A DNA stretch of 64,000 nucleotides, taken from a candidate division WOR-1 bacterium RIFOXYB2_FULL_45_9. GTDB taxonomy: Bacteria > Margulisbacteria > WOR-1 > O2-12-FULL-45-9 > XYB2-FULL-48-7. The notes under the pieces are model-generated. The model did no database searches. It was not told where the DNA came from and was given only the letters and a program-made list of their open reading frames with translations. Location of the stretch: assembly GCA_001771575.1 (NCBI GenBank), contig MEUD01000001.1, positions 415,277 to 479,276 of the forward strand, in the 5' to 3' direction. The position numbers and the translations under genes are program-made. Of the stretch, positions 1 through 64,000 are shown piece after piece (position 1 is the stretch's first letter; each line of letters opens with the position of its first letter).

Positions 1-487
1 CTCTTCAACACTTAAACCGCACAGCCTGGACATTTCTCCCGGATGAGGGGTCAAGATCAGTTTCAAGTCGCGAGATGGGAGTTTTTCCGGCCGGCCGTTA
101 TAAACCGCCAGGGCATCGGCGTCAAGAACGATCGGAGAGGCAAAGCGCTTCCTGGACAAATTGGCCAGGATCTTTTCGGCGATCGTCCGCCTGTCTCCAA
201 GGCCCGGGCCAAGAGCAATGGAGGTGAAATCATGCGACAATCGATCAAAGTCCCCGACCCGATCGATCGCGGCGGTAATAACTTCAGGGGTCGCGCAATT
301 GACCTGGTCCATGGAGCGGGAAGGAACTCCCAGATAAATCAAACCGGCGCCGGCGCGCGCCGCCGCCCGCCCGCAAAGCAGAGCGGCGCCAAGCATGCCG
401 CTGGAACCGGCAAGGATAAAGAGGCGGCCAAAATCACCTTTGTGAGAATTTTGAGGTCGTTTTGGAAGTTCAGCTTTCAACATAGAC
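1..487 (-). CDS. nnrD: NAD(P)H-hydrate dehydratase (YjeF C-terminal domain), partial; the C-terminus runs off the window edge
   Basis: Reverse-strand translation from the ATG at 487 gives MLKAELPKRPQNSHKGDFGRLFILAGSSGMLGAALLCGRAA..., a typical YjeF_C glycine-rich start. There is no stop before position 1. The ORF track misses it because it is open-ended. Confidence 0.6.
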
Positions 488-865
488 CGACGCCACCGCG
501 TAATCACGGCTGTGCGAAAGGCTGACCTGAACGTTGTCGAGGATTTTTCCCTGAAAAGAGAGGTGCGGTTTGCCGTCCTGGTTGTTAACGATCTCGATGT
601 CTTGCCACTCCAGTCCCCGGTTGGAGCGGCCAAATCCTTTGATCCCGGTCCCCATCGCTTTTGAGTAGGCTTCTTTGGCAGCGAACCTGACCGCCAGTTC
701 GGGGATCCGGTAGGCTTTTTGCCGGGTGCAGTATTTTATTTCGGTCGGCGAATAGACCCGGCGCAGGAATTTTTCCCCGTAATTATTGACGGCGTCTTTG
801 ATCCGTCCGATCTCAATAATGTCTATGCCGATCCCCTTCATGTTTAATAAACCGGCGTGCTCCAC
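470..865 (-). CDS. acpS: holo-[acyl-carrier-protein] synthase (4'-phosphopantetheinyl transferase)
   Basis: 131 aa with GIGIDIIEI at the N-terminus and an overall AcpS-like sequence. Confidence 0.8.
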   Translation of the reverse strand: MEHAGLLNMKGIGIDIIEIGRIKDAVNNYGEKFLRRVYSPTEIKYCTRQKAYRIPELAVRFAAKEAYSKAMGTGIKGFGRSNRGLEWQDIEIVNNQDGKPHLSFQGKILDNVQVSLSHSRDYAVASVYVES

Positions 866-1758
866 GAAATATACTTGGGATTATCGCCACGGGCCGCTTT
901 GAAGTAAAGGTTTTGGATCTTCTTGGTCAACGGACCGATCATTCCGCCGCCGATCACGTTCTCATCGACTTGGGCGATCGGCGAGACCTGCGCGCCGGTC
1001 CCGCAGAAAAACAGTTCGTCGGCAGTGTAGAGTTCTCCCTGCTGGATCTGCCGCTCGATGGTTTTCAGCCCGAGCTCTTTTTCGGCCAGCTCCATGATAC
1101 AGAGCCTGGTAATGCCGGGAAGGATCGTTTCCGATACCGGGGGCGTGATCAACTGTCCACCTTTGATCATGAACAAATTTTCCCCGGAACCTTCGGCAAC
1201 CGTTTTTTCGTGGGATAAGAGAATCGCTTCGTCGAAGCCTTTTTCCAGCGCTTCCGCTTTGGCCAGCGAAGAATTGAAATACGTACCGGTCATTTTTGCC
1301 CCCTGCGGCGCCGACCTGGCCGAGATCCGCCACCAGGAAGAGACGCAAACCTTGATCCCTTTGCTGATATCAAGATAGTTGCCAAAGGGGGACATGAACA
1401 TACAAAAGTCGTCTTCAATCCCGATCAAGCCCAAGCCGATCTTGGCTTGCGACTTGTAATAGATCGGCCGAAAATAAACATCTTCTTTATAGCCGTTCTT
1501 TTTTGCCAGCTCGATCGTAAAATCGCACAATTCGTCGATCGAATATTTTAGTTCGGTTTTCAAACCAAGGTTGGCGGAGCGCTGGAGCCGCTCGTAATGC
1601 TCGCGTAATTTCACCAGATACAGCTGGTTTTTATCGGCGTTCCAGTACCCCCGGATCCCTTCAAATACGCCGGTCCCGTAATTGAAAGCGTGGGTCATAA
1701 TGGAAATATTGGCCTGTTCAAAGGGGACGATCTTTCCTTTAAAAAACGCGTATTTCAT
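844..1758 (-). CDS. ilvE: branched-chain amino acid aminotransferase (class IV PLP enzyme)
   Basis: 304 aa showing the aminotransferase class IV pattern (FEGIRGY, GTGAQVSPI). Confidence 0.8.
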   Translation of the reverse strand: MKYAFFKGKIVPFEQANISIMTHAFNYGTGVFEGIRGYWNADKNQLYLVKLREHYERLQRSANLGLKTELKYSIDELCDFTIELAKKNGYKEDVYFRPIYYKSQAKIGLGLIGIEDDFCMFMSPFGNYLDISKGIKVCVSSWWRISARSAPQGAKMTGTYFNSSLAKAEALEKGFDEAILLSHEKTVAEGSGENLFMIKGGQLITPPVSETILPGITRLCIMELAEKELGLKTIERQIQQGELYTADELFFCGTGAQVSPIAQVDENVIGGGMIGPLTKKIQNLYFKAARGDNPKYISWSTPVY

Positions 1759-1772
1759 GGCTATCCTCTTTT

Positions 1773-3332
1773 CTACATAGTTTCCGGAGCCGTTATACCC
1801 AACAAGTCTAACACATTGCGGAGCGTAATTCGAGTTGCCCCTACCAGGTACTCACGCGAGGGATTTCCCAGAACTTTGCATTGTTCATAAAAGGAATGAA
1901 AAAGGGCCGCCAGCTCTTTGCCGTATTCGCAGATCCGGTGAGGATGGCGAAGCTGGGCGGCGTCATAAACAACTTCAGGAAACCGGATCAGTTTCATGAT
2001 TAGATTCCGTTCCGCCGGCGTACTTAACTCGCTGATCTTTAACTCTTTGATCCCTTGATCACTTGATCCCTCTCCCTTTCTTAATATCCCGCAAATCCTG
2101 GCGTGCCCGTACTGCAAATAAAAAACCGGGTTGTCGCTGGAGCGCTTCTTCGCCAGCTCCAAGTCGAAATCAAGATGCGAATTCACGTCGGTCGCGGCAA
2201 AGAAAAAGCGGGTCGCGTCCACCCCGATCTCTTCGACCACCTCTTTCAGGGTCACCATCTCGCCGGTCCTCTTGCTCATTCTGACCTGTTCGTCGCCGCG
2301 GTAGAGAGCGACCAGCTGGCCGATAATAATTTCCAATTTTTCGGCAGGGAGTCCGATCGCTTTGAGGGCCGCTTTCAAACGCTGGACGTAGCCGTGATGG
2401 TCGGTCCCCCAGATGTTGACCATCAGGTCGTAGCCGCGTTCGAACTTATTTAAATGATACGCGATATCGGCGGCAAAATAGGTCGGCTTGCCGTCTTCGC
2501 GGACCAGGACCCGGTTCTTATCATCGCCATGCTCTTGCGACTTGAACCAGACCGCACCCCCTTCGACAAAGGTCTGGTGATTTCGTTTTAATTGTTCAAC
2601 CGCTCCCAGTACCAGGTTTTGGTCATGAAGCTCATTTTCATAATAGAACCGGTCAAACTCGACCCCAACCGAGGCAAGGACCTTCTTCTGCTCATTAAGA
2701 TTAAAGGCGAGCATCTCGCCGATCGTTTCACCCTTAGTCTCTTGAACGTAGGCGCCGCCGTAGCCGTTTTCCGGGACTGGCGCTCCGGCCCGCGCCGCCA
2801 GCACCGACGCGTAAAGCTTGTCGACCTGGTTGCCGACGTTGTTAACGTAAAATTCCTTTTCCGTCCGGTAGCCGACCGCCGAAAAGAGCCTGGCGAGGCA
2901 ATCGCCAAAGACCGCCCAGCGGCCATGGCCAACGTGGAGCGGACCGGTCGGGTTAGCTGAAACATATTCCAAAAGGACCGAGCGGCCCAGGTAGCGGGCC
3001 GACTTTCCCCACTCCCGATCGAGCGGAACGATCTCTTTAAGGCGCTGTTCGATCGCCTGGTCGGAGAGGAAGAGGTTGATAAAACCCGGCGGAGCGATCT
3101 CGATCTTGGAAAAATGCCGCCCCTGATCAAGTTTATTGATCTCATCCACCAATTCTTTGGCGATCTGCATGGGAGGTTTCTTCAAGGTCCTGGCGCTGAC
3201 GATAGCCGCGTTGGTGGCATAATCACCAAGCTCCCGGCGAGGCGGCACCTCGACTTTGTAAGGGACGGGCTCAGAAACGCCAAGGAGGCCAAAGGCCCCC
3301 TTGACCTGCGATTCAAGGACAGAACGAAGCAT
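1773..3332 (-). CDS. argS: arginine--tRNA ligase
   Basis: 519 aa with a class I HIGH-like motif (PTGPLHVGHGR), DALR anticodon-binding C-terminus and an ArgS N-terminal domain. Confidence 0.9.
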   Translation of the reverse strand: MLRSVLESQVKGAFGLLGVSEPVPYKVEVPPRRELGDYATNAAIVSARTLKKPPMQIAKELVDEINKLDQGRHFSKIEIAPPGFINLFLSDQAIEQRLKEIVPLDREWGKSARYLGRSVLLEYVSANPTGPLHVGHGRWAVFGDCLARLFSAVGYRTEKEFYVNNVGNQVDKLYASVLAARAGAPVPENGYGGAYVQETKGETIGEMLAFNLNEQKKVLASVGVEFDRFYYENELHDQNLVLGAVEQLKRNHQTFVEGGAVWFKSQEHGDDKNRVLVREDGKPTYFAADIAYHLNKFERGYDLMVNIWGTDHHGYVQRLKAALKAIGLPAEKLEIIIGQLVALYRGDEQVRMSKRTGEMVTLKEVVEEIGVDATRFFFAATDVNSHLDFDLELAKKRSSDNPVFYLQYGHARICGILRKGEGSSDQGIKELKISELSTPAERNLIMKLIRFPEVVYDAAQLRHPHRICEYGKELAALFHSFYEQCKVLGNPSREYLVGATRITLRNVLDLLGITAPETM

Positions 3333-3524
3333 TTACTTGGTTTCGTTCAAGTTCTTTTTTATCTCTTCGAACTTTTCTTTCCCTTTTTCCAGCGAATCTT
3401 TAAGCTTGGCCCTCGTCTCGTCCCCTTTTCCCGGGGCAAACAACATGCCGCCAATCGCTCCCAGGATCCCGCCTACAGCAAACACTTTGAACAATCCTTT
3501 TAATCCCATCTTTTTTAAACTCAT
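3333..3524 (-). CDS. YtxH-like small membrane/stress protein
   Basis: 63 aa with a single N-terminal hydrophobic helix followed by APGKGDETRAKL, which fits the YtxH family pattern. Confidence 0.4.
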   Translation of the reverse strand: MSLKKMGLKGLFKVFAVGGILGAIGGMLFAPGKGDETRAKLKDSLEKGKEKFEEIKKNLNETK

Positions 3525-3526
3525 CT

Positions 3527-3817
3527 TTAGTCCTCCTTTTTATCATTCAAAAATACATTCAACCCTTTGCGCAGGCCGCCGACAAAAGCAGCAAGCGTCG
3601 TGTTCTTGTTCCACTTCTTTTTGGAGCCACCCAGCGCGCCAAAAATCATTGTCACCGCGTCCAGGAGCGAAGTGATCGCCAGGACCTTTTCCCTAATCTC
3701 CCCGCTCATCTTGCGGACGTCGGAGAGGATCATGATCCCCTGAATGACCGCGACGGTCAAGGCCAGAAGAAGCAAAACCCCGGAAAACACCAAGACGTTG
3801 ATCAAAATGTCGTGCAT
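3527..3817 (-). CDS. DUF948-like membrane protein (YtxG-like)
   Basis: 96 aa with an N-terminal TM helix and a helical body. It sits between two YtxH-like genes, as in Firmicutes ytxGHJ stress operons. Confidence 0.35.
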   Translation of the reverse strand: MHDILINVLVFSGVLLLLALTVAVIQGIMILSDVRKMSGEIREKVLAITSLLDAVTMIFGALGGSKKKWNKNTTLAAFVGGLRKGLNVFLNDKKED

Positions 3818-3820
3818 TTT

Positions 3821-4051
3821 TTATCCTCCTTCATGATCTTCTTTGATCTTTTCCGCTTCATCCAGGCCAACGCTAAAGGCTTCCGCGAACCGGTCAAGCA
3901 CCTCACCCAGATTGAATTCATGGATCTTTTGCTTGATCAATTCCCTGCTTTTTTCGCCAATCGATGGGGAGAGCATTAGTCCAAGAACGCCGCCGATCAA
4001 TCCACCGGCCAATAGACCGACCAGTAAATTATTGTCGTCCTGATCAGGCAT
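3821..4051 (-). CDS. YtxH-like small membrane/stress protein
   Basis: 76 aa with a Gly-rich TM segment (LLAGGLIGGVLGLMLSP) followed by SIGEKSRELI. Confidence 0.4.
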   Translation of the reverse strand: MPDQDDNNLLVGLLAGGLIGGVLGLMLSPSIGEKSRELIKQKIHEFNLGEVLDRFAEAFSVGLDEAEKIKEDHEGG

Positions 4052-4052
4052 G

Positions 4053-4916
4053 TTATTTCCCTCTAGGATACGATCCCAGCAATTTCACAAATGATGTTTT
4101 GCGCTTCAAATTGTTCAATACGATCTGAATGTCCGTGTCGGAACGGTGCCCCTGCATATCGGCAAAGAAATAATAATCTCCCAGAGATTTTTTCGAAGGG
4201 CGTGATTCTATCTTCGTGAGATTGATATCCTTATCGGCGATCTCGGTCAGGACGTCGTGCAGGCCGCCCGGCCGGTCTTTGGCGATGGAAAAAACTATTG
4301 AGGTCTTATCGTCGCCCGTCCGGGGATGGTCCGTTTTGGCCAAAACCACGAAGCGGGTCTGATTCTCTTTCGCGTTGATCTGGGAAGCGACAATGTTCAA
4401 GTTGAACAGTTTGGCCGAGGCCTTGGTCCCGATCGCGGCAAAGACGTGACCTTTGACCTTGCCATGGGCAATGACCCTTTCTCCCAAAGAGACCGCCACC
4501 TGGCGGACCGCGTCGGAAGAGCTGTAAGCGAGATGGAGCTTAACTTTCGGCAGGTTTTTTCTTAAAAAGTCGCGACACTGGTCCAGGACCGGAGGATTGG
4601 AGATCACGTCTGTCACGTCAGCTAAGCGGACCCCTTTTTGGGCGATCAAATAATGAAAGATCGGCAGAACGAATTCCCGCTTTATCTTGAGATCGACCTC
4701 TTTGACCAGCATGTCGGTCACGATCCCGATCGTTCCTTCGATCGAGTTCTCGATCGGCACAACCGCCTCATCCACCGCGCGGCGGTTCACCGCGGTAATA
4801 AGATCAAAAAAAGTGGAGAAAGGAATAAGCTCGGCTTTTTGCTTCAGTTTCTTAACGTATAACAGACCGGCTTCTTCGCTATTGGTCCCTTCAGGACCGA
4901 GATACCCTACTTTCAT
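4053..4916 (-). CDS. pheA: prephenate dehydratase (PDT plus ACT domains)
   Basis: 287 aa with a PDT domain ([12 protein letters not shown]) and a C-terminal ACT regulatory domain. Confidence 0.85.
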
Positions 4917-5349
4917 GTTTTACAACCTCCAGCTTTGACTCTTTGAGCATTTCGCTTGCCAGCGCGTCGGGATAGCCCCCTTCATAAACTAATTTGACCA
5001 ACCCGGCATTGATGATCATCTTAACACAGATAACGCAAGGCTGAAAAGTGCAGTAAAGAGTCCCTCCCTCGATCTTGACCCCGTGCCAGGCGGCCTGAAC
5101 AATGGCGTTTTGTTCAGCATGCAGGCCGCGGCAGAGCTCATGGCGCTGGCCGGAGGGGATGTCCATCTGTTTGCGGATGCAGGTTTCGTTGGTGCAGTGC
5201 TTAAAGCCGCGAGGCGATCCGTTATAACCGGTCGACAGTATCCTTTTATCCTTAACGATCACCGCGCCAACGCTCCGTTTGACGCAGGTCGCCCGTTCAG
5301 AAACATCGTGGGCGATCTTCATGAAATAATCGTCCCAGGCAGGCCTCAT
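4891..5349 (-). CDS. dCMP/CMP deaminase, zinc-binding
   Basis: 152 aa carrying HAEQNAI and PCxxC (PCVICVKM) cytidine/deoxycytidylate deaminase motifs. Confidence 0.75.
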
Positions 5350-6293
5350 GATTTCCTTTTTATTACAGACCGCGCCGCTTTAACGATCTCTTCGGCGGTC
5401 AAGCCGTACTTAACCAAAAGCTCGTCGGGCTTACCCGATTCGCCAAAAACATCTTTCAAACCGACCCTGACCATTGGAACGGCGCAATTCTCGACCAGCA
5501 CTTCGGCCACCGCCCCGCCGAGGCCACCAAGGATGGAATGCTCTTCGACCGTCACCACCGCTCCGGTCCTCTTGGCCGAGTCGACGATCAGTTTCTTGTC
5601 CAGCGGCTTGATGGTGTGCAGATTAATGACCTCCGCCTCGATCCCTTTCCCGGCGAGATCGGCCGCCGCGTCCAGCGCGGTCGCAACCATTATGCCGCAG
5701 GAAAAGATGGTCAGGTCTTTCCCCGGCCGCAAGACCACTCCCCGGCCAAGCTGAAATTTATAGTCTTCGGCGTTGATGATCGGGGTCTTTGGCCGGCTAA
5801 GCCTGATGTACATTGGACCATGGAACTCCGCCGCCGCGCGGATCACTTTTTCGGTCTCCACCGAATCGGACGGAACAACGACGGTCATGTTCGGAATGAC
5901 CCGCATGATGGCAATATCTTCGTTCGCCTGGTGTGAAGCGCCGTCTTCCCCGGTCACGATCCCGGCGTGAGTGACGACTATTTTGACGTTGGCCCGGGTG
6001 TAAGCGACCGATAAGCGGACCTGGTCCCAGGCGCGGCCTGAACCAAAAACGGCAAAGGTCGAAGCAAAAGCGATCTTGCCGCAGGCGGCAAGTCCCGCCG
6101 CGGTGCTGATCATGTCCTGTTCCGCGACCCCCATGTTAAAAAAGCGGTCAGGGAAAAGTTTGCCGAACTCCGCCGTCTTGGTCGAAGCGGAAAGATCGGC
6201 GTCCAGAACTACGACGTTTGGGTTCTCTTTCCCAAGCTGGGCCAGGGCCTTGCCGTAAGCGTCGCGGGTAGCGGCTAATTTAACCTCGCTCAT
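5346..6293 (-). CDS. transketolase, C-terminal (pyrimidine-binding/C-terminal domain) subunit
   Basis: 315 aa matching the transketolase Pyr and C domains. It is adjacent to, and overlaps, the N-terminal subunit gene. Confidence 0.85.
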
Positions 6294-7132
6294 AATTCAA
6301 TATCCTTTATCTTACACAGTTCGCAAAGGGCCTGTTTTTCCTGTTCCGGGGTCGGCGGCGAGCCGTGAAAACTTAATGGAGCCGCTTCCATAAAGCTGAC
6401 CCCTTTTCCTTTGATCGTGTCGGCAATAATGACCGTCGGTTTTCCTTTGGTCTTTTTAGCGTTATCGATCGCTTCGATCAGCGCTTTGATCGAATGGCCA
6501 TCACAGCGGATCACGTGCCAGTTAAACGACCGCCACTTGTCTTCAAACGGAGCAAGGGTCTTGATGTCTTCGATCTTTCCATCGATCTGGTATTTATTGT
6601 GGTCGACGATCGCGGTGAGATTGTCGAGCTTGCGGTGCCCGGAGGTCATGGCCGCTTCCCAAACCTGCCCCTCCTGGCATTCGCCGTCCCCCAGCAAGCA
6701 GTAGACGCGATAATCATTTTTGTCGAGCCGGCCGGCCAGCGCCATCCCGTTGGCGGCAGAGAGCCCCTGGCCAAGGGAACCGGTCGACATCTCGATCCCG
6801 GGAAGCGAGAGCATATCAATATGTCCTTGCAAAGAACTGCCGATCTGGCGCAGGGTCTTTAAATATTTAGCTGGAAAGTAACCGGCCTCCGCCAGGGCGG
6901 AATAGAGGATCGGCGCGGCGTGGCCTTTACTCATCACAAAACGATCCCGCTCTGTCCAGCCGGGATCTTTGGGATTGTGTCTTAATGCATGGAAATATAG
7001 GACCGTAATAATATCAGCGGCGGAGAGCGATCCTCCGGGGTGGCCCGAAGCGGCGGCGCAGGTCATCGCAATGACGTGCTGTCTTAATTTTGACGCAATT
7101 TCCTGCAGTTTTTTTATCTCGTCGCCGCTCAT
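6290..7132 (-). CDS. transketolase, N-terminal (TPP-binding) subunit
   Basis: 280 aa with a TPP-binding GDG motif (LLGDGECQEG). The split-transketolase arrangement is shown by a 4-nt overlap with the downstream subunit. Confidence 0.85.
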   Translation of the reverse strand: MSGDEIKKLQEIASKLRQHVIAMTCAAASGHPGGSLSAADIITVLYFHALRHNPKDPGWTERDRFVMSKGHAAPILYSALAEAGYFPAKYLKTLRQIGSSLQGHIDMLSLPGIEMSTGSLGQGLSAANGMALAGRLDKNDYRVYCLLGDGECQEGQVWEAAMTSGHRKLDNLTAIVDHNKYQIDGKIEDIKTLAPFEDKWRSFNWHVIRCDGHSIKALIEAIDNAKKTKGKPTVIIADTIKGKGVSFMEAAPLSFHGSPPTPEQEKQALCELCKIKDIEL

Positions 7133-7136
7133 TTTT

Positions 7137-8000
7137 CTATTCTACCATAATCTTAATCTCGGGCTCAAGATTGACCTTATACTTCTCTTTGACGATCTTT
7201 TGCGCTTTGGTCATCAGCTTCAAAACGTCACGGCTCGACGCTTCCCCCAGGTTGACGATAAAGTTGGCATGCTTTTCCGATATCTGGGCGTCGCCGCAGC
7301 GCAATCCCTTGGCGCCTGATTCCTGCAGCAGCTTCCCGGCGATTTTCTTCTGCTGGTTTTTAAACACGCTCCCCGCGTTGGGAATACCGAGCGGCTGTTT
7401 CAGTTTTCTTTGAGCCAGATGCTCATTGATCTTTTCGCGCATCGCTTTGACCTGCCCGGTCTTCAATTTAAAGGCCGTTTCCACCACGATCAAACCTTTT
7501 TTCTCGATCGAACTTTTTCGATAGCCAAACCCGAGCTCTTTTCTGGTCAAAACAACTTCCTGGCCATTTTTATCCAGCGCCTTAACATGGTCGATTGAGC
7601 CGGAGATCTCTTTCCCCCACGCCCCGGCGTTCATGACGATCGCCCCGCCAACCGTACCCGGGATCCCGGCCAGAAATTCCAGTCCGGTCAAACGCCGTTT
7701 TAGGGCGACCTGAACCAATTGAGGAAGATAAACCCCCGCTTCGGCATACAATAAGTTGTCTTTAAAATAGATCCTCTTCAATCCATTGGCCAGCTTAATA
7801 ACTAACCCGCGATATCCCTTATCCAGGGCCAGCACGTTCGTTCCCGCCCCAAGAATGGCGAATTTTAGTTTTTTCTCTCGCGCGTATTGGATCGCTTCCG
7901 CAAGTTCCTCTTGATTTTTTGGCACGCAAAAATATCTGGCCGGCCCGCCGATCCGAAACGATGTATGTTTTTTTAACGGCTCGTCTTTAAGGTATTTCAT
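7137..8000 (-). CDS. murB: UDP-N-acetylenolpyruvoylglucosamine reductase
   Basis: 287 aa with the FAD-binding PCMH-type N-terminus (RIGGPARYF...ILGAGTN) typical of MurB. Confidence 0.85.
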   Translation of the reverse strand: MKYLKDEPLKKHTSFRIGGPARYFCVPKNQEELAEAIQYAREKKLKFAILGAGTNVLALDKGYRGLVIKLANGLKRIYFKDNLLYAEAGVYLPQLVQVALKRRLTGLEFLAGIPGTVGGAIVMNAGAWGKEISGSIDHVKALDKNGQEVVLTRKELGFGYRKSSIEKKGLIVVETAFKLKTGQVKAMREKINEHLAQRKLKQPLGIPNAGSVFKNQQKKIAGKLLQESGAKGLRCGDAQISEKHANFIVNLGEASSRDVLKLMTKAQKIVKEKYKVNLEPEIKIMVE

Positions 8001-8003
8001 GCC

Positions 8004-9413
8004 TCACCCACCATCCCGATGTACATCGGGATGGTCCCTCATCTTCAGCCTAAGCAAAATCTCTTTCGCTACGGTATAAATATCTCCCGCGCCGACCGTC
8101 AAGAGCATGTCCCCGGGCTTAAGTTCTTTCATTAGCTGTTCCACGATCTTTTCTTTTTTGGGTATATACGAAGCTTTTTCCTTATCGAGCAGATTGGCGA
8201 TCGTCTTGCCGGAGATACCCGGGATCGGCTTTTCCGACGCGGCATAGATATCGGAAATAATAACCCGGTCCGCGTCAGAAAACGCGGTCCCGAACCGGTC
8301 CTTGAGCAGTTTGGTCCTGGTATAGCGATGCGGCTGAAAAACACAAACGATCTTCCGCTTCGGCCAGCCGGCCCGGGCGGCGGAAAGGGTCGCTTTGATC
8401 TCGGTCGGGTGATGGGCGTAATCATCAATGATCATGATGTCGGATTGCTCTCCGACTATCGAGAAGCGGCGCCGCGCTCCGACAAAAGTCTGCAGGGCGG
8501 AGACCATCAGGGAAAAATCGATCCCAAACTCAAAGCCGATAGCGAAAACCGCCAGACTGTTTAAGACGTTCTGCCAGCCGGGAACCGACAATCCGACTTC
8601 GCCGACCTCTTCCCCGTTCTTAAGCAATATATAGCTGGAGTTAAATTTGGAATGTTTCAGGTTCTTCGCGCTGTATTCCATTCCCGGATCAAGCCCATAG
8701 GTAATAAATCTTTTCCCCGCCCGCTCCATCAGCCGGCGATTGTTCGGATCGGTCCCGTCGACCAAAATAAACCCGTTGGCAGGGACCCGGGAAGCAAATT
8801 CCTCAAAGGTCCTGAAAAGCTCTTCGGTATTGCCGAAGTGCTCCATGTGGTCCTCTTCAATGTTAGTGATGATCTCGATCGTGGGGGAAAGAAAAAGAAA
8901 AGAGCTGTCCGATTCGTCCGCTTCCGCGACGCAAAAGCCGCCGCTCCCCATTTTAGCGTTGCCGCCGACGTAATCCATGTCGCAGCCGATCAGGAAAGTC
9001 GGGTTCAGTTTGGCCGCGTCCAGGACCTTGGCGATCATCGCGGTCGTGGTCGTTTTGCCGTGCGTTCCGGCAACGGCGATACGGTTCTGGGAACGGGACA
9101 TGATCCAGGCAAGCATTTCGGCCCGCTTCAGGATCGGGATCCCTTTGGCCTGCCCCTCTTTTAGTTCCGGATTGTCAAAGCTGACCGCCGAAGAATAGAC
9201 CATCAGGTCGATCCCCCGGACATTGTCGGCATCGTGGCCGATCTGGATCTTGACCCCCATATCTTTGAGGCGAACGGTATTGGGGTTCTCTTTTACGTCG
9301 GAGCCGCTGACCTTAAAGCCCATTTCGTGCAGGATCTTGGCGATGCCGGAGACCCCGCAACCGCCGACCCCGACCAAATGGATATTTTTGATTTTATTAA
9401 AATCTAATGGCAT
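8004..9413 (-). CDS. murC: UDP-N-acetylmuramate--L-alanine ligase
   Basis: 469 aa Mur ligase with a P-loop (GTHGKTTTT) and the MurC N-terminal dinucleotide fold (VGVGGCGVSGIA). Confidence 0.9.
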   Translation of the reverse strand: MPLDFNKIKNIHLVGVGGCGVSGIAKILHEMGFKVSGSDVKENPNTVRLKDMGVKIQIGHDADNVRGIDLMVYSSAVSFDNPELKEGQAKGIPILKRAEMLAWIMSRSQNRIAVAGTHGKTTTTAMIAKVLDAAKLNPTFLIGCDMDYVGGNAKMGSGGFCVAEADESDSSFLFLSPTIEIITNIEEDHMEHFGNTEELFRTFEEFASRVPANGFILVDGTDPNNRRLMERAGKRFITYGLDPGMEYSAKNLKHSKFNSSYILLKNGEEVGEVGLSVPGWQNVLNSLAVFAIGFEFGIDFSLMVSALQTFVGARRRFSIVGEQSDIMIIDDYAHHPTEIKATLSAARAGWPKRKIVCVFQPHRYTRTKLLKDRFGTAFSDADRVIISDIYAASEKPIPGISGKTIANLLDKEKASYIPKKEKIVEQLMKELKPGDMLLTVGAGDIYTVAKEILLRLKMRDHPDVHRDGG

Positions 9414-10434
9414 TGATTATTTCTTGGGCCGCTTCCGGTCTGGCCAACCGGCGGCAAGCCTCTTTCATTTGTTTTAGATCAAGGGAATCGTTGACCAAAG
9501 AAGCGAATTTTTCCGGGGTCAGTTCGCCGTTCTTGACCAGCACCCCAGCTCCCGCCTCTTCCACGACCCGGGCGTTAAGGTCCTGATGGCCTTCGGCCGA
9601 ATATGGGAACGGAACCAGGACCATCGGCAAACCGCGGACCAAAAATTCAGCGATCGCCGTCGCCCCCGCCCGAGAGACCACCAGATCGGCCGCCGCAATA
9701 GCCTCGGCTATATTATACATGTATTCCACCGGTTTATAAAAAGGATATTCGCTTCTCTTTAAAAGAGGAAAATCGCGGCTCCCGATAATATGGACGATCT
9801 TTATCCCCTCTTTGATCAGAGGCAAAGCGGCGATCACTGCTTGATTAACGCTCCTCGCCCCCTGGCTCCCCCCAACGACCAGGACCATTTTGTCGCCTGG
9901 TTCACAGCCAAAGAGAGCGCGGCTGGCCTCCCGGTCGGCTAAAGCGATCTCTCCCCTGACCGGGTTGCCGGTGACGATTCCTTGAGGCAAATACTCCCTG
10001 GAGCGGTCGAAAGAAAGAAAGACCTTTTTCGCCCAACGGGCAAAAAGCCTATTCGTCACCCCGGGCAAAACATTCTGTTCATGAAGATAGATCGGGATCG
10101 AAAGAAATTTAGCGGCCAGGACGACCGGCAGGCTGGCATACCCTCCAGTGGAAAGCAGAACATTGGGCCGCTCGCGCACCAGATAAGCCAGCGCCTGAAA
10201 AAAACCGATCAAAGAGATGAACGGGGCGGAGAGAGCCTTGTAAGAAAGCTTGCGCAAAAGGGCCCGCGACTTGATCAATTTGATCGGGAAGCCGGCTTTG
10301 GCGATCAACCCTTTTTCCAGCCCTTCTTCGCTCCCGATAAAAAGGACTTTATTTTCCGGGATCAACTCCCGGGCGACGGCGATCCCGGGATAGATATGCC
10401 CGCCGGTCCCGCCGGAAACTATGACGATCTTCAT
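9397..10434 (-). CDS. murG: undecaprenyldiphospho-muramoylpentapeptide beta-N-acetylglucosaminyltransferase
   Basis: 345 aa with N-terminal SGGTGGHIYP, a GT28 signature. Confidence 0.9.
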   Translation of the reverse strand: MKIVIVSGGTGGHIYPGIAVARELIPENKVLFIGSEEGLEKGLIAKAGFPIKLIKSRALLRKLSYKALSAPFISLIGFFQALAYLVRERPNVLLSTGGYASLPVVLAAKFLSIPIYLHEQNVLPGVTNRLFARWAKKVFLSFDRSREYLPQGIVTGNPVRGEIALADREASRALFGCEPGDKMVLVVGGSQGARSVNQAVIAALPLIKEGIKIVHIIGSRDFPLLKRSEYPFYKPVEYMYNIAEAIAAADLVVSRAGATAIAEFLVRGLPMVLVPFPYSAEGHQDLNARVVEEAGAGVLVKNGELTPEKFASLVNDSLDLKQMKEACRRLARPEAAQEIINAIRF

Positions 10435-11522
10435 GCGGCCCCTTTCCTGGAAATATTTAAGATCACGCCGACCGCGAAAAGGTTGATGATCGTTGCCGTC
10501 CCACCGTAGCTAAGGAACGGCAAGGGGATCCCGGTCGTTGGGGCCAGACCGACCACCACCATAATATTGATCAGCGCCTGGGTCGACAGCCAGGCGACCA
10601 GGCCGGTCGCCAAAAGGCATTTGAACGGGTCTTTCGCTCCCAGCGCGATCAGAAAGCCGCGGTGAACAAAAAGGACAAAGATGGCGATGGCCAAAACTGC
10701 ACCGATAAAGCCGGTCTCCTCGCAATAAATGGCAAAGACAAAATCGGTGAACTGCTGGGGGAGATAAAAAAACTTCTGCCTTGAAGCGCCAAGCCCCAGG
10801 CCCATAATGCCACCCGACCCGACGGCCAAAAGGGACTGGATGATCTGGAAACCGATCCCCTGCGGGTCCTGCCAGGGGTCAAAAAAAGCGACAAACCTTT
10901 TTAAGCGGTACGGCGTGGTCACTCCCAGCACGATCACTCCGGCAACCGCCGCCAACCCAAGGAAAACGAACTGCGAATACTCCATCCCGGCGACAAAAAG
11001 CATGGCGAAGACTGACCCGGCCAGCGCCAGGACCGTCCCCAGGTCGGGCTGTTTAATGATCAGGGCGGCGACGAAAGCGAAGATCAATAAAGCCGGCAGG
11101 ACCCCTCTCATAAAATTGCCGATGTCCCCTTTTCTTTCCGACAGGAGCCTGGCCAGATAAACGGTCAAAGTAAATTTAATCAGCTCCGAAGGCTGAAAAG
11201 ATATTATCCCCAGATCGATCCACCTTGAAGCGCCGCTGATGTTATGCCCGATCCCGGGAACAAAGACCAGGACCAAAAAGAAGAGAGTGACCAAAAACAG
11301 ATGGAAAGAATAATTTTTCAGCTTGACCAGATCGAGACGAAATCCATAGTAACCGGCGCCGACCCCCAGGACCAGGAAAAAGAGATGGCGTTTAATGAAA
11401 TAGAGCATGTCACCATGCTTTAGCCCCATGGTGGGACTGGCGGAAAAAATCGTCGCCGTGCCGATCGCGGAGAGGAGGATGACCGCCAGCAAAAACCAAT
11501 AGTCTATTTTAAGTTTTGGCAT
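10431..11522 (-). CDS. ftsW: SEDS-family peptidoglycan polymerase/cell division protein (FtsW/RodA)
   Basis: 363 aa polytopic membrane protein with SEDS motifs, located between murD and murG. Confidence 0.85.
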   Translation of the reverse strand: MPKLKIDYWFLLAVILLSAIGTATIFSASPTMGLKHGDMLYFIKRHLFFLVLGVGAGYYGFRLDLVKLKNYSFHLFLVTLFFLVLVFVPGIGHNISGASRWIDLGIISFQPSELIKFTLTVYLARLLSERKGDIGNFMRGVLPALLIFAFVAALIIKQPDLGTVLALAGSVFAMLFVAGMEYSQFVFLGLAAVAGVIVLGVTTPYRLKRFVAFFDPWQDPQGIGFQIIQSLLAVGSGGIMGLGLGASRQKFFYLPQQFTDFVFAIYCEETGFIGAVLAIAIFVLFVHRGFLIALGAKDPFKCLLATGLVAWLSTQALINIMVVVGLAPTTGIPLPFLSYGGTATIINLFAVGVILNISRKGAA

Positions 11523-12817
11523 AGCTCCTTGAAGACCCGTCCGCGCTCCTCATAGTTGCTGAACATGTCAAAGCTGGCGCACGCCGGAGAAAGGAGAACA
11601 ACATCCCCTTTTTCCGCCAGGCGATAGGCTTCACGGACCGCGTCCCCCATGGAAAAACCGGTCCGGTAAATATTGGCAAACTCGGCCTCGCGCAAAGCGG
11701 ACTCAAAACGGTCGGACGCCTCCCCGATCAGGACGACCGCTTTCACGCTCTCCTTGACCTTTTTTGCCAGCTCATCAAGGCTCACCCCTTTATCCCGTCC
11801 CCCCAAGATCAAGACCAGCCCCCGTCCTTTGAAGGTTTCGATCGCCACGAGGGTCGAATCGGGATTGGTCCCTTTGGAGTCGTTGTAAAACTCGATCCCT
11901 TTTTTCTTTCTGACAAATTCGATCCGGTGCTCCACTCCCGGGAAAGTTTTCAGCACCCGGGATATTTTTTCGTCTTTTATCCCGCAAAGCCGGGCCGCAA
12001 AGGCCGCCGCCAGCGCGTTCTCCAGATTGTGCCGTCCGGGGATCTTTATTTCGGTCGGGTCCAGGGTGATGATTTGAGCGGCGCGATCTTTCGCGAAAGG
12101 AGCAAGCCGCGCTTTGGCTCCCTGGACCATTTTCACCACCTGGGGATCGTCGGCATTGTAGACCAGGTGGTCGGCGCCGGTCTGATTCGAAAAAACCCTG
12201 GCTTTTTGGGCGATATATTCTTCGATCGTATGGTGCCTCTCCAAATGGTCGGGCTGAATGTTCAGGACAACGCTGATCCAGGGCTTGAAGTCGACGATCG
12301 CTTCCAGCTGATAACTGCTGACTTCGGCCACGACGTAATCCAACTTGGCATCATCAACCTCGATCAACGGGAGCCCGATATTACCGGCCACCGCGACCTT
12401 CTTCCCCCCAGCTTTGAGCATTTCACCGATCAGGGTCGTCGTCGTCGTTTTGCCGTTCGTTCCAGTGATGGCGATGATCGGTTTTGACAGAAAACGGGAA
12501 GCCAGCTCGATCTCCGAGATCACGGGAATTTTATTTTTTCTGGCCAGTTCAATGATCGGGATATCGAGATGGACCCCCGGACTGACCACTACCAAGTCTA
12601 AGCCTTCAACCAGCTCCGGAGGATGCTGGCCCAGTAACAGGCGGATCCCTTTGCTAGTTAAAGCTTCAAGCTGATCTTTTGGGAAAAGTTCTTCTTTTTT
12701 TGAGTCGGTCACCGTCACGACCGCTCCCAGTCCAGCCAGCTTAACGGCGGCCGAAAGTCCGCTTTTACCCAGTCCAACGATCAAGACCTTTTGGCCATTC
12801 ATGTTAATCGCTACCAT
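11504..12817 (-). CDS. murD: UDP-N-acetylmuramoylalanine--D-glutamate ligase
   Basis: 437 aa Mur ligase with GTNGKTTTT located downstream of mraY. Confidence 0.9.
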   Translation of the reverse strand: MVAINMNGQKVLIVGLGKSGLSAAVKLAGLGAVVTVTDSKKEELFPKDQLEALTSKGIRLLLGQHPPELVEGLDLVVVSPGVHLDIPIIELARKNKIPVISEIELASRFLSKPIIAITGTNGKTTTTTLIGEMLKAGGKKVAVAGNIGLPLIEVDDAKLDYVVAEVSSYQLEAIVDFKPWISVVLNIQPDHLERHHTIEEYIAQKARVFSNQTGADHLVYNADDPQVVKMVQGAKARLAPFAKDRAAQIITLDPTEIKIPGRHNLENALAAAFAARLCGIKDEKISRVLKTFPGVEHRIEFVRKKKGIEFYNDSKGTNPDSTLVAIETFKGRGLVLILGGRDKGVSLDELAKKVKESVKAVVLIGEASDRFESALREAEFANIYRTGFSMGDAVREAYRLAEKGDVVLLSPACASFDMFSNYEERGRVFKELCQNLK

Positions 12818-13761
12818 AGTAATACTCCCGCCACTCCAAAGATCAAGCCAAGGGACCAGAAGCCAAGAACAACCGGAACCTCCTTGAAACCTAACAGCTC
12901 AAAATGATGGTGCAATGGGGACATCCGGAAGAGCCGCCGCTTAAACAACTTATAACAAGCGACCTGGACGATGACCGAAAGCGCCTCCAGGACAAAAACC
13001 CCGCCGATCACGATCAACCGGAGTTCCTGGTGGAGCAGGACCGCGATCCCGGCCAGCAAAGCGCCAAGCGCCAGCGAACCGGTATCGCCCATAAAGATCT
13101 GGGCCTTTGGAAAATTATAAAAGAGAAAAGCCAGTACGGAACCAGCAGCGATCAGGCAGACGCTCATCGCGTCGATCATTTGCAGGCGGTGGGCGATGAC
13201 GGCAAAAAAGAGGAAGGCAAGCCCGCCGGTCCCGGCCAGCAAGCCGTTAAGCCCGTCCGTCAAATTCGTGGCGTTGGCGGCGCCGACAATAATAAAAGTG
13301 GAGCCCAGCATATAAAGAAGCGGTTCGCCAAAGTATATATAATTTAACCAGCCGGTTTGCTGATGGTAGCCGATCGAAACAAGAAAAAAAGAAAAAAGCG
13401 CGGCAAAGGCCGACTGGAGAAAGATTTTTTGCCAAAAATTCAATCCGAGATTTTGTTTTTTTATGGTTTTGGTCAGGTCGTCGAACAACCCGATCCCGGC
13501 GAAAGCAAACATTAGAAGAAGGATGGCCGCGTAGCGAAAGTCCATTTCCACGTTAACAAAGATCAGCACCATGATCAGGATCGCGAGCCCAAACCCAACC
13601 CCTCCCATGATCGGGGTCCCGGCTTTATTTAAATGACTTTGCGGCCCCTCCGCCCTGATATATTGGCGCGTTTTAAAAAAGCGCGAACCAGCGATAACTG
13701 GGTAGGTGATCAACAGGGAGATAAGCGCCGCCGTAAAAAATAGTACAATCTGCGAAATCAC
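12811..13761 (-). CDS. mraY: phospho-N-acetylmuramoyl-pentapeptide transferase
   Basis: 316 aa polytopic membrane protein with MraY motifs (NATNLTDGLDGL, HHHFEL). Confidence 0.9.
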   Translation of the reverse strand: MISQIVLFFTAALISLLITYPVIAGSRFFKTRQYIRAEGPQSHLNKAGTPIMGGVGFGLAILIMVLIFVNVEMDFRYAAILLLMFAFAGIGLFDDLTKTIKKQNLGLNFWQKIFLQSAFAALFSFFLVSIGYHQQTGWLNYIYFGEPLLYMLGSTFIIVGAANATNLTDGLNGLLAGTGGLAFLFFAVIAHRLQMIDAMSVCLIAAGSVLAFLFYNFPKAQIFMGDTGSLALGALLAGIAVLLHQELRLIVIGGVFVLEALSVIVQVACYKLFKRRLFRMSPLHHHFELLGFKEVPVVLGFWSLGLIFGVAGVLLW

Positions 13762-13800
13762 AACCTGATATTATCACATTTTACCGAGGCCAGCAAACAA

Positions 13801-13840
13801 AAAAGCCCTCCCGGGTCGAACCCGCCAGAGGGCTTTTTCA
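13801..13840 (-). terminator. rho-independent terminator (bidirectional hairpin) downstream of the minus-strand secreted-protein gene
   Basis: Hairpin AAGCCCTC...GAGGGCTT followed by a T-run on both strands. Confidence 0.55.
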
Positions 13841-13850
13841 AGAGAACTTT

Positions 13851-14372
13851 TTACATGAAATAATAGCCGAAATTAACGAACACTCCAGGCAAGATGCTGG
13901 TGGTGTTGGCCCCGCCAGCTGAAGTGATGGAAAGGACAATGATATCAGCCCCAACGCAAAGATTGGGTTGAACCATGGTCTTCATCCCCCAGGTCCCGCC
14001 AAAAGTTGTGATCGAAGCGCCGCCAGTAGAAAATGTGCTAAAGTAACCGCCGATCCCGGTCTGAACATTACTGATGCTGTTCAAGTTGTAATCAACTTTA
14101 CCAATAATGAAAGTCGTGGAGGCGTTACCGGTGGTAAACGAGGCGCCGATGGTCCCCATCAAATCATCATTAAAATGAAATTTCATTGCCGGGGTGCCGC
14201 CCAAGGTACCGACCGCCATTTTTCCAGCCATTGAACCGGAGCCTGAACCGGAATCAGCCTGCATTTGCAGAGCTTTAGTCGCCGGGCTGGCTTTTTTGAC
14301 TTGCGCGTTCGCGGAGACTGAAAGTCCCGCGATTAACAATAGAACGGTGATAACAGAAATAAGTTTCTTCAT
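13851..14372 (-). CDS. small secreted beta-strand-rich protein (possible outer-membrane beta-barrel)
   Basis: 173 aa with a signal peptide (MKKLISVITVLLLIAGLSVSANA), Gly/Thr/Ser-rich alternating beta pattern and an aromatic-rich C-terminus (NFGYYFM). Confidence 0.45.
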   Translation of the reverse strand: MKKLISVITVLLLIAGLSVSANAQVKKASPATKALQMQADSGSGSGSMAGKMAVGTLGGTPAMKFHFNDDLMGTIGASFTTGNASTTFIIGKVDYNLNSISNVQTGIGGYFSTFSTGGASITTFGGTWGMKTMVQPNLCVGADIIVLSITSAGGANTTSILPGVFVNFGYYFM

Positions 14373-14459
14373 TCATTTCACCCCCTTTTTATTTGGATTC
14401 CTTATTAATAAGTCTAATCCCGGCTAATGCTACCATATTTAGTTTGAATGTCAAAGCGA

Positions 14460-15851
14460 CTATTCAAGCGTAAAGATATTGCCTCTCCCAAGCACCCCTT
14501 GAGGATCATATTTTTTCTTTGTTCGCCTCATCCGCTCTATCCCATTTTCACCGTACATTTCCAGTAAATAATCGCGCTTGATCTTGCCGATCCCGTGCTC
14601 GGCCGAGACCGTCCCTCCCAGCTCGACCGCTTTTTTCACGAACCGCAGGATCAAACCTTTAGCCAGAACAATTTCCGCCTCATTTTTTGGTAACAAATTA
14701 ACGTGCAGATGATTATCGCCGATATGGCCGAATTTTATGTAAAAAAGCTTTAAGCTTTCAGCTTTAAGCTGATCATTGTAATAATTAAACATCTCGCGGA
14801 ACTTCCCCTCCGGTACGGCGATATCGGTCGCCATTTTAACCAAGTGATGTTCTTTGAACAACTCGTTGATATGCTCCGGTATCGCGTGACGAAATTGGCG
14901 CAACTGCTCTTTTTGTTTAGCGTCGCTCCCGATCCAGGCCTCTTCCAGCGAGGAATCGTGGGCTATTAATAGTTTTTCCCATTCTTCAAGATAATTCTGG
15001 TTTCGCTCCGTCAGCTCCTGTTCAACATAGACCGCCGCTTCCCTCTCCAGCGGGATGTGAGGATAGCTCCGCCCCAGCATTTGCAGTGTGTTAGGGTCAA
15101 AATATTCAAAGAAATTGATCGATCGGTCATCGATCTTTTTTGCCGCCTCAACAAAACCAAGCGCCCCCTCTTCCGTTTTAAAGAAGGCCACCAGCTCAAA
15201 AGTATCGGCCATTTTCGGCAGTAGGCTGACTTCGATCTCGGAAATAAATCCTAGGGTCCCTTCCTGTCCGATAAAAAGATCGATCAGCTCCATCTCCGGC
15301 CTCGCGTAGTACCCAGCCGCGTTCTTGAGCCCTCTGACCGGGCTTTCTTTTCTTTTTAGCTCCAGCCGCTCTCCGCTGGTCAGCAAAACCTTTAGGCCTA
15401 AAATATGATCGCGGGTCGAGCCGAAACGATAGCTTCGGCCGCCGGAAGCGTTGGTGTTGACGTTCCCGCCAACAGTGGCGCTCTTCTCCGTCGGGTCCGG
15501 CGCGTAAAACAAGCCGTATGGCGCGGACGCTTTGGCCAATTCTTCCAAAGTAACACCGGACTGAATCAGCGCGGTCTTTTTTATCTGATCGATCTCAATT
15601 ATTTTGTTAAGCTTCTGGACCGAGAGGATGTTGCCGCCAAATGGGATACACCCTCCGGTCGTCCCGGTTTGGGCGGCGGAAAAGGTTAATGGCTCTTTTT
15701 TAGCGGCGCATTCCAAAAGGGCTTCTTTAGCCTCGGCCTCGTTTTGAGGGAGATAAAGGCCATCGGCGGAACCTCCGGTCAGGTTGGAGCTGTCTTCCAG
15801 ATAGCCGGCGATGATCGATTGGTCAGTGATCTTTTTTAGCATGTTACCCAT
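14460..15851 (-). CDS. FAD-linked oxidase (GlcD/D-lactate dehydrogenase family)
   Basis: 463 aa with an FAD-binding PCMH-type domain, a C-terminal FAD-oxidase domain and an HxxH-containing tail. Confidence 0.7.
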   Translation of the reverse strand: MGNMLKKITDQSIIAGYLEDSSNLTGGSADGLYLPQNEAEAKEALLECAAKKEPLTFSAAQTGTTGGCIPFGGNILSVQKLNKIIEIDQIKKTALIQSGVTLEELAKASAPYGLFYAPDPTEKSATVGGNVNTNASGGRSYRFGSTRDHILGLKVLLTSGERLELKRKESPVRGLKNAAGYYARPEMELIDLFIGQEGTLGFISEIEVSLLPKMADTFELVAFFKTEEGALGFVEAAKKIDDRSINFFEYFDPNTLQMLGRSYPHIPLEREAAVYVEQELTERNQNYLEEWEKLLIAHDSSLEEAWIGSDAKQKEQLRQFRHAIPEHINELFKEHHLVKMATDIAVPEGKFREMFNYYNDQLKAESLKLFYIKFGHIGDNHLHVNLLPKNEAEIVLAKGLILRFVKKAVELGGTVSAEHGIGKIKRDYLLEMYGENGIERMRRTKKKYDPQGVLGRGNIFTLE

Positions 15852-15860
15852 TATATAACA

Positions 15861-15892
15861 AAAAAGCGAATACTTAATGTATTCGCTTTTCT
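15861..15892 (-). terminator. rho-independent terminator immediately after 5S rRNA
   Basis: Perfect hairpin AGCGAATAC-TTAA-GTATTCGCT flanked by an A-run and a T-run. Confidence 0.6.
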
Positions 15893-15911
15893 TAAATTTA
15901 TCGAGGGCAAA

Positions 15912-16030
15912 AACCCCGGCGACGTTCTACTCTCCCCCAAAACGAAGTTAAGGAGTACCATCGACCCGGGAGGATTTCACTGCCGTGTTCGGAATGGGAA
16001 CGGGTGGGTCACCTCCGGTATGGTCACCGG
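15912..16030 (-). rRNA. rrf: 5S ribosomal RNA
   Basis: Reverse complement reads CCGGTGACCATACCGGAGGTGACCCACCCGTTCCCATTCCGAACACGGCAGTGAAATCCTCCCGGGTCGATGGTACTCC..., the canonical 5S sequence. Confidence 0.85.
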
Positions 16031-16097
16031 GATTTTTACCTTCGTATAAATATGATAGCGTTGAAGTCAAGAAATAAATCCCCGCAATGCGAGAAAA

Positions 16098-18962
<2,865 letters not shown>

Positions 18963-19117
18963 CTTAAATTCTCTCTTTCTCGATGCGGGAATTTATTCCT
19001 GCTTCAACCTTAACATACTTATACAAAACCCTATTCAATTATCAAGCTGCTTGCCTTGTCTCCAAGTTTTTCCGCCGAAGCGAAAAACAAGTCCCTTTCG
19101 AGGAACCTGGAGGGCCA

Positions 19118-19143
19118 TGAAAAAACGCACCGTAGTGCGTTTC
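19118..19143 (-). terminator. rho-independent terminator downstream of moeB/thiF
   Basis: Hairpin AAACGCAC-CGTA-GTGCGTTT with a T-run on the minus strand. Confidence 0.45.
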
Positions 19144-19308
19144 ACACGCTCGGTCTATTAAATTTAAACGCTAAAAAATTAGGTAATAAATCTATTCACA
19201 GACGAGGTTGTAATTATATCTTAGTTTGCCTTTTGTTGTCAAGGGGATTTTTGGCAATTTTCAGCCTAATTCCAGTTCAGACCTAATTAACCTGGTTTTC
19301 CGCGGAAA

Positions 19309-20097
19309 TCAAGACTTTCCGCCAGCCGAACAGGCAAGGCATTTCTTGTTTCTGGGGACCTTGACCTTCCTGAAGGAGCGCTCAAGCGGGTCGATGACCA
19401 TTAACTCGCCCCCCGCCAGTTCTCCCGCCCCAAGAAGGAGCTTGATCGCTTCCGCCGCTTGCCAGGTCCCGACCAGTCCCGGAAGAAAACCGATCACCCC
19501 ATTCTCCCGGCACGAGGGAATTTCGCCCGGTGGGGGCTCTTCGGCAAAAAGACAGCGGAAGCACGGCCCCTCCCCCGGCTTTATGACCATTAACTGCCCT
19601 TCAAACTGATAGACCGCTCCATAAATCAGCGGCTTTTCCTGCTCAACGCACGTATCATTTAATATATAGCGGGTGGCAAAATTATCGCTCCCGTCAATCA
19701 CTATTTCATAATCCTTGACGATCCGGGCGGCATTTTCGGCGGTCAAACGGGTAGAAAAGGCCAAAACTTCGCAGTCGGGATTTAATGCTTTGATCCGGTG
19801 GGCGGCGATCTGCGCTTTGAGGCGGCCGACCTCATCCGACGAGTAGAGGGTTTGGCGATTTAAGTTTGACAGCTCGATAAAGTCGCTGTCGACGATACCG
19901 ATCCGGCCGACCCCTGCGGCGGCGAGATATTGCAGAGCTGGAGAGCCGAGACCACCAGCACCGACGACCAAAACTTTTCCGAGGCGGAGTTTTTCCTGGC
20001 CGACCGTACCGACTGCAGGGAGAATGAGCTGGCGGCTATAGCGCCCTTCGTTTTCGCAATTACCAGACATATAAATCACCCAGGGTCCAAAGGCCAA
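19309..20097 (-). CDS. ThiF/MoeB-family E1-like adenylyltransferase (molybdopterin/thiamine sulfur-carrier activating enzyme)
   Basis: 262 aa with a Rossmann GxGxxG (VVGAGGLGSP) and the ThiF fold. A C-terminal CxxC pair is absent. The true start is probably the internal Met (MSGNCENEGRYSRQ) near 20070. Confidence 0.75.
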   Translation of the reverse strand: MAFGPWVIYMSGNCENEGRYSRQLILPAVGTVGQEKLRLGKVLVVGAGGLGSPALQYLAAAGVGRIGIVDSDFIELSNLNRQTLYSSDEVGRLKAQIAAHRIKALNPDCEVLAFSTRLTAENAARIVKDYEIVIDGSDNFATRYILNDTCVEQEKPLIYGAVYQFEGQLMVIKPGEGPCFRCLFAEEPPPGEIPSCRENGVIGFLPGLVGTWQAAEAIKLLLGAGELAGGELMVIDPLERSFRKVKVPRNKKCLACSAGGKS

Positions 20098-20635
20098 ACA
20101 TAATGAATATAGCGGCTCCGACCAGCTTCACGTTTTTTTGGGGGATAAGATCTTTGGTCCATTTACCGGCCAGGGCGCCAAGAGTATTGACCGCGATCAT
20201 GGCCAGGGTGGCGCCGACCCAAACTTGGAAAGGACTGCCGTATTGGGCGGTCAGAGCCAGCGTGGCGATCTGGGTTTTATCCCCCAGCTCGGCCAGGAGA
20301 AAGGCGGTAAAGACGAGCCAAAACGGGGAACGCTTCCCCTTTGCTTCCGCTTCGTCGTCGTCAGCTTCTTCTTTTCCAAGAATTGTCCAAAAGCCGAAAG
20401 CGATAAAGAGGATCCCGGCGATGGTCTGGATATATATGATAGGGACAAAGCGGTTGAGTAGCCCGCCAAAGATGACCGCCAGCGCCATTAGGAGGGCCGA
20501 GGCGCAAGATACGGCAGCGATAACTATTCTGGCTGAATATTTGGTGGCCAGACCAAAAGTGAGGAGTTGGGTTTTATCTCCCAGCTCCGCCACCGCGATC
20601 ATTATAAATGTAGTTATAAATGGGATTAAGGACAT
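20060..20635 (-). CDS. UPF0016/GDT1 (TMEM165) family cation (Mn2+/Ca2+) transporter
   Basis: 191 aa with two internal repeats, each carrying the E-x-G-D-(KR)-(TS) signature (ELGDKTQ twice). Confidence 0.75.
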   Translation of the reverse strand: MSLIPFITTFIMIAVAELGDKTQLLTFGLATKYSARIVIAAVSCASALLMALAVIFGGLLNRFVPIIYIQTIAGILFIAFGFWTILGKEEADDDEAEAKGKRSPFWLVFTAFLLAELGDKTQIATLALTAQYGSPFQVWVGATLAMIAVNTLGALAGKWTKDLIPQKNVKLVGAAIFIMFGLWTLGDLYVW

Positions 20636-21143
20636 GGGGATATTATAACACCCGTTCGGAACCTGAGAATGAATTCTCGGTTCCTCACGAGAAACCGGTA
20701 ACTTTGCGGCTTATGACCAGGAAACCTGTCCCGATTGGATCGGGAAGTTTTCTTGGTTTTTCCCCTGTACGTATTTAGATATTTTGCTCTCTTTTACGCC
20801 TTGTCCATTTTCTTTGTCTGGCCACAAAGAAAATGGACGAAAAGAAAAGGCCTTACGCATTTCGACTTTTTTTAAGGTAAGCGAAATGCGTCGAACACTC
20901 TGAACTTATACCAGATATTTTTAATCTAAATGAAGGCAATAATCCAAACGGTTTTTCAGTTGAGAAGATCGGACATCGTTATTTCTGTTTGTCGCGATGC
21001 ATTTTTAGGTATGCACTCTTTCAATGGTTTTGCCTTTAAGCCCTGCCTTCTATGGAAAGGGGCTCCTTGAGTTGGCAGGGGCATTTTGAAGGGCCAGTTG
21101 CTAAAAGTCCAAAATTTGGTAAAATTAGAAATTGTATTGGCGT

Positions 21144-21216
21144 TCCCCGGTAGCGCAGTGGTAGCGCAGGTGACTGTTAATCACTTGGTCGTAGGTTCGA
21201 ATCCTACCCGGGGAGC
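21144..21216 (+). tRNA. tRNA-Asn (anticodon GTT)
   Basis: Manual cloverleaf: acceptor TCCCCGG/CCGGGGA, D-stem GCGC/GCGC, anticodon stem GGTGA/TCACT with loop CTGTTAA, T-arm GTAGG-TTCGAAT-CCTAC and discriminator G. Confidence 0.8.
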
Positions 21217-21218
21217 TT

Positions 21219-21248
21219 TTCTTTTTTGTCCCCAAAAAAGAAAAGCGG
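21219..21248 (+). terminator. A/T hairpin directly after the tRNA (CTTTTCTTTTTT-GTCCCC-AAAAAAGAAAAG)
   Basis: Perfect 12-bp inverted repeat immediately 3' of tRNA-Asn. Confidence 0.4.
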
Positions 21249-21541
21249 CAATTGCGTTCAGCAATTGGATTTTGCGAACCCCGGCGCTTGACGACGGGTG
21301 AGCAAAATCAAGGGTAGGATGAGAAAGGCGTTTTTGCGCCGAGCGAAGCGAGGATCAGCGAGCGACACTCCTGCCCTAGCAGGATGAGCGAGCGAAAGCA
21401 AAAACGCCATGTCCCGTAGTCGCCGCCCAAAGCGGCACGGAGGACGAAATCCTACCAGGGGAGGGCCGATTTTTTTTGATTATCTTCGAGAGTGTAAAAC
21501 TAGGCGCTACTCCCTGCCTGCAGGCAGGTTAGTATTACGGA

Positions 21542-21691
21542 CTATTTTCTAATTGCAAGTGGTCCAGTTTTTGGGGGGAAGGTCACCACAATATCGATAA
21601 TTTCCCAATAGATCCCCTGTTTAACCACAAATCCGCTCGCAACGAGCAAGGAAAGGCCGATGAGGAGCCAACCCTGGAGTTTATCGTGCAT
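21542..21691 (-). CDS. tiny single-TM peptide (49 aa) at the 3' end of the defence operon
   Basis: MHDKLQGWLLIGLSLLVASGFVVKQGIY... has one hydrophobic helix. An AAAGGA Shine-Dalgarno (SD) sequence lies 8 nt upstream, and the start is 2 nt after the stop of the upstream gene. Calling such a short ORF is uncertain. Confidence 0.25.
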   Translation of the reverse strand: MHDKLQGWLLIGLSLLVASGFVVKQGIYWEIIDIVVTFPPKTGPLAIRK

Positions 21692-21693
21692 AT

Positions 21694-22671
21694 TTAATCC
21701 TTTAATCTCTTTTTTGACACGGCACAAGCATCTTTTAATGATTTACAAGTGAATAAAGTATCCAACATGCACTTTAATCTCCCATTTGACCATATTTTGC
21801 CAATTGGCAATTCCTTTCTTGGCTCAAATGGTTCTCCCAAATATAATAAATAGTGATTTTTAACTTTACCTCTTTTTATCTCTGGGATTCGGCTATGCAT
21901 ATCAGCAACAATCTCATAAGATTTCACATAATGGATCGACTGCAATTTACCATCATATCTAAAACCCATATAATTGAGAGGTATTTTGGGCCAATTCTTT
22001 TCTGCTGGATAAAAGTAGAGGCGTTTTTTATTAATAACATCTCTCCAGGATATTTTTGACCATTTTGGTGTTTTATTCGATAGTGATACAACATAGACCC
22101 AATTAGATTCCTTGTTTTCCATTTGGACCTCCTCAAGCAAATATTTTTGCAGCTCTGATAAAAGATACTTTTCCTTATTTGATGCCTCATGGTAAATATA
22201 ATTAATTGTTTTAATCACATCATGCCAAGAAATTGACTTTATAGGAACCCCGCGAATTGATCGTTTTAAATTACCATTAAAATATTCTTCCGTGCAATCA
22301 CTGAGAACCAGAAACATTCTCTTGGTTCTCTTATAGCCGCCAAACCTCTCCCTGTATTTTTTGAGTTGGTCCAGGGTTGGCAAAGACCACCCCTTTTTTG
22401 CTTCTATGATACAAAAGAACCTATTATCAACAACAATTTCAATGTCCGTTATCCCCTTTTCCCCATGTTTTTGAAGACGAATAACAATATTATTGTATTT
22501 CATATCTCTGTTATACATTCGCTTGATTAAGGCTTTCACCAATCTTGGGACCCTTGCCATTGTATATCCCAAACTGTATGTTAAATCATTTTCACTAACG
22601 CCTAAAAGTTCAAATACGCTTTCAATTTGATCATCATTAATAGATATTACTGTTGATGGAGTTTTATTCAT
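21694..22671 (-). CDS. PD-(D/E)xK-like putative nuclease with an uncharacterised C-terminal domain, translationally coupled to hsdR
   Basis: 325 aa. The N-terminal segment GITDIEIVVDN...CIIEAKKGW fits the restriction-endonuclease-fold D...D/E-x-K motif. A 4-nt overlap with the hsdR stop and AT-rich codon usage link it to the island. Confidence 0.45.
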   Translation of the reverse strand: MNKTPSTVISINDDQIESVFELLGVSENDLTYSLGYTMARVPRLVKALIKRMYNRDMKYNNIVIRLQKHGEKGITDIEIVVDNRFFCIIEAKKGWSLPTLDQLKKYRERFGGYKRTKRMFLVLSDCTEEYFNGNLKRSIRGVPIKSISWHDVIKTINYIYHEASNKEKYLLSELQKYLLEEVQMENKESNWVYVVSLSNKTPKWSKISWRDVINKKRLYFYPAEKNWPKIPLNYMGFRYDGKLQSIHYVKSYEIVADMHSRIPEIKRGKVKNHYLLYLGEPFEPRKELPIGKIWSNGRLKCMLDTLFTCKSLKDACAVSKKRLKD

Positions 22672-25600
22672 GAGGCATACACGCTCTTTTCTGGGCCAGA
22701 ATACGCATCATAAACATGCTCATAAACTAACTCGCACTTCTGACTATAAACTGGCTTTGTGTATTTCTCGGGCAAATGGTCAAATACTTCATTTATCATG
22801 ACTTTGACCGCGGCCCTTGCCTCTTGTTTCTTGCGCCAATCGAGCACGAGCTTCTCTTGCTTTAGCTTTTCCAGCAGCTCTTTGGCCACTGCCTTGACTA
22901 CCCCCTCTTCTTTCTTGGTCAACTGCATGTCTGGCCTAGTTAAAATATCAAATACTGCTAATTCTTCTTCGGAAAGCCCTTCTGCGATAGTCCTCTTTTC
23001 TTCTTCGTTTAGCTGCTGGGCAAATTCGGTTAAACGTCTAAAGAATTCGTCAACGTTCATACTGCCGGCGTTATATTCATCGATCAATTTCTGAAACTTA
23101 TCCTGGAAGTCCAATCTGGTCCGGTTAAACCTGATCATTGTTCCTAAACGACGCTCAATCATCCCTTTCAGTTTTTCAACTTCAATATGCTTTCTCCCCT
23201 TTTCAAATTTGGCGCGTAAAGTCTCGAAGTCGATCTGGCTAAGATCGTAGATTCGGCTTTGCTCGGGCTTTTCGGCAATTACATAGCCTTCCGTGGAAAT
23301 CGATTCATCAAGAAGCTTATCGATCTCTTTCATCACTGCTGAAATGTCAGGCGGCGGCAATAACGATCGTATTTTGTTAGCGATAACTACGAATAATATC
23401 GCTAGTGGCGCTACCTCATGGGCAATTTTGTCCGGTAAGATAGCTTTGAATAAGCCATTAATCCGGGCAGCCATAACTAGGTAGGTTTTCTTCTGCTCTT
23501 CGGCTGCGATTATCATGTCCACCGCGTTATCAAGCAAGCCAACCTTAGCGAATCCTTCTGCGGCTAGGATTGCTTCAACATTAATCCCAAGATTCGAGCA
23601 GAATTCCGTTGTTTCTTGCAGTTGTTTCTTGAGAATCTCCACCAGCTCCGCCTTTTCGACAATTGGCGGCTCACCCGCTCCAGGGGTCGGCGCGTAGATC
23701 GCCAAAGCCTTTTGCAGGCTTTGGAAAACACCGACATAATCAACAATTAAACCGCTGACCTTGTCCTTAAAGACCCGGTTAGCCCGGGCGATAGTCTGCA
23801 TTAAAGTATGGTTGCGCATCGGCTTATCAAGATAGATGGTTGAACAGCTCGGCACATCGAAGCCGGTCATCCACATGGCACAGACAAAGACGATCCGGAA
23901 GGGATCGTTTGGATCCTTGAATTTTGTGGCTAAGTCTTCACTTACTATCCGGCGACGGTGCGGCTCGATCTCGACCCCCTTCTCCCGCATCTGGGCGATC
24001 TCATTTTGCGAAGAAGAGACCACTACAGCCATATCTGTCTCTTTAACATAGTTGATTAATTTTTCTAATGCGGCCCTCTCCTCTTCCGCAACCCCGCTCA
24101 ACTGCTTTTCCAACTCCTGCAAATATTCTTGCTGATATTTACGCACCTTATCGTACATTTTGACTGCCGTAACCTTATCAATCGCCACAACCATAGCCTT
24201 CCCTTTAAAGCCGCGGTTAAAGAAATGGCTTACTATATCTTTAGCAACTGTTTCCAGGCGATCGTTACGAGTAATAATGTGATATTGTCTGGCGAACTCT
24301 TGCTCCAACCGGGCTTGCTGGCGCTCATCCAGCTCAGCCGCTTCAACAATAGCGGCCATCTCATCATTTAAGCTTTCGTTTGTGAGCTGGACCTCGGGGA
24401 TTCGGTTCTCGTAATAGAGTGGCACGGTTGCCTTATCATCGATCGATTGCTTAAAGTTATAAACACTGACATATTCACCAAACACATCCTTGGTCTTCTC
24501 TTCTCCAACGATTAAAGGTGTACCGGTAAAAGCGATAAAAGAGGCATTAGGCAACGCTTGGCGCATGTTAAAGGCGAGCGTGTCATACTGGCTCCGGTGC
24601 GCCTCGTCCGTGATAACGATAATATCCGACCGCTCTGACACAACCCCCTGGAAGTTGAACTTATGGATCAGAGTAAAGATATAACGATGATTCTGACCCA
24701 ATAACTGCCGGAGATGGTCACCTGATTCGGCATGGATCTCTTGAGCAGTTATGGCGCCTGAATTGGCAAAGTTACCATAGATTTGCTCATCAAGCTCTTT
24801 GCGGTCAGTCACAATAACAAAGGTCCAATTGCCAGGGATCTTACGCAGGACTTTTTGGGCGAAAAAGATCATGGAAACGCTCTTGCCGCTCCCTTGAGTA
24901 TGCCAAAACACCCCCAGCTTGCCCTGTTTTTCCCTAATATCCTTAAATCCCTTAATAACGTTGTTGACGCCCAGATATTGATGGTTTTTTCCGATTAATT
25001 TAATTAGTCCGCCGCGAGATTGCATATAAGCGATATAGTTCTCAACGATATCAAGGAAGTTAGCCTTCTGACAGATCCCGCGGATCATCGTATCGAGGGA
25101 TATAACGCCTTGTTCGCCTTCACTATTGATCTTCTTCCAATCGGCAAAATGCTCCCACTCCGCAGTTATACTGCCAACTTTACTTTCGCTCCCATTGGAA
25201 AGGATAATAACGGCGTTATACCAGAATAGCTGGGGAATCGTGTTTTTATAATCGGTCAGGTTATCAATAAACGCGTTTTCTACCCGCTTATGTGCCGCTT
25301 TAAGTTCAATAAATAGTAAAGGGATACCATTTACAAACCCGACCAGATCAGCCCTTTTGGTATACATTTCACCGGTGACCCAGAATTGGGAAGCAAGGAA
25401 AAAGTCATTATTTTCGGACTTATCCCAATCGATAACTTTAACCGTTTCGGTCGTCTCTTCCTCTCGGCCTGTGGCGGGCATTGTAACGGGGACGCCATCC
25501 TTGAGCAGTTGGTAAACTTCCCGGTTGGCATTAACCAAGCTCATCGCACTCCGATCGCGCGTTATTTCTTCAATGGCCAGATCAATTGCTTCTTCAGTCA

Positions 25601-25796
25601 ATCCGGGGTTTAACTTATTCAAGGCGGGTCGTAGCCTTGAAACAAGAACAACTTCTCCCCGATTCTCCCGGCCCATAGTACTGCCGCTCGCCCGTTCGAA
25701 TTCTAGATAACAGTTAGCAGCTTGCCAGTTAAGATCTGTTAACAACCTGATTGTTGGTTGTTCAATTAATCTATCTTCCGAATAATGCGTTGTCAT
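22668..25796 (-). CDS. hsdR: type I restriction enzyme R subunit (helicase/endonuclease)
   Basis: 1042 aa with an HsdR N-terminus, Walker A (TQGSGKS), DEAH box (VITDEAHRSQ) and SF2 helicase C-terminal motifs. Confidence 0.9.
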   Translation of the reverse strand: MTTHYSEDRLIEQPTIRLLTDLNWQAANCYLEFERASGSTMGRENRGEVVLVSRLRPALNKLNPGLTEEAIDLAIEEITRDRSAMSLVNANREVYQLLKDGVPVTMPATGREEETTETVKVIDWDKSENNDFFLASQFWVTGEMYTKRADLVGFVNGIPLLFIELKAAHKRVENAFIDNLTDYKNTIPQLFWYNAVIILSNGSESKVGSITAEWEHFADWKKINSEGEQGVISLDTMIRGICQKANFLDIVENYIAYMQSRGGLIKLIGKNHQYLGVNNVIKGFKDIREKQGKLGVFWHTQGSGKSVSMIFFAQKVLRKIPGNWTFVIVTDRKELDEQIYGNFANSGAITAQEIHAESGDHLRQLLGQNHRYIFTLIHKFNFQGVVSERSDIIVITDEAHRSQYDTLAFNMRQALPNASFIAFTGTPLIVGEEKTKDVFGEYVSVYNFKQSIDDKATVPLYYENRIPEVQLTNESLNDEMAAIVEAAELDERQQARLEQEFARQYHIITRNDRLETVAKDIVSHFFNRGFKGKAMVVAIDKVTAVKMYDKVRKYQQEYLQELEKQLSGVAEEERAALEKLINYVKETDMAVVVSSSQNEIAQMREKGVEIEPHRRRIVSEDLATKFKDPNDPFRIVFVCAMWMTGFDVPSCSTIYLDKPMRNHTLMQTIARANRVFKDKVSGLIVDYVGVFQSLQKALAIYAPTPGAGEPPIVEKAELVEILKKQLQETTEFCSNLGINVEAILAAEGFAKVGLLDNAVDMIIAAEEQKKTYLVMAARINGLFKAILPDKIAHEVAPLAILFVVIANKIRSLLPPPDISAVMKEIDKLLDESISTEGYVIAEKPEQSRIYDLSQIDFETLRAKFEKGRKHIEVEKLKGMIERRLGTMIRFNRTRLDFQDKFQKLIDEYNAGSMNVDEFFRRLTEFAQQLNEEEKRTIAEGLSEEELAVFDILTRPDMQLTKKEEGVVKAVAKELLEKLKQEKLVLDWRKKQEARAAVKVMINEVFDHLPEKYTKPVYSQKCELVYEHVYDAYSGPEKSVYAS

Positions 25797-27112
25797 AATT
25801 GATTTACCATGTCATAGGAGGCTACAACATCCTTAATCTTATCTTCGCTGATTTTCTTTTCTCTTGCAAGCCTCATAACCCTCAAATGATACTGATTAAA
25901 TAATATTTTCTTCGATAATCTATTTAACCTGGCGATATATCTCACCCTTTGTCTTTTGTTTAACAAATCAAATATCTTGCCAAGATAATAACCACCTGCA
26001 TTCATTATGAATTTTTCATCAAGCACATTTGCAATTACCTTAGTTCGATATTTTGGGGCGAGCCCTGCGATATTGCAATTTATCATTCTTTTTAATATTG
26101 GGCTTCGTTTAAAGTCGACTCTTTTCCTAACTTTTTTCCTATACGCATCGTATGCCTTCTCAATGTCTTTGTGCTTTTTAGGGTTTTCCAATAGCTTAAA
26201 TATATCAAACGACCAATAATCGAAGAATTGCCTAGAAGTAAATAATTTTGCCTTACTAGCGTTAAGATTCAATCCTATCATTGCCAGCTTTTTTGATGCC
26301 AGAAACATGATCTCTTTTGCATCTTTTTCATTTTTTGATGCTATTATTTGATCGTCAGCATATCTTAGATACTTAGATTTCCTTTCTTCGCATATATCGT
26401 ACATATACTTGTCATATTCCTGAAGATAATAATTTGCTAATATTCTAGAACAATCCCCAACCTCATCTTGTGGTAATCCCGCACTCTGCTTCTCATAAAA
26501 CATATACTTTTTATTCCAATGCGATAAGAAATAAAATAGCAAATTAACATATTTAGTTTTCCGCTTGTCTACGGCTTCCCTTATTAATGCTTCCAATCTG
26601 TCCAGGCGTATTGAATCATAGAAGTTTGCAATATCAAATATAAAATAGTATTCATGATCTGATTTTGCATAGAGATTGTAAGCTCTCTTTTGATAATCAG
26701 TCCATGCACGTTTCCATGCAAATGAGTTGTAACTGTAATCTGGCATAGACACAATTTCGTCGTTATTTTCAATCTTCCGTATTTTTCCGCCTAATTTCCA
26801 GCCCCCATAGGTGCCCTTTACTCTATTTGCAGCTATTTCATCCTCAAGACTCTTAATACAATAATAGTAGACACAGTAGTCCTCTCTAGTAAGAGCGGGA
26901 ATAAAACGAACAACTAAATTCTCTTTATGTGATACAACAAATGTCCTGGGGGGAGATGGGGCATAAATCATTTTGTTAATCTTACCGACTAATTCCTTCA
27001 AGAATGAAATTCTATCGGGCGTCGAATCAGCGAATGGGCAATCGGTTTTATTGTGAATGTGCTTCCAGAATCTTTGCCCAACCACTTCGATAAAGTCGTT
27101 ATCTTTTAGCAT
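25793..27112 (-). CDS. reverse transcriptase (defence-associated, Abi/UG-like, non-retron context) embedded between hsdS and hsdR
   Basis: 439 aa with RT motif A (YYFIFDIANFYDSI), motif B (GLPQDEVGDCSRILANYYL), motif C (LRYADDQII) and a motif D/E region (IGLNLNASKAKLF). A basic helical C-terminal extension of about 140 aa follows. ATGA overlap with hsdR and a 20-nt gap to hsdS are consistent with translational coupling. Confidence 0.75.
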   Translation of the reverse strand: MLKDNDFIEVVGQRFWKHIHNKTDCPFADSTPDRISFLKELVGKINKMIYAPSPPRTFVVSHKENLVVRFIPALTREDYCVYYYCIKSLEDEIAANRVKGTYGGWKLGGKIRKIENNDEIVSMPDYSYNSFAWKRAWTDYQKRAYNLYAKSDHEYYFIFDIANFYDSIRLDRLEALIREAVDKRKTKYVNLLFYFLSHWNKKYMFYEKQSAGLPQDEVGDCSRILANYYLQEYDKYMYDICEERKSKYLRYADDQIIASKNEKDAKEIMFLASKKLAMIGLNLNASKAKLFTSRQFFDYWSFDIFKLLENPKKHKDIEKAYDAYRKKVRKRVDFKRSPILKRMINCNIAGLAPKYRTKVIANVLDEKFIMNAGGYYLGKIFDLLNKRQRVRYIARLNRLSKKILFNQYHLRVMRLAREKKISEDKIKDVVASYDMVNQL

Positions 27113-27132
27113 ATATATTCTTCTCTATCATA

Positions 27133-28296
27133 TTAACGATCATATATCTCTCTCCCTACCTCCCCGCCAATCAACTTCGGTAAAAGTAAATCGCGGGTTT
27201 GAACCAGAATTTTGTTCATGTTGACCAGGTTAGCCATCATTTGAAATGATATTGAAATCTTACCCTCAAAGTCATCTAATATTTCTCCAGGAATATCAAC
27301 GACTTCTAATCGCATTAGATCCTTTGGATAAACATGTGGTTGCGCCGCTCCTCTTTGAAAGTTGGTTACCTCATTTTGTCTATTTTTCAGCAACAAATAG
27401 AAATAATATAAGTATTTTGTGGTATTTCTATCAATAAAAGAGCAATCTGATGCCCAGATATCCTCATAATATATGTTTACATAGCCCGAGTTCGCTCCCG
27501 AAGCGCTAATCGTTATGACAGGAGCCTTTGTATTTGCCTTATTATGAAAATATGCCGGGCTTAACCCTCCAGCCACCACAGGAACTGCTCCCTCAATTAT
27601 TATCTCCCTGGTTATACTCTTGCCCTTTGCAATATCCACCTTTTCTCCTAATGTAATTACCTCCCACTTCTCCGGTATCTTCCCCAGCTTCGAATCAACC
27701 ATGTTCACCTTCTCATGCCCCGGAAAGCGGAAATTGACAAACCATTCGCTATAGATCATCTGCGCCATTTGTTCGATGATCTTTATCCGGCGGTTGTTGT
27801 TTTCGATCAGGTCGTCGTAGGCGGAAAGGATGGAGGCTATGCGGCGTTGTGTTGGGAGATCGGGGAAATTGATAACTAGGTCCTTAATTGATGCGATATC
27901 CGCACGTTGCCTACCAGATGCGCCAGCCATACTCTTTTCAGCGGGGCTTCTTATGGTTTTCGTAGTTGATAAATAATAAATATAATCTGGGTCAGAAATC
28001 GCTGATTTTGCTCTAAATACAAAGAATTCTGTCGAACCAAAAGCGGGGCTCCCTCTATATTGTGCAATTTTTCCATTCTCAAGACATGGTGTTATTCGGG
28101 CAAATAATGTGTCCCTGTCCTCAAATTTTGACCCGCCGCCTTTTAACTGTTTCTCTCCACTTGGGCTAACATACTTTGTTCCGGGTTGAATAGCCTCCAT
28201 CATAACAAATGGGTATTCCCCACCACGTTCCAGCTTTACTTTTGGATGAATTTCAACGCAATCCTCAAATCTTACTTTTCGCCAATTATTCTTCAT
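27133..28296 (-). CDS. hsdS: type I restriction-modification specificity subunit
   Basis: 387 aa with two target-recognition domains separated by a central conserved helix. It overlaps the upstream gene by 4 nt. Confidence 0.8.
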   Translation of the reverse strand: MKNNWRKVRFEDCVEIHPKVKLERGGEYPFVMMEAIQPGTKYVSPSGEKQLKGGGSKFEDRDTLFARITPCLENGKIAQYRGSPAFGSTEFFVFRAKSAISDPDYIYYLSTTKTIRSPAEKSMAGASGRQRADIASIKDLVINFPDLPTQRRIASILSAYDDLIENNNRRIKIIEQMAQMIYSEWFVNFRFPGHEKVNMVDSKLGKIPEKWEVITLGEKVDIAKGKSITREIIIEGAVPVVAGGLSPAYFHNKANTKAPVITISASGANSGYVNIYYEDIWASDCSFIDRNTTKYLYYFYLLLKNRQNEVTNFQRGAAQPHVYPKDLMRLEVVDIPGEILDDFEGKISISFQMMANLVNMNKILVQTRDLLLPKLIGGEVGREIYDR

Positions 28297-29315
28297 GGCC
28301 TTTGCTTAATATAATTATTAATCACTTCGTATACAGCGTTTGTATCTTTTCCTTCCAATCTTCCAATGTACCCTATTGGCATATGCTTAAACATTGCCTC
28401 TGTACCCTCCTTGATCATTTCAGATTTCGCTTCTGGCTCTGGATTAGTTGCAATATAATCCTGAAGGGTTTGCGCCACATTCCTTCTATGTGTGTTAATG
28501 GCATACATATTTGCATAAACGTTGTAATTTTTGGAAGCAAAACCCAGCCCATATGATACAACGGAAAGTAATGCCAACTTTGCTAATCCATATTCTAGAG
28601 TGAAAAAAGATTCTGGGCCAAAAACGATTATTCCAATACTTTTCATCATAAGAATACCAAAATACACGATAAAGTTAAAAGCGATGAGCCCTATTAAGAA
28701 CCAGAATGTTTTATCTCTATTGCCCAACCATTTCTCCATGCTCGCACGGTCTTCATTTGCCTGCTTTTCAAAATATTTGGCGAGAGTCACAGAGGCAATC
28801 TCGCCATGAGTAGTTTCGATTTCAGCCTTTTTTTGCTTCAAATTCTCTAGCTCATTTTGTAATTTTAGGGCTAATTCCTTGTAAACTATTTCCGCCTGCA
28901 CCGCCGCTTTTTGTTGTTTTTGCAGCTCTTCTTCATCCTTACTTTTTAATGCTGCTTCCTGTCTTAAATATACAAGGTTCGTTTTGGTTTGCTGAATCGT
29001 TTCGTTAGAATAACGCTCTATCTCTCCTTCCAACTGATCATGCAAAGGCTTGGGATTGGGATGGTTTAAATTAAAGCTATCGATTCTTTTTATATAATCA
29101 ACAAATCGTGTTTTTTTATTATCTATATCATCAATTTCGGGCTTCGATAAGATTGTTTTATACTGGAGTTCAGCAAATTCCCCAAATAAGCCCTGTAATC
29201 TAATCAAATATTCGGCGCTTTTTTGAAATTTTAATGCGCCATAATCATCCTTCATGGTTATCTTATTTATATCTATTTTACCTATTGAATCAATATCTAT
29301 ATTTTGTTCAGCCAT
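28293..29315 (-). CDS. coiled-coil protein with a C-terminal 2-TM hairpin, inserted between hsdM and hsdS (candidate abortive-infection/effector module)
   Basis: 340 aa. The N-terminal roughly 200 aa are strongly heptad/charged (QKQQKAAVQAEIVYKELALKLQNELENLKQKKAEIE). Two hydrophobic helices follow (FWFLIGLIAFNFIVYFGILMM and LAKLALLSVVSYGLGFA). A strong SD (GGGAGGG) precedes the start. Confidence 0.5.
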   Translation of the reverse strand: MAEQNIDIDSIGKIDINKITMKDDYGALKFQKSAEYLIRLQGLFGEFAELQYKTILSKPEIDDIDNKKTRFVDYIKRIDSFNLNHPNPKPLHDQLEGEIERYSNETIQQTKTNLVYLRQEAALKSKDEEELQKQQKAAVQAEIVYKELALKLQNELENLKQKKAEIETTHGEIASVTLAKYFEKQANEDRASMEKWLGNRDKTFWFLIGLIAFNFIVYFGILMMKSIGIIVFGPESFFTLEYGLAKLALLSVVSYGLGFASKNYNVYANMYAINTHRRNVAQTLQDYIATNPEPEAKSEMIKEGTEAMFKHMPIGYIGRLEGKDTNAVYEVINNYIKQRP

Positions 29316-29350
29316 TTTGCCCTCCCATTCATACTATTCGCCAGTGGGCC

Positions 29351-30853
29351 TTATAATCCCTTTTTTAATATAAGGCCGATATTATGCGATATTTTCTTTT
29401 CCAGTAGGTGCGATTCAGCATTTAGTTTTTCGAGCTCACCATTCAATCCTATGATTTTTTCCTTGAAGTCGTATTCTTCAGTCGGCCTTTCGGCGACTCC
29501 AACATATCTCCCCGGATTTAAGCTCCACCCCTGCTCTTCGATCTCCTTTAAGGTTGCCACCTTACAAAGGCCCGGCTTATCCTTTAACTTCCCTTGCCGG
29601 TATTGTTTGACCAGCCCGGCCAACATTTCAATCTGTTCCGGCTTAAAATCACGCAAAGCCCGGTTTATCTGATTAAAGGTGTTTCGGGCATCGATAAACA
29701 AGACTTTATTCTTAAGCGCCTTATCCTTCTCCTTATCAAAGAACCAGAGAGTCACTGGGAGTGTGACAGTATAAAAGAAATTAGACCCAACAGAGACGAT
29801 CACATCAACATGGCCCGATTTAATAAGCTGTTTGCGTATTTCCATTTCAGACGAACGGGCATCAGCCGCAGCATTCGACATAACAAAACCTGCCCGCCCC
29901 TTACTATTCAACGCACTGTAAAAGATCTGGATCCAGAGATAATTGGCATTATCTACGGTTGGTAGGCCAAACGGGAACCTTGGGTCGCCCTTAAGACTTT
30001 CAATGTCTACCCGATTAACATTAAAGGGAGGATTAGCCATCACATAATCGAACTTGCCGACACTTTTATGAATATCTTCTTTATAAGTGTTAGACTCACG
30101 GATATCACCTTCCAAGCCGTGAACCGCCAGATTCATTTTGCACAGCCTTACCGTCTCTTTGGTCTTTTCCTGCCCGTAAATGGATATTTCAGCGCTCGGC
30201 TTCTTCTTCCGCTCTTCGACAAAGCGTGCACTCTGGACAAACATACCGCCCGAGCCGCATGCTGGGTCTAAAATCTTGCCATGGAACGGCTCAATTATCT
30301 CAACGATTAGTTTAACAATAGATATTGGGGTATAGAACTCGCCCCCCTTCTGCCCTTCCGTCATCGCAAATTCACCCAAGAAATACTCATATATCCGGCC
30401 CAGCGTATCCCCATCATGCTCCATCGGGATTGAAGCCATTAATTTAATCAGCTCAATTAAGACCTTTTTATCAAGCTGGTTGTAGTTCCTGGGCAAAACG
30501 TCTTTTAAAGATGGGTTTTCTTCCTCGATCGCCTTCATCGCGGCATTGATAGCCTTGCCTATATCGCTACCTTCCTTTAGTTTTGACAAATAGTCAAACC
30601 TGGCAATTTCCGGCAAATACATTACCCCTTGCGCTTGATAATCTGCCTTGCCAATTGTGCGCCGGCCGGTCCCTTTGCTCGCTAGCTCTTTCTCGACAAT
30701 AGTAAATTTATGGTCAGCGTATCTCAAAAAGATAAGACCCAAGACAGGCGTGGAATATTCAGATGATTTCAGGTGCGAGTTAGCGCGCAGTTCGTCGGCA
30801 GCATTCCAGAGTCCTTTTTCAAGATCGGCTAGATTGTTTTCAGGTTCAGGCAT
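29351..30853 (-). CDS. hsdM: type I restriction-modification DNA methyltransferase subunit
   Basis: About 500 aa N6-adenine methyltransferase with NPPF (VMANPPFNV) and a SAM-binding motif. The start is assigned to the second Met (MPEPENN), which is preceded by AAGGAGG. The ORF-track start at 30883 lies in the promoter palindrome. Confidence 0.9.
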
Positions 30854-30865
30854 TTTGGGCCTCCT

Positions 30866-30913
30866 TATTCTAATTACAGGCATTTAATTAGAATATAGAT
30901 ATTTATATTCTAA
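30866..30913. promoter_or_regulatory. candidate operator/promoter upstream of hsdM: perfect 10-bp inverted repeat TTAGAATATA-N6-TATATTCTAA plus a third half-site
   Basis: Read directly from the sequence at 30888-30913. An additional TATTCTAAT half-site sits at 30866-30874, just upstream of the SD. Confidence 0.4.
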
Positions 30914-31177
30914 TCATCTAAGATCACGTTCTTATTTTACGCTTAGAATCAGGAAAAGCAAGGGAGATTAGCGGGGGAAAGGGACTGAGGGACTAAGGGA
31001 TAGCTAAATCCGACTGATCGTTAGACTTAACCTTATTTACACCCAAATAGCTCTTTTCGCCAGAGGTGCGGGGGAGGCGAAAAGGTAAGGAACTAAATAA
31101 TTTCTGACTCTCTAGCCGCATAATACATTCCCCCCTTCCTTGCCCCCCTCCCCCAAATAAACTATACTTAAATCAGC

Positions 31178-31687
31178 ATGTACAACATCATCGACTCCAT
31201 AAAAACTTATCTGCTCTCTAATGGTATGGAAATAGTAATCGACCTGCTGATCCTGGTCATCGGCATCTGGGTGGCTAAAGTCGCCTCGAACATCACCAAG
31301 AAGGCGATGATCAGATCAAAAGTTAATCAAACCCTGGCCCTTTTTGTCGGCAACGTCGTATATTACGCCATCGTAATTTTTGTGGTCCTATCTTTCCTGG
31401 AACGACTGGGGATAAAAACAACTTCATTTCTCGCCCTGATCGGCGCGGCCGGTCTGGCGATCGCACTGGCCTTGCAAGGCTCCCTCGCAAACTTCGCGGC
31501 AGGGCTCATGATCATCATGTTCCGCCCTTTTGAACTTGGGGATAAAATTGAAACGGTCGGCGTCTCCGGCGTCGTGGAAGAGATCCAGATCTTTAGCACC
31601 GTCCTCATAACCGCTGATCATAAACGAAAGATCATTCCGAACTCCAAGATAACCGGCGACGTCATCTCCGTGGAGATCAAACACTAG
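31178..31687 (+). CDS. MscS-family mechanosensitive channel-like protein (short form, 169 aa)
   Basis: Three TM helices with the pore-lining Gly/Ala-rich TM3 (LALIGAAGLAIALALQGSLANFAAGLMII) and the start of the beta domain. It is shorter than canonical MscS and lacks the C-terminal alpha-beta domain. Confidence 0.55.
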   Translation: MYNIIDSIKTYLLSNGMEIVIDLLILVIGIWVAKVASNITKKAMIRSKVNQTLALFVGNVVYYAIVIFVVLSFLERLGIKTTSFLALIGAAGLAIALALQGSLANFAAGLMIIMFRPFELGDKIETVGVSGVVEEIQIFSTVLITADHKRKIIPNSKITGDVISVEIKH

Positions 31688-32685
31688 ATTTTCCGTTTCT
31701 TGACTTCCTTCAGCGCGCTTTTGACCATTTTACCAAAATCTTTGTCTCTCTGTCTTTTTTCCAAGCTGGTCATGGCGTAATAATCGGTCTCTTTTTTTAA
31801 TTTGAGGTAATTTATATATTTCTCTTCGCTTAAATCGCCCGACTTGAGCGCGGTCAGCACGGCACACCCCGGTTCGTGTTGATGAGTGCAATCAATAAAC
31901 TTACAGGAACAGCCTATTTCTTCAATTTCCGCGAAAACACTTTTTATCCCCTCTTCGGCATCTGCCAGCCCGATCTCCCTCATCCCCGGATTATCGATGA
32001 TCATCCCCCCGTTCTTAAGGACAAAAAGTTCACGATGAGTAGTCGTATGCTTTCCTTTATTGGTTTGAGCACTGATCTCCTTGGTCGTTATCAGTTCTTC
32101 TCCCAATAATTTATTGGTCAGCGACGACTTGCCAACCCCCGAAGAGCCGAGCAAACAGTAGATTTGCCCCGGCTCGATCACCCGCGCCAGGCTATCGAAA
32201 CCGGTTAAGACGCTGGTGGTTAGTAGCGGGACCGCTTTAAAGCGCTCTTTTACCTGGGAGATTATTTCGGCCAGCTTTTCCGGGGAAACAAGATCAATCT
32301 TGTTGAGGAGTAAAACCGGGTAAATCTTTTCAGACTGAACGATCGTCAGGTAGCGCTCGAATCGATTTAAATTAAAATCACGGTCGACCGCTTGCACAAT
32401 AAAGGCGCAGTCGACATTAGCCGCGATCGTCTGAACCTCCTCCTTGCCGGCCGCTTTTCGCTTTAAAACGCTTTTTCTGGGGAGAATTTCTTCAATGAGG
32501 GCTCTGCCGTAGCCAAGATCGTTAATTTTAACCTGGTCGCCGACCGCCGGATAATCGAGCGGCGACTTGGCCGCGAAAATAATTTTACCGGCAACTTCAG
32601 CCCAAGCCTCCCCGCTTTCACCCAGAACACGGTACTTCCCCCGGTATTGGGCGACGACCCGGGCGGTTTTGATTTCGTTGTTCAT
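31684..32685 (-). CDS. rsgA: ribosome small-subunit-dependent GTPase A
   Basis: OB-fold N-terminus, GTPase G motifs (LLGSSGVGKSSL, circularly permuted) and a C-terminal zinc knuckle (CKFIDCTHQHEPGCAV). Start set at the internal Met (MNNEIK) because the ORF-track N-terminal extension is implausible. Confidence 0.8.
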   Translation of the reverse strand: MNNEIKTARVVAQYRGKYRVLGESGEAWAEVAGKIIFAAKSPLDYPAVGDQVKINDLGYGRALIEEILPRKSVLKRKAAGKEEVQTIAANVDCAFIVQAVDRDFNLNRFERYLTIVQSEKIYPVLLLNKIDLVSPEKLAEIISQVKERFKAVPLLTTSVLTGFDSLARVIEPGQIYCLLGSSGVGKSSLTNKLLGEELITTKEISAQTNKGKHTTTHRELFVLKNGGMIIDNPGMREIGLADAEEGIKSVFAEIEEIGCSCKFIDCTHQHEPGCAVLTALKSGDLSEEKYINYLKLKKETDYYAMTSLEKRQRDKDFGKMVKSALKEVKKRKI

Positions 32686-32801
32686 ACTATTTGTCCGGCA
32701 GAAAGAAACATTATACAAATAAATGCTTATTAATGCCACATCCTCAAAACAGATAGGTTGACAATTAATATTTATTGACATATACTTGACATATCAAGCA
32801 T

Positions 32802-33230
32802 ATGAAAAAGGCAAATGAACCAATAAGATTGATATTAGAGCTGGCAAAGACGCAGGCCATTGTTGGGCGTCGTTTTGACTGTGGGCTGGGCGGGCTTGGC
32901 TTCAATGAATTTACGATCCTATATAATCTTAGTATAGCAAGTGATGGAAAAATGCGCAGGATAGACCTGGCCAATAAGATTGGGCTTACCGCCTCCGGGG
33001 TGACACGGCTGTTACTGCCTATGGAAAAAATTGGACTAATTAAAAGCGGAGAAAGCGAAAGAGATGCCCGAGCTCGGTTTGTAACAATTGCTCCTGGTGG
33101 TGTCCTTAAATTAAATGAAGCGATCGAACGAATGGAACTGCTCCTGAATGAAATAATCCCTATGGATAAAAAGATCAAAATCGAAAAGATCTCGCAATTT
33201 CTTTCTGAATTAGGGATGCTTGCGCGTTAG
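32802..33230 (+). CDS. MarR-family transcriptional regulator
   Basis: 142 aa with the winged-HTH pattern (RIDLANKIGLTASGVTRLL). Confidence 0.7.
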   Translation: MKKANEPIRLILELAKTQAIVGRRFDCGLGGLGFNEFTILYNLSIASDGKMRRIDLANKIGLTASGVTRLLLPMEKIGLIKSGESERDARARFVTIAPGGVLKLNEAIERMELLLNEIIPMDKKIKIEKISQFLSELGMLAR

Positions 33231-33234
33231 CCTT

Positions 33235-33828
33235 ATGGATAGAGATGGACTGCTCCTCACGCAAATCGCCTTCAACAATCAAACCTTCGAGGAAGTCAGC
33301 CTTCAAGAAACAGACCTTAGCCACAAAGAATTTTCCGAATGCGCCTTCAATAAATGCGATTTTAGCGGTTCCAACTTTAGCGGAACTATCTTCAGCGACT
33401 GTACTTTTACCGGCTGTAACCTGGCCAACATCAAGGTCGAAGGCTGTGGTTTTCGCGGCGTCAATTTTACCGGCTGTAAATTGATCGGGGTTGTCTTTAT
33501 CAAGATCAACAAACTGCTTTTAGATTGGGGCTTTCAGAAATGTAAGATCGCCCTCTGCAATTTCAGCGGATTAAGTATTAAACACAGCCGCTTCACCGAT
33601 TGCGTCATCCAGGGGACCGATTTCGTCAACGTTGACCTTTCGGGAGCGACCTTCTCCGGCTGTGACCTGGAAAACAGCACCTTTCGCAACGCCAACCTGG
33701 AAAAAGCGAGCTTCGTCGGCTCGTGGAATTATTACGTCGACCCGACCCAGAACAAGGTTAAACAAGCCAAGTTCGCTTACCCCGAAGTCCTAGCTCTCCT
33801 CGCCCCTTTTGGGATCAAGATCGAATAG
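33235..33828 (+). CDS. pentapeptide-repeat protein
   Basis: Tandem A(D/N)LxX pentapeptides (FSGSNFSGTIFSDCTFTGCNLANIKVEGCGFRGVNFTGCKL...). Confidence 0.7.
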   Translation: MDRDGLLLTQIAFNNQTFEEVSLQETDLSHKEFSECAFNKCDFSGSNFSGTIFSDCTFTGCNLANIKVEGCGFRGVNFTGCKLIGVVFIKINKLLLDWGFQKCKIALCNFSGLSIKHSRFTDCVIQGTDFVNVDLSGATFSGCDLENSTFRNANLEKASFVGSWNYYVDPTQNKVKQAKFAYPEVLALLAPFGIKIE

Positions 33829-34476
33829 CTATAGATAGATCGTCACACCAAACTGACTGAAGCTAATCCCGGCGTCCATCCAGTTTGTTTGATTACTGCT
33901 GTTCTTGTACTTGATGCCCGCCAGGGTTAAACTGCCAAATTGATAATAAACGCCGAGCCCGATCGTTTCGGTCAGGTTGGTCCGCGTCTTGACACCGAGC
34001 AGGAACCCTGGAATACCGCCGCTGAAATCTCCAGCCGGCGATGGGGAACCGGCGACCGAAGATATCTCCTGCTGGGCGTTAAACCAGCCTAAATTGTAAT
34101 CGAGATAAGCGGAAACCGAATTACCGCCAAGTTCAAAATCAACGATCCCGCCCAGCGAGGCTTGGAATAACTGAAAAGCGTGCCAGGTGGAATTAAGCGG
34201 ACTGTAATTGAAAATAAAATGCGGCCCCGCTTTGACCGACGGCGCGACCGAATAGAACAGCGACGCTTCGCCGCCAAAGCCCAGGTTGGTTTCCGACTTC
34301 AGCGCCCCAAGATAAATTGAATCCGCGCTATCAAGCAATGAATTCCCGGTCGCGTTGACCAGAAAATTGACGTTCAAATCTCCGCCAAGGACGGCATAAT
34401 CGGTCGCTTTTGCCAGGCCGGCCAGACAAAAGGACAGGAAGATAACAAGCGCCATGAAAATCGTTGTTTTTCTCAT
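33829..34476 (-). CDS. secreted beta-strand-rich protein (possible outer-membrane beta-barrel)
   Basis: 215 aa with a signal peptide (MRKTTIFMALVIFLSFCLAGLAKA) and alternating hydrophobic beta pattern ending in ...FGVTIYL. Confidence 0.4.
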   Translation of the reverse strand: MRKTTIFMALVIFLSFCLAGLAKATDYAVLGGDLNVNFLVNATGNSLLDSADSIYLGALKSETNLGFGGEASLFYSVAPSVKAGPHFIFNYSPLNSTWHAFQLFQASLGGIVDFELGGNSVSAYLDYNLGWFNAQQEISSVAGSPSPAGDFSGGIPGFLLGVKTRTNLTETIGLGVYYQFGSLTLAGIKYKNSSNQTNWMDAGISFSQFGVTIYL

Positions 34477-34576
34477 TATTATGGATACCTCAAGAATATA
34501 TTTTTTGGTCCACTGGTTAAATTTAACTTAATGGCTTCCGGTTGTCAATCCAACTTCTTACTGCTATTATTCCTGC

Positions 34577-35566
34577 ATGAAGAGTGTCCTGATCACCGCT
34601 TTCGATTACAACGAAAAGCACTTCGTCGAGAAGGAGATCCCGCTCAACACCTGCGTTATCTACAAGAACAAGCCGACCATCACCTGGATCAACATCGACA
34701 GCATCCACGACCATAAAGCGGTCAAAAATATTTGCGATTGCTTCGGCCTGGCCCCCGCCGTCTACGAACAGATCATCGACCCGACCCAGAGGCCCAAGAT
34801 CGAAGATTATGGAAAATACTTATTCATCGTTTTAAAAATGTTCCTTAATAATAAGGAGACACTCAAAGTGGCCGACGAGCAGGTCAGCTTTATCATCGGC
34901 CCCACTTACGTCATCTCTTTTCAGGAAAGAGCCCTAAAAGAGGACGTTTTTGACCCGGTCAGGAAAAGGCTAAGGACCGCCGGCTCGAAGATCAGACAGT
35001 CCAGGGCCGATTACCTCGCCTACCGTCTCATTGACGCGGTGATCGACTATTACTTTGTCATTCTCGAAATTTTGGGAGACCAGATAGAAGAGATCGAAAA
35101 GGAAACGATCGCCAACCCGAGCAAAAAAACTTTGGTCCAAATGCAAAAAAAGCGAAAAGAGATGCTCTTTTTCCGCCGTTCGATCTGGCCAGTCAGGGAG
35201 ATCATGAACTCCCTGCAGAGAGGAGAATCAAAACTTATCTCCCCGGCGACCCAAAAATACATGCGCGGCCTCTATGAGCACACCATCCAGATCATCGACA
35301 CGATCGAGACCGAAAGGGATACGATGTCCTCAATGCTCGATATCTATCTGTCGAGCTTAAGCAACAAATTGAACGAGGTCATGAAGATCCTGACCATGAT
35401 CTCGACGATCTTTATGCCGCTGACCTTTATCGTGGGGATCTACGGAATGAATTTCCGCCATATGCCGGAGCTGGAATGGCGATACGGTTATTTTATGGTC
35501 TGGGGGCTGACGATCATCATTGTCTCCTCCATGTTCATTTATTATAAACGGAAAAAGTGGTTCTAG
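34577..35566 (+). CDS. corA: CorA-family magnesium/cobalt transporter
   Basis: 329 aa with a C-terminal two-TM region containing the GMN motif (IYGMNF). Confidence 0.85.
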   Translation: MKSVLITAFDYNEKHFVEKEIPLNTCVIYKNKPTITWINIDSIHDHKAVKNICDCFGLAPAVYEQIIDPTQRPKIEDYGKYLFIVLKMFLNNKETLKVADEQVSFIIGPTYVISFQERALKEDVFDPVRKRLRTAGSKIRQSRADYLAYRLIDAVIDYYFVILEILGDQIEEIEKETIANPSKKTLVQMQKKRKEMLFFRRSIWPVREIMNSLQRGESKLISPATQKYMRGLYEHTIQIIDTIETERDTMSSMLDIYLSSLSNKLNEVMKILTMISTIFMPLTFIVGIYGMNFRHMPELEWRYGYFMVWGLTIIIVSSMFIYYKRKKWF

Positions 35567-35576
35567 GATCTTAAAT

Positions 35577-35849
35577 ATGATCGCCGCTTATTACGTTTAT
35601 ATCATTGAATGCGCCAACCGCGCTCTTTACACCGGCATCACCAACAACCTTGAACGTCGTTTTAAAGAGCACCAAGCCGGTCGCGGCGCCCGCTACACCA
35701 GAGCTAATCCGGCGACCAGGCTCGTTTATAAGAAAAAATGCGGCAGTAAGAGCAGGGCGCTCAAACGGGAAGCGGCGATCAAGAAGTTGACCCGAGCGAA
35801 CAAATTAGCATTAATCAACAGCGCAGTGCTCCATGGTTCGCATTGCTAG
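35577..35849 (+). CDS. GIY-YIG nuclease-family protein (UPF0213-like)
   Basis: YVYIIECANRALYTGITNNLERRFKEH matches the GIY-YIG core. Start set at the internal Met (MIAAYY) to avoid a long overlap with corA. Confidence 0.6.
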   Translation: MIAAYYVYIIECANRALYTGITNNLERRFKEHQAGRGARYTRANPATRLVYKKKCGSKSRALKREAAIKKLTRANKLALINSAVLHGSHC

Positions 35850-36398
35850 TTCCCCCGCTTCAGCCATACTTTTACCCAGCGAGATAAAACCATGGTTCTT
35901 AATGATCAAAAAAATGTTCTCGCCCAATGATTCCATGATCTGATCGGCCAATTCCAGGGTCCCGTATGGCTCTTCCCGCTCCGTGCAAGTCAGCCCCATT
36001 CGGGCGCAATTATCAAGCAATTTTTGACAATGGCCGTGAAAGATCGCGTTGACCTCCGGCCTCTTTTGATAGATCAAATAATGGAACATACTTTCCGAAG
36101 AAGGTTCCCGCTGGCCGACGGCGTAAACGATCTTTTTCTCCAGATCGACCCGGTCGACTTTCACAAAACTCTCCGCCGCCGATGTTTCTTTCATCCCGGA
36201 AGAAGTGATAATAAATCGGTTCTCCGGTTTCAGCCGAAAACTTAGATTCCCGTAAACCCCGCCCTCATAGGACGGCATTAGCCCGCTTTGCGTGAATTGA
36301 TCGCACCATTTTTTCAACTCATCGATCCGCGGATCTCCGGGGACCTGCCGGTCAAGGAATTCAGTGGTAAATTTGGGGGCGACCTTCCCTTCAGCCAT
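35811..36398 (-). CDS. mtnB: class II aldolase/adducin-family protein, probable methylthioribulose-1-phosphate dehydratase
   Basis: 195 aa class II aldolase fold with a His cluster (IFHGHCQ). Adjacent to mtnA. Confidence 0.55.
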   Translation of the reverse strand: MAEGKVAPKFTTEFLDRQVPGDPRIDELKKWCDQFTQSGLMPSYEGGVYGNLSFRLKPENRFIITSSGMKETSAAESFVKVDRVDLEKKIVYAVGQREPSSESMFHYLIYQKRPEVNAIFHGHCQKLLDNCARMGLTCTEREEPYGTLELADQIMESLGENIFLIIKNHGFISLGKSMAEAGELAMRTMEHCAVD

Positions 36399-37534
36399 TA
36401 CGAAAACAACCTTCCGACTTCAGCCGGTTTAATGATCCCCTTTTCGGTGATGATCCCGGTGATGAATCTGGCCGGCGTGACATCAAAGGCAGGGTTGATC
36501 GCTTTGGAACCCGGAGAACAGACCAAAATCCGGCGTTGAATCCCTTGTTCGTCCGGCCCGGTCTGGTAAAGAACTTCGTCTTCGCTCCGCTCTTCGATCG
36601 GAATGTCGCGGCCGCTATGACATTTTAAATCAATGGTGGAGGTCGGCGCGGCAATATAAAAAGGAACACCGTACTCTTTGGCGCAGATCGCTTTTTCCAG
36701 AGTGCCGATCTTGTTGGCAGTGTCACCGTTTTGGGCGATCCGGTCGGCCCCCACGATCATCAGGTCGATCTTGCCGAGCGACATCAGGTAAGCCCCCGCG
36801 TTGTCGGGAACGATCGCGTGCGGAACTTTCTCTCCTTGCAGTTCCCAGGCGGTCAGCCTGGCCCCCTGGCCGCGCGGCCTGGTCTCATCGGCATAGACAA
36901 AAACCTTCTTTCCCGCGCGGTGAGCGGCGTAGATCGGCGAGAGGGCCGATCCATGGTCGACAAAAGCGAGCCAGCCGGCGTTGCAGTGGGTCTCGATCGT
37001 CATCCCGTCTTTGATCAATTTCGCGCCATGCTCGCCGATCAGTCGGCAATTCTCGGCATCTTCATCGGCGATCTTTTGCGCCTCCAGCACGCCCGCCCCT
37101 TCGCCCCCTTTTTTCGCCGCGTCGTAAACCCGGTTGACGGCAAAGAAGAGGTTCTGGGCGGTCGGCCTGGTCGCTTCAATCGCTTGTTTTCCCCGGTCGA
37201 TGGCGGTCCAATCGCCGGGAGATTCCAATAACACCTGGGCCATAGCAAAACCGGCCGCCGCGCCGATCGCTCCCGCTCCGCGGACGATCATCGTCTTGAT
37301 GGCATGGCAGGTATCTCTTGATCTCGGCGCCTGGTGGATTTTGAAGTCAAAAGGGAGGAGATTCTGTTCGATCAGGTGGACGGTCGAGCCTTCCAGCCAA
37401 ACGGTACGGTAATGTTTGCCGTTGACTTTAATGGGATCACTCGCCTTCGAATTCAGTCTGGGCGTAGACCTTATGCCCGGCTTCTTCCAATTTCCGGCGA
37501 CCGCCGATATCCGGCAGATCAACGATAAAAGCAA
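36398..37534 (-). CDS. mtnA: S-methyl-5-thioribose-1-phosphate isomerase (eIF-2B alpha/beta/delta-like)
   Basis: MtnA/e2B2 family body ([19 protein letters not shown]). The N-terminus is uncertain. The ATG at 37534 overlaps the apt 3' end by about 100 nt, and no canonical start lies closer to the conserved core (ASDPIKVNG...). Confidence 0.75.
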
Positions 37535-37964
37535 GCTCGACGACTTCGCCGCCCAGTTTTTTCACCAGTTTACTCGCCGCCATCGCGGTCCCGCCGGTCG
37601 CGATCAGGTCATCAATGATCAAGACCTTTTGGCCTTTGGTAATCGCGTCCTTGTGGATCTCGATCACGTCGGTCCCGTATTCCAGGGCGTATTCTTCCCG
37701 CTCGGTTTCAGCCGGGAGCTTCCCCTTTTTGCGGACCGGGACAAACCCTTTGCCCAATAGATAAGCGAGCGCCCCACCCAGGATAAAGCCTCGGGAATCG
37801 ATCCCCACAACAATATCGATATCCTTGTCCTTGTAGCGGGCGGAGAAATCGTCGAGACATAGTTTTAGCCCGACCGGATCTTTCAGGAGCGTGGTAATAT
37901 CGCGGAACATGATCCCTTTTTTCGGCCAGTGGGGAACGGTCCTGATGCGTGATTTGATCGGCAT
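37437..37964 (-). CDS. apt: adenine phosphoribosyltransferase
   Basis: 175 aa with a PRPP-binding motif ([13 protein letters not shown]). Confidence 0.85.
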
Positions 37965-37975
37965 ATTTCTCTCCT

Positions 37976-38749
37976 TTATTTGATTCGGGGGATCGCCTTG
38001 ATCAACAAAGTTTTGACCTTTTCGGCGTTCTCTTTCATCCGCTCAAGGACCATCTCAAAAGTGACCGGCGCTTCGTCCTCTTTCCAGCAGTCGTAATCGG
38101 TCGACATGGCGATCGTCTGGTACGGGATCCCCAGTTCGTTGGCTAAAACTACCTCGGGACAGGTCGACATATTAATGATATCGGCCCCCCAGGCGCGGAA
38201 CATATGGCTCTCCGCCCGGGTCGAAAACCTGGGCCCTTCGATCGTCACGACCGTGACGTCACGGTTGTATTTGTAGCCGAGCTCGTCGCTGGTCTTACAT
38301 AAGAGGTCGCGCAATTTCCGGTCGTAGGGGTCGCTCATAGGAGTATGAACAACTTTTTCAGTAAAGAAGGTCACGTTCCGGTGGCGGGTAAAATCGATAA
38401 ATTGGTCCGGAAAAACCAAATTCCCAGGCTTGATCTCTTCCCGAAGCGAACCGACAGCGGTCGCCGCCAGGATATGAGTACAGCCGATCTCCTTCAAGCC
38501 ATAGATGTTGGCGAGGTAATTGACCCTGGTCGGCATGATGCTGTGGTCTTTGCCGTGCCGGGCCAGGATCGCGACCTCCACCCCGCCGATCTTTCCGCAG
38601 GTCAGGAGGGACGATGGTTTTCCAAAACTGCTATCCGCTTCAACTTCGATCGGCTCCTTGAGGATCTTGGGGTCGTCCAGTCCCGACCCGCCGATTATCC
38701 CTATTTTCGTCATAAGGCTATTATAATGGCAATCGTTTTGATCTGTCAA
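37976..38749 (-). CDS. mtnP: S-methyl-5'-thioadenosine phosphorylase (PNP/MTAP family)
   Basis: 257 aa with the PNP_UDP_1 fold ([12 protein letters not shown]-type). Confidence 0.8.
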
Positions 38750-38794
38750 TTTTCCTATTTGACTTCACCCCGCAGTTCATAGGAGAATAACATC

Positions 38795-39547
38795 ATGAAG
38801 CAAAAAACCGACTGGAATGAAGTCGCCGGCTGGTACGACCAGCTCGTTGGAGAAAAAGGGTCCGATTATCACCAAAACGTGATCCTGCCGGGGGCCTTAA
38901 AGCTCCTTGACCCAAGACGCGGCGAAAAGGTCCTTGATCTCGCCTGCGGTCAGGGGGTCCTTTGCCGGGAGCTGGCCAGGAAAGGGGTCGAGGTCACCGG
39001 CATCGACGCCGCCCCCAACCTGATCAAAGCGGCGATCGAGCGAAGCCCAAGAACGATCAAATACCAGGTCTGCGATGCCGCGAATTTAAAGGTCTTTGCC
39101 GACGCCTCTTTTGACGTCGTCACCTGCATCATGGCGATCCAAAATATCGAACCGCTTGATAAAGTGATCAGCGAAAGCGCCCGGGTCCTAAAGAACGGCG
39201 GAGGTTTCCTAATCGTCACCAGCCACCCCTGCTTCCGTATCCCGCGCCAGAGCGGCTGGGGTTTTGACGACCAGCGCAAGCTCCAATACCGCCGGGTCGA
39301 CAGCTACCTTTCGGAAATGAAGATCCCGATCAAAATGCACCCGGGCTTCGATCCGGGAAAACTGACCTGGACCTTTCACCGCCCGCTGGAAACATATTTT
39401 GCCGCTTTGAACCGGGCCGGTTTTACCGTCGCCCGGCTCGAAGAATGGAACTCGCACCGCCAGAGCCAGCCGGGAAGCAAAGCCAGGGCGGAAAACCGTT
39501 CCCGTCAAGAAATCCCGCTTTTTCTTGCCTTGCTCGCTGTTAAGTGA
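38795..39547 (+). CDS. class I SAM-dependent methyltransferase
   Basis: 250 aa with motif I VLDLACGQG. Confidence 0.7.
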   Translation: MKQKTDWNEVAGWYDQLVGEKGSDYHQNVILPGALKLLDPRRGEKVLDLACGQGVLCRELARKGVEVTGIDAAPNLIKAAIERSPRTIKYQVCDAANLKVFADASFDVVTCIMAIQNIEPLDKVISESARVLKNGGGFLIVTSHPCFRIPRQSGWGFDDQRKLQYRRVDSYLSEMKIPIKMHPGFDPGKLTWTFHRPLETYFAALNRAGFTVARLEEWNSHRQSQPGSKARAENRSRQEIPLFLALLAVK

Positions 39548-39595
39548 TAATGTATAATAGCCAAGTCGAAAAATTAATAATAAAGGAGATTCAAC

Positions 39596-39754
39596 ATGAT
39601 CGCAGAACGTTCTGAATTCAAAGGGAAGCCAATGCTCATCCTCAAACGGGATGAAAGCGACAAGTTCCCATTCTCTTTCGGTCTTTCCAAGGCCAAACTG
39701 ATCCTGGAAAGCATCGAAGAGATCAAAAAATTCGTCGCGGAGAACGAAAAATAG
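39596..39754 (+). CDS. small (52 aa) PC4/YdbC-like putative ssDNA-binding protein
   Basis: Not in the ORF track (<60 aa). A strong SD (AAAGGAG) lies 7 nt upstream, and an extended -10 TGTATAAT lies about 37 nt upstream. The sequence EFKGKPMLILKR...FSFGLSKAKLILESIEEI parallels the PC4 core (FKGKxLIDIREY...KGISLxxEQWxxL). Confidence 0.45.
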   Translation: MIAERSEFKGKPMLILKRDESDKFPFSFGLSKAKLILESIEEIKKFVAENEK

Positions 39755-39819
39755 ATCTAACCGGTTTTTTCTTCGGCTCCAAAATCAAAAAACTTGACCG
39801 AACCGACGTCCTTTACCGG

Positions 39820-40590
39820 ATGTGGGACCCTCCATTCGCGAAAGCTTCCCTGCTTTTGATCCATGGACTTGGCGCCCAATCCGACCGCTGGCATTATTTG
39901 GCCGAATATCTGGCCAAACAAGGTTACGCGACCTATGCCATCGAACTCAAAGGGTTTGGCGAGACCAAAACACCGCGCGGTCATGTCGAATCGTTCGACG
40001 TCTACGTCCAGGAGATCAAACAGCTCTACGACAAGATCAAGCGCGACCACCCTAATGCCAAGATATTTATCGGCGGAGAAAGCCTGGGGGGGCTCCTCTC
40101 CTTTACTCTGGCGGCGCTAAATCCCGGTTATTTCGCGGGGATGGTCCTGCTTTCTCCCGCCTTCAAAAGCGCCTTAAAAATAAAGCTCAACGATATCGTC
40201 GACTTTATTCAGTCGCTCCTCTTTGAGCCGGACAAACCGCTCAAGGTCCCTTACTTCACCGCTATGGCGACCCGCGACCTGGCCCTGCTAAAGCGGATCA
40301 ACCGCGATCAAAGGGAGGTCAGGGTCACGACCTCCAAGTTCCTGATCAATGTCCTGCTCGAACAGATCAAGGCCAATTTTGTCATCACCAGGATCGAGCT
40401 CCCAACCCTCTTCTTAGTCTCCGGCCACGATCTCTTTGTTTCTTCCACGGAAAGCGGCCGGGTCTTTAAGCTCCTGCCGGTCAAAGACAAAACCCTGATC
40501 GAATATCCGGAAATGTACCACGCCCTGTCGGTCGATCTCGGCCGGGAAAAGGTCTTTAAGGACCTGATCAGCTGGCTGAATAAGCATTGA
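39820..40590 (+). CDS. alpha/beta hydrolase (lysophospholipase/monoacylglycerol-lipase-like), paralogue 1
   Basis: 256 aa with a GxSxG nucleophile (GESLGG). It is a paralogue of the 51710-52519 gene. The conserved N-terminal region continues upstream of the ATG without a canonical start codon, so it may begin at a non-ATG start. Confidence 0.7.
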   Translation: MWDPPFAKASLLLIHGLGAQSDRWHYLAEYLAKQGYATYAIELKGFGETKTPRGHVESFDVYVQEIKQLYDKIKRDHPNAKIFIGGESLGGLLSFTLAALNPGYFAGMVLLSPAFKSALKIKLNDIVDFIQSLLFEPDKPLKVPYFTAMATRDLALLKRINRDQREVRVTTSKFLINVLLEQIKANFVITRIELPTLFLVSGHDLFVSSTESGRVFKLLPVKDKTLIEYPEMYHALSVDLGREKVFKDLISWLNKH

Positions 40591-40649
40591 ATTAATTATG
40601 GTCTTGCGGTACAATCCTCATGTAATCAAACCAATAAGGAGAGCTATTT

Positions 40650-41402
40650 ATGAAAAAAATCGCCGCCGCGCTATTACTGGCCTGTTTTATCGCCGCTCCG
40701 ATTCTGGCCCTGACCCCGACTGAACTGAAACAAACCATCAAAGATCTTTCCCTCGACGATATCAAAGAGATCGAGGATTCATTATATAAACTCTCCAATG
40801 AATCGGCCCGGCAGACCGGCTACGTCAAAGAAGATCCGGTCTCGGTCGGCGGCGGAGGCGGCTTCTATTATTTTATGCCGACCGGCAACATTAACGATAA
40901 CAAGCCGCTATCCGCTTCCAGCCTTGGATCGCTCTATGGCGGAGCCGGGGGCTTTATGGTCAATCTCAACCCTAATTTGGCCGTTGGCGGGCTCTTTGGC
41001 GGGCTCGGCGGGGCCAGCTCCACCAAGGTCGGGACGACCTACCATAATTTTGCCGTCGGCGCCGCTTTTGAATTGGCCCAGCTTCAGTACAAGCCGATCA
41101 TAAACGACAATATTATTCTTGGCCTCGACCTTGGCCTGGGGCTTGCTCAAGGCTCTTACCAGATCTATGAGACCGACGAATCATCGGTCAGCAGTGACGT
41201 GATCCGGGCCGGCAGCGGCCTGGCCATTCTTTGCGGGATCGACCTGCGCAAGCGGCTGACCAACTTCTTCTTTACCGGGCTAAAACTTGGCTGGTTAAGC
41301 ACTTCATTTGAATCGCTCAAGCGGGGAGATTTCACCGACCCGGGGAAAAAGCAAACGATCTCCGCCTATTATCTGGCGGTCACGCTGGGCGGGAATTTCT
41401 AA
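40650..41402 (+). CDS. secreted beta-rich protein, probable outer-membrane beta-barrel
   Basis: 250 aa with a signal peptide (MKKIAAALLLACFIAAPILA), Gly-rich beta pattern and a C-terminal Phe (...LGGNF). Confidence 0.5.
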   Translation: MKKIAAALLLACFIAAPILALTPTELKQTIKDLSLDDIKEIEDSLYKLSNESARQTGYVKEDPVSVGGGGGFYYFMPTGNINDNKPLSASSLGSLYGGAGGFMVNLNPNLAVGGLFGGLGGASSTKVGTTYHNFAVGAAFELAQLQYKPIINDNIILGLDLGLGLAQGSYQIYETDESSVSSDVIRAGSGLAILCGIDLRKRLTNFFFTGLKLGWLSTSFESLKRGDFTDPGKKQTISAYYLAVTLGGNF

Positions 41403-41405
41403 CCT

Positions 41406-41933
41406 TTACAACGGTTTCGTTATGTTGAAATCGATCTCGTTGAACTGAAGGTTGAAATCCGACACGGTGTTAAAGACGTATTTGGGAGAGAATTTTACCC
41501 CCCACGGTTCATAGTAATAATCCAGAGAGATCGCCACGTATGAACCCTTGTAATTCGTTTGCGCCACAAAGGTATGCAACGTCCCGTCCTTCACGTAATT
41601 GATATCCTGGTTGGTCTTGAGGTTGTACATCCCGGCGTGGCCGTTGAGCATCATCTCGTCGTTAATCAGGTAACTGATCACACCGCCGAAACGGATCGCG
41701 TTCATGGTCGCCGAATAATTGACGTCGGTCATCAGCGGTTCGATCTCCGCTCCGATCTGCATGGTGTTGTTTAAAGGGAACCGAAAGATCGCCCCAAAAT
41801 TGAGCCCGGTCCCCACCCCGGTCACCAAACCTAAATGAAAATCAGAAGCCATAGGAAGTTCATGGAGCTTGATCGCGGCAAATGAGGCCTGAGCCAGGAA
41901 CAAGAACATAAGGAAGCAAATTGTTTTTTTCAT
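41406..41933 (-). CDS. secreted beta-rich protein (possible small outer-membrane beta-barrel)
   Basis: 175 aa with a signal peptide (MKKTICFLMFLFLAQASFA) and aromatic-rich beta pattern. Confidence 0.45.
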   Translation of the reverse strand: MKKTICFLMFLFLAQASFAAIKLHELPMASDFHLGLVTGVGTGLNFGAIFRFPLNNTMQIGAEIEPLMTDVNYSATMNAIRFGGVISYLINDEMMLNGHAGMYNLKTNQDINYVKDGTLHTFVAQTNYKGSYVAISLDYYYEPWGVKFSPKYVFNTVSDFNLQFNEIDFNITKPL

Positions 41934-42029
41934 GATGGAGATATTATAGACAATAATAAGTAAATTGCAAGGTCACAATGTCCGGCGACTGAACGTCGCG
42001 GTTAAATAACAGCGGCGTTTAGCCGCTGG

Positions 42030-42689
42030 TTACCTTTTTAAAAGCGACCGCCAGATCATCATCCCATCGACCGAACCTAAGGCCGCTTCCGACGCCCGTT
42101 CCGGATGGGGCATCATTCCCAGGACATTCCCACGCTTATTGCAGATCCCGGCGATCGACTGAAGCGAACCGTTCGGGTTTTCTCCAGCGTAGGTAAAAAC
42201 GATCTGCTTGTTCTTTTTGAGCTCTTTGAGGGTCGCCGCGTCGCAGGTGTAGTTCCCCTCGCCGTGGGCGATGGGGATATTGAGCGTTTGGCCGGTCTTG
42301 CAGGCGCTGGTAAAGGCGGTCTTATTATTAGCAACCTTGAGCTCAATATGCCTGCAAATAAAATGGAGGTCCCGGTTCCGGTGCAAAGCCCCCGGCAAAA
42401 GCCCCGCTTCGGTCAAGACCTGAAAGCCGTTGCAGATGCCGATCACGTATTTGCCGCTATCGGCGAATTTTTTGACCGCTTCCATGACCGGGGAAAAACG
42501 GGCGATCGCTCCTGTCCGCAGGTAATCGCCGTAAGAGAAGCCGCCGGGGAGAATAACGCAGTCGAGGCCGCTAAGGTCGGTCTCCTGGTGCCAGACATAT
42601 TTGGTCGGCTGTTTCAGGACGTTTTTCGCCACGTGGTAGCAGTCCTGGTCGCAGTTTGAGCCCGGAAAAACGATCACCCCGAATTTCAT
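42030..42689 (-). CDS. purQ: phosphoribosylformylglycinamidine synthase, glutaminase subunit
   Basis: 219 aa class I GATase with the catalytic Cys (GICNGFQ). Confidence 0.85.
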
Positions 42690-42922
42690 GCGGCAACCTC
42701 AAAATGATAATCTTCGATCACCGAATTGACCAATAATTTACGGCACATCTCATCAACCATCTTTTTGTTGTCGCCGTCGGGGAGTTCCATTTCAATGTAC
42801 TTGCCGATCCGGACGTTGGAAGCTTTCTTGTAACCTAAAGTGTGCAGGGCCGATTCGACCGTCTTTCCCTGCGGATCAAGGACCCCTTTTTTGGGATAAA
42901 CAAAAACTTTAACCCTGGCCAT
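42686..42922 (-). CDS. purS: phosphoribosylformylglycinamidine synthase subunit PurS
   Basis: 78 aa ([17 protein letters not shown]), typical PurS. Confidence 0.8.
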
Positions 42923-44214
42923 TATAATCCAAACCTCCTGAAGACGACATCCACGTTCTTGACGTTGTCCCTGATGTCGAATATTTTTTCGAACTCCTTT
43001 GGCGAGACAAGCTTAAGCGCCTCCTTGTCTTCCATCAATATATCCTTGAAGCTTTTGCCGGTCGAGCGGGACTTCATCGCCGCCGTTTGGACGATCTTGT
43101 ACGACTCCTCCCGGGTCAACCCCCGGTCGGTCAGGATCAGGAGAAGCTTTTGCGAAAAGACCATCCCGCCGCTCTTTTCGATGTTCTTACGCATGTTTTG
43201 CGGATAAACGACCAGGCCATCCATCACCCAGGCGAACTTGTGGAGCATATAATCGACCAGCATGCAGGTGTCGGGAAGGATGATCCGTTCAACGGAAGAA
43301 TGGGTAATGTCCCGCTCGTGCCAGAGGGCGACGTTTTCCAGCGCCGCCATAGCGTTCCCTCTGACCACCCGGGCCAGCCCGGCGATCCGCTCACAGGTGA
43401 TCGGGTTCTTCTTGTGGGGCATCGCCGAAGAACCCTTTTGCCCCTTGCCGAACGGCTCTTCCACTTCCAGAATTTCGGTCCGCTGGAGATTGCGGATCTC
43501 GGTCGCGAATTGTTCCAGAGAAGCGGCAACGATCGCCAGCGAGGTCATGAACTCGGCATGGCGGTCCCGTTGCAGTACCTGGGTCGAAGCGGGAGAGGCG
43601 GATAAGCCCAATTTTTTACAGACGTATTCTTCCACTCGCGGGTCGACCAGCGCGTAGGTCCCGACCGCGCCGGAGATCTTGCCGACCGCGATAACCGCCC
43701 GAGCGTGCTTGAGCCGGTCCAGGTTCCGTTCCATTTCGGCGACCCAGACCAAAAGCTTGAGCCCAAAAGTGATCGGTTCCGCGTGAACGCCGTGGGTCCG
43801 GCCCATCATCAAAGTATCTTTTTCTTCTTTCGCGCGACGCTTGAGGATCTTTATGCCGTCTTCGATGTTCTTGATGATCAGGTCGGCCGCTTCCCGCATC
43901 TGGATGGAGCGGGCGGTGTCCTCAACATCGTATGAGGTCAGGCCAAGATGGATAAAGCGGGACTCGCGCCCGACTTTTTCCGCCACGGAGGTCAAAAAGG
44001 CGATCAGGTCGTGATTGGTCTCCCGCTCGATCTCGTTGATCCGCTTAATGTCGAAATTCGCTTTCTTCTTGATCTTATCAAGGGCTTGTTTCGGTATCCG
44101 GCCCAGGGCGGTCCAGGCCTCGCAGGCGGCCAGCTCAACCTCGAGCCATTTGCGGAACTTGTTCTCTTCCGACCAGATCTCCCTCATCTTCGGCAATGTG
44201 TAACGATCGATCAC
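42922..44214 (-). CDS. purB: adenylosuccinate lyase
   Basis: 430 aa fumarate-lyase superfamily member with the signature GSSAMPHKKNP. Confidence 0.9.
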   Translation of the reverse strand: MIDRYTLPKMREIWSEENKFRKWLEVELAACEAWTALGRIPKQALDKIKKKANFDIKRINEIERETNHDLIAFLTSVAEKVGRESRFIHLGLTSYDVEDTARSIQMREAADLIIKNIEDGIKILKRRAKEEKDTLMMGRTHGVHAEPITFGLKLLVWVAEMERNLDRLKHARAVIAVGKISGAVGTYALVDPRVEEYVCKKLGLSASPASTQVLQRDRHAEFMTSLAIVAASLEQFATEIRNLQRTEILEVEEPFGKGQKGSSAMPHKKNPITCERIAGLARVVRGNAMAALENVALWHERDITHSSVERIILPDTCMLVDYMLHKFAWVMDGLVVYPQNMRKNIEKSGGMVFSQKLLLILTDRGLTREESYKIVQTAAMKSRSTGKSFKDILMEDKEALKLVSPKEFEKIFDIRDNVKNVDVVFRRFGL

Positions 44215-44215
44215 T

Positions 44216-45424
44216 TTATTGTCCCCCTATCATTTTGTTAACTTCAGCCATCAGCGCCTCCACCATTTCGGCTTCGGCGACCTTCTTTACTATTTTACCA
44301 GACCGAAAGATCAAACCAACCCCTTTGCCGCACGCCAGACCAAGATCGGCTTCGGCCGCTTCTCCGGGGCCATTGACCTCGCACCCCATGACCGCGATGG
44401 TCAGCGGTTTTTTTATCCCTCTGGTCCTCGCTTCGATCTCTCCGGCGATCGTCGCGACGTCGACGTCGGTCCGGCCACAGGTCGGGCAGGAGATGACCGT
44501 CACCCCAAGCTTATACAGCTCCAGAGACTTGAGGATCTCAAAACCGACCCGGACTTCCTCGACCGGGTCGCCGGTCAGCGAAACCCGGAGGGTATCGCCG
44601 ATCCCCTCGGCTAAAATGGCCCCGATCCCGACCGCGGAGCGGATTATTCCGGTCCGCGGGATCCCCGATTCGGTGATCCCCACGTGCAAAGGATAGTCGA
44701 CTTTTTCCGCCATCAAGCGGTACGCTTCAATGGTCAAAGGGACCGAGGTCGCCTTGAGCGACAGGACGATATCATGGAAATCGTATCGTTCCAGGATAGC
44801 GACATGCCGCAAGGCGCTCTCGATTATCCCATCGGCGGTGACCCGCCCGCCGTTCTTTTGCAAAACGTCTTTCGGCAGAGAACCGGAATTCACCCCGATC
44901 CTGATGGGGATCTTTCTTTCTTTGGCGGCGGAGACGACCGCCTTGACCTTATCTTCGCTCCCAATGTTGCCGGGATTGATCCTTAGTTTGTCGACTCCCG
45001 CCTCGGCCGCCAGCAGAGCGTGCTCATGGTTAAAATGAATATCGGCGACCAGCGGAATGGAAATGTTCTTCTTGATCTCTTTCAGCGCCAGGGCCGACTC
45101 GCGGTCGGGCACGGCACAGCGGACCACCTGGCACCCCGCCTCTTCCAGTTGATGGATCTGTTCGATCGTCGCCCGAACATCGGCGGTCTTGGTCTTGGTC
45201 ATTGATTGGACGGAGACCGGGGCGCCGCCACCCAACTGAAGGTCTCCGACCAATATTTTTCTGGTATGTTTCTTTATAATCCTAACTTCGCTTCCTCCGC
45301 GTAAGCGCTGGCGATCGCGCCGACACCAAGCGGCATGGTCAGAATCGCACCAACCCCCCAGAGAATGTTCCCAAGCCCGCTGACAATGCCGGCCAGAACG
45401 ATCAGGAGGAAATGGAGCCACCAA
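44216..45424 (-). CDS. ispG: 4-hydroxy-3-methylbut-2-en-1-yl diphosphate synthase (flavodoxin)
   Basis: GcpE family ([10 protein letters not shown]-terminal 4Fe-4S Cys cluster CPTCGR). The conserved core begins near [12 protein letters not shown] (about 45290). The ORF-track N-terminus overlaps the upstream gene by about 150 nt, so the true start may be non-canonical. Confidence 0.85.
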
Positions 45425-45861
45425 TTATTTTTGGTCACGATCTCGCGGCTCGTTTTGAGCCCGGCGTTGATCGAAAGCCCTTTGTCGTAGATCAGCAGAA
45501 GGGCAAAGAGCCAGCAGACCGCGAAATATACGTCGATCAAGATCGCGGCGAAAACAAACAACCCGCCGATCAGGTTCCAGTTAAAATAGAAGCAGACAGC
45601 CCCGGGAAGAAAGGCAAGGCCCAGCAGGATGGCGATCCAGATCGCGCCAAGCAGGAGCGAGCCGAAGCGGCGGAAAGGAGAAAATACTTCGTTAAAGGAA
45701 ACTCCCTCTCCTCTTTTGGCCTTGACGAACATCATTTGAAAGCCGACCATCGGCGCGATTAAGAACCCAAGGATCGAAGAAACGATCGCGGCAAGGATCA
45801 AAATGACAAAGTTTTTGGTGTAACTGTTCCAGGCGTCAACAAACGCTTTTCCTATATCCAT
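45274..45861 (-). CDS. polytopic membrane protein of unknown function
   Basis: 195 aa with 5-6 hydrophobic helices and no recognisable motif. Confidence 0.4.
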
Positions 45862-45873
45862 GATATTTTCCTC

Positions 45874-46764
45874 CTAAAGATCGGCTTTCCCGGTCAATTT
45901 TTGGAAAGCTTCGAGGTACTTCTCCCTAGTCTTGCTTACCACCTCCTCGGGTAACTTTGGCGCGGGGGGCTCTTTGTCCCACCCGATCGACTCAAGGTAG
46001 TCGCGCACGAACTGCTTGTCAAAGCTTGGTTGAGATTTACCGGCCTTGTAGAGCTGTTTCGGCCAAAAGCGGGAAGAGTCGGGAGTAAGCATTTCGTCGA
46101 TGATGATTATTTCATCGCCGCAATAACCGAACTCAAACTTGGTGTCGGCGATAATTATCCCTTTGGTCTCCGCGTATTCGGAGGAAGCCCGGTAGATCTC
46201 CAGGCTTTTTTCTTTGAGCGTTTTGGCCGCCTCGGCGCCGATCAGGTCGATAACCTGCCGCTCGGTAATATTTTCATCGTGTCCCTGCTCCGCTTTGGTC
46301 GTCGGGGTGAAGATCGGCTCCGGAAGCCTGGCCGACTCCGTCAGCCCCGAAGGAAGAGAAACGCCGCAAATCGCCCCGGACTTCTGATAATCCTTCCAGC
46401 CGGAACCGGAAAGATAGCCGCGCACAATGCACTCGATCGGGATCAATTTGGCCTTTTTCACGAGGACCGACCGCTTGGCGAGCACGTCGGCGTGGGGTTT
46501 GAGCTGGTCCGGATACGACTTAACGTCCGAGTTCAAAATATGGTTGTTAATGATGGTTTTGGTGAAATCGAACCAAAAAAGGGAGATCTGGGTCAGGATC
46601 TTCCCTTTGTCTGGAATACCGTTCGGCATGACCGAATCAAAAGCGGAAATCCGGTCGGAAGCGACCAGCAGGAGGCAGTCGTCCAATTCAAACACGTCGC
46701 GGACCTTCCCCCGTTTAAATAATTTTAATCCCGGAAGGTCGACGTTTAGAAGAACGCTTTCCAT
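45874..46764 (-). CDS. purC: phosphoribosylaminoimidazole-succinocarboxamide (SAICAR) synthase
   Basis: 296 aa SAICAR synthetase ([17 protein letters not shown]). Confidence 0.85.
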
Positions 46765-47387
46765 TACATCCCCATTCCCTTCATCCCTTCCATCATCTTC
46801 TTCATATCGGCCGGCTTCATCCCTTTCATCCCGCTCATTCCCGGCATCGGCATTTTCTTGTAACCGGCGGGAATGTCAAAGAGCTTCCCCGAGACCCCGC
46901 CTTTTTTAATGTTCTTCATTTCGGTCGACCAGGAGCCGTCCAGCGCGGCCGATTTAACCGGCCATTTGTCTCCGGAGAGCCACTGGTACATTTTACTCTC
47001 TCCATCTTCACCTTTATATGTGATCAAATACTTGTCGCAGTCGATCCCGTTGATCTTTTCCCGGCCGATCTTTTTACGGCTGACCTCTCCGGGGGTCTTT
47101 TCGACCATCCCCATCGTTTTGTCCGGGGTCAATTTCTGCTCCATGTACATTTTCTGGTCCGGCATCAGGATCCAGACAACCTTTTTGTCCGCCCTGACGA
47201 TGGCGATCTGCTCCCCTTTGCCCGCTTTGGTCTCGGTCCGCCATTTCTCGCCCGACATGTACATTTTAGACATCATCGTCTGCTTTTTCATTTTGGTGAC
47301 GACATCGGCCGAAAATTCCATCGCCGCCGCGGCCATGGACAAAGCGACCGCCCCAATGAGAGTGGAAAACAATACTTTTTTAAACAT
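46764..47387 (-). CDS. secreted DUF4412-like protein with a Met/Gly-rich C-terminal tail
   Basis: 207 aa with a signal peptide. The C-terminus reads [29 protein letters not shown]. Confidence 0.5.
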
Positions 47388-47405
47388 TTTATCCTCCTGT
47401 TTTTT

Positions 47406-47903
47406 TTAAGCCAATTCCTCGCCGGTCACAAAAGCCGGACTGACCAATTCAGTCCTGACCCAGGCCCCCTGGACCTTCTTTACCTTAAACACTTCAACAT
47501 GAAGATGAGGATGTTCCCTGTTTTTTCCGATCTTTGGGTCATAATAGACCGTTCCCGTGCCGCCGGATAAAGCGATCACCGCTCCTTTTTTGACCGAGGC
47601 GCCGTATTTTTTGAATTTTTCCGAATTGAGGGTCAGGTGAGCGTAGCGGGCTAAATACCATATTTTATCGGCGCCCGCTCCCACGTTAAATAGTTGTTCT
47701 ATCATGTAGCCATAACCGCGGTACTCTTTGGCCCCCAGCCACCAGCCGTTGACCATGGAGAGGACGGGGGTCCCTTTGGGACAGGCAAAATCCTGCCCCA
47801 TGTGATATTTCAAGCCAAGTTTGGCCTGCAGTTCTTTGGGGTAGTTTTGTTTATAGCCAAAGATCATTTTCCATTTGGCATCGACTGGCCGGCTCATGGC
47901 CAT
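47406..47903 (-). CDS. M23-family metallopeptidase
   Basis: HxxxD (HMGQD) and HxH (HLHVEV) zinc ligands of the LytM/M23 fold. Start set at an internal Met because the ORF-track start lies in the polX promoter region. Confidence 0.6.
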   Translation of the reverse strand: MAMSRPVDAKWKMIFGYKQNYPKELQAKLGLKYHMGQDFACPKGTPVLSMVNGWWLGAKEYRGYGYMIEQLFNVGAGADKIWYLARYAHLTLNSEKFKKYGASVKKGAVIALSGGTGTVYYDPKIGKNREHPHLHVEVFKVKKVQGAWVRTELVSPAFVTGEELA

Positions 47904-47964
47904 AATAATATCATAAATATCCTCCGGTTGCTTATCAATATTTTCATCGGTATAATGCGGGTAA

Positions 47965-49692
47965 ATGGAAAATTCCGAGATCGCCAAAATATTTTGGGAA
48001 ATTTCAGAGTTCCTTGAGCTAAAAGGAGACAACCCTTTCAAGATCAGGGCTTACCAGAAAGCGGCCCGGAACATTGAGACCCTCTCCCAAAACTTAGACG
48101 ATATCTACAAGCGGGGCGGAATAGCGGCCCTGCGCGAACTCCCCGGGATCGGCCAGGACCTCTCGGAAAAGATCGAAAGCTTTATTAAGACCGGCAAGGT
48201 CGACACTTACGATAAGCTCCGCCGCGAGTTCCCCGCGGGGTTCATTAATTTGCTGGAGATCCCCTCGCTCGGGCCAAAGACCGCGATGCTGTTATATAAA
48301 AAGTTCAAGGTCGGCTCGGTCGCCGCGCTTGAGAAATTGACCAGATCGGGAAAACTTGAAGGGCTCCCCGGTTTTGGGACCAAAAAGACGGAAAACATCC
48401 TTAAAGGGATCAACCTGAAGAAAAGGGTCAAAGGGAGGTTTCTTCTCTCCGAAGCGCTCGCCTATGCCGAGCCAATCGTCGCCGAACTTGAAAAACTTAA
48501 AGCGGTTGACCGGCTTTTGCCCGCCGGGAGCCTTCGCCGCCGCCAGGAAACGATCGGCGACCTCGACTTTTTGGTCACGTCAAAAGATCCGGCCAGGGTC
48601 ATGTCCGGCTTTACCTCTCTCCCCCAGGTTGAACGGACACTGGTCAAAGGGGGGACCAAAGCATCGGTCATTCTGAAGAACGGGATGCAAGCCGACCTGC
48701 GGGTCGTGAAAGAGAAAAGCTTTGGCGCCGCCGCCCACTACTTCACCGGCAGTAAGGGACATAATATCCATATCCGCCAGCTCGCCCAAAAAAAAGGATG
48801 GAAAGTAAGCGAGTACGGGATCTTTAACACCGCCGGCAAACAGATCGGGGGCCGGACTGAACAAGAGATGTTTAGTAAGTTCGGCTTGCAATATATTCCG
48901 CCGGAATTGCGGGAAATGCGGGGAGAGTTTGAAGCGGCGGCCAAAAGGGAAATCCCCGAGTTAATTGAGCCAATCGACATCCGCGGAGACTTGCAAATGC
49001 ACTCTGATCATTCCGACGGCTCAAGCACGATCGAAGCAATGGCCGCGGCCGCAAATAAGCTGGGCTATGAATACATCGCCATCACCGACCACACCCGCTC
49101 GACCAGGGTCGCCGGCGGCCAGACCGAAAAAGAGTTCCTGAAAGAGCTGGAAGATATCGACAGGATAAACCGGAAGCTGAATGGCTTTCGGGTCCTTAAA
49201 GGGGTCGAGGTCGACATTCTGCCGGACGGAACCCTGGATTTTTCCGACGAAGTCTTAAAACGGGCGGAAGTGGTCCTTGCCGCCGTCCACTCAAATTTTA
49301 AAATGGAAAAGAGTAAAATGACCAAACGGATAATCCGGGCGCTGGAAAACAAATACGTCAACCTTCTCGCCCATCCAACCGGACGGCTCATCGGCAAGAG
49401 GGAGCCGTATGAAGTTGATATTGAAGCGGTCATCCAGGCGGCGAAACGGACCGGCACCGTCCTGGAGATCAACGCCTATCCGGAACGGCTCGACCTTTCC
49501 GACCTCCACTGCCGGCGGGCCAAAGAAGTCGGCGTCCTTCTGGCGATCAACACCGATTCCCACTCTCCACTCCAGCTGGGAACAATGAAATACGGCGTGA
49601 TGACCGCCCGACGCGGCTGGCTGGAAAAAAGCGACGTCATCAACACCCTGCCGGTCGGCAAGCTCCTAAAAATATTAGCGAGGAAACGATGA
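47965..49692 (+). CDS. polX: DNA polymerase X family protein with a C-terminal PHP phosphoesterase domain
   Basis: 575 aa with HhH motifs, a Pol beta-like nucleotidyltransferase domain and a PHP domain (HxH, MHSDHSDG). A TATAAT box lies 8 nt upstream of the ATG. Confidence 0.85.
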   Translation: MENSEIAKIFWEISEFLELKGDNPFKIRAYQKAARNIETLSQNLDDIYKRGGIAALRELPGIGQDLSEKIESFIKTGKVDTYDKLRREFPAGFINLLEIPSLGPKTAMLLYKKFKVGSVAALEKLTRSGKLEGLPGFGTKKTENILKGINLKKRVKGRFLLSEALAYAEPIVAELEKLKAVDRLLPAGSLRRRQETIGDLDFLVTSKDPARVMSGFTSLPQVERTLVKGGTKASVILKNGMQADLRVVKEKSFGAAAHYFTGSKGHNIHIRQLAQKKGWKVSEYGIFNTAGKQIGGRTEQEMFSKFGLQYIPPELREMRGEFEAAAKREIPELIEPIDIRGDLQMHSDHSDGSSTIEAMAAAANKLGYEYIAITDHTRSTRVAGGQTEKEFLKELEDIDRINRKLNGFRVLKGVEVDILPDGTLDFSDEVLKRAEVVLAAVHSNFKMEKSKMTKRIIRALENKYVNLLAHPTGRLIGKREPYEVDIEAVIQAAKRTGTVLEINAYPERLDLSDLHCRRAKEVGVLLAINTDSHSPLQLGTMKYGVMTARRGWLEKSDVINTLPVGKLLKILARKR

Positions 49693-50447
49693 AAAAACTA
49701 TTCTCCCTGGCTCTCCTGCTCGTCCTCTCTCTGCCGCTCCTTGCCTCAAAAGACGGCCTGGAATTCAATAAGTACGGTGTCCGGATAAAACTGGTCCGTG
49801 CCAAAGGGGACGCCAGGGTGATGACCAGGCAGGGAGAGCTCTTTCTCTACCAGCGGGTCCAGGAGCGGAAATTTCGCCTGCTGGAATCAGGGATCTCGGC
49901 CAATGAGCTCCTGCCAAAGATCAAAAGAAGCACTTTTTTTGTCGTCCGCGCACCGAAAGCCGAGTATTACTTTTCGACCTCCGGGCTCGCCCTGGGGACA
50001 TTTATCGACGACCTGGGGGAAAAGAGAGTTTACCGGATCAGCCTCGGCGATCTTGATCTCAACCATCTTTTAGGGAGCTATCGCGACCAATGGAACGATC
50101 TCTCCTGCCCTGAAACCAATTACTTTGTTTACAATTTGCGCGGCGACGGGGTCCGCTTTAACGTTTTCATTAACGGCAACATGATCTTTACCAATACCGA
50201 CAAACAGGACTATACGTCGTTTAACGCCGCCCTGCCGATCAACCGGTTTCTGAAGATCGGCGAGAACTCGGTCAAGATCGGGATCTTTGATTCCAAGAAC
50301 GGCTCCAGCGGACTGCAGATGTCGATCGTCGACATTTATAATGGCGGCAAAGCGATCATCCCCGAAGGGGCCCTCCCCTTATCTAAAGAATGGATCGATT
50401 TCTCGTTCGATCTCCCGCCGGGAACATGTTTGGAGGTTGAGGAATAA
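49689..50447 (+). CDS. secreted protein of unknown function
   Basis: 252 aa with a signal peptide (MKKLFSLALLLVLSLPLLA) and no recognisable motifs. Confidence 0.4.
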   Translation: MKKLFSLALLLVLSLPLLASKDGLEFNKYGVRIKLVRAKGDARVMTRQGELFLYQRVQERKFRLLESGISANELLPKIKRSTFFVVRAPKAEYYFSTSGLALGTFIDDLGEKRVYRISLGDLDLNHLLGSYRDQWNDLSCPETNYFVYNLRGDGVRFNVFINGNMIFTNTDKQDYTSFNAALPINRFLKIGENSVKIGIFDSKNGSSGLQMSIVDIYNGGKAIIPEGALPLSKEWIDFSFDLPPGTCLEVEE

Positions 50448-50875
50448 TGGAAAAAGTCAGCGTATTTTCAGACGGAGCCGCCCGCAATAATCCGGGACCA
50501 GCCGGAGCGGGAGTGGTGATCAAACACGGCGGAAAAACTGTGGCGGAAGTCGCCGAGTATCTTGGCAAGACGACCAACAACATCGCCGAGTACATGGCCT
50601 TTATCCGCGGGCTGGAAGAGGCGTTAAGCCTGGGGGCCAAAGAGGTTGAGTGTTTCGCCGACTCGGAGCTCCTGGTCAAGCAGATCAACGGCGAGTATAA
50701 GGTAAAGAACGAAGGGTTAATTCCTCTTTTCCATCATGCCCAATCGCTTTTAAAAAAGTTCAAACACCATAAAGTAACCCACATCCGCCGGGAAAAGAAC
50801 GAAGAGGCCGACCTCCTCTCCAACATAGCGATCGACGACCACCAGAAAGCGAGCCATGGGCCGTTGTTCGGCTAA
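50447..50875 (+). CDS. rnhA: ribonuclease HI
   Basis: 142 aa RNase H fold (DGAARNNPGPAG, NIAEY, catalytic D/E/D residues). Confidence 0.8.
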   Translation: MEKVSVFSDGAARNNPGPAGAGVVIKHGGKTVAEVAEYLGKTTNNIAEYMAFIRGLEEALSLGAKEVECFADSELLVKQINGEYKVKNEGLIPLFHHAQSLLKKFKHHKVTHIRREKNEEADLLSNIAIDDHQKASHGPLFG

Positions 50876-50911
50876 ACCTATGAAATTCCCCCTATTTCCT
50901 ATAGAATAATA

Positions 50912-51278
50912 GCGGGGGGAGGCTGGACGGCTACTCTGATCGCGCGAGCGTATTGGGGAGGAAAGTCCGGACTCCATCGAGCGGCGTGCTGGGTAACGCC
51001 CAGTTGGGTTTAAACTCAAAGGAAAGTGCAACAGAAATTACACGGCCGAACTTAACCCTAAAGGTTAGGTGGCAAAGGTGAAAACGGGAGGTAAGAGCTC
51101 CCGACGTAACAGACCGGCGACGGTCACGTTGTAAACCCCACGCGGAGCAAGATCAAATAGGGAAAGAGGTTGCTCACCTCGCTATGATCCCGAGTAGATC
51201 GCATCGAGGTCGCCAGTAATGTCGGCCCCAGATAGATTGCCGTACACGACAGAATCCGGCTTACAGGTCTCCCCCCTA
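50912..51278 (+). ncRNA. rnpB: RNase P RNA (bacterial type A)
   Basis: Conserved blocks GGAGGAAAGTCCGGACTCC (P4), GGGTAACGCC, GGTGAAAACGGGAGGTAAGAGCTCCC, GTAAACCCCACGCGGAGCAAGATCAAATAGGG and ACAGAATCCGGCTTACAGG. The P1 helix GGGGGGAG...CTCCCCCC closes the molecule. Confidence 0.9.
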
Positions 51279-51644
51279 TTAAGCCGCCCTCTCTGCCCAA
51301 ATGAACAAAGCAATATAGACCAGGTCAATGACCGCGAATGGAAGAAGCATCGCGGGGATCTCGCCGAAGAAAAAATGCCCAAAAGCGACCAAACAAAAAG
51401 CGACCTTGACCATAACGCCGTACCAGATCAGGTTCTTGTTCCCCTTTGGGTCGCGGGCGATATTGATAAACGCGACCGCGAGGACGATCATCAGCAAGGC
51501 CGGCAGATGGACGTAGCCAAGATGTTCAGGAAGGGGCATTCCAAATCGCGCGTAGATCTTCGCCGGCGTCAAAACGCCAAGCAAACCCAAAATGCCGTCA
51601 TAAAAAGCGGCGGAGATAAAGAGCGGAGCGATCCACGCTTTCAT
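51279..51644 (-). CDS. small polytopic membrane protein (4 TM)
   Basis: About 121 aa from MKAWIAPLFISAAFYDGILGLLG, strongly hydrophobic throughout. The overlapping plus-strand ORF 51219-51875 runs through the RNase P RNA and is treated as spurious. Confidence 0.45.
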   Translation of the reverse strand: MKAWIAPLFISAAFYDGILGLLGVLTPAKIYARFGMPLPEHLGYVHLPALLMIVLAVAFINIARDPKGNKNLIWYGVMVKVAFCLVAFGHFFFGEIPAMLLPFAVIDLVYIALFIWAERAA

Positions 51645-51709
51645 TGTTTCGGATTTTCTCACGCCCGCCCTCCCCAGTCAAACTTATTTTGTTGTGGTAT
51701 AATCCCCTC

Positions 51710-52519
51710 ATGCCGGAGCTCATTGGAAATGATCCGCTCTACCGCAAATGGTCCGCCGATAACGCCAGGGCGGTTTTTCTTCTCGTCCATGGGATGGGGG
51801 CCCACACCGCCCGCTGGAATTTTCTCGGTGAACATTTCGCCGGAAAAGGCTACTCTTCTTACGCCATTGAACTAAAGGGCTTTGGCCGCACCCCGGAGCG
51901 GCCGCGCGGCCATATCGATTCGTTCGACATTTATTACCGCGACATCATGAAGCTCCGCGAAATAATCGCCCGGGAAAACCCCGGCAAAAAGATCTACCTG
52001 CTGGGAGAGAGTCTCGGCGGTTTGCTCGCTTTTAACGCGGCCGGACTTTATCCCGATAAATTTGCCGGCCAGGTGCTGATCTCCCCCGCCTTCCAGAACG
52101 GAATGAAATTCCCGTTTGCCGCTTACCTGACTATGGTCGCAAATCTCTTGCTCAACCCCAAAAAAACCATCGCGGTCCCTTTCAACGCCGCCATGTGCAC
52201 CCGGGACTTTGAATACCAAGCGGTAATGAACAACAACCCTGACGAGCTTCGGGACGTCAGTATTAAAATGTTGATCAACACCCTCTTTGCCCAAATGAAA
52301 GCGAAAAATCTGGCTAAGAAATTAACGGTCCCCTCGCTCTTTCTTATTTCCGGCCACGACTTACTGATCGATGAGACGGTCGGAAAAAAACTGATCGCCA
52401 ACCTGCCGCTCAAAGATAAAACGATGATCGAGTATCCGGAGATGCTCCACGCCCTCTCCATCGACCTTGGGCGCGAAAAAGTCTTTGCCGATATCCTGAA
52501 GTGGCTTGAGGGACGATGA
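51710..52519 (+). CDS. alpha/beta hydrolase (lysophospholipase-like), paralogue 2
   Basis: GESLGG nucleophile, and collinear similarity to the 39820-40590 protein (IELKGFG.T..PRGH..SFD.Y...I). Start set at MPELIGNDP, which is preceded by TGGTATAAT 6 nt upstream. Confidence 0.7.
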
Positions 52520-53958
52520 AATATATCCTGGCGATCGACCAAGGGACGACCGGCAGTCGGGCGATCATTTACGATCAAAAAGGGAAAAAGATCGCCGGCG
52601 CCTACCAGGAATTCCCCCAGTACTTTCCAACACCGGGCTGGGTCGAGCACGACCCGGAAGAGATCTGGGAAAGCGTTTACGCCTCCATCCAAAAAGTTCT
52701 CGTCAAAATCCCCCCCGCTTCGATCGCCGCGATCGGGATCACCAACCAGCGGGAAACGACCGTTGTCTGGGACAAAAAAACCGGCCGCCCGGTCCATAAC
52801 GCCATTGTCTGGCAGTGCCGGCGGACCGCCCCCCGTTGTGAAGAGCTGAAGAAAAAAGGGCTCGCCGATTTCATCAAAAAAAGGACCGGCTTGCCGATCG
52901 ACGCCTATTTTTCCGGAACTAAAGTCGAATGGATCCTGAAAAAGGCGAAGGCAGAGGCAAAGGAACTTTGTTTTGGGACAACTGACAGTTGGGTTTTGTG
53001 GAAACTAACCGGCGGGAAGGTCCATGCCACCGACTACACCAACGCTTCCAGAACAATGCTCTTTAATATCGAGAAACTGGAGTGGGACAAAGAAATCCTC
53101 AAACTGTTAAAGATCCCAAGCTCGATCCTGCCTCAAGTCAAACCATCGTCTGGGGAATTTGGCCGGACCGTCAAGCTTGGCCGGCTCCCGGCCGGGATCC
53201 CGATCTCGGGGATTGCCGGCGACCAGCAGGCCGCGCTGTTTGGCCAGGCCTGTTTCGAACCAGGAACAATGAAGAACACTTACGGGACCGGCGCCTTCAT
53301 CCTCCTCAACACCGGGCAAAAAAGGGTCAATTCTCGCCACGGACTGATCACCACCCTGGCCTGCGGACCGGACGGAAAGGTCGCTTACGCGCTGGAAGGG
53401 TCGATCTTTATCGCCGGAGCGGCAATCCAATGGCTCCGCGACCAGCTTGGGATCATCAAGAGCTCTGCCGAATCTGAAGCGATGGCGGAGGCGGTCAAAG
53501 ATAACGCCGGGGTTTACTTTGTCCCCGCTTTCGTCGGCCTCGGCGCCCCCTATTGGGACCAGAAAGCCAGGGGGACGATAGTCGGTTTGACCAGAGGGAC
53601 AACCAAAAACCATCTGGTCCGGGCCGCCCTCGAAGCGATGTGCTATTCAACTAAAGATGTGTTGGAGACAATGAAAAAGGAATCCGGCTTACGGATCAGC
53701 GAGTTGAAGGTCGACGGCGGCGCGGTCGCCAATAATTTTCTCTGCCAGTTCCAGGCTGATATTCTCGGCATCAAGATCTTAAGACCGAAGATCATTGAAA
53801 CGACCTCGCTTGGCGCCGCCTACCTGGCCGGGCTGGCGGTCAAAAAAAACTGGGGGAGCGAGCGGACCTTCAAACCTAAAATGTCCAAACCCGAAGCGGC
53901 CAAACTCTACCTTGGCTGGCAAAAAGCGATCGGGCGGACACTCTCCCATGAACTATGA
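52516..53958 (+). CDS. glpK: glycerol kinase
   Basis: 480 aa FGGY kinase ([17 protein letters not shown]). Confidence 0.9.
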
Positions 53959-55384
53959 CGTTATTATAATCGGCGGCGGAGTGACCGGCGCGGCGATCGC
54001 CCGGGAACTTTCCCGTTACCGCCTCAAGATCGTCCTCCTGGAAAAAGAAGCGGAGCTCGCCTTCGGCGTCTCCAAATCAAACAGCGGTATTATCCATCCG
54101 GGGACGCAAAACCCGCCCGATTCACTGAAAGGAAAGCTCTGCGTCGCGGGGAATATTTTAACCCGCCAATTAGCCAAAGAACTGGGGGTCGATTTCAAAG
54201 AGGTCGGCGAACTGATCGTCATTTTTAAAGAAGAAGAGTTTTCCAGATTGCTGGAAATAAAAGCGGACGCGGAAAAGCTGGGGGTTCCCGGCCTTCGGAT
54301 CGTCGACCGGGAGTGGCTAAAGCTTCACGAACCAACCCTCAACCCCGAAGCCCATGCCGCCCTTTACGCGCCTACCGCCGGGATTATCTCTCCCTATCGC
54401 TGGGTTTACGACCTGGCGGAAAACGCGCGAAGGAACGGCGTTAAGGTATTAACTTCCCATAAGGTTATAAGCATCAGCCAAGAACACGGAAACCCGCGAC
54501 TAAACGTCGCGGTTTCCGGTTCCACCAAAATCTTTCAATCCCGCTTCGTGATCAACGCGGCCGGGCTTTACGCCGACGTGATCGCCCGACTGGTCGGGGT
54601 GACCGACATCGTCATCAAACCGCGCAAAGGGGAAGAGTTCCTCCTGGACAAAAAAAGGGAGGGGCTCTCTAAACACCTCCTCTTCCCCCTCCCCACGCCA
54701 ACCTCCAAAGGAACGCTGGTCATCATAACTTCGGACGGCAATCCGATGATCGGCCCGACCGCGACCGACATCGATGACAAGGAAGACCGGTCGACTTCAG
54801 ACGAAGGACTCGCCGGGGTCCTGGAAAACGTCAAAAAGCTTTTACCCGCGATCAGCGAAAATGATATTATCGCTTATTTTGCCGGGCTCCGGCCGGTGGC
54901 GGGGAAAGATTTTATCATCCGCCACGAAGAAAAAGTTCCCGGCTTCATCAATGTCGCCGGGATCCAATCTCCCGGCCTGACCGCCGCGCCGGCGATCGCC
55001 CTAATGGTCGCCGATCTCCTTAAAAAGAACGGTTTAAAATTACGGCGAAAAATATTTTTCCGCAAAAACCGCCGGCCGACCGTCCACCTCTTTTCTCTCC
55101 CTCTGGAGAAGATCACCAGGCTTATTAAAAGGGACCCTTCTTATGGCGACATCGTCTGCCGCTGTGAAATGGTCTCGGCCAAAGAGGTCCGCGAAGCGAT
55201 CAAACGCGGGGCCAGGACACTGGACGGGATAAAATTCAGGACCCGCGCCCAGGCGGGGCGCTGTCACGGCGGCTTCTGCACCACCCGGATCATGAAGATC
55301 ATGGCGGAAGAGCTCGGCGTTCCTTTGACCGAGATCACCAAACGGGGCCCCGGCTCGGAGGTTGTCAAAGATGAAAGAGCGTGA
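53948..55384 (+). CDS. glpA: FAD-dependent glycerol-3-phosphate dehydrogenase (GlpA/GlpD-like) with a C-terminal BFD-like [2Fe-2S] domain
   Basis: FAD-binding GxGxxG ([13 protein letters not shown]) and a C-terminal [11 protein letters not shown]...C cluster. Start set at MNYDV, overlapping the glpK end by 11 nt. Confidence 0.75.
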
Positions 55385-56321
55385 ACTGGTCATCGTCGGC
55401 GGCGGCCCGGCCGGAATGGCGGCCGCCCTGGCCGCTCATAAGAAAGGGGTCAAAGATATCCTCCTCCTGGAGCGGGACCAATTTCTGGGAGGGATACTCA
55501 ATCAGTGCATTCACCCCGGCTTTGGCCTTCATTATTATAAGGCCGACCTGACCGGACCGGAGTTTGCCAACCGGCTGATTAAAGAGATCAAGGCAACCCG
55601 GGAAATTGAGGTCAGCCCCCGCTCTTTTGCCGTCAAACTGACCGGCGATAAAATAATCACCTATCTCAAACCAGGGAAGATGGAAATCGTTAAGGCCCGC
55701 GCCCTGATCATGGCGACCGGTTGCCGGGAGCGGACACGCGAGATGGTCCATGTCGCGGGGACCAGGCCGGCCGGAGTCTTTCCCGCCGGGCTGGCGCAAA
55801 AGCTGATCAATATCGAAGGTCTCCTCCCCGGCCGGGAGGTCGTGATCATCGGCTCGGGAGATATCGGACTGATCATGGCCCGCCGCTTTACCCTTGAAGG
55901 GGCCGGGGTCAAGGCGGTCGTTGAGATCGAAGCAAAATCCCGCGGCCTGGTCCGGAACGTCGTCCAATGCCTGGAGGATTTTAATATCCCACTTTATTTC
56001 CGCCACCGGGTCGCCCGGATCCATGGACGCGACCGGGTGGAAAAAGTGACCGTTGAGAACACGGAAAACGGAGAGACCTTTGACCTCACCTGCGATACTG
56101 TCCTGGTCTCGGTCGGGCTGATCCCCGAGAACGAACTGGTTGAAATGGCTGGGGTTAAGCTTGACCCGGCAACTAATTCCCCCATATCTCAATCAGTTAA
56201 CCTTTGCTCGATCCCGGGGCTTTTTATCTGCGGCAACTCATATAAAGTCTATGACCTGGTCGATTCGGTCGCTCGCGACAGCGAAAAAGCGGGGGAAATG
56301 GCGGCGGAGTACCTGAAATGA
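55362..56321 (+). CDS. FAD/NAD(P)-binding oxidoreductase (pyridine nucleotide-disulfide oxidoreductase-like) of the glp cluster
   Basis: Two Rossmann motifs (VIVGGGPAGMAAA and VIIGSGDIGL). Confidence 0.65.
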   Translation: MSKMKERELVIVGGGPAGMAAALAAHKKGVKDILLLERDQFLGGILNQCIHPGFGLHYYKADLTGPEFANRLIKEIKATREIEVSPRSFAVKLTGDKIITYLKPGKMEIVKARALIMATGCRERTREMVHVAGTRPAGVFPAGLAQKLINIEGLLPGREVVIIGSGDIGLIMARRFTLEGAGVKAVVEIEAKSRGLVRNVVQCLEDFNIPLYFRHRVARIHGRDRVEKVTVENTENGETFDLTCDTVLVSVGLIPENELVEMAGVKLDPATNSPISQSVNLCSIPGLFICGNSYKVYDLVDSVARDSEKAGEMAAEYLK

Positions 56322-56701
56322 TCAAAAAAATGACCTGTATCGAATGTCCCATCGGTTGTCAGCTGGAAGTTGAGATCGAGAACGGCAAGGTCGTTAGGAT
56401 CACCGGGAACAAATGCGAAAAAGGCCCCCGCTACGCCAAACAGGAAATTGAAGCCCCGGCCCGGGTCCTGGCAACGACCGTCTTGGCCAAGGGACTGAAC
56501 TTAAAAATGGTCCCGGTCAGGACCACTCACCCCATCCCGAAAGCAAAACTTCTGGAAGCAATGGCGGAAATAAAAAAGATCAAACTTGACCGGCCGGTCA
56601 AAGTTGGGGATGTAATCGTTAAATCATTCCTCGGAGAAGCCGACCTGATCGCCACGCGGGAAGCTACTCGTACCTTAACGCTTCGATCGGCAGCATCTTA
56701 G
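56318..56701 (+). CDS. DUF1667-domain protein (Cys-rich, glp-cluster-associated)
   Basis: 127 aa with N-terminal CIECPIGC...C, the typical partner of the upstream oxidoreductase pair. Confidence 0.6.
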   Translation: MIKKMTCIECPIGCQLEVEIENGKVVRITGNKCEKGPRYAKQEIEAPARVLATTVLAKGLNLKMVPVRTTHPIPKAKLLEAMAEIKKIKLDRPVKVGDVIVKSFLGEADLIATREATRTLTLRSAAS

Positions 56702-58622
56702 ACGCCCGCCAGGCGGGCCAGAGGCCAAAAACCACCCCGACCAGCACGGAAAAAGTAAAAGCCAGGACGATCGATCCGACTGAAATATAAACGTTCCATT
56801 GGGCCAAAGTGGATAACGCCCAGGAGACCAGACTACCGAACGCGATCCCGATCACTCCGCCAAAAAGACAGATCAAGACCGCTTCGACCAGGAACTGGAC
56901 AAGGATATCGCTCCTCTGGGCGCCAAGCGATTTGCGCAAGCCGATCTCGTGGGTCCGCTCCATCACCATGACCAGCATGATATTCATGATCCCGATCCCC
57001 CCGACCAGCAGGCTGACCGCCGCGACCGCCCCTAATAGGTACGACAGGGTCGAAATGAGGGCGCCGGCCGCCGCCTGGATCTCAGCCATGTTCATGACGT
57101 CGATGCTCTGGCGCTGTGATTCCGGCAAACGGTGGAGACGCATGATCTCGCCGATGATCCGCTCCGTAGCGTAAGACATTTGCTCCGCGTCCTTTACCTG
57201 GACCTCGAAATAATTGATGTAATCGTTCCCCAGCAGACGGTACATCGCCGTCTTGAGCGGGATCAGGACCCGGTCATCCTGGTTCTGGAAACCGGCCGCC
57301 CCCTGCTTTGGCAGGACCCCGATCAGATTGAAATTTATCCGGTTGATCCTGATCGACTGGCCGATCGGATTTTCCGCGCCAAAAAGCTCTTTGGCGACCG
57401 TTTGGCCGATCACCGCGACCTTGGCCTTGCTGTTGGCCTCCGACGGAGTAAAGAAGCGGCCCAGCTCGAGCGAAACATCGCGCATCACCGGATAATCGAC
57501 ACTGGTCCCGACCACGCTGGTGTTCCAATTTTTATTTTGGAAAACGACCTGCGCCCGGCCGGTAACGTAAGGGACAACATGATCGATCCCTTCAATCCGC
57601 TGGAGCGACTCATAATCGGCAAAGGTGAAGCGGGTCGGTCCCTGCGAGCCGAGGGAAATGCCGCTTGACCTGAAAGGAGCGCGGACCATCAGGATGTTCG
57701 TTCCCAGTGAAGAGAGGGTCTCTTCCATGCTCCGCTTGGCGCCGGTCCCCAGGGCGAGCATGGTAATGACCGCCGCGACCCCGATCATCACCCCTAAAAT
57801 GGAAAGGACCGAGCGGAGCTTATTGTTGACGATCGAAAGATAAGCCTCATAAGTATAGTTCAGCAGGCCGGCGACACAGCACCAGCGCCGTTTTTTTTCG
57901 ATCGGCTTCATTTCGGGAAGCCGGGCGGCGGGGGTAGGTCTTTTCCGCTCATCGGTGATTATCGCACCGTCATGCAGGGTCAGAACCCGGCTGGCGTATG
58001 CGGCGATATCGTGTTCATGGGTCACCATGATAATGGTGTTTCCCTGTTTGTTGAGCTCCTGCAGAAGCCCCATGATCTCTTTGGATGATTGGGAATCAAG
58101 ATTGCCGGTCGGTTCGTCGGCTAAAATAACCAGGGGATCGTTCGCCAGCGCCCTGACCAGGGCGACCCGCTGTTGCTGACCGCCGGAAAGCTGGTTGGGG
58201 CGATGCTTGAGCCTCTCCCCCAGCCCGACCTTTTTCAGCATCGAGAGAGCATGCTCTCTTTTCTCTCCATCGGTATCGCCGGAATAAATGAACGGCAAAA
58301 CAACGTTGTCGGAAACGTTGAGCTTCGGCAAAAGGTTGAAGGTTTGAAAAACAAAACCAAAAAAGCGGTTGCGCAAAACGGCGTAGTCGCTCTCTCCCTG
58401 TCGGGAAAGATCTTTATTCAAGAGAAAATACTCTCCGCTGTCCGCTTTATCTAGCAGTCCAAGGATCGCCATCAAGGTCGACTTGCCGGAACCGGACGGG
58501 CCCATGATCGCGACAAATTCCCCCGGTTCGATCTTCAGGTCGACGCCGCGCAGGGCGCGGACCGGGATCTCCCCGCCGATGTAATAAGTCTTTTGGACCT
58601 TTTTTAGCTCGATCAGCGGCAT
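56664..58622 (-). CDS. macB: MacB-type ABC transporter (fused ATPase plus FtsX-like permease)
   Basis: 652 aa with N-terminal ABC motifs (GPSGSGKST, LSGGQQQRVA, ILADEPT), then 4 TM helices with a large periplasmic loop. Confidence 0.85.
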   Translation of the reverse strand: MPLIELKKVQKTYYIGGEIPVRALRGVDLKIEPGEFVAIMGPSGSGKSTLMAILGLLDKADSGEYFLLNKDLSRQGESDYAVLRNRFFGFVFQTFNLLPKLNVSDNVVLPFIYSGDTDGEKREHALSMLKKVGLGERLKHRPNQLSGGQQQRVALVRALANDPLVILADEPTGNLDSQSSKEIMGLLQELNKQGNTIIMVTHEHDIAAYASRVLTLHDGAIITDERKRPTPAARLPEMKPIEKKRRWCCVAGLLNYTYEAYLSIVNNKLRSVLSILGVMIGVAAVITMLALGTGAKRSMEETLSSLGTNILMVRAPFRSSGISLGSQGPTRFTFADYESLQRIEGIDHVVPYVTGRAQVVFQNKNWNTSVVGTSVDYPVMRDVSLELGRFFTPSEANSKAKVAVIGQTVAKELFGAENPIGQSIRINRINFNLIGVLPKQGAAGFQNQDDRVLIPLKTAMYRLLGNDYINYFEVQVKDAEQMSYATERIIGEIMRLHRLPESQRQSIDVMNMAEIQAAAGALISTLSYLLGAVAAVSLLVGGIGIMNIMLVMVMERTHEIGLRKSLGAQRSDILVQFLVEAVLICLFGGVIGIAFGSLVSWALSTLAQWNVYISVGSIVLAFTFSVLVGVVFGLWPAWRASKMLPIEALRYE

Positions 58623-59579
58623 TTAATCGCTCTGCCGGCGCTGGAGCGGATTGGTCGGTCCGCGCGTCCTCTGGAAACGTTTGTTGAGCTGTTCGATCAT
58701 GGGGATCGTCGGCACAACGACTTCGTCACCGACCCCAAGACCGCCGGTCACCTGGACGTTGAGGGTGTTTTCCAGCCCGGTCGTGATCTGCAAAGGCTGA
58801 GCTTTTCCCTCTTTCAGGACAAAAACATACGACCGTTCCCCAACCTTTTTAACGACATTTAGGGGAAGGACCGGGATGTCGTTTTTCTCGCTAAGAATAA
58901 AATTGACGGTCGCGCTCATCCCCGCCCGGAAAAAACCGGGGACCCTTCCGGGAAGGACATCGACCTGGTAAATGGTCACGTTGTTGATCGTTTTGGACTC
59001 AAAGGCGATATGCTCGACCCGCCCGTCGATCGACTCTCCCTGGTAAGCGTCAAGCTCGATGTTGACCACCTGTCCTTTGCTGATCCTGCCGATATCGGTC
59101 TCGTCGACCTGCGCCTTGACGATCAGGTAGTCGGCCATGACCAGGATCGGATCGTTGATCGTCACCGACTGCCCCGGCTCAACCGCCCGCTGGATGATGA
59201 ACCCGTTTAGCGGCGCCACGACCGGAGTCCTTTTGTAAACGTCTTCCCACTTGCTGACCTCGTCCGCCCCTTTGGCCCGGGCCGCGTCAAGAATTGCCGC
59301 CCGATCGGACGAGCTCATCCAGGCGAGGATATCCCCTTTTTTGACCGAATCCCCTTCCCTGACCAGCACTTCATCGATCCGGCCGCTTAAGGGGGGCTTG
59401 ATCTCTAAACGGCTCCGCGGCTCAACTACCCCGGTTGAAGGGACCTCGGCCTTAATGCTTCCCAGTTTTACTTTGACGCTCTTAAGCGGCTCCTCGCTTT
59501 TGCCGGCACAGCCGGACAAACCAACGACCAGCAGAAGACCGCTGACGACCAATCCCAACCCCCATATTTTTTTTCTCAT
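58623..59579 (-). CDS. macA: HlyD/MacA-family periplasmic adaptor subunit
   Basis: 318 aa with a lipoprotein-like signal (LSGCAG) and biotinyl-lipoyl/beta-barrel adaptor architecture. Confidence 0.8.
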   Translation of the reverse strand: MRKKIWGLGLVVSGLLLVVGLSGCAGKSEEPLKSVKVKLGSIKAEVPSTGVVEPRSRLEIKPPLSGRIDEVLVREGDSVKKGDILAWMSSSDRAAILDAARAKGADEVSKWEDVYKRTPVVAPLNGFIIQRAVEPGQSVTINDPILVMADYLIVKAQVDETDIGRISKGQVVNIELDAYQGESIDGRVEHIAFESKTINNVTIYQVDVLPGRVPGFFRAGMSATVNFILSEKNDIPVLPLNVVKKVGERSYVFVLKEGKAQPLQITTGLENTLNVQVTGGLGVGDEVVVPTIPMIEQLNKRFQRTRGPTNPLQRRQSD

Positions 59580-60868
59580 TTTACGTGTCCTCCATAACTT
59601 TTGTGCCAGGCCGCTTCCGCCAGCAAGGCCGACTTTAAAGAATTTATCAGACTGTTTTGACTGCTGAAATATTCATTTTGCACCTGGTCCCACTCATTGT
59701 ATGAGACCAATCCGTTCAAATATTTGACCTGCGCGATCTGGGCCCTTTGGGTCGACGCGTCAAGATAGATCTCGGCCAGCTTGTATTCCTCAAGCGCGTC
59801 GCGAAAAGTTTCATAAGCCTGGCGGATCGCGAAATATTGTTCTTTCTTAGTGATGGAAAAATCTTCCTTCGCTTTGTCGTATTGGGCGTCGCTGATCACC
59901 CGTTCGGCGATATTGCTTCCGCCGGGAAAAAGAGAATACGAAAGGTTCAGGCTAAGGGATTTACTCGATGAGTCCGGCGGCCAACTACTGCCGCTCTTTG
60001 AATAACTTCCCTGCAGGGAAACGGTCGGCAAATATTCGCTGATCGTCGCCCGCTGGTCGATCTCGGCCAGCGTCAGCTGGCTTCGCGACATTTTATACGC
60101 AGGCGCTTCTTTCAGGAGGGAGTCGAAGTCCGGCTCACCGATCGGCGCCGGGATAAATTCCCCCTCGACGCTTGAGACCTGGGCCTCGATCAATTGAGAA
60201 AGTTTCAATTTGGCCAGCTCCAATTGCCTTCCGGCGGAAAGATACCGGTAATCGGCCTCCCGGCGCTGGGCATCGGTCCTAAGATAGTTCCCTTTATCTT
60301 CCCGCCCGCTGTCGTACAACAGCTTGATCATCCTGGCATTCTCGTCGCGCGACTGTCGGATCGCCTTCAAAACATCGATGTTCCGCTGGCCAAGGTATAG
60401 ATTAACGAAAGCCTGGCGGAGCTGATAGTAATAATCAGCCTCGTTATACTGGAGGCTCGCCTGGTAAAAAGACAGGCTGGCGTTGGCGGAAGAAAGATTA
60501 TTATAATTGCTGAACCCTTTAAAGAGAGATTGGGAAAAACTAAGGCCGTAAGAATAACTGTTGGATTGACCGGTGGAATTATCCGACTGGCCGGCCGACA
60601 TGTTGGCCGAGATCTGGGGAAGAAATCCGCTGTAAGACTTGTAATATGTCCACCGCGCGACCTCAAGCTGTTTTTGGGCGCTCTTGATCTCGCGGCCGCT
60701 CCTCGCCGCTTCATTTAAAACCTGCGGCCAGGTCAAAGAACCAGCTTGCCCCGCAAGATAAAAAAGCAAAACAGCAACGTTAACTAACCTTGCCAATTTT
60801 AACCGCGCAATTAATTGCGCGGTTAAATTGGAACCTGGACAAAAAAGTTTTTTAAGTGATCTTATCAT
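59576..60868 (-). CDS. tolC: TolC-family outer-membrane efflux protein
   Basis: 430 aa with two OEP repeats and a signal peptide. Confidence 0.8.
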   Translation of the reverse strand: MIRSLKKLFCPGSNLTAQLIARLKLARLVNVAVLLFYLAGQAGSLTWPQVLNEAARSGREIKSAQKQLEVARWTYYKSYSGFLPQISANMSAGQSDNSTGQSNSYSYGLSFSQSLFKGFSNYNNLSSANASLSFYQASLQYNEADYYYQLRQAFVNLYLGQRNIDVLKAIRQSRDENARMIKLLYDSGREDKGNYLRTDAQRREADYRYLSAGRQLELAKLKLSQLIEAQVSSVEGEFIPAPIGEPDFDSLLKEAPAYKMSRSQLTLAEIDQRATISEYLPTVSLQGSYSKSGSSWPPDSSSKSLSLNLSYSLFPGGSNIAERVISDAQYDKAKEDFSITKKEQYFAIRQAYETFRDALEEYKLAEIYLDASTQRAQIAQVKYLNGLVSYNEWDQVQNEYFSSQNSLINSLKSALLAEAAWHKSYGGHVK

Positions 60869-60884
60869 TCAATAAACCGATTGC

Positions 60885-61340
60885 TTATCGATTCCCTTTG
60901 CGTATTTTATTCCAATTTTCCTTCTCTGTCTTGCGGAATTTCTCCTTTTGTTCAGGGGTCAATATTCCCCAGAATTTGAGGAGGAAATCGGTCCGTTTCA
61001 ACTCCGAGTTGAGCCGGTTTTTGTTGATCTCCTTCAAATAACCTTCGATCGCTCCCCGGTCAGGCTTATCTTTGGTCATTTCGGTTCGCATCTTCATCAT
61101 CAGCTCTTCGTTCTTCTGCCTTGACGGCAAAAGGTCCCGCTCCATCGCCTGGCGGCTCTCCAGCAGTTTTGTCTTCTGCTCCGCGGTCAGGTTGAGGTCC
61201 TTAAAGATCCTCTCCGGGCCCATCTTTTCCCCCCTCATCATCCCCTTCCCCATATTCGGCCGGACCGCTTCCGCCGGGACCGCCAAAGAACCAAGCAAAC
61301 CGATCATTAGTAAACAAACGAGCAAACTATTAAACTTCAT
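60885..61340 (-). CDS. Spy/CpxP/ZraP-family periplasmic protein
   Basis: Signal peptide, then LTxEQKxK repeats (LNLTAEQKTKLL, LTPEQKEKF). Start set at the internal Met (MKFNSLL). Confidence 0.6.
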   Translation of the reverse strand: MKFNSLLVCLLMIGLLGSLAVPAEAVRPNMGKGMMRGEKMGPERIFKDLNLTAEQKTKLLESRQAMERDLLPSRQKNEELMMKMRTEMTKDKPDRGAIEGYLKEINKNRLNSELKRTDFLLKFWGILTPEQKEKFRKTEKENWNKIRKGNR

Positions 61341-61421
61341 TTTTATTCCTCCCTTAATATCCAACTTTGCCCGACTATCCTTTCTTAATATCATTAGACA
61401 AAGCGCCGGACAAAAAAGTTC

Positions 61422-61703
61422 CTAGTTCTCAAAAATAAAGTTCTCCAGCGCTCTTCCGCCGCTCTCGTCCTGGACCACGAACGAGACCAGCGCGCCGCCA
61501 TCGTCCTGGCTGGAGGAGAAATAGTCGGCCGCGGGGAGAGCGACGATAAAAAGGACCGCGATCACAAGCAGAGGGGCCGCCAGTTGGACGATTAGGAACG
61601 ACCGGCGGGCCGCTTTCTGCTCGATCTGATGATAAAGCTGGTTATAATCGACGGGGGGGGCGCTTTTCTTCAGCCCCTGGATATATTTATCGTAGCTAAC
61701 CAT
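61422..61703 (-). CDS. putative anti-sigma factor (single-TM small protein)
   Basis: 93 aa with one TM helix. It lies immediately downstream of, and overlaps by 8 nt, the ECF sigma factor gene. Confidence 0.5.
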   Translation of the reverse strand: MVSYDKYIQGLKKSAPPVDYNQLYHQIEQKAARRSFLIVQLAAPLLVIAVLFIVALPAADYFSSSQDDGGALVSFVVQDESGGRALENFIFEN

Positions 61704-62175
61704 TTTTCATCACTTCCTTTTTCACGATCTCCCGACCCCGGTGGAGGTTGGATTTCACCGTCCCGATCGGCAATCCGGTCAGTTCCGCGATCTCTTCCAG
61801 CGGTCGTTCCTCAACATCGGCCAGTAGCAGGACCATCCGCTGGCGCGGGTTCAGTTTGGAGAGAGGGACCGAAAGGTCGTCCACCGCTTCCGGGGGATGT
61901 TCGTAAACCACCCGCAGGGCCGCCAAGATCTGCCTCCCTTTCCGATAGAGGGTCTGCTTTTTAGCGTAATTGATCGCGGCGTTGACCGTCACCCGATAGA
62001 TCCAGGTCTCGACTTTTGCCTCACCCCGGAAATTCTTGAGCGCTTTGTGGACCGCCAGCCAAACTTCCTGGAAAAGGTCTTCCCGATCTTCCCGGTCAAA
62101 AACATAACGGGAGGCGATCCGCCAGACTTTTTCTTTGTGCGCCTCGTAAAGAGAGGCAAATTCAAGTGGTGACAT
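61696..62175 (-). CDS. ECF-subfamily RNA polymerase sigma factor
   Basis: 159 aa with sigma-70 region 2 (DLFQEVWLAVHKAL) and a region 4 HTH (EIAELTGLPIGTVKSNLHRGR). Confidence 0.85.
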   Translation of the reverse strand: MSPLEFASLYEAHKEKVWRIASRYVFDREDREDLFQEVWLAVHKALKNFRGEAKVETWIYRVTVNAAINYAKKQTLYRKGRQILAALRVVYEHPPEAVDDLSVPLSKLNPRQRMVLLLADVEERPLEEIAELTGLPIGTVKSNLHRGREIVKKEVMKNG

Positions 62176-62226
62176 ACCCTTCTCCTAGCTGTTTAGACAA
62201 TCGCCGGCAGAAAAAAGTTCCAAAGA

Positions 62227-62979
62227 TCAATGAGCAATAAAGAGCAGGGCGACCATTATCCCAAGCCCGCAGATGATCGCGGTCAGCTGTTTCCACGATT
62301 CTACCGCCTCGCAGGAATCATGCAAGGCGGGGATCAGGTCGGAGCCGGCCATGTAGATAAAACCGCCGGCGGTGATCGGCATCAGATAAAGGGCGTAATC
62401 TTTGACGAACGGACCGATGGTCAGGGAGATAACCGCCCCCGCCACCGCCAGGACAGCCGATAAAAAATTAAACAACAGGGCGCGCCGGACCGTCAGGCCG
62501 CCATGGACCAAAACCCCAAAATCCCCGATCTCCTGCGGGATCTCGTGAAGGATGACCGCCAGGGTCGTCGCCAGGCCGATCGGCAGACTGACCAGATAGC
62601 TCGCCCCAATGATCATCCCGTCAATCAAATTGTGGACGGCGTCGCCGATCAGGTTCATAAAGACGACCGGATGAGGATGATGCTCGGAGGTTGGGACGTG
62701 GCAGTGGCGCCAGCGGACAAATTTTTCCAGGATGAAAAACATGAGGATCCCGGCCAGGATCAACAGCGACACCAATAATTTATCGCCGAAGCTTTCGAAC
62801 GCCTCCGGGATCAGGTGAATAAAGGCATCGCCAAAAAGACCGCCAACGGCAAAGCTGACCAAAACAAGCAGGATCTCTCCCAATTTTGACCGGTTCAGGG
62901 AAAGAGTAAAGACACCGATCAGCGAGATCAAACTGACCAGCGCCACCGACAGCAATGACCAACCCCATATTTCCAGCAT
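62227..62979 (-). CDS. zupT: ZIP-family zinc/metal transporter
   Basis: 250 aa with ZIP signature helices (HNLIDGMIIG, HEIPQEIGDF). Confidence 0.8.
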   Translation of the reverse strand: MLEIWGWSLLSVALVSLISLIGVFTLSLNRSKLGEILLVLVSFAVGGLFGDAFIHLIPEAFESFGDKLLVSLLILAGILMFFILEKFVRWRHCHVPTSEHHPHPVVFMNLIGDAVHNLIDGMIIGASYLVSLPIGLATTLAVILHEIPQEIGDFGVLVHGGLTVRRALLFNFLSAVLAVAGAVISLTIGPFVKDYALYLMPITAGGFIYMAGSDLIPALHDSCEAVESWKQLTAIICGLGIMVALLFIAH

Positions 62980-62988
62980 TTTTTCCTC

Positions 62989-64000
62989 CTAAAGCGAAAT
63001 GATCGGTTCTCCCTGGTGCTGGAGAGCGATAAACATCAATAAATAATTTCGCATTTTCCTGGTGATCAAAAACTTTTCCCGCACGTGCTCGTGCCCGTAT
63101 TTACCGAGCCTTTCGGCCGCGGCCGGATTGTTCAACAAATATCTTATCTGGTAGGCAACCCCTTCCACGGAGTGGGCCAGCAGTCCGGTTAAATTATGAA
63201 TGACCTGGAGCGGAATCCCGCCGACCGCGGTCGCCACGACCGGCTTACTTTTCCAGAGCGCTTCGGTCACCGTCAAGCCAAAGCCCTCTCTAAGCGACTT
63301 CTGCAAAACAATGGTCGAGGCCCGCTGGAGAGCGTTGACCTCCAGATCGGCGAACGGCGGCAGAAGAAGAATATGGAAATTAGGATCGTTCCCCACCCGC
63401 TCCTGAAGTTCGGCCAGGACCTTGTTACTTTCCGGATCGTCGCTCGCGGTCCCGCCGGCGTAGACAAAGCGGCAATCGGCGTGCCTCTTGACCAATTTAT
63501 AAGCTTCATAAACCCCGATCGGGTCTTTGAGGTAATCAAAGCGGGAGACCTGGGTGACGATCGGTTTGTCGGTCGGGATCGAGTATTTCCTTAGAACGGC
63601 ATCGATCTCGCTCCGGGTCAGCTCCCGGTTCTTGTCGGCAAAGGGATCGATCGCCGGATAGATCAGGTATTGGGCGATCGGCAGTTCCTTGGCAAAACTT
63701 GGTGACGAATAGATCGAAGCGTCGTACCGCGCGATAAATTGTTTTAAAAATTCCCAGAGTACCGGGTCCGGATTGGCGGTGTCGATATGACAGCGCCAGA
63801 TCCATTTGGCGTTCCCCTCTTTTTTCTTGGCGATCAACGGGAGAGGCTGGGGGTCGTGGATCACGACAAAATCATCGTCAAAGACCATTTCTTTTTCGTT
63901 CTGAGCGTTGGTTTCCAGGAAAGAATCGAACATCTCCCTGGTTATTTCCACCTTGGTCCCGTGTAGAGCGTTGTGAAACGCTTTGGTAATATTAAAAAAG
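62989..64000 (-). CDS. GT4-family glycosyltransferase (partial; N-terminus beyond the window edge)
   Basis: C-terminal GT-B domain with the E-x7-E-like motif (EGFGLTVTEAL). The reading frame stays open to the window end. Confidence 0.65.
   Translation of the reverse strand, partial: FFNITKAFHNALHGTKVEITREMFDSFLETNAQNEKEMVFDDDFVVIHDPQPLPLIAKKKEGNAKWIWRCHIDTANPDPVLWEFLKQFIARYDASIYSSPSFAKELPIAQYLIYPAIDPFADKNRELTRSEIDAVLRKYSIPTDKPIVTQVSRFDYLKDPIGVYEAYKLVKRHADCRFVYAGGTASDDPESNKVLAELQERVGNDPNFHILLLPPFADLEVNALQRASTIVLQKSLREGFGLTVTEALWKSKPVVATAVGGIPLQVIHNLTGLLAHSVEGVAYQIRYLLNNPAAAERLGKYGHEHVREKFLITRKMRNYLLMFIALQHQGEPIISL

Follow-up and report, generated by a model that had tools for sequence, protein, structure and literature searches.

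How does an operon come to hold a type I R-M system together with genes that are foreign to such systems: did all of its members evolve as one, or were some of them added? The operon in question lies in a stretch of 64,000 nucleotides from the candidate division WOR-1 bacterium RIFOXYB2_FULL_45_9 (GCA_001771575.1, MEUD01000001.1:415277-479276), herein referred to as the window. It comprises seven minus-strand ORFs at 21542-30883, which follow each other from 5' to 3' in the order hsdM, 340-aa protein (2TM), hsdS, reverse transcriptase (RT), hsdR, 325-aa protein (p325), and 49-aa ORF (Table 1). In gene order, the junctions measure 35, -4 (ATGA), 20, -4, -4, and 2 nt. This matches exactly the packing given in the initial annotation, which had read the whole as a type I system expanded by three or four non-canonical partners.

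Table 1. Features of the operon and of the adjacent tRNA-Asn region, in window coordinates.
Feature	Position	Strand	Remark
tRNA-Asn(GTT)	21144..21216	+	ARAGORN; Rfam tRNA 73.1 bits
16-nt second copy of the 3' end of tRNA-Asn, AATCCTACCAGGGGAG	21448..21463	+	att-like scar between tRNA and island
49-aa ORF, one hydrophobic segment	21542..21691	-	gene status unsupported
p325, 325-aa protein appended to hsdR	21694..22671	-	N-terminal PD-(D/E)xK fold and C-terminal PUA-like domain (predicted)
hsdR, type I restriction subunit (nuclease and SF2 translocase)	22668..25796	-	
UG13b RT (UG/Abi family)	25793..27112	-	located in the hsdS-hsdR slot
hsdS, type I specificity subunit, two target-recognition domains	27133..28296	-	
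2TM, 340-aa coiled-coil/membrane protein, uncharacterised family	28293..29315	-	embedded between hsdM and hsdS
hsdM, type I N6-adenine DNA methyltransferase subunit	29351..30883	-	510 aa as longest ORF
28-nt palindrome ATTAGAATATAGAT / ATTTATATTCTAAT, candidate operator/promoter	30887..30914		just upstream of hsdM

The block from 21540 to 30920 has a GC content of 0.411, compared with 0.525 across the remaining window. Since 141 windows of the same length taken elsewhere have a mean of 0.531 (sd 0.012) and a minimum of 0.505, the island lies about 10 sd under the mean. GC3 values follow the same trend with 0.33-0.51 for the island ORFs and 0.657 ± 0.048 (minimum 0.544) for 46 flanking ORFs, so that the AT-rich composition claimed earlier for the island is borne out at third codon positions as well. 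Within the island, GC3 amounts to 0.50 in hsdM, 0.51 in hsdR, and 0.415 in hsdS, as well as 0.34 in 2TM, 0.355 in RT, and 0.325 in p325; the base composition of the accessory genes differs from that of hsdM and hsdR. No integrase family match was obtained in the seven island ORFs, as had been stated before, or in the three flanking ORFs scanned, which are of housekeeping type (MscS-like, RsgA, and MntP/YtaF-like), and the seven island ORFs contain neither intron nor transposase genes. An Rfam scan returned the tRNA as the sole known RNA and no group II intron. A scan for promoters and terminators gave counts not above those of shuffled sequences; the sigma-70 consensus may be a poor guide in this phylum. 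The palindrome upstream of hsdM (inverted repeat I11) has 14-nt arms that are 93% complementary without a spacer and may be an operator or promoter element of the operon. As judged from their spacing, the genes are presumably cotranscribed from upstream of hsdM.

The tRNA-Asn is located 325 bp from the last ORF of the operon, and its 3' end (AATCCTACCCGGGGAG at 21200-21215) recurs as the 16-nt copy listed in Table 1. This pattern has two matches in the window, whereas two or more matches were found in 0 of 100 shuffles. A tRNA-Asn hotspot had been proposed as the site of integration. The tRNA proximity and the 3'-end copy stand, but the copies fail to bracket the island: they lie 232 nt apart, both on its tRNA side. 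A third copy was found nowhere in the window, including at and beyond 30.9 kb, nor were other direct repeats flanking the block. An island bracketed by tRNA-derived repeats was consequently rejected.

Profiles and models agree with the identities given before to the genes, namely type I hsdM, hsdS, and hsdR, an RT, a PD-(D/E)xK protein, and a membrane/coiled-coil protein. HsdM matches Pfam N6_Mtase (4.4e-90) and HsdM_N (8e-23) as well as PADLOC MTase_I (1.5e-213), and its translation shows the NPPF catalytic motif as 'ANPPFN'. The true start of hsdM is probably Met11, with the ATG at 30853 and GGAGG at 30860-30864. HsdS matches Pfam Methylase_S (8.8e-25) in two stretches and PADLOC Specificity_I (6.6e-72) over its full length (3-380). 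HsdR shows the Pfam domains HSDR_N (3.3e-44), SWI2_SNF2 (6.4e-73), ResIII, T1R_D3-like, and T1RH-like_C, exceeds the cut-off of the NCBIfam hsdR model (2.6e-155; 518.6 bits against 284.55), and contains the motifs 'DEAH' and 'D...ELK'. By their domains, the three hsd genes constitute a complete and canonical type I system, for which methylation and restriction are predicted.

If the accessory genes were dedicated partners, they had been expected to be linked to hsdMSR in related genomes. The relatives comprise 80 metagenome loci, the closest by hsdR (59-76% identical), whose hsdM genes are 56-83% identical to that of the window. Homologues of 2TM, the UG13b RT, and p325 occur in 0 of these 80 loci, and no locus retrieved for one accessory family contained another. 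A single type I system with partners dedicated to it is not supported, given this absence, the occurrence of each accessory family elsewhere or solo, and the distinct GC3 of the accessory genes. The slots as such are used in the relatives. HsdS and hsdR abut in 22 of 53 loci (gap ≤150 nt, nearly all with a 4-nt overlap), with at least one ORF inserted between them in 27 of the 53; hsdM and hsdS abut in 37 of 41 loci and are separated by an insert in four. In 20 of 60 loci, hsdR is followed within 100 nt by an ORF on the same strand. The cargo found there is of defence type and includes Schlafen AlbA_2/HATPase_c_4, GmrSD (HEC-05/06), Fic, DUF4238, AAA_21/AAA_15 (AbiLi, AriA, HEC-01A), PDC-S13, PDC-S54, and PDC-M04. 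In the closest relative (L151; hsdR 76%, hsdM 83%), both slots are occupied by other genes, Bro-N/PDC-S13 and DUF4238-Pers. Another sister type I locus (L091) has a group-II-intron-like RT.

The RT of the window matches PADLOC RT_UG13b with 2.6e-149 and 495.9 bits (residues 3-437 on model positions 2-428 of 430); the runner-up model is UG21 (3.3e-34), and Pfam RVT_1 is matched with 1.8e-13. The catalytic YADD is present ('RYADDQ'), and R250, D253, and D254 are invariant in 33 homologues. When four genes per side were clustered across about 57 genome loci, no neighbour family was common to more than five of them, and a conserved partner gene was hence rejected. The neighbours are type I systems in five loci, type IIG in one, type III in two, and McrBC in one, with the rest solo. 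Because the gaps on the two sides of the RT are 20 nt and -4 nt, no flanking noncoding DNA is left for a template RNA; the Rfam scan likewise gave no evidence of an adjacent one, and similarly tight junctions are seen in many homologous loci. According to the main text of Mestre et al. 2022 (PMC9226505), the defensive role of UG13b is a prediction drawn solely from individual loci. The same main text defines Class 1 of the UG/Abi RTs by a C-terminal alpha-helical repeat (alphaRep) domain and carries no class assignment for UG13b. The later literature searched does not mention UG13b, and the main texts of the UG13 literature searched do not mention an embedding of UG13 in type I operons. With its full-length model match, the YADD motif, and its nature as a single-gene unit in defence neighbourhoods, the RT of the window conforms to the UG13b group, from which it differs by being translationally coupled to hsdR.

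For p325, the structural model shows a PD-(D/E)xK nuclease and a β-rich domain that matches YTH, ASCH, and EVE structures, and the D-E-K triad of the nuclease core is invariant. Sequence comparison linked p325 neither to the EVE, YTH, ASCH, or SRA families nor to a solved structure. Since a PD-(D/E)xK fold is combined with a putative PUA-like domain, p325 is predicted to be a modification-dependent (type IV-like) nuclease. The EVE-PD(D/E)XK type IV enzymes are a precedent for this (PMC7641849). With such enzymes, in which a reader is joined to a nuclease (Bell et al. 2020, PMC7641849; MspJI, VcaM4I, and T. gammatolerans McrB-N), p325 shares a predicted PD-(D/E)xK core, a β-rich domain resembling such readers in structure, and the occurrence as a stand-alone gene in defence or mobile regions, often near R-M. 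In contrast to them, the nuclease of p325 seems to occupy the N-terminal part and the putative reader the C-terminal part. The protein search yielded 278 homologues. One lies directly after hsdR in each of three loci (L080-L082), and another adjoins a further type I system (L083), while solo p325 genes are found in a Heliobacterium island, on plasmids, and on viral contigs rich in methylases and nucleases. The catalogue search proposed earlier succeeded with PADLOC for hsdM, hsdS, and the RT (UG13b), but matched no PADLOC v2 model to p325 or 2TM, PDC candidates included.

The 2TM protein also shows no at-threshold match in Pfam, PADLOC, NCBIfam, or PHROG. Its hydropathy profile indicates two TM segments, at 206-224 (strong) and at about 243-262 (weaker), and the AF2 model (pLDDT 81, pTM 0.43) is a long helical hairpin. 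A fold search with this model gave only generic coiled-coil, BAR, and translocator matches, and a sequence search of the 2TM profile against solved structures returned nothing meaningful. The SLATT and DUF6161 profiles do not match the protein of the window; distant members of the superfamily score 15.9-20.4 bits with DUF6161, under the cut-off of 27. Among 45 close members, weak matches to NNH7 (7/45) and HeLo (4/45) were seen. In addition to 49 close homologues, a profile search retrieved 92 representatives at E ≤ 1e-30, rising to 1633 at E ≤ 1e-10 and 3166 at E ≤ 1e-3. The best 150 of the 3166 (all E ≤ 4.5e-26) range from 92 to 398 aa, with full-length ones of about 320-350 aa, and none of these 150 is so long that it could include a fused methylase, specificity, or restriction subunit. 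Viral contigs and plasmids yielded no 2TM homologues.

The position of 2TM is strikingly constant. Of nine independent lineages, no two of which exceed 66% pairwise identity, seven have the gene flanked by a methylase gene on one side and a specificity gene on the other. Other cargo does not show this slot preference to the same degree (Fisher p = 2.6e-5, with loci pooled across R-M subfamilies). One of these lineages lacks hsdR and carries a methylase joined to an HSDR_N_2 domain. This recurrent placement suggests a guard effector similar to Ronin (ronA-hsdS-hsdM) and PrrC-EcoprrI, which act as guards or decoys and detect anti-restriction proteins (Silas et al. 2023, bioRxiv 10.1101/2023.04.06.535777). 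Shared with these is a membrane-protein gene that is tightly and recurrently linked to hsdM/hsdS, including the one lineage that lacks a separate hsdR. By comparison, RonA is a 61-aa single-TM peptide and 2TM a protein of 340 aa with a long coiled coil; the two are likened by description and not by homology. Most 2TM loci also retain hsdR, unlike Ronin. Two 2TM homologues are solo genes adjoining housekeeping genes and count against a guard function, because a toxin restrained by HsdMS is not expected to stand alone. In its widest form, the proposal would make 2TM a widespread and undescribed class of R-M accessory proteins wired to the M2S1 module of type I and of fused nuclease-methylase R-M systems. 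It would be a membrane-damaging abortive-infection effector freed by anti-restriction proteins, that is, a large analogue of RonA and PrrC mainly in uncultured lineages. This broader proposal is tentative, and we regard it as unlikely at present.

The 49-aa ORF has its hydropathy peak at residues 5-23 and is preceded by AAGGA 8 nt upstream of the ATG. Its cluster is limited to this one ORF, called from another start, with no homologue outside near-identical genomes, none was found beside other p325 loci, and the one match to PHROG (E = 0.033) is not significant. A conserved RonA-like peptide is thus unsupported, the earlier listing of the ORF as a tiny TM peptide gene is not sustained, and it probably stands outside the system.

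Taken as one co-evolved system, the seven genes would include the RT, the membrane protein, and the PD-(D/E)xK protein as obligate partners of HsdMSR. Translational coupling would fit the single strand, the three ATGA overlaps, and the short gaps, and the entire block is compositionally foreign. However, tight same-strand packing is usual for embedded cargo, 96.7% of which has the same orientation (Payne et al. 2024, bioRxiv 10.1101/2024.01.29.577857). In addition, the accessory genes are missing from the 80 closest hsdR relatives, their families do not meet in any locus retrieved, RT and p325 are often solo, and the accessory GC3 (0.33-0.36) departs from that of hsdM and hsdR (0.50-0.51). Obligate partnership is largely refuted by these distribution data and is highly improbable. 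The accessory families are each distributed differently, be it in other contexts or as solo genes. A converse explanation is that the three genes are non-defence passengers, such as mobile-element remnants or selfish insertions (a retroelement RT, an addiction-type membrane toxin), in a tolerant operon. Their role in defence is predicted only, 2TM and p325 lack a PADLOC model match, and a group-II-intron-like RT is found in the sister locus mentioned above. Against this, the RT is a full-length UG13b enzyme (2.6e-149) rather than an RT of the group II intron or retron type, and intron, transposase, and integrase genes are missing from the seven ORFs, as is a group II intron RNA. Moreover, homologues of RT and p325 adjoin R-M, McrBC, Shedu-like, toxin-antitoxin, and nuclease genes, the ORFs are intact with catalytic residues of RT and p325 kept across 33-57 homologues, and the same slots in sister loci hold validated or candidate defence genes. 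Mere passengers are accordingly improbable.

We consider it likely instead that a horizontally acquired, canonical type I R-M system is the scaffold to which three defence-type cassettes were added independently, presumably to be transcribed with it from upstream of hsdM. How the block arrived is a separate matter. It could be an integrative island that targeted tRNA-Asn and whose integrase was later lost, with the tRNA proximity explaining its arrival; this is compatible with a scaffold carrying cargo, as it covers the mode of arrival only. The tRNA at 325 bp, the significant 16-nt copy of its 3' end, and the strong compositional deviation speak for such an origin. Since the repeat pair encloses only 232 nt and leaves the island outside, and there is neither a third copy in the window, nor another direct repeat flanking the block, nor an integrase among the ORFs scanned, we deem it somewhat unlikely.

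Genes embedded in type I R-M operons have been described under the term 'guilt by embedding' (Payne et al. 2024, bioRxiv 10.1101/2024.01.29.577857). Examples include TgvAB, which sits in the type I R-M system of Vibrio cholerae VPI-2 (PMC11411939), PrrC in EcoprrI, and the rlo genes of Campylobacter. The statement that the arrangement had not been described before is, therefore, true only of this particular combination. In common with the embedded systems, the operon has same-strand extra genes between hsd genes, cargo that varies among related hsd loci, and known or candidate defence genes among this cargo. It would also share a pairing of type I with type IV-like functions, proposed to cover unmodified and modified phage DNA. 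It differs from them in that three slots are filled together (M-S, S-R, and after R) and in that 2TM and p325, unlike the RT, are without a PADLOC v2 match. The operon is, hence, an embedded-cargo arrangement of a known sort, with the uncharacterised 2TM as its most interesting part.

From these assignments, we infer how a layered defence by the operon might work. HsdM2S1 would methylate the host DNA, and HsdR2M2S1 would cut incoming unmodified DNA. Phages that evade the type I system via base hypermodification could be met by p325 acting as a stand-alone modification-dependent nuclease. The UG13b RT would contribute an autonomous, single-gene defence of the UG/Abi type, probably via abortive infection. 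2TM, tied to the methylase-specificity junction across R-M families, would be kept inactive by the HsdM/HsdS complex. Once a phage anti-restriction protein neutralises HsdM/HsdS, 2TM may be freed and damage the membrane in the manner of a PrrC/Ronin-like guard.

The locus would represent a compact natural example of layered immunity in one operon. It provides three candidates for experiment: the UG13b group of RTs, an uncatalogued predicted type IV nuclease family, and a membrane/coiled-coil family. For annotation, it implies that 'elaborated' multigene R-M operons are to be read as scaffolds with exchangeable cargo and not as single systems. If 2TM does guard M2S1, this would explain the tolerance of an insert at the normally tight hsdM-hsdS junction, and anti-restriction sensing would extend past the Ronin and PrrC systems of E. 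coli to many uncultured bacteria.

Comparison with related loci shows that the AT-rich island at 21540–30920 is a type I restriction–modification (R-M) operon carrying three defense-type cassettes, each acquired independently and all in the orientation of the operon: the membrane/coiled-coil protein 2TM between hsdM and hsdS (the M-S slot), the UG13b reverse transcriptase (RT) between hsdS and hsdR (the S-R slot), and the protein p325 after hsdR. The seven ORFs of the island are consecutive and all located on the minus strand, with recomputed junctions of 35, −4, 20, −4, −4, and 2 nt, exactly as in the initial annotation. The sliding GC comparison proposed therein was run: the island exhibits a GC content of 0.411 compared with 0.525 in the remaining window, and the minimum among 141 windows of the same length outside of it is 0.505. 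GC3 amounts to 0.33–0.51 in the island ORFs versus 0.657 ± 0.048 in 46 flanking ORFs. By these measures, the AT-rich block is real and far beyond chance.

Features of the island and the neighboring tRNA gene
Feature	Positions	Strand	Length
tRNA-Asn(gtt)	21144–21216	+ (opposite to operon)	
Small ORF	21542–21691	−	49 aa
p325	21694–22671	−	325 aa
hsdR	22668–25796	−	1042 aa
Reverse transcriptase	25793–27112	−	439 aa
hsdS	27133–28296	−	387 aa
Membrane/coiled-coil protein 2TM	28293–29315	−	340 aa
hsdM	29351–30883	−	510 aa

Judged by its domains, the hsdM/hsdS/hsdR set is an ordinary type I system with all of its subunits. HsdM consists of HsdM_N and N6_Mtase domains with an NPPF motif, HsdS is matched by Methylase_S in two stretches, and HsdR contains HSDR_N, SWI2_SNF2/ResIII, T1R_D3-like, and T1RH-like_C domains and exceeds the NCBIfam hsdR cut-off. 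The true hsdM start is probably Met11 (ATG at 30853, with GGAGG at 30860–30864), the longest ORF being 10 residues longer; homologue alignments start at residues 5–28, and at 13–23 in 2TM-linked loci. Directly upstream of hsdM lies a 28-nt palindrome (30887–30914; 14-nt arms, zero spacer), a possible operator or promoter element. The operon contains no regulator gene; in the sister locus L080, hsdM is preceded by an HTH gene. The region between hsdM and the MscS-like ORF contains purine-rich and pyrimidine-rich runs (gggggaaagggactgagggactaaggg and ccccccttccttgcccccctccccc) at 30960–31000 and 31130–31155. The MscS-like ORF itself (31178–31687) comprises only 169 aa, aligns to positions 21–176 of the 286-aa MscS model, and is devoid of the C-terminal cytoplasmic domain; its 3′ end meets that of rsgA. 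On this MscS/RsgA side, GC is 0.466–0.485 at 31001–36000, the 5 kb past the island, with most of the window at about 0.50–0.58 and the island lower still.

The initial annotation had regarded the AT-rich type I island with its extra genes as a single elaborated system. The first part of this description holds; 80 metagenome loci with an hsdR 59 to 76% identical to that of the island speak against the second. Linkage of the accessory genes to hsd genes in relatives had been proposed as a check, and homologues of 2TM, the UG13b RT, and p325 are absent from all 80 sister loci. Their usual layout is hsdM–hsdS–hsdR joined by 4-nt overlaps. Among 53 of these loci, 22 have a closed S-R slot (gap of at most 150 nt, nearly always a 4-nt overlap) and 27 have at least one inserted ORF in it, mostly on the same strand; the M-S slot is closed in 37 of 41 and filled in only four. 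A same-strand ORF follows hsdR within 100 nt in 20 of 60. The inserts are a varying defense-type set, including Schlafen AlbA_2/HATPase_c_4, GmrSD (HEC-05/06), Fic, DUF4238, AAA_21/AAA_15 (AbiLi, AriA-like, HEC-01A), UvrD-like helicases, and several PADLOC "PDC" candidates. In the closest relative (L151; hsdR 76% and hsdM 83% identical), both slots are occupied by other genes, Bro-N/PDC-S13 and DUF4238-Pers. The island is, in addition, a mosaic in GC3, with 0.50 for hsdM, 0.51 for hsdR, and 0.415 for hsdS, and 0.34, 0.355, and 0.325 for 2TM, RT, and p325. Taken as a whole, the missing accessory homologues, the varying cargo, and this mosaic show a type I scaffold that collected its cargo separately. 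The arrangement as such is known, PrrC being the classical case of genes embedded in a type I operon; the initial remark that the gene order is undescribed applies to this particular combination only. Further examples are those of Payne et al. 2024 (bioRxiv 10.1101/2024.01.29.577857) and TgvAB of Vibrio cholerae (PMC11411939).

The adjacent tRNA-Asn gene had been named as its integration hotspot, which is plausible. The 3′ end of the tRNA is repeated as a 16-nt direct repeat (21200–21215 and 21448–21463; one mismatch, 232 nt apart) that is followed by a T-run and looks like the attachment-site scar of an earlier integration. However, the second copy falls into the stretch that separates the tRNA from the island, so the pair does not bracket the island, and no copy of the tRNA 3′ end is found at the far end. 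An integrase is not present, as had been noted.

The RT matches the PADLOC UG13b profile along its full length (2.6e-149), retains the YADD motif, and is identical to a database protein of candidate division WOR-1 bacterium RIFOXYA12_FULL_52_29. UG13b was predicted to be defensive from individual loci (Mestre et al. 2022, PMC9226505), and no mention of it was found in the later literature searched. In a sample of 74 genome loci, about 57 are true UG13b relatives with a callable RT ORF, and among these no neighbor is conserved. The RT adjoins type I genes in five loci (L001, L005, L027, L030, and L035, the last also with McrBC), a type IIG enzyme in L002, and type III mod/res genes in L004 and L040, and otherwise stands alone. 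In L027 (Saccharimonadales; 8768–12048), the S-R slot holds a Shedu SduA-like gene, the UG13b RT, and Hypoth_Ymh in a row; Hypoth_Ymh is also found immediately behind the RT in Clostridia (four loci: L044, L046, L048, and L049). Many loci, the island included, have no non-coding DNA on either RT flank, and Rfam reveals no RNA family at the RT locus. Because of these three absences, the RT is treated as an autonomous single-gene unit, and by analogy with other UG/Abi RTs, we infer that it would act by abortive infection. A different RT is located just upstream of hsdS in the sister type I locus L091 (856–2106; hsdR 63% identical); in PADLOC, it matches the generic RT model best, with UG17 lower and UG13b at only 1.8e-20.

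At the other end of the operon, p325 has no family match at threshold and 278 homologues in a protein search. D76, E90, and K92 are invariant in the family, and PDDEXK_4 gives weak matches in 22 of 57 members. Its N-terminal half is predicted to be α/β and contains these D-E-K residues, and its C-terminal half is β-rich, making a nuclease plus reader the natural reading. Compared with PUA-like modified-base readers, it scores 7.7 with AF2351, 7.1 with VcaM4I, 7.0 with both YTHDC1 and ASCH, 6.7 with PH1033, 6.1 with Thermococcus gammatolerans McrB-N, and 5.8 with THYN1; Foldseek returns the same kinds (MspJI, EcoT38I, NucS, and TTHA0113) as nonsignificant matches. The p325 family is a predicted, uncatalogued type IV nuclease family, and EVE-PD(D/E)XK fusions have already been put forward as type IV enzymes (Bell et al. 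2020, PMC7641849). Homologues directly follow hsdR in L080–L082 and, in an archaeon, lie next to a further type I system. They stand alone in a Heliobacterium island that also carries methylases, HNH genes, and an integrase, and likewise on plasmids of Paenibacillus, Salinimonas, and Mycobacterium; in viral contigs they adjoin methylases, nonspecific nucleases, and AAA_15/21 genes. Given these varied contexts, p325 is autonomous; its pairing with a type I system would fit the TgvAB/BrxU scheme, in which unmodified and modified DNA are both covered. The public annotation (P0170) places the start at an internal Met, giving 288 aa; alignments of homologues begin at residue 1 and speak for the 325-aa form. 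The 49-aa ORF, initially taken as an operon member, shows a hydrophobic segment and AAGGA upstream of its ATG. It has no homologues adjoining other p325 genes, and its database cluster is the same ORF with an alternative start; it is not counted in the system.

For 2TM, ten readable contexts collapse into nine independent lineages at ≤66% identity, and in seven of these it lies between a methylase and a specificity gene: the window, L075, L078/L079, L177 (preceded by an AbiEi/AbiEii pair), L180/L181 together with L184/L185, L186, and L182/L183, with a methylase–HSDR_N_2 fusion and no hsdR. The latter three-gene module (L182 5028–9402 and L183 1–4138) consists of this fusion of a methylase with a nuclease-like domain, the 2TM homologue, and a specificity-like subunit and is possibly a BcgI-like (type IIB) system with the same embedded membrane protein. 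As other cargo in sister loci favors the S-R slot (27 loci versus 4 for the M-S slot), the preference of 2TM for the M-S slot is sharply different (Fisher p = 2.6e-5, in a comparison pooling different R-M subfamilies). Compared with the genes of the island, hsdM and hsdR of the other 2TM loci show only 44% and about 32% identity; thus, 2TM has been transferred among distinct R-M systems with its position retained. In a profile search, the number of representatives is 3166 at E ≤ 1e-3, 1633 at ≤1e-10, and 92 at ≤1e-30. The best 150 matches listed (all E ≤ 4.5e-26) span 92–398 aa, with about 320–350 aa at full length; many shorter ones cover only part of the profile, and no fusion is found among them, none being long enough. 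Distant members match DUF6161 below threshold, a family flagged as an anti-phage candidate in a language-model study.

The nearest functional precedents are Ronin (RonA-HsdS-HsdM) and PrrC-EcoprrI, both with an effector that the R-M complex keeps in check until phage anti-restriction proteins free it (bioRxiv 10.1101/2023.04.06.535777); the likeness lies in arrangement. By the same guard logic, 2TM would be held by the R-M complex and released by such proteins, a tentative and rather unlikely reading. A main objection to it is the solo copies, which adjoin housekeeping genes in two of the nine lineages. The most valuable lead from this locus is that the 2TM family occupies a fixed place between methylase and specificity genes; second comes the uncatalogued predicted type IV nuclease family of p325.

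Follow-up and report, generated by a model that had tools for sequence, protein, structure and literature searches.

Restriction enzymes of the PvuRts1I/AbaSI group (PD-(D/E)XK-SRA, 5hmC-dependent) are single chains of about 300 residues that do not need NTP, and we know of no cognate methyltransferase that accompanies them. Linkage of modification-dependent restriction to a Type I locus is familiar from the immigration control region of E. coli K-12, where Mrr lies next to hsdR in the hsdRMS-mrr-mcrBC pairing. In PvuRts1I and AbaSI the nuclease domain precedes the reader domain, and enzymes that combine a nuclease with a PUA-superfamily domain rarely adjoin methyltransferases (PMC6765204). 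CMoRE likewise has its nuclease at the N terminus and its sensor at the C terminus (PMC12923530). The Type IV system TgvAB is embedded in the Type I cluster on VPI-2 of V. cholerae and occurs outside such clusters as well (PMC11411939). Stand-alone EVE and ASCH proteins and ASCH-HsdS fusions have been described in Type I loci, with a predicted role in the recognition of modified DNA (Bell, Wolf and Koonin 2020, PMC7641849). The list of embedded candidates compiled by Payne et al. contains no combination of a nuclease with a PUA-like domain.

Here we describe a gene that starts on the stop codon of hsdR in a 64,000-nucleotide stretch of DNA (the window). We consider it somewhat probable that its 325-residue product is a self-contained, single-chain modification-dependent (Type IV or Type IIM-like) restriction endonuclease.

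The gene and its operon

The open reading frame begins with ATG and occupies positions 21694-22671 of the minus strand. Inspection of the sequence confirmed an earlier, sequence-only reading of this DNA, which had described a 325-aa minus-strand frame overlapping the hsdR stop by 4 nt: at the junction GCC TCA TGA / ATG AAT (22668..22671) the TGA stop of hsdR and the ATG start of the gene share the letters ATGA. This arrangement allows translational coupling. The same ATGA occurs at two other junctions of the operon, between the reverse transcriptase gene and hsdR and between the membrane protein gene and hsdS.

The 325-aa gene is co-oriented with its neighbors, all on the minus strand. Next to it lies hsdR (22668..25796, 1042 aa), which was identified by Pfam models HSDR_N, SWI2_SNF2, T1R_D3-like and T1RH-like_C. 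The rest of the operon (25793..30883, by Pfam and ORF calls) comprises the reverse transcriptase gene RT_UG13b (25793-27112), hsdS (27133-28296), a gene for a 340-aa membrane protein (28293-29315) and hsdM (29351-30883). Common orientation and a start on the hsdR stop permit co-transcription and coupled translation. GC content alternates along the operon, with 0.42-0.46 in the hsd genes versus 0.34-0.36 in the inserted genes. The value of 0.337 for the 325-aa gene, compared to 0.458 for hsdR, suggests that the gene was inserted as a cassette. This one hsdMSR operon has taken up three such low-GC cassettes, namely the 325-aa gene, the UG13b reverse transcriptase and the membrane protein, through ATGA junctions, and the locus is a compact case of defence genes nested within a defence operon. 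Direct repeats of the adjacent tRNA-Asn, of the att-like kind that might bound an island, were searched for and not found.

In GenBank the gene is modeled as a 288-aa protein starting at M38. This model is too short, because F20, G24, E27 and N28, which lie upstream of M38, are conserved across the family. Given the number of homologues (see below), the 325-aa gene is real far beyond chance.

Downstream, a 49-aa ORF (21542..21691, minus strand) begins 2 nt after the TAA stop of the 325-aa gene. The sequence-only reading had taken it for a transmembrane peptide and a possible small partner of the nuclease. The ORF itself, its tight spacing, its one hydrophobic stretch and a Shine-Dalgarno-like AAAGGA that precedes the ATG by 6 nt are all present, and gene callers pick the ORF up in several assemblies of this organism. 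What it lacks is evolutionary support: among 5.8 billion protein clusters it matched only itself, and none of 89 related loci, including that of a 75%-identical relative, carries a comparable ORF 3' of the gene. Its GC content (0.467) resembles the flank and differs from that of the cassette (0.337), and a weak hairpin-plus-T site lies within it (21633-21649). A two-component system made of the nuclease and a single-pass membrane peptide is, on this evidence, extremely unlikely; the ORF is doubtful as a gene, and we do not count it as part of the system. Searches of the related loci that we fetched found neither RT_UG13b nor the 340-aa membrane protein nor the 49-aa peptide, and we therefore rejected all three as partners of the family.

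Two predicted domains

The full-length AF2 model (mean pLDDT 86.6) divides the protein at about residue 185. Residues 1-181 (22129..22671) form the N-terminal domain, which ends in a long linker helix (165-181). Its elements follow the order helix, strand, strand, strand, helix, strand, with strands at 62-68, 74-81 and 85-91, a helix at 100-113 and a further strand at 117-123. This is the alpha-beta-beta-beta-alpha-beta core of the restriction-endonuclease fold, in which the D starts strand 2 and the (D/E)xK lies on strand 3. Here D76 opens strand 74-81 and E90-x-K92 closes strand 85-91. The catalytic motif D76 ... E90-A-K92 (22396..22446) reads TD76IEIVVDN...IIE90AK92KGW, with GAC at 22446-22444 coding for D76, GAA at 22404-22402 for E90 and AAA at 22398-22396 for K92. 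All three residues are invariant in 209 of 209 full-length members, which share 31-100% identity. E27 (22593-22591) is unchanged in 202 of 203 ungapped members, Q67 (22473-22471) in 204 of 209; judged by this conservation, both are putative further active-site residues.

Foldseek searches with the full-length model returned NucS (2vld, prob 0.97) and EndoMS (5gke, prob 0.92), as well as MspJI, AspBHI, Cap4 and LlaBIII. At the sequence level, the Pfam model PDDEXK_4 matched the query with E 0.024 and 15 bits, which is under the gathering score of 22.3; the same model appeared below threshold in 12 of 35 members (best E 0.0017), and NucS_C, HSDR_N, AHJR-like and RE_EcoO109I gave sub-threshold matches in other members. 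Because the motif is invariant, the topology canonical and the structural and sub-threshold sequence matches recurrent, the assignment of residues 1-181 as a PD-(D/E)xK nuclease domain is well supported. The proposal that the N-terminal segment DIEIVVDN...CIIEAKKGW fits this catalytic pattern is thereby borne out, and its putative catalytic residues are conserved. The accompanying suggestion of an Mrr-like protein had to be abandoned: neither Mrr_cat nor Mrr_N was found at E values up to 1 in the query or 35 homologues, and the nuclease-first domain order also speaks against Mrr membership.

The C-terminal part had been described as roughly 200 residues without a recognizable motif. Sequence searches against Pfam, NCBIfam, PADLOC, PHROGs and PDB indeed came back empty for this part, but with the boundary near residue 185 its length is closer to 140 residues. 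At E up to 1, none of the 35 members searched matched a profile for ASCH, EVE, YTH, SRA or DUF3427, and a profile of the domain gave only noise against PDB sequences. Since the two-domain shape diluted the Foldseek comparisons of the full-length model (TM ~0.2), we modeled the C-terminal domain alone (pLDDT 89.4, pTM 0.81). With this model, the best matches in PDB, and almost all others among the top 50, were ASCH, EVE or YTH domains, with prob up to 0.99, E ~1e-2 and TM ~0.4. They include the ASCH proteins 5guq and 2dp9, the EVE protein THYN1 in complex with 5mC DNA (5j3e), YTH proteins, m6A readers and TRIP4-ASCH; CMoRE (9u75) was a weak match. Against BFVD, a separate library of viral proteins, the model retrieved ASCH/DUF3850 proteins with prob up to 1.00, a best E of 2.5e-4 and TM 0.52-0.55. 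The order of elements, strand-helix-strand-strand-strand-strand-strand-helix-helix, agrees with the PUA/ASCH core described in PMC7641849. These observations, at modest E-values and TM-scores, support residues 188-325 (21697..22110) as a PUA-like barrel of the ASCH/EVE/YTH type.

On the strength of this modeled fold, we predict that the C-terminal domain senses nucleic acid or a modified base. Its invariant or near-invariant residues are S189, N190, Y219, F220, W227, N233, Y234, F237, R238, Q244, H247, R298 and D304. Among these, Y219, F220, W227, Y234, F237, R238, H247 and D304 are candidates, and only that, for a base pocket. The set N190, N233, R238, Q244, H247 and D304 exceeds the needs of a simple binding pocket; these residues may serve a second activity and may leave room for a ligand-gated or catalytic second site. 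Not every ASCH domain reads modified bases. The top match of the C-terminal domain, ZmASCH, is a ribonuclease. TRIP4-ASCH was deposited bound to dsDNA oligonucleotides that are listed without any modification, and some ASCH proteins are described as ac4C amidohydrolases.

This diversity bears on the idea that the protein is an abortive-infection or toxin nuclease, in which the ASCH-like domain would sense RNA or a free, possibly modified nucleotide set free by infection and trigger non-specific cleavage of DNA or RNA, instead of reading modified bases in the duplex DNA of the invader. ASCH proteins lead the structural matches, some of them are RNA-directed, and the many invariant polar residues of the C-terminal domain would fit a small-ligand site. 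PrrC provides a precedent for an embedded nuclease that backs up a Type I system, and a preprint (10.64898/2026.01.15.699771) reports a defence module with a PUA domain that is activated by free m6-dAMP. However, no conserved antitoxin or regulator gene lies alongside, the PD-(D/E)xK matches are mostly DNA nucleases, and the architecture is at least as good a fit to known modification-dependent enzymes that act on DNA. We therefore regard this explanation as unlikely.

Family distribution and gene neighborhoods

A word-indexed search found 278 homologues with query coverage of 76-100%, mostly >94%, and every one of them carries the name "hypothetical". The family amounts to 664 clusters at 50% identity. 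No model in Pfam, NCBIfam or PADLOC exceeds its threshold for the family; NCBIfam and PADLOC v2 gave no matches, the best PHROGs match had an E of 0.19, and PDB sequence searches with the protein and its profile found nothing. A search of 1.84 billion representatives with the profile of the C-terminal domain returned, among the 150 best matches, only proteins with the same architecture or fragments thereof. One 779-aa match combines an integrase with the whole protein and is probably a gene-call fusion. The domain shuffling that is typical of sensor modules was not seen among these 150 matches.

Members occur in 295 of 185,579 species genomes, scattered over many bacterial phyla and the archaeal DPANN and Bathyarchaeia. 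The family was also found on eight plasmid records, where the gene is solitary, and next to integrases, while none of 50,697 phage records contained it. At several loci, integrases, resolvase, ImmA-like peptidases and Y-family polymerase genes are present; SIR2, TIR, HNH, LmuA or Type IV genes are found near other members.

Type I or Type IIG genes lie within the fetched flanks at 19 of 84 non-redundant loci and are absent at the other 65. Close relatives (at least 48% identity) are found in or beside restriction-modification operons at seven of nine loci, in addition to the window itself, whereas the flanks of 63 of the 75 more distant members contain no Type I or IIG gene. The gene is located directly 3' of hsdR only in the window and at loci L001-3, L008 and L085; its position relative to the hsd genes differs at L092-L095. 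Across the relatives it follows hsdR, lies between hsdS and hsdR, follows an M-S fusion, precedes a Type IIG gene or stands alone, and in some cases it is upstream of the hsd genes with RadC in between. Clustering of the neighbors at 85 loci revealed no conserved partner gene: 150 immediate neighbors spread over 114 Pfam families, with two N6_N4_Mtase and three HsdR among them. A cognate methyltransferase is not consistently adjacent. Seven PADLOC matches to "mad2" among the neighbors are suspected to be generic methyltransferase matches; none of the ten recurrent downstream neighbors that we scanned was their source.

These neighborhoods allow us to weigh whether the protein could be an accessory subunit of the Type I enzyme, a further layer of nuclease activity that would be recruited or controlled by the Type I complex through physical contact with HsdR, with coupling setting the stoichiometry. 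The overlap with hsdR, ATGA in the window and 8 nt in the closest relative (P0002, 75% identical), and the frequency of restriction-modification operons around close relatives would fit this idea, as would L092, where the gene overlaps both hsdS and hsdR. In P0003 the gene also lies 3' of its hsdR, with a 16-nt gap. On the other hand, the position relative to the hsd genes varies, some members sit beside Type IIG enzymes without HsdR, distant and plasmid-borne members are mostly or entirely free of such company, no HsdR fusion occurs among the 150 best matches to the C-terminal profile, and the GC content is unlike that of hsdR. An accessory subunit is therefore very unlikely, and since adjacency to hsdR is not constant across the family, we rejected an obligate partnership with HsdR. 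The coupling to hsdR that the sequence-only reading emphasized is a local arrangement. Because the position near restriction-modification genes varies and distant relatives are mostly solitary, it appears to be an autonomous defence gene that has become embedded, and not to encode a subunit of HsdR.

Could the gene instead encode a nuclease for repair, recombination or mobile-element maintenance that is merely carried on mobile DNA? The mismatch and repair nucleases NucS and EndoMS among the best matches of the N-terminal domain point in this direction, and so do the mobility and polymerase genes at several loci. The rarity of the family, its patchy phyletic spread, its repeated embedding inside restriction-modification operons and its absence from phages argue against such a role. 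NucS presumably also has the reverse domain order compared to the 325-aa protein. Taken together, we judge a non-defence function to be quite improbable.

Predicted function and comparison with known systems

Provided that the barrel is indeed PUA-like, the protein shares its architecture, a nuclease fused to a PUA-like reader, with single-chain Type IV, modification-dependent enzymes such as MspJI, PvuRts1I/AbaSI, VcaM4I and CMoRE. The earlier Type IV-like guess thus stands insofar as the modeled barrel is the usual modified-base sensor of such enzymes, although Mrr membership does not. Because a nuclease is joined to a domain shaped like modified-base readers, the gene probably encodes an additional restriction enzyme that targets phage DNA carrying modifications. 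We infer that cleavage depends on modification. The barrel would bind DNA and take up a modified base that is flipped out of the helix. This base would most likely be a modified cytosine or some other hypermodification found in phages, as opposed to the m6A that the linked HsdMS writes. Cutting would take place close by, through nuclease domains that probably assemble into a dimer or tetramer and would use Mg2+ but hydrolyze no NTP. Within a Type I operon, such an enzyme would deal with invaders that evade the Type I enzyme through modification of their DNA, so that unmodified and modified DNA would both be covered, as with hsdRMS-mrr-mcrBC in E. coli K-12 and with TgvAB inside the V. cholerae Type I cluster.

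A more unusual variant is that the C-terminal domain does more than passively read a known mark. It might recognize a class of modification that no known restriction enzyme targets, for example N4-acylated or otherwise hypermodified bases, or it might bind a free modified nucleotide that signals infection and thereby activate the nuclease. We consider this variant unlikely; if true, the embedding in m6A-type Type I and IIG operons would represent a functional hand-off between systems. If the prediction of a modification-dependent restriction enzyme holds, the approximately 660 clusters at 50% identity constitute an uncatalogued family of small single-chain enzymes that current defence-system finders miss. 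Enzymes of this kind serve as useful reagents in the mapping of DNA modifications and would explain cover against phages that evade Type I restriction through DNA modification.

Among described enzymes, PvuRts1I and AbaSI share this layout, as single chains with an N-terminal nuclease and a C-terminal reader. However, searches of PDB with the protein and its profile detected no sequence similarity to them, they fall outside the top 50 Foldseek matches, and the modeled reader appears to be ASCH/EVE-like and not SRA-like. MspJI, AspBHI and LpnPI (SRA-PD-(D/E)XK) likewise pair a nuclease with a modified-base reader, and MspJI (4f0p) and AspBHI (4oc8) are among the Foldseek matches of the full-length model (TM 0.2-0.26 over the whole chain), but these proteins are larger, have the opposite domain order and lack sequence similarity. 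The EVE-HNH enzymes VcaM4I and TspA15I and CMoRE/PD-T4-3 are also single-component combinations of a nuclease and a modified-cytosine sensor. CMoRE shares the order of nuclease and sensor, and its chain 9u75_D weakly matches both the full-length and the C-terminal models (prob 0.57, TM 0.32). The nuclease folds of these enzymes, HNH in VcaM4I and TspA15I and GIY-YIG in CMoRE, are unlike the PD-(D/E)xK fold predicted here.

With respect to genomic context, Mrr beside hsdR and TgvAB offer parallels for modification-dependent restriction linked to a Type I locus. TgvAB is a two-protein relative of GmrSD, whereas the present locus contains a single PD-(D/E)xK/PUA-like protein coupled to hsdR; Mrr differs in that neither of its domain models matches the 325-aa family. 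Stand-alone EVE/ASCH proteins and ASCH-HsdS fusions also place a PUA-superfamily domain in Type I restriction-modification loci. Those domains are detectable by sequence and have no nuclease of their own, in contrast to the 325-aa family, which has its own nuclease and a PUA-like domain that sequence comparison does not detect. PrrC and RloC resemble the gene as extra nucleases embedded in an hsd operon, but PrrC is an anticodon nuclease of the ABC-ATPase type kept latent by the Type I enzyme, while the protein described here has no ATPase and its family is mostly independent of Type I loci. The locus introduces no new principle; both the architecture and the pairing of Type I with Type IV restriction have precedents among these systems.

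The operon and its inserted genes

The gene under study, at 21694-22671 (-), closes a tightly packed minus-strand operon of six genes that runs from 30883 to 21694. It is preceded by hsdM (29351-30883 (-), GC 0.447), TM340, which codes for a 340-residue protein of no known family with C-terminal membrane helices (28293-29315 (-)), hsdS (27133-28296 (-), GC 0.418), a 439-residue reverse transcriptase of group UG13b (25793-27112 (-); PADLOC RT_UG13b, E 2.6e-149; YADD motif) and hsdR (22668-25796 (-), GC 0.458). Its ATG overlaps the hsdR stop codon as ATGA, a form that recurs at the junctions of the reverse transcriptase with hsdR and of TM340 with hsdS. The GC content of the gene (0.337) resembles that of the other two inserted genes (0.348 and, for TM340, 0.358), unlike that of the three hsd genes; with a window mean of 0.508, the result is a GC mosaic inside a single operon (21542-30883). 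Independent defence cassettes lodged in a host restriction-modification (R-M) operon would be expected to leave such a pattern, which suggests that foreign cassettes inserted repeatedly at gene junctions, all reading ATGA.

The UG13b reverse transcriptase lies between hsdS and hsdR, whose start it overlaps. A defence role for this group was reportedly predicted by Mestre et al. in 2022 from genomic context only, and its embedding in a Type I operon provides a clean context to test that role. TM340, between hsdM and hsdS, combines a coiled-coil-like N-terminal part with hydrophobic C-terminal helices and overlaps the hsdS start. Searches of Pfam, NCBIfam, PADLOC and PHROGs gave no significant match for TM340, and its 90% cluster has one member; it could represent a third defence cassette in this operon or serve as a membrane effector.

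A 49-codon ORF (21542-21691 (-)) starts 2 nt past the stop of the gene under study. By re-reading the ORF coordinates, the 4-nt overlap with hsdR and this short ORF, we could establish that the sequence-only reading had described all of them correctly. We can essentially exclude its suggestion that the 49-residue peptide may be a membrane partner of the nuclease, since the only database match of the peptide is itself, a comparable ORF occurs in none of 89 related loci, and the DNA of the ORF has the composition of its flank. A perfect 16-nt palindrome, CCTGCCTGCAGGCAGG, lies a short way past this ORF (21513-21528), with no T-run on the operon strand. A tRNA-Asn(GTT) gene (21144-21216 (+)) converges on the operon end from about 330 nt away, and beyond it lies a large-subunit rRNA gene, up to 18969 (-). 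A search up to 48 kb for att-like direct repeats of the tRNA gene found none that would delimit an island.

A word-indexed search returned 278 homologues with 76-100% query coverage (mostly >94%), and those that carry a name are all 'hypothetical protein'. The deposited product from WOR-1 bacteria (OGC11283.1 and others) has 288 residues and starts at M38. Conservation spans residues 20-33, upstream of this methionine, with F20, G24, E27 and N28 conserved family-wide. Since the stretch missing from the GenBank models (22561-22671 (-)) holds these residues as well as the ATGA junction with hsdR, the 325-residue form starting on the hsdR stop codon is, as judged from conservation, the correct one, and the deposited start is wrong.

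Domain architecture of the protein

The N-terminal domain (residues 1-181) is securely a PD-(D/E)xK nuclease, as the sequence-only reading had proposed; both the fold and the conserved catalytic residues on which that proposal depended were found. D76, E90 and K92 are invariant in all 209 full-length members (31-100% identity, median 42%), and E27 and Q67 nearly so. In an AlphaFold2 model (mean pLDDT 86.6) the elements follow the canonical order of helix, three strands, helix and strand, with D76 opening strand 74-81 and E90-x-K92 closing strand 85-91. Foldseek matched this model to NucS (2vld, prob 0.97) and EndoMS (5gke, prob 0.92) in the PDB, and further to Cap4, Can2, LlaBIII and the modification-dependent enzymes MspJI and AspBHI. 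Pfam matches are sub-threshold only, yet consistent: PDDEXK_4 in 12 of 35 members, and otherwise NucS_C, HSDR_N, AHJR-like or RE_EcoO109I.

The C-terminal part, in which no motif had been recognised, indeed gave nothing in sequence searches with residues 188-325 (Pfam, 35 members; PDB sequences, profile). We modelled this domain alone from an alignment of 29 homologues (pLDDT 89.4, pTM 0.81). On this predicted structure, with the order strand, helix, five strands and two helices, a PUA-like fold is probable. Nearly all of its best 50 PDB matches belong to one fold group (ASCH, EVE, YTH), including the ASCH domains of Zymomonas ASCH (5guq, prob 0.99), TTHA0113 (2dp9) and TRIP4, the EVE domain of THYN1 with 5-methylcytosine DNA (5j3e, prob 0.90) and many YTH m6A readers, with modest E-values (~1e-2) and TM-scores of ~0.4. 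The 5hmC-specific enzyme CMoRE/PD-T4-3 (9u75) matched weakly. Independently, the viral model library BFVD gave ASCH- or DUF3850-annotated matches (best E 2.5e-4, prob 1.00, TM 0.52-0.55), and the topology agrees with how the PUA/ASCH core is described in PMC7641849. A 320-residue phage protein in that library, A0A8S5N646, carries a PD-(D/E)XK nuclease annotation and aligns with the C-domain model across 128 columns (prob 0.89); it may be a distant phage analogue with the same two-domain layout; tblastn of a phage collection found no family member.

Distribution and neighbourhood of the family

Among 1.84 billion representatives, a C-domain profile matched 664 clusters (50% identity), and almost all of the matches listed keep the layout of ~325 residues. 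The gene occurs in 295 of 185,579 species-representative genomes, from Micrarchaeota and Bathyarchaeia to Chloroflexota, Bacillota, Acidobacteriota, Planctomycetota, Omnitrophota, Patescibacteria and others, in 8 plasmid records and in none of 50,697 phage records. This rarity and patchy spread, together with the R-M embedding, fit poorly with a nuclease that serves no defence function, which we regard as improbable.

When the ORFs flanking the gene in 85 loci were clustered, no conserved neighbour emerged. The largest clusters were HsdR and a group of ~300-400 residues, taken to be tyrosine recombinases (10 loci each); Phage_integrase genes were called in locus L004. The 150 immediate neighbours represent 114 Pfam families, with only two DNA methylases (N6_N4_Mtase) among them. 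Seven of these neighbours (L001-L089) were hit by the PADLOC model 'mad2' (best E 5.2e-47), perhaps just because they resemble methyltransferases. Three Acidobacteriota loci share a conserved protein of ~226 residues that begins 2-5 nt past the homologue's stop (L006 8980-9657; L021 8977-9654; L045 from 8923); PADLOC matched neither of two copies scanned, and it may be a lineage-specific partner.

Type I or Type IIG R-M genes surround or adjoin the gene in the window and in 7 of the 9 loci whose protein shares at least 48% identity with that of the window, compared with 12 of 75 more distant loci. Position relative to these genes varies. The homologue follows hsdR in the window, P0002 (8-nt overlap) and P0003; P0010 follows an M-S fusion protein; P0004 lies upstream of hsdR with RadC intervening; P0011 lies downstream of a Type IIG gene, from which two genes separate it; P0027 and P0056 are directly upstream of, or close to, a Type IIG enzyme. 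P0005 (L092 6001-6984, 57% identical) is flanked by hsdS and hsdR and overlaps the two by 4 and 11 nt, and the cassette therefore occupies different Type I operon junctions in different lineages. The proposed coupling to hsdR thus stands as an ATGA overlap in the window, but not as a fixed position, and many family copies are solitary. Both observations speak against an obligate HsdR accessory, which appears very improbable.

Proposed function and comparable enzymes

A small single chain with a PD-(D/E)xK and a PUA-superfamily domain is the architecture of modification-dependent restriction endonucleases: the PUA-superfamily domain would bind a modified base, and the nuclease would cut the DNA. 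No cognate methyltransferase accompanies the family, whose genes reside in defence loci and on mobile DNA; scarcity of adjacent methyltransferases has served as an argument for modification dependence (PMC6765204). We therefore lean, by a little, towards a Type IV-like endonuclease that would act autonomously in defence and cleave DNA modified otherwise than by the host Type I m6A. By analogy, modified cytosines would be the most likely target. A rather unlikely alternative is an Abi-type nuclease whose ASCH-like domain would respond to RNA or to a free modified nucleotide; in its favour are the mixed functions of ASCH domains and the many invariant polar residues of the barrel.

The protein is not an Mrr, one of the likenesses that the sequence-only reading had offered (Mrr/type IV-like or Abi-like). 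Pfam, NCBIfam, PADLOC v2 and PHROGs hold no model above threshold for it, and its architecture is absent from a published list of embedded candidate systems. The gene merits inclusion in a screen of restriction enzymes or defence systems, and implies no new principle. Nuclease-plus-reader enzymes of Type IV/IIM, to which we liken the proposed activity of the protein, belong to different sequence families: SRA-PD-(D/E)XK (MspJI, AspBHI), PD-(D/E)XK-SRA (PvuRts1I, AbaSI), EVE-HNH (VcaM4I, TspA15I) and GIY-YIG plus sensor (CMoRE) (PMC6765204, PMC12923530). TgvAB is embedded in the Type I cluster of Vibrio cholerae VPI-2 and also occurs outside such clusters (PMC11411939). It is a direct precedent for the pairing with a Type I system seen here. 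Type I and modification-dependent enzymes are likewise paired in the hsd-mrr-mcrBC region of E. coli K-12.

Follow-up and report, generated by a model that had tools for sequence, protein, structure and literature searches.

The 439-amino-acid reverse transcriptase (RT) encoded in the window, that is, the whole 64,000-nucleotide stretch of DNA analyzed, belongs, intact and at full length, to UG13b, one of the groups of UG/Abi RTs. Its gene occupies a variable slot of a type I restriction–modification (R-M) operon, between hsdS and hsdR, where it is exchangeable cargo. With a probability of roughly two in three, the enzyme is an autonomous single-protein defense polymerase, of Class 1 by inference, carried as exchangeable cargo beside the hsd genes. 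Its most likely role is that of a second defense layer next to restriction, in keeping with the two-layer defense put forward in the original prediction. The arrangement itself is already known and does not amount to a novel type of machine. The finding currently agrees with published concepts and is of value mainly as a good test candidate. The operon also supplies UG13b with a compact representative that is naturally operonized.

Organization of the operon

Six genes, running from hsdM to a gene for a PD-(D/E)xK-like protein, lie on the minus strand, and hsdM, hsdS, and hsdR each encode a complete domain set according to Pfam and PADLOC. The features of the operon are as follows.

29351..30883, minus strand: hsdM, type I methyltransferase, first gene of the operon, backbone; Pfam N6_Mtase (4.4e-90) and HsdM_N
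28293..29315, minus strand: cargo gene 1, 340 aa, coiled-coil and hydrophobic helices, in the hsdM–hsdS slot; GC 35.8%
27133..28296, minus strand: hsdS, specificity subunit, backbone; Pfam Methylase_S in two stretches, PADLOC Specificity_I (6.6e-72)
27113..27132, minus strand: 20-nt spacer from the hsdS stop codon (TAA) to the RT start codon, TATGATAGAGAAGAATATAT, with a purine-rich GAGAAG stretch
25793..27112, minus strand: UG13b RT, 439 aa, ATG start, cargo gene 2, in the hsdS–hsdR slot; RT_UG13b profile; GC 34.8%
22668..25796, minus strand: hsdR, restriction subunit, backbone; HSDR_N, SWI2_SNF2, T1R_D3-like, and T1RH-like_C
21694..22671, minus strand: cargo gene 3, 325 aa, PD-(D/E)xK-like; GC 33.7%; start codon and hsdR stop codon overlap in ATGA
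21633..21649, minus strand: terminator-like hairpin after the last gene, the probable end of the operon; found by a consensus scan in which such sites are near chance in number

The backbone assignments are further supported by the PADLOC matches of hsdM to MTase_I (1.5e-213) and of hsdR to REase_I (1.7e-184). The RT gene begins 20 nt after the hsdS stop codon, and its own stop codon shares the tetranucleotide ATGA with the hsdR start, a 4-nt overlap, so the co-oriented and tightly coupled position described in the original prediction is confirmed. Judged from gene spacing alone, co-transcription of the RT with the hsd genes is most likely; promoter-like and terminator-like matches across the region occur at chance level in the consensus scan.

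Assignment of the RT to the UG13b group

A Pfam scan of the RT returned RVT_1 alone (E = 1.8e-13; score of 51 bits, cutoff 29.6); as had been claimed, domains of the maturase, endonuclease, HEPN, and integrase types were not found. The search with UG/Abi profiles that had been proposed for assigning a clade gave a full-length match: the PADLOC model RT_UG13b (PDLC03750) aligns residues 3–437 with model positions 2–428 of 430 at E = 2.6e-149, far above chance. The next best PADLOC models were UG21 (3.3e-34), followed by UG13a, Drt8, UG19, and UG9. At the protein level, no differences from the UG13b model were found; the length of ~430–440 aa and the RT domain followed by a helical C-terminus are alike. 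The expected membership in the Abi/UG class is thus upheld. Within the RT, the following features are distinguished.

26609..26644, minus strand: motif A, FIFDIANFYDSI, residues 157–168, with catalytic D160; D160, N163, and Y165 invariant in 59 homologs
26423..26479, minus strand: motif B region, GLPQDEVGDCSRILANYYL, residues 212–230, conserved in 59 homologs
26342..26365, minus strand: motif C, RYADDQII, residues 250–257, with catalytic D253 and D254; R250, D253, and D254 invariant in 59 homologs
25796..26215, minus strand: C-terminal helical domain, residues ~300–439, predicted to be alpha-repeat-like (AF2 model)
26963..26965, minus strand: codon of Tyr50, candidate protein-priming residue on grounds of conservation and loop position

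All three motifs named in the original prediction were thus read. The motif B residues D216, S222, R223, L225, N227, and Y229 are likewise invariant among the 59 homologs, while motif C varies between YADD (53 of 79 UG13b sequences) and FADD (the other 26). An inactivated palm, which had been named as a possible refutation, was not found, the three catalytic aspartates being invariant. In the wider set of 770 homologs, the length is constant at ~440 aa and the active site is conserved.

Mestre et al. 2022 (PMC9226505) forecast a defensive function for UG13b on the grounds that defense genes flank some homologs or share an operon with them. The same paper assigns UG21, UG19, UG9, and UG23 to Class 1, names nine Class 2 groups among which UG13b does not appear, and describes Class 3 UG/Abi RTs as large hydrolase fusions of >1000 aa. 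A protein of 439 aa with RVT_1 as its sole domain does not fit the last description. By exclusion and similarity, the UG13b RT would therefore belong to Class 1.

The RT as exchangeable cargo

The GC content of the RT gene (34.8%) is about 10 points lower than that of hsdM (44.7%) and hsdR (45.8%). In the five closest HsdR relatives, which share 66–86% identity, the same hsdS–hsdR slot holds unrelated cargo: CBASS; DUF4238; DUF3800 plus others; an OLD/AAA_15 ATPase; and a five-gene block. The cargo in operons of HsdR relatives also includes AbiEii. Nucleotide homology to the relatives' operons covers hsdM, the central conserved region of hsdS, to which the homology of that gene is confined, and hsdR (78% identity to the relative locus L083 over 25770..22678); the RT lies outside it. 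When near-identical RTs are compared, homology breaks off at the ends of the ORF.

Two claims of the original prediction have to be given up at this point. The RT had been considered hard-wired into the R-M operon, and synteny in related genomes had been proposed as a check; however, other cargo sits at the same junction, the GC content is foreign, the RT family is mostly R-M-free, and nucleotide homology to the relatives' operons does not extend to the RT. The architecture had also been called not well described. Type I R-M operons with a defense gene nested inside them have in fact been described systematically, under the term 'guilt by embedding' in Payne et al. 2024, with PrrC, TgvAB, and RloF among the embedded genes. 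The RT fits this pattern, with hsdS upstream and hsdR downstream in one orientation, separated from it by the short spacer and the 4-nt overlap, and so does the variability of the cargo, given the five relatives with other genes in the slot and the non-embedded members of the RT family. As in PrrC–EcoprrI, TgvAB, and RloF, hsd genes enclose a second defense gene of the same orientation; here, there are three cargo genes.

The literature searches turned up no report of an RT located within a type I R-M operon, and the only DRT in the main text of Payne et al. 2024 is one embedded instance of DRT type III. Mentions of hsdR and hsdS in the AbiA paper turned out to be strain genotypes. What is added for UG13b is the context, a slot in a type I operon, together with its exchangeability. 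This operon family clearly presents type I R-M operons as carriers of exchangeable defense cargo: the junction that is occupied by an RT in one member is occupied by CBASS, an OLD-type nuclease, or other genes elsewhere on the same backbone.

A separate observation concerns repeats: short repeats occur near the RT in L058-L072, and they raised the idea that the RT might move as a single ORF in the manner of an integron cassette. Those of L067 are blocks of 42 nt and ~240 nt that flank two different genes, ~6.2 kb apart.

Search for a partner RNA

The space available for an RNA gene beside the RT amounts to 20 nt upstream and an overlap downstream, so the earlier statement that there is no room for a non-coding RNA holds. 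An Rfam scan gave no hit above noise and no intron RNA, and no conserved non-coding DNA flanking the RT was found among the regions compared, 46 upstream and 51 downstream. No adjacent structured RNA of the retron, DRT2, DRT9, or DRT10 type was found at the RT locus; a partner RNA is not detectable there.

These results bear on the possibility that the RT copies an RNA template in the manner of retrons, DRT2, DRT9, or DRT10, with the template encoded elsewhere or within a neighboring coding sequence. Such a template inside the mRNA would be beyond the reach of sequence analysis, and the best PDB and NCBIfam matches by sequence only are indeed RT domains of group II introns, retrons, and DRT2. 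However, these matches are limited to the palm and fingers and fall far below the family cutoffs (TIGR04416, the group II RT/maturase model: 75 bits, cutoff 300; Drt2: 42 bits, cutoff 390), the whole-protein fold matches are the untemplated Abi, DRT4, and DRT6 enzymes, and the homology of close RT relatives stops at the ORF borders. Together with the missing intergenic space, Rfam match, and conserved flanking DNA, this makes copying of an RNA template improbable.

The low GC content and clear horizontal origin of the RT, as well as the fact that its weak top NCBIfam match is the group II RT/maturase model, could also suggest that a selfish retroelement, such as a group II intron, left the RT behind in the operon as a remnant or passenger with no role in defense. 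Such an origin is scarcely credible: the maturase and endonuclease domains and the intron RNA are absent in Pfam and Rfam, the ORF is fitted exactly between its neighbors with overlapping stop and start codons, the active site is conserved throughout the 770 homologs, and the neighbors of the RT family are defense genes. The mobile elements in which the RT was sought by tblastn yielded no match among phages and only three distant, partial RTs among plasmids.

Predicted fold and nearest relatives

The AF2 model of the RT (pLDDT 89.7, pTM 0.87) contains nine predicted helices in residues 302–438, with pLDDT >90, which agrees with the alpha-helical C-terminal extension of about 140 aa noted originally: this part is predicted to be all-helical at high confidence. 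The best PDB folds found for the model with Foldseek are DRT4 (9vdv), UG15 (9l9s), and DRT6 (9wy8), and further top folds are Abi-P2 (7r08), AbiA (8oz7), and AbiK (7r07). The alignments to these folds extend over the full length, with TM up to 0.62. The UG13b family profile matches the UG15/DRT4 chains over 251–433, i.e., with the C-terminal half included.

G2L4 RT is also found among the fold matches. Since the defensive role of UG13b is a prediction, this match leaves room for a cellular role outside defense, for example, in DNA repair like that of G2L4 RT, with the R-M genes as mere neighbors. However, the G2L4 alignment comprises 320 columns and does not cover the C-terminal domain, and the RT gene has a patchy distribution, moves as a single ORF, and occurs in defense-type neighborhoods; the defensive role forecast by Mestre et al. 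was drawn from operonization with defense genes. A role outside defense is therefore improbable.

DRT4 (UG15) and DRT6, the best whole-protein folds (TM 0.57–0.62, E ~1e-10 to 1e-11), are single-gene Class 1 defense RTs that have been studied as stand-alone genes (PMC12783706). They share with the UG13b RT the plan of an RT plus an alpha-repeat domain and the lack of a partner RNA, but differ from it by an identity of only ~15% and by being ~50–100 residues longer. AbiK, Abi-P2, and AbiA are abortive-infection polymerases (PMC9508834, PMC11077055) of the same fold class, with 14–18% identity; the UG13b RT is shorter than these enzymes and, unlike AbiA, has no HEPN domain. Relatives of the DRT4/Abi type form hexamers that make tyrosine-primed random single-stranded DNA (ssDNA), which is normally cleared by a host exonuclease and is stabilized by an SSB-like protein of the phage; infection is thereby aborted. 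According to one abstract, untemplated synthesis is catalyzed by Class 1 DRTs.

Candidate priming residue and proposed mechanism

Three tyrosines of the RT, Y50, Y206, and Y299, each conserved in more than 78% of sequences, are candidates for the priming residue; no strictly invariant tyrosine outside the catalytic motifs was found across both sequence sets (79 + 59). Position 50 is Tyr in all 79 sequences of one set and in 56 of the 59 in the other (135 of 138 together); the remaining three have F or W. In the AF2 model, Tyr50 sits in the N-terminal loop 47–56, between helix 34–46 and strand 57–62. In AbiK and Abi-P2, DNA synthesis is primed by Tyr44 and Tyr61, respectively, each of which lies in a loop of the fingers. 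The priming residue of DRT4, in contrast, is Tyr125 in the palm, and the equivalent UG13b loop 120–137 has no conserved Tyr. By analogy with these enzymes, Tyr50 would be the best candidate for the priming residue of the UG13b RT.

In the proposed mechanism, transcription and translation of the RT would be coupled to those of the hsd genes, with the result that both defenses would be expressed and transferred together. The enzyme would make untemplated ssDNA primed from its own tyrosine, for which Tyr50 is the best candidate. Once a phage protein stabilizes this ssDNA, the product would turn toxic or would sequester phage factors, and infections that escape restriction would be aborted. The proposed activity, priming residue, trigger, and abortive outcome are drawn by analogy from relatives with ~15% sequence identity, and so is the phenotype. 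If the RT acts like DRT4 and AbiK, untemplated protein-primed DNA synthesis would reach one more RT group and, in addition, candidate phyla.

Linkage of the UG13b family to R-M genes

The surroundings of 82 RT loci were compared, two of which came from a genome-contig scan with the single protein and 80 from an alignment-based metagenome scan. At least 15 of the 82 loci, belonging to 11 of 53 lineages and scattered over the RT tree, lie beside R-M genes. The other 67 loci are R-M-free by phmmer seeds, at least three of them in type II R-M contexts; about four fifths of the UG13b genes thus have no R-M neighbor. The partners of the linked RTs comprise two type I families, M–S fusions, type IIG, and type II systems, in the gene orders S-RT-R, R-RT, S-RT, and IIG-RT, with closely spaced junctions (an ATGA overlap or a gap of −11 to 9 nt). 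R-M genes are the sole recurrent neighbors of UG13b RTs; HNH, EVE-HNH, Mrr-nSTAND3, AbiEii, RhuM, and Fic genes also occur beside them. The linkage is accordingly recurrent but non-obligate.

This pattern is of importance for an RT functionally tied to the restriction enzyme in the manner of PrrC: latent under or sensing the R-M complex and firing once an anti-restriction factor of a phage knocks it out, or else drawing on DNA ends or ssDNA that HsdR generates. PrrC–EcoprrI provides the precedent of an effector inside a type I R-M system that is silenced by an R-M protein. Such a tie is consistent with the scattered linkage in 11 lineages, with the tight junctions, and with one pair of lineages in which RT (62% identity) and hsdR (68%) were apparently co-inherited. 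However, most homologs have no R-M neighbor, including RTs that are 88–97% identical to linked ones, and closer hsdR relatives hold unrelated cargo in the same slot. The type of the R-M partner and the gene position both vary, which argues against a specific contact between the RT and an R-M protein. PrrC, moreover, is almost exclusively embedded in R-M operons according to Payne et al. 2024, whereas UG13b mostly stands alone. A functional tie to the restriction enzyme hence appears unlikely, and nothing was found in support of the suggestion that the RT acts on DNA products of HsdR.

A broader version, in which UG13b RTs are preferential partners of R-M systems of any type and act as their guards, is viewed here as quite unlikely. 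A guard RT would fire once a phage anti-restriction factor disables restriction, or when unrestricted foreign DNA replicates. Guarding would explain the repeated independent capture of these RTs into type I, IIG, and II operons and their tight translational coupling; if true, it would represent PrrC-like logic carried out by a DNA-synthesizing enzyme. If the R-M linkage proved functional, it would be a new case of one immune layer guarding another. The autonomous polymerase remains the preferred reading of the UG13b RT.

The other two cargo genes

The proteins of 340 and 325 aa were also considered as partners of the RT. Both were rejected because the 82 RT loci contain no homolog of either. 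The 340-aa protein belongs to no Pfam, PADLOC, or NCBIfam family, and its model is all-helical, with no significant PDB fold match. Only 49 homologs of it were found, three of which have borderline NNH7 matches, and a 46%-identical homolog is likewise located between hsdM and hsdS. In the 325-aa protein, D76, E90, and K92 are invariant among 32 homologs, four of which match Pfam PDDEXK_4.

Operon layout and gene assignments

The reverse transcriptase (RT) lies on the minus strand of the window within a series of six genes of one orientation, running from hsdM through a 325-aa gene:

29351..30883, minus strand, hsdM: N6_Mtase (4.4e-90) and HsdM_N
28293..29315, minus strand, 340-aa gene: no Pfam or PADLOC family
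27133..28296, minus strand, hsdS: Methylase_S, two stretches
25793..27112, minus strand, RT ORF of 439 aa: Pfam RVT_1 (1.8e-13)
22668..25796, minus strand, hsdR: HSDR_N, SWI2_SNF2, T1R_D3-like and T1RH-like_C
21694..22671, minus strand, 325-aa gene: ATGA overlap with the hsdR stop

The hsdM, hsdS and hsdR assignments are solid. Read from the sequence, the RT ATG follows the hsdS stop after 20 nt, and the RT stop and hsdR start have an ATGA in common, as the original prediction had described; the three motifs it quoted are all found in the protein. ATGA overlaps also occur at the 340-aa gene/hsdS and hsdR/325-aa gene junctions. A tRNA-Asn(GTT) gene (21144..21216, plus strand) is located just past the 3' end of the operon. 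Because GC content falls from about 50% to 34-46% over 21.5-31 kb of the window, beside this tRNA gene, the evidence suggests that the whole restriction-modification (R-M) block is an island.

Identity and fold of the RT

The RT had been placed in the UG/Abi class, and profile searches bear this out. The top PADLOC model, RT_UG13b, spans the whole protein (E=2.6e-149; residues 3-437 align with positions 2-428 of the 430-position model), ahead of UG21, UG13a, Drt8, UG19 and UG9. The exact sequence is listed for candidate division WOR-1 bacterium RIFOXYA12_FULL_52_29 as a hypothetical protein. Homologs number 770 at E<1e-10 and are nearly always 435-460 aa long. The palm is not inactivated: D160 (motif A) and D253 and D254 (motif C) are invariant in an alignment of 59 homologs. 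Motif C reads YADD in 53/79 sequences and FADD in 26/79, about one third, the Y/F position being residue 251 in the window RT.

The AlphaFold2 model, obtained with the family alignment, is confident (pLDDT 89.7, pTM 0.87). The C-terminal domain, which begins near residue 300, is helical, in line with the extension anticipated earlier, and a single loop, 120-137, is disordered. The best Foldseek matches in the PDB are, in rank order, DRT4 (9vdv, 9vdo), UG15 (9l9s), DRT6 (9wy8), Abi-P2 (7r08), AbiA (8oz7) and AbiK (7r07), all whole-chain alignments with TM up to 0.62. The UG13b family sequence profile reaches UG15 chains over 251-433, that is, through the C-terminal domain. Descent of the RT from a selfish retroelement, as its remnant, is disfavoured: RVT_1 is the only Pfam domain detected, which agrees with the claimed lack of maturase, endonuclease, HEPN or integrase features, and NCBIfam models for group II intron RT/maturase, retron RT, Drt2 and Drt3a match the palm only, with scores far under their cutoffs.

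UG13b was created by splitting UG13 (Mestre et al., PMC9226505). The main text of that work describes Class 1 as RTs fused to an alpha-helical repeat domain and Class 3 as hydrolase fusions of >1000 aa, and the nine Class 2 groups named there do not include UG13b. By similarity and exclusion, UG13b would belong to Class 1, since it has an alphaRep-type C-terminus, is absent from the named Class 2 groups and is unlike the >1000-aa Class 3 proteins.

Absence of a partner RNA

Use of an RNA template by the RT is also disfavoured. The flanks leave no intergenic room on either side, and many relatives likewise have gaps of <60 nt. Scanning 21000..31500 against Rfam at E<=1 returned only one tRNA and two chance-level matches. 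Across dereplicated loci, no conserved non-coding sequence was found near the RT, either in 400 nt upstream (46 regions) or downstream (51 regions). These nulls, with the 20-nt gap and the ATGA overlap, uphold the claim that there is no space for a retron- or DRT2-type RNA. In addition, the fold match to group II intron, retron and DRT2 RTs is confined to the RT core. The absence of an RNA partner fits Class 1 enzymes, because their synthesis is described, in one abstract, as untemplated.

The RT as exchangeable cargo

Four lines of sequence evidence indicate that the RT is cargo in the R-M operon. The backbone genes hsdM, hsdR and hsdS have GC contents of 44.7, 45.8 and 41.8% (GC3 50, 51 and 42); the values for the RT, 340-aa and 325-aa genes are 34.8, 35.8 and 33.7% (GC3 33-36), in a window of 50.8% overall. 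Five HsdR relatives are 86, 76, 68, 67 and 66% identical to the window protein, against 59% for the best RT relative. The operons of the closest HsdR relatives are arranged as follows:

L083, 21-5241: hsdS / CD-NTase / Cap15 / hsdR
L084, 4457-12147: hsdM / Bro-N / hsdS / DUF4238 / hsdR
L086, 2417-10966: hsdM / 188 aa / hsdS / 275 aa / DUF3800 / 158 aa / hsdR / GIY-YIG-RAMA
L087, 237-11677: hsdM / x / AbiEii-WYL / x / x / hsdS / AAA_15-OLD TOPRIM / hsdR
L088, 1378-12162: hsdM / hsdS / five genes / hsdR

In nucleotide comparisons with these operons, the window is homologous along hsdM, in the conserved middle of hsdS and through nearly all of hsdR (78% identity to L083 over 25770..22678); its three low-GC genes show no homology. 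Moreover, RTs of 86-97% nucleotide identity occupy different neighbourhoods, and their homology breaks off at most a few bases from either end of the RT ORF (L058 1907-3308, L060 1097-2497, L005 7122-8448, L006 3431-4757). Since homology ends at the ORF borders and the neighbours differ, the RT moves as a precise single-gene unit.

In this operon family, whose HsdR carries T1RH-like_C, there are two cargo slots, hsdM-hsdS and hsdS-hsdR, both hypervariable. The cargo of close relatives includes CBASS (CD-NTase and Cap15) and several uncharacterised genes. The 4-nt overlap of the last cargo gene with the hsdR start, seen in the window, is found again in L084 and L088.

The 340-aa protein combines hydrophobic helices with a long coiled coil (helix 88-226); no match was found in Pfam, PADLOC or PDB folds. 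Its family is small (49 homologs); three members match NNH7, a NACHT N-terminal helical domain, at a borderline level. One homolog, 46% identical, likewise lies between hsdM and hsdS in another type I operon (L089), and another stands alone beside hrcA-grpE-dnaK (L090). The 340-aa protein is possibly an embedded, uncharacterised protein with a defence or effector function. The 325-aa family is large (832 cluster representatives); its invariant D76, E90 and K92, together with PDDEXK_4 matches in 4/32 homologs, support the PD-(D/E)xK call. The DUF4268 gene after hsdR in L030, an RT-carrying locus, is not homologous to it.

It is well documented that type I R-M operons can have defence genes embedded in them. 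For instance, prrC sits inside the EcoprrI locus, tgvAB inside the Vibrio cholerae VPI-2 type I system and rloF inside a Campylobacter type I system. A survey of BREX, DISARM and type I R-M found 17,432 non-redundant embedded genes, of which 96.7% were co-oriented, and put forward 'guilt by embedding' (Payne et al. 2024); its main text reports one DRT only, a single embedded DRT type III instance. UG13b itself was predicted to be defensive in the text of Mestre et al. (PMC9226505), some homologs being operonized with known defence genes or flanked by them on both sides. Both the RT group and the genomic arrangement are thus already known. The original interpretation holds for a defence-type RT, coupled to the hsd genes and lacking an RNA. 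Hard-wiring does not hold, given the foreign GC, the other cargo in the closest HsdR relatives and the mostly unlinked UG13b genes; nor does an undescribed architecture. Current concepts are unchallenged by the locus, which is a clear example of how type I operons exchange cargo and a good experimental entry point for the UG13b group.

Proposed mechanism

The mode of action of the RT's nearest structural relatives is established. DRT4 forms a hexamer that constitutively synthesizes random ssDNA primed from Tyr125. This ssDNA is cleared by a host 3'-5' exonuclease and protected by a phage SSB-like protein (T5 ORF55); its build-up kills the cell, and DRT6 acts alike (PMC12783706). AbiK, Abi-P2 and AbiA also make protein-primed random DNA, from differently placed tyrosines: a loop of the fingers holds Tyr44 and Tyr61, and the RT-alphaRep linker holds Tyr298 or Tyr303 (PMC9508834, PMC11077055). 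By analogy, the window RT would follow the same chemistry. Tyr50 is its most conserved tyrosine outside the catalytic motifs (79/79 and 56/59) and lies in loop 47-56, an N-terminal position comparable to that of the AbiK and Abi-P2 fingers-loop tyrosines; Tyr206 and Tyr299 come next as candidates. The counterpart of the DRT4 Tyr125 region would be loop 120-137, which is disordered and not conserved.

Because the RT is nested and translationally coupled, it would be produced whenever the restriction enzyme is. It would then act as a second, abortive layer against phages escaping restriction; a repair role is disfavoured. Its activity, trigger and phenotype are proposed from its relatives, and no experimental test of any UG13b member was found in the searchable literature.

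Linkage of UG13b to R-M genes

The ORFs of 82 related loci were searched with Hsd and type IIG seeds, and a locus was considered linked when an R-M gene on the RT's strand was no more than two genes away. Most UG13b genes have no adjoining R-M genes; linkage was found in 15/82 loci, a lower bound, as the seeds missed L067, L064 and L012. L067, and L064 and L012 by shared gene clusters, adjoin Vsr and DNA methyltransferase genes, which in L067 are part of a type II cluster that also has an NgoFVII-like restriction gene. The linked arrangements are:

S-RT-R: L015/L073, L062
RT-R, 5' side cut off: L030
M-S-R-RT: L001, L074; L009 with one extra gene before the RT
R-M-S-RT: L066
M-S-fusion-RT: L058, L061
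Long methyltransferase immediately before RT: L072
Type IIG-RT: L003, L005, L082
S-RT: L050

With RTs grouped at 85% identity, 11/53 groups have a linked member, and these are interleaved with unlinked groups in at least 8 parts of a neighbour-joining tree. No gene family other than R-M recurs beside the RT in the 82 loci; the remaining neighbours are defence-island-like (HNH, EVE-HNH, Mrr_cat-nSTAND3, trypsin-like, AbiEii, DUF4268).

This repeated linkage to several R-M types, of which no description was found in the literature, is the basis of the most interesting alternative, a PrrC-like dependence in which UG13b RTs depend on or guard the R-M complex. Its probability is low. PrrC is almost exclusively embedded, unlike UG13b, the majority of whose homologs stand alone; R-M types and gene orders vary, and unrelated cargo fills the same slot in closer relatives.

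The window HsdR is 51-53% identical to those of L030 and L062, versus 62-86% to many RT-less relatives, and its RT capture looks independent of the other S-RT-R loci for this reason. L030 and L062 have both genes in common (RT 62%, HsdR 68% identity), so the arrangement, once formed, can apparently persist. L062 (6213-15745: hsdM / RhuM / hsdS / UG13b RT / hsdR / Fic) has the window's six-gene layout, but its first and last slots hold other cargo and its RT is just 37% identical.

In L067, a 42-nt upstream block (9923-9964 / 16328-16369) and a downstream block of about 240 nt (11376-11615 / 17546-17822) bracket both the RT (9983-11374) and, 6.2 kb off, an unrelated SEC-C-motif gene (16370-17533). 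Immediately before the latter lies a divergent LexA-S24-DNA methyltransferase fusion gene, and a Vsr gene separates the RT from a similar fusion gene. Such flanks, the same around different genes, may represent regulatory or recombination sequences that these genes share. L058, L060, L061 and L072 contain short copies of the downstream block.

Follow-up and report, generated by a model that had tools for sequence, protein, structure and literature searches.

The window, a stretch of 64,000 nucleotides, carries on its minus strand a Type I restriction-modification (R-M) operon in which a gene for a 340-aa protein, here termed X340, lies between hsdM and hsdS. Read in the direction of transcription, the genes and signals are as follows.

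29351-30883, minus strand: hsdM, Type I methyltransferase (Pfam N6_Mtase, 4.4e-90; HsdM_N, 8e-23; NPPF motif intact)
29320-29326, minus strand: Shine-Dalgarno sequence GGGAGGG of X340, read from the sequence
28293-29315, minus strand: X340, two-TM hairpin protein (ATG ORF, 49 homologues, superfamily search, AF2 models)
28293-28295, minus strand: stop codon of the X340 ORF
27133-28296, minus strand: hsdS (Pfam Methylase_S, 8.8e-25), with its start in the ATGA overlap with the X340 stop
25793-27112, minus strand: UG13b-type reverse transcriptase (RT) between hsdS and hsdR (PADLOC RT_UG13b, 2.6e-149; Pfam RVT_1; GC 0.348)
22668-25796, minus strand: hsdR (Pfam HSDR_N, SWI2_SNF2 and T1RH-like_C; Walker A, DEAH and PD-ExK motifs intact)
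21694-22671, minus strand: P325, a 325-aa protein, ATGA-coupled to the hsdR stop (weak PDDEXK_4 match, E 0.024)

An earlier, sequence-only reading had placed a 340-aa ORF at 28293-29315 between hsdM and hsdS, with a strong Shine-Dalgarno sequence of its own and a stop overlapping the hsdS start. All of this was borne out: the ORF is a minus-strand ATG ORF of 340 aa with GGGAGGG 4 nt before the ATG, an HsdM (N6_Mtase) is encoded upstream and an HsdS (Methylase_S) downstream, and the ATGA overlap is seen at 28293-28296. It is a real gene, with 49 full-length homologues at 33-84% identity. The further argument that the hsdS-coupled position speaks for functional integration proved weak, since the same ATGA overlap occurs at the RT/hsdR and hsdR/P325 junctions; X340 (GC 0.36, against 0.45 for the hsd genes), the RT and P325 each have a GC content some 10 points lower than that of the hsd core; X340 occurs in three R-M classes, contexts that are intermixed on the X tree; and copies also exist without any R-M system. 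Given its AT-rich composition, the other inserted genes and the ATGA overlaps at other junctions, X340 therefore looks like an acquired cassette, as do the RT and P325. The UG13b RT is a second accessory cassette, its joint action with X340 being only a candidate, and P325 is a third, likewise AT-rich, for which a structure-library search returned no PDB relative. A scan of the operon for promoters and terminators gave no signal above that of shuffled sequences, and the 35 nt that separate hsdM from X340 showed no terminator-like site. The sole Rfam match was the adjacent tRNA-Asn, and no att-like repeat pairing this tRNA with the far boundary of the operon was found.

X340 is an inner-membrane protein in which a helical N-domain is followed by a stalk, TM1, an outside loop, TM2 and a conserved cytoplasmic juxtamembrane region.

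29055-29315, minus strand: N-domain, residues 1-87, cytoplasmic and helical, with helices 31-49 and 58-79 (AF2)
28710-29054, minus strand: cytoplasmic stalk helix, residues 88-202, with a hinge at about 125 and conserved YLRQEA and HGEIA motifs
28641-28709, minus strand: TM1, residues 203-225, continuous with the stalk helix, with conserved N214 and Y218 (hydropathy, alignment)
28596-28640, minus strand: extracytoplasmic loop, residues 226-240, short, variable in length and without positive charge
28530-28595, minus strand: TM2, residues 241-262, moderately hydrophobic and highly conserved, with Y242, K246 and F259
28296-28529, minus strand: C-terminal region, residues 263-340, conserved and cytoplasmic (alignments, hhalign against the proteobacterial clade)

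The two closely spaced hydrophobic helices noticed earlier were recovered by hydropathy analysis, with family-mean Kyte-Doolittle values of 2.0 for TM1 (about residues 203-225) and 1.0 for TM2 (about residues 241-262; peak 19-residue window 1.6). The pair is flanked by K/R-rich segments and its connecting loop bears no positive charge, which indicates an N-in/C-in hairpin. In the AF2 model, built on a deep alignment (pLDDT 92.7), the protein is all-helical, the stalk helix (residues 88-227) runs on into TM1, and the conserved helix after TM2 extends to about residue 288. A heptad coiled coil of about 200 residues, as first proposed, was thus an overstatement, the model consisting here of the N-domain and the stalk helix, although a clear heptad does exist at about residues 125-170; only in that stretch are 6 of 8 a/d positions hydrophobic, and the 3.5-residue periodicity over residues 88-200 was matched or exceeded in 108 of 2000 shuffles. 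The supposed short amphipathic tail comprises about 80 residues and is, together with TM2, the best-conserved part of the protein: conservation is 0.70-0.73 for TM2 and the C-terminal juxtamembrane part compared with 0.52 for the N-domain, and the alignments show a signature N274-x-H276-R277-x-N279-V-A281-x-T283, plus F309 and G315. That TM2 and the juxtamembrane helix are the best conserved argues against a passive anchor.

X340 is a member of a large unnamed family of proteins of about 340 aa, the superfamily comprising 3141, 1618 and 93 clusters (50% identity) at E<=1e-3, 1e-10 and 1e-30, respectively. The X340 subfamily and a proteobacterial clade are homologous over their full length (hhalign probability 99.4%, E 5e-22). 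For X340 itself, scans of Pfam, NCBIfam and PADLOC (v2.0.0) gave nothing significant, whether transposase, housekeeping, NTPase or nuclease family, and no significant structural relative was found in the PDB. A homologue search with a diverse alignment recovered the close subfamily again and nothing else. No match was found in phage and plasmid collections and no homologue in IMG/VR, one structural match in BFVD being the sole exception on the viral side. No significant match to a known pore-former, holin, SLATT or Abi family was found; NNH7, DUF6161, AbiZ and retron_Ec48_2TM gave borderline matches only (32, 37 and 146 relatives scanned), which were not taken as membership, and matches to LeoBC, LmuB, JetC and PbeC among the scanned relatives were regarded as coiled-coil noise.

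Lactococcal AbiZ, which Durmaz and Klaenhammer in 2007 reportedly found to increase membrane permeability and advance lysis, resembles X340 in being a single-gene protein with two predicted TM helices (PADLOC PDLC02354). The AbiZ profile does not match X340 itself but has weak, co-linear matches in the C-terminal half of two distant relatives, P0149 (residues 132-329 on profile positions 211-396 of 398, E 1.4e-4) and, in the same register, P0160 (E 6e-4). Only four of 146 superfamily members match this profile, none better than E 1e-4, and the coiled-coil profiles LeoBC, LmuB and JetC match superfamily members as often or more; homology between X340 and AbiZ is, on these alignments, unproven. 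DUF6161 (PF19658, positions 84-213 of 216) aligns co-linearly with P0188 over its TM hairpin and C-terminal region at 22.1 bits, the gathering threshold being 27, and 4 of 120 proteobacterial relatives carry a precomputed DUF6161 annotation. A language model has singled out DUF6161 as a possible defence family. NNH7 (PF22738, about positions 110-213 of 225) is a borderline match to residues 55-155 or so in four of 32 close relatives, of which P0012 just passes the cut-off (27.8 against 27 bits) and the other three fall below it. X340 matches neither of these two families and most relatives stay under the gathering thresholds; moreover, NNH7 is by definition the N-terminal domain of NACHT NTPases, whereas X340 has no NACHT.

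Kinship with SLATT effectors, as suggested by the sequence-only reading, fared poorly. X340 has no Pfam SLATT match (SLATT_1-6 or fungal, E<=0.1), and for 32 close and 37 diverse relatives (69 in all) SLATT is absent from the lists of the 25 most-matched families, which could miss a match in one or two members. A Foldseek search of BFVD returned four SLATT-annotated viral proteins, all non-significant (E 1.6-5.2; query-normalised TM-score 0.22-0.28). Both SLATT and X340 have two TM helices and a conserved cytoplasmic helix, a topology that is generic rather than diagnostic, and both are associated with conflict systems. Unlike SLATT, however, X340 has a 200-residue N-terminal helical region and lacks SMODS, SLOG, CBASS or SLATT-type RT partners. 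No nucleotide-signalling partner genes were seen beside X, whose neighbours encode methyltransferases, S subunits and Res. Only in this window does an RT lie close to X, on the far side of hsdS; L021 shows a weak RT-like match on the other strand, at a distance of about 6 kb. Membership of X340 in SLATT is, as far as these comparisons reach, not supported.

About 30 of the 47 subfamily loci (64%) lie inside R-M operons, the X gene standing there between R-M subunit genes and itself matching no transposase or housekeeping family, so that the general idea of the initial description, an accessory protein in the membrane with ties to a defence operon, is supported. Three operon types are represented: Type I; an M+S form resembling Type I, with an HSDR_N_2+N6_Mtase gene (L004, L023, L029, L030, L036); and Type III, with the order mod-X-(AAA_15)-res (L021, L032-34, L044). 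An hsdS-like gene follows X directly in 26 of the 47 loci (median gap 3 nt); 23 loci have an N6-methyltransferase gene upstream of X, and 13 contain hsdR. Inside these operons X is therefore co-transcribed, and often translationally coupled, with restriction genes. Across the 47 loci no extra partner gene is consistently linked to X beyond the M, S, R, Mod and Res genes, and known defence cassettes (AbiEi/AbiEii, AAA_15, PIN, UG13b RT) occupy further slots of these operons. The X gene of this subfamily behaves as a mobile accessory cassette with a preference for R-M operons, usually located immediately 5' of hsdS or, in Type III operons, in the gap between mod and res. For the majority of genes found inside Type I R-M, BREX or DISARM systems, a defence role has been proposed (10.1101/2024.01.29.577857).

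About 12 loci have no R-M system, and several of their X genes are found in or beside hrcA-grpE-dnaK-dnaJ, in the orders hrcA-grpE-...-X-dnaK (L002), hrcA-...-X-12 bp-dnaK (L014), X-...-dnaK (L045) and dnaK-dnaJ-secD-secF-X (L060). A further copy adjoins rpsO (L054), and one distant relative has an ordinary chromosomal context in Flavobacteriales. A housekeeping placement had been named beforehand as the outcome that would count against a defence role; the orphan copies at hrcA-grpE-dnaK-dnaJ touch on it in part.

Several described systems resemble this arrangement. In Ronin from E. coli ECOR55, the membrane effector RonA is coupled to HsdM and HsdS; HsdMS suppresses the toxicity of RonA, and ArdA, Ocr and Aop1 trigger it, while PrrC is released by Stp (bioRxiv 10.1101/2023.04.06.535777). 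Like X340, RonA is a membrane-inserted protein encoded tightly beside hsdM and hsdS, and the proposed logic, a membrane effector backing up restriction, may be shared. RonA, compared here by its description, has 61 aa and one TM helix, in contrast to the 340 aa, N-domain, stalk, two TM helices and conserved C-terminal region of X340; Ronin lacks hsdR and acts as a decoy, whereas the operon in the window is complete; and the X340 family, unlike Ronin, also occurs in Type III operons and alone. PrrC, which is almost exclusively R-M-embedded (10.1101/2024.01.29.577857), is likewise an accessory abortive-infection gene inside a Type I operon (the EcoprrI locus), but it is a soluble ABC-ATPase/nuclease, whereas X340 is a membrane protein with an all-helical model and no NTPase or nuclease motif. 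With defence genes embedded in R-M operons in general, such as TgvAB of V. cholerae VPI-2 (PMC11411939) and the PADLOC HEC/PDC candidates (10.1101/2024.01.29.577857), X340 shares its place as an accessory cassette between the subunit genes of a Type I operon whose other slots carry further cassettes. X340 differs from these in belonging to an undescribed membrane-protein family that no PADLOC v2.0.0 model, including PDC and HEC, matches. By analogy, Ronin and PrrC would be best read as functional analogues of X340 as a backup defence effector.

A role for X340 as a phage-defence accessory is plausible, and we tentatively infer a candidate membrane-acting effector of the abortive-infection type that forms a second, backup layer behind restriction; that it is part of the restriction enzyme is not proven. 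The N-domain and stalk could serve as the sensing and oligomerising part, and a conformational change may be relayed along the unbroken helix of stalk and TM1 to the conserved TM hairpins, rearranging them, with membrane permeabilisation, depolarisation or mistimed lysis as the possible outcome once a phage evades or disables restriction. Such a protein would probably be self-triggered and not dependent on one particular R-M enzyme. Counting for an effector are the existence of a real, conserved gene with a large superfamily, the embedding in R-M operons, the defence cassettes in other slots, the mosaic composition, the topology, the high-confidence all-helical model, the conservation and the literature. 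So do some distant relatives that occur by themselves in small, variable islands with Hhe, HEPN, GIY-YIG, AbiH, TIR and HNH genes next to them. The loci without R-M, with their dnaK, rpsO and Flavobacteriales contexts, count against it, as does the absence of homologues from the phage and IMG/VR collections, which leaves no direct sign of an arms race, and the lack of any significant match to a known pore-former, holin, SLATT or Abi family; and a toxic pore acting alone, with no immunity partner in sight, would have to control itself tightly.

The same data bear on other readings. In a guard of the Ronin/PrrC type, HsdM2S (in Type III systems, Mod) would, as the methyltransferase core, keep X340 inactive until a phage anti-restriction protein (Ocr, ArdA or a Stp analogue) binds or disrupts the core, whereupon X340 would be released and the membrane damaged. 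The close junction of X with hsdS points this way, and the X-hsdS pair stays intact where cassettes separate X from hsdM (L016, L020, L025, L052, L053, L058); the degree of embedding is far above that usual for defence genes, PrrC being a comparable case (10.1101/2024.01.29.577857), and the control of RonA by HsdMS and of PrrC by Stp provides precedents. We nevertheless consider a guard unlikely, given that one subfamily is found with three unrelated R-M architectures and also alone, that an R-M-embedded and an orphan copy can be 72% identical (L012 and L014), that the intact motifs of hsdR exclude a decoy system here, and that the composition of X340 is foreign to the hsd core. A bolder and quite unlikely variant is that the X family represents a new fold of self-contained membrane executioner, recruited as a guard by several R-M classes, which would be held by or co-assembled with the methyltransferase core and depolarise the cell once restriction is disabled by phage anti-restriction proteins. 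If this were true, the Ronin/PrrC principle would no longer be confined to a decoy system of E. coli but would hold for complete Type I and Type III systems as well, above all in CPR and groundwater bacteria. Very unlikely, in our view, is a non-toxic tether or scaffold that would fix or enrich the R-M complex at the site of phage DNA entry on the inner membrane, with the stalk as a spacer. Its long cytoplasmic stalk on an N-in/C-in hairpin and its co-translation with the M and S subunits would suit such a role, and membrane association has been reported for EcoKI. Passive anchors, however, usually have poorly conserved TM segments, whereas in X340 conservation is highest in the TM hairpin and the juxtamembrane motif; neither the many orphan copies nor the huge stand-alone superfamily has an R-M partner that could be anchored; and a single protein would need to bind both Type I and Type III enzymes.

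It is also improbable that X340 has a housekeeping or envelope-stress function, for example with chaperones or Sec, and came into R-M operons by passive hitch-hiking. The orphan copies near dnaK (L002, L014, L045 and L060, the last also with secD-secF), the copy next to rpsO, the ordinary chromosomal context in Flavobacteriales and one automated JGI label, 'ElaB/YqjD/DUF883 membrane-anchored ribosome-binding protein', are consistent with such a function, and if X340 were non-defensive, the dnaK link would suggest a new envelope or stress function. In the dnaK-linked loci scanned, however, CIRCE heat-shock operators were found only before hrcA and none before X, and in L014 the hrcA-dnaK locus is broken up by opposite-strand ORFs. 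The dnaK-linked copies are close kin of R-M-embedded ones, and in L012 an entire R-M-X operon lies directly after dnaJ, with a serine-recombinase family nearby, an arrangement that fits an insertion hotspot or loss of R-M genes. The X gene is also patchily distributed and AT-rich in the window, and chance would hardly account for its frequent embedding in R-M operons.

Should X340 prove to be a defence effector, a name and a function would be gained for a very large uncharacterised family (>1,600 clusters at 50% identity), in which no tested member lies clearly above a Pfam threshold and which has no structural relative in the PDB. A membrane-acting second layer would then be added to classical Type I and Type III restriction, with a testable candidate for restriction backup in CPR and groundwater bacteria, and the recurrence of a single cassette in one slot across three R-M architectures, its junctions invariably tight or overlapping, would offer a useful case of module acquisition by defence operons.

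X is encoded on the minus strand within a restriction-modification (R-M) operon of the order hsdM - X - hsdS - RT - hsdR - P325, for which the following features were annotated:

29351-30883, minus strand, hsdM (NPPF motif intact; GC 0.447)
28293-29315, minus strand, X (340-aa ORF; GC 0.358)
27133-28296, minus strand, hsdS (start overlaps the X stop as ATGA; GC 0.418)
25793-27112, minus strand, reverse transcriptase (RT) of the UG13b class, between hsdS and hsdR (PADLOC 2.6e-149; YADD motif; GC 0.348)
22668-25796, minus strand, hsdR (Walker A, DEAH and PD-ExK motifs intact; GC 0.458)
21694-22671, minus strand, P325 (325-aa ORF; ATGA overlap with the hsdR stop; GC 0.337)
21144-21216, plus strand, tRNA-Asn(GTT), about 480 bp past the 3' end of the operon

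The intact hsdM and hsdR motifs indicate a complete R-M system, unlike a decoy of the Ronin kind. The ORF of X, its SD (GGGAGGG, in GGGAGGG-CAAA-ATG) and the ATGA overlap with hsdS were all read in the sequence as a preceding sequence-only reading had described them. That reading had also held that X cannot be deleted without disturbing hsdS translation and is therefore functionally integrated; this argument is not supported, since ATGA overlaps occur at three of the five gene junctions (X/hsdS, RT/hsdR and hsdR/P325) and are thus a trait of the operon, not of X. Against a GC content of 0.508 for the whole window, the operon (21694-30883) is a compositional mosaic, with the hsd core at 0.42-0.46 and X, RT and P325 at 0.34-0.36, and X, being AT-rich relative to the hsd core, looks like an acquired cassette. 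P325 gave only a weak PDDEXK_4 hit (E 0.024) and nothing in PADLOC, NCBIfam or PDB; it makes the third of the accessory cassettes. UG13b is a predicted defence RT class only (PMC9226505), and Rfam gave no RNA family near the gene. The tRNA-Asn gene could be the integration site of an island; a search for a direct repeat pairing it with the far operon boundary found none.

Kyte-Doolittle hydropathy, computed for X and for the alignment of its family, shows two hydrophobic stretches, near residues 203-225 (TM1) and 241-262 (TM2), which bears out the proposed two-TM hairpin. The short loop between them has no positive charge and both flanks are K/R-rich, pointing to an N-in/C-in topology. The AF2 model built on a deep alignment (pLDDT 92.7) predicts that residues 1-87 form a separate helical N-domain and that the stalk, a helix spanning 88-227 with a hinge near 125, is continuous with TM1. 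The observation made from the sequence was thus essentially right, with two details overstated. Of some 200 residues of heptad-like sequence, the long stalk helix stands, but the N-domain is separate and the heptad pattern is good at about 125-170 only; the 3.5-residue periodicity of the stalk was equalled or surpassed in 108 of 2000 shuffles. The "short" tail exists, but comprises about 80 residues and is, with TM2, the best-conserved part of the protein. Conservation peaks in TM2 and the juxtamembrane helix, and family alignments yield the C-terminal signature N274-x-H-R-x-N-V-A-x-T283, plus F309 and G315.

The recovery of 49 full-length homologues (33-84% identity) shows that X is a real gene. 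X had no significant match in Pfam, NCBIfam or PADLOC and is absent from PADLOC v2.0.0; the X-family profile matched no PDB sequence, and Foldseek with both X models found no PDB structure under E 1.5. An exhaustive HMM search returned 3141 clusters with a cut-off of E<=1e-3, of which 1618 reach 1e-10 and 93 reach 1e-30 (the best 150 mostly of about 340 aa, the remainder mostly shorter fragments), and a proteobacterial clade of 1430 proteins aligned with the X subfamily over 311 columns (hhalign probability 99.4%, E 5e-22), which places X in a large, unnamed superfamily. NNH7 matched four of 32 close relatives at residues 55-155 or so, one barely over the gathering score. DUF6161 gave a borderline match (22 bits) to the TM hairpin and C-terminal region of one relative and is annotated on four of 120 proteobacterial relatives. 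Borderline matches were also obtained with PADLOC AbiZ (4 of 146 members, best E 1e-4, two in consistent register) and retron_Ec48_2TM (2 of 37, E 0.004). Since the coiled-coil defence proteins LeoBC, LmuB and JetC match the superfamily as often as AbiZ or more often, much of this borderline signal is compositional. A relation of X to AbiZ, DUF6161 or NNH7 is a possible lead. The suggested SLATT kinship was not upheld: no SLATT profile was among the Pfam matches listed for X and its relatives, and SLATT models in BFVD gave only non-significant Foldseek E-values against the X model. On membership tests, X could not be assigned to SLATT, RonA or PrrC. With the X model as query, a single structural hit was significant, BFVD entry A0A8S5TVZ3 (Siphoviridae sp. 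ctQkj3, 300 aa, uncharacterised; Foldseek E 5e-6, 19% identity, 313 columns); it suggests at the level of predicted structure a relative borne by phage or prophage, although searches of phage and IMG/VR collections gave no sequence match.

For genomic context, 63 loci were fetched and neighbours classed by Pfam, BLAST against annotated references and PDB sequence search; the counts rest on 47 distinct loci that contain a gene of the X subfamily (L numbers denote loci in other genomes with such genes or relatives). R-M embedding was clear in about 30 of the 47. An hsdS-like gene lies immediately 3' of X in 26 (median gap 3 nt), an N6-adenine methyltransferase gene 5' of X in 23, and hsdR was found in 13; five loci have an alternative M gene (HSDR_N_2+N6_Mtase), then X, then S, and a Type III arrangement, mod-X-res or mod-X-AAA_15-res, occurs in L021, L032-34 and L044. 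X keeps its place directly before hsdS even where cassettes separate it from hsdM, the spacer genes being AbiEi/AbiEii (L052, L053), DUF3800 (L058) or unknown genes (L016, L020, L025). L052 and L053 hold the closest homologues of all (56% and 84% identity); in both, the insert that parts hsdM from X is an AbiEi/AbiEii(-WYL) toxin-antitoxin pair (1784-3836 and 1258-3479, respectively), and the X/hsdS overlap is retained. On a neighbour-joining tree of X, orphan copies and copies from Type I, Type I-like and Type III operons are interspersed, and no further gene family was consistently linked to X among neighbours across the 47 loci. A large serine recombinase family with Resolvase, Recombinase and Zn_ribbon_recom domains is found beside the R-M-X operon of four further loci (L001, at 6683-7984 on the minus strand; L012; L035; L042), which suggests that the operon is carried on an integrative element. 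Separately, a cassette encoding an AAA_15 (OLD/AbiEii-like) ATPase is found repeatedly, behind hsdS in Type I operons and behind X in those of Type III (L012, L040, L032, L033, L044), indicating that accessory slots are reused across R-M classes.

At about 12 loci no R-M system is seen, and several of these lie in or beside a heat-shock locus:

L002, X at 10001-11026, hrcA-grpE-...-X-dnaK
L014, X at 7560-8576, hrcA-...-X-12 bp-dnaK
L045, X-...-dnaK
L060, X at 6747-7829, grpE-dnaK-dnaJ-secD-secF-X
L006, GrpE-like gene about 2.4 kb 5' of X

In L012, the entire hsdM-X-hsdS-AAA_15-hsdR operon stands right behind dnaJ, and its X shares 72% identity with the orphan X of L014. At the heat-shock-linked loci, CIRCE operators were found before hrcA only and none before X. 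We read the dnaK-linked copies as an insertion hotspot or as R-M gene loss leaving X behind. A functional link of X to chaperones or envelope stress may exist; that X is a non-defence membrane or stress protein altogether is unlikely.

Our tentative preference is for X as an autonomous membrane-acting defence effector, a possible second layer in which the N-domain and stalk would sense a trigger and drive rearrangement of the hairpins. Autonomy is favoured by the mixed R-M classes, the orphan copies and a largely stand-alone superfamily. We give a lower probability to X being physically coupled, as a guard, to the methyltransferase core. A membrane tether of the R-M complex is quite unlikely, as a TM hairpin this highly conserved speaks against a passive anchor.

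A membrane effector linked to defence, the broader proposal, would be plausible and has precedents; the embedding of X in R-M operons of three classes is recurrent and tightly coupled. PrrC is the classical Abi gene embedded in Type I R-M (10.1101/2024.01.29.577857; 10.1101/2023.04.06.535777), TgvAB shows that independent defence systems can be embedded in Type I operons (PMC11411939), and Payne et al. proposed that the majority of genes embedded in R-M, BREX or DISARM are defence genes (10.1101/2024.01.29.577857). X resembles the latter as an R-M-embedded accessory gene, but belongs to a new protein family of different architecture that is not in PADLOC v2.0.0. The closest functional analogue would be Ronin, whose 61-aa single-TM effector RonA is kept masked by HsdMS until ArdA, Ocr or Aop1 releases it (10.1101/2023.04.06.535777); Ronin, however, is a decoy, whereas the hsdR of the X operon is intact.

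Distant relatives of X are stand-alone, some in small variable islands. On Vibrio tubiashii plasmid pFP31 (L046, record 185357-202292), one belongs to an array whose genes are short, lie on the same strand and are regularly spaced; the array also has Hhe, a HEPN-associated protein, a 5'-nucleotidase, GIY-YIG, AbiH and an AAA protein, and looks like a defence cassette array of integron type. Others occur as TIR_2-X-Trypsin_2 in Lysobacter, flanked by two aconitase genes and accompanied by an HNH gene in Thalassolituus, adjoining IS110 fragments in Cellvibrio, near Fic and ArdA genes on Piscirickettsia plasmids, and in an ordinary chromosomal context in Flavobacteriales.
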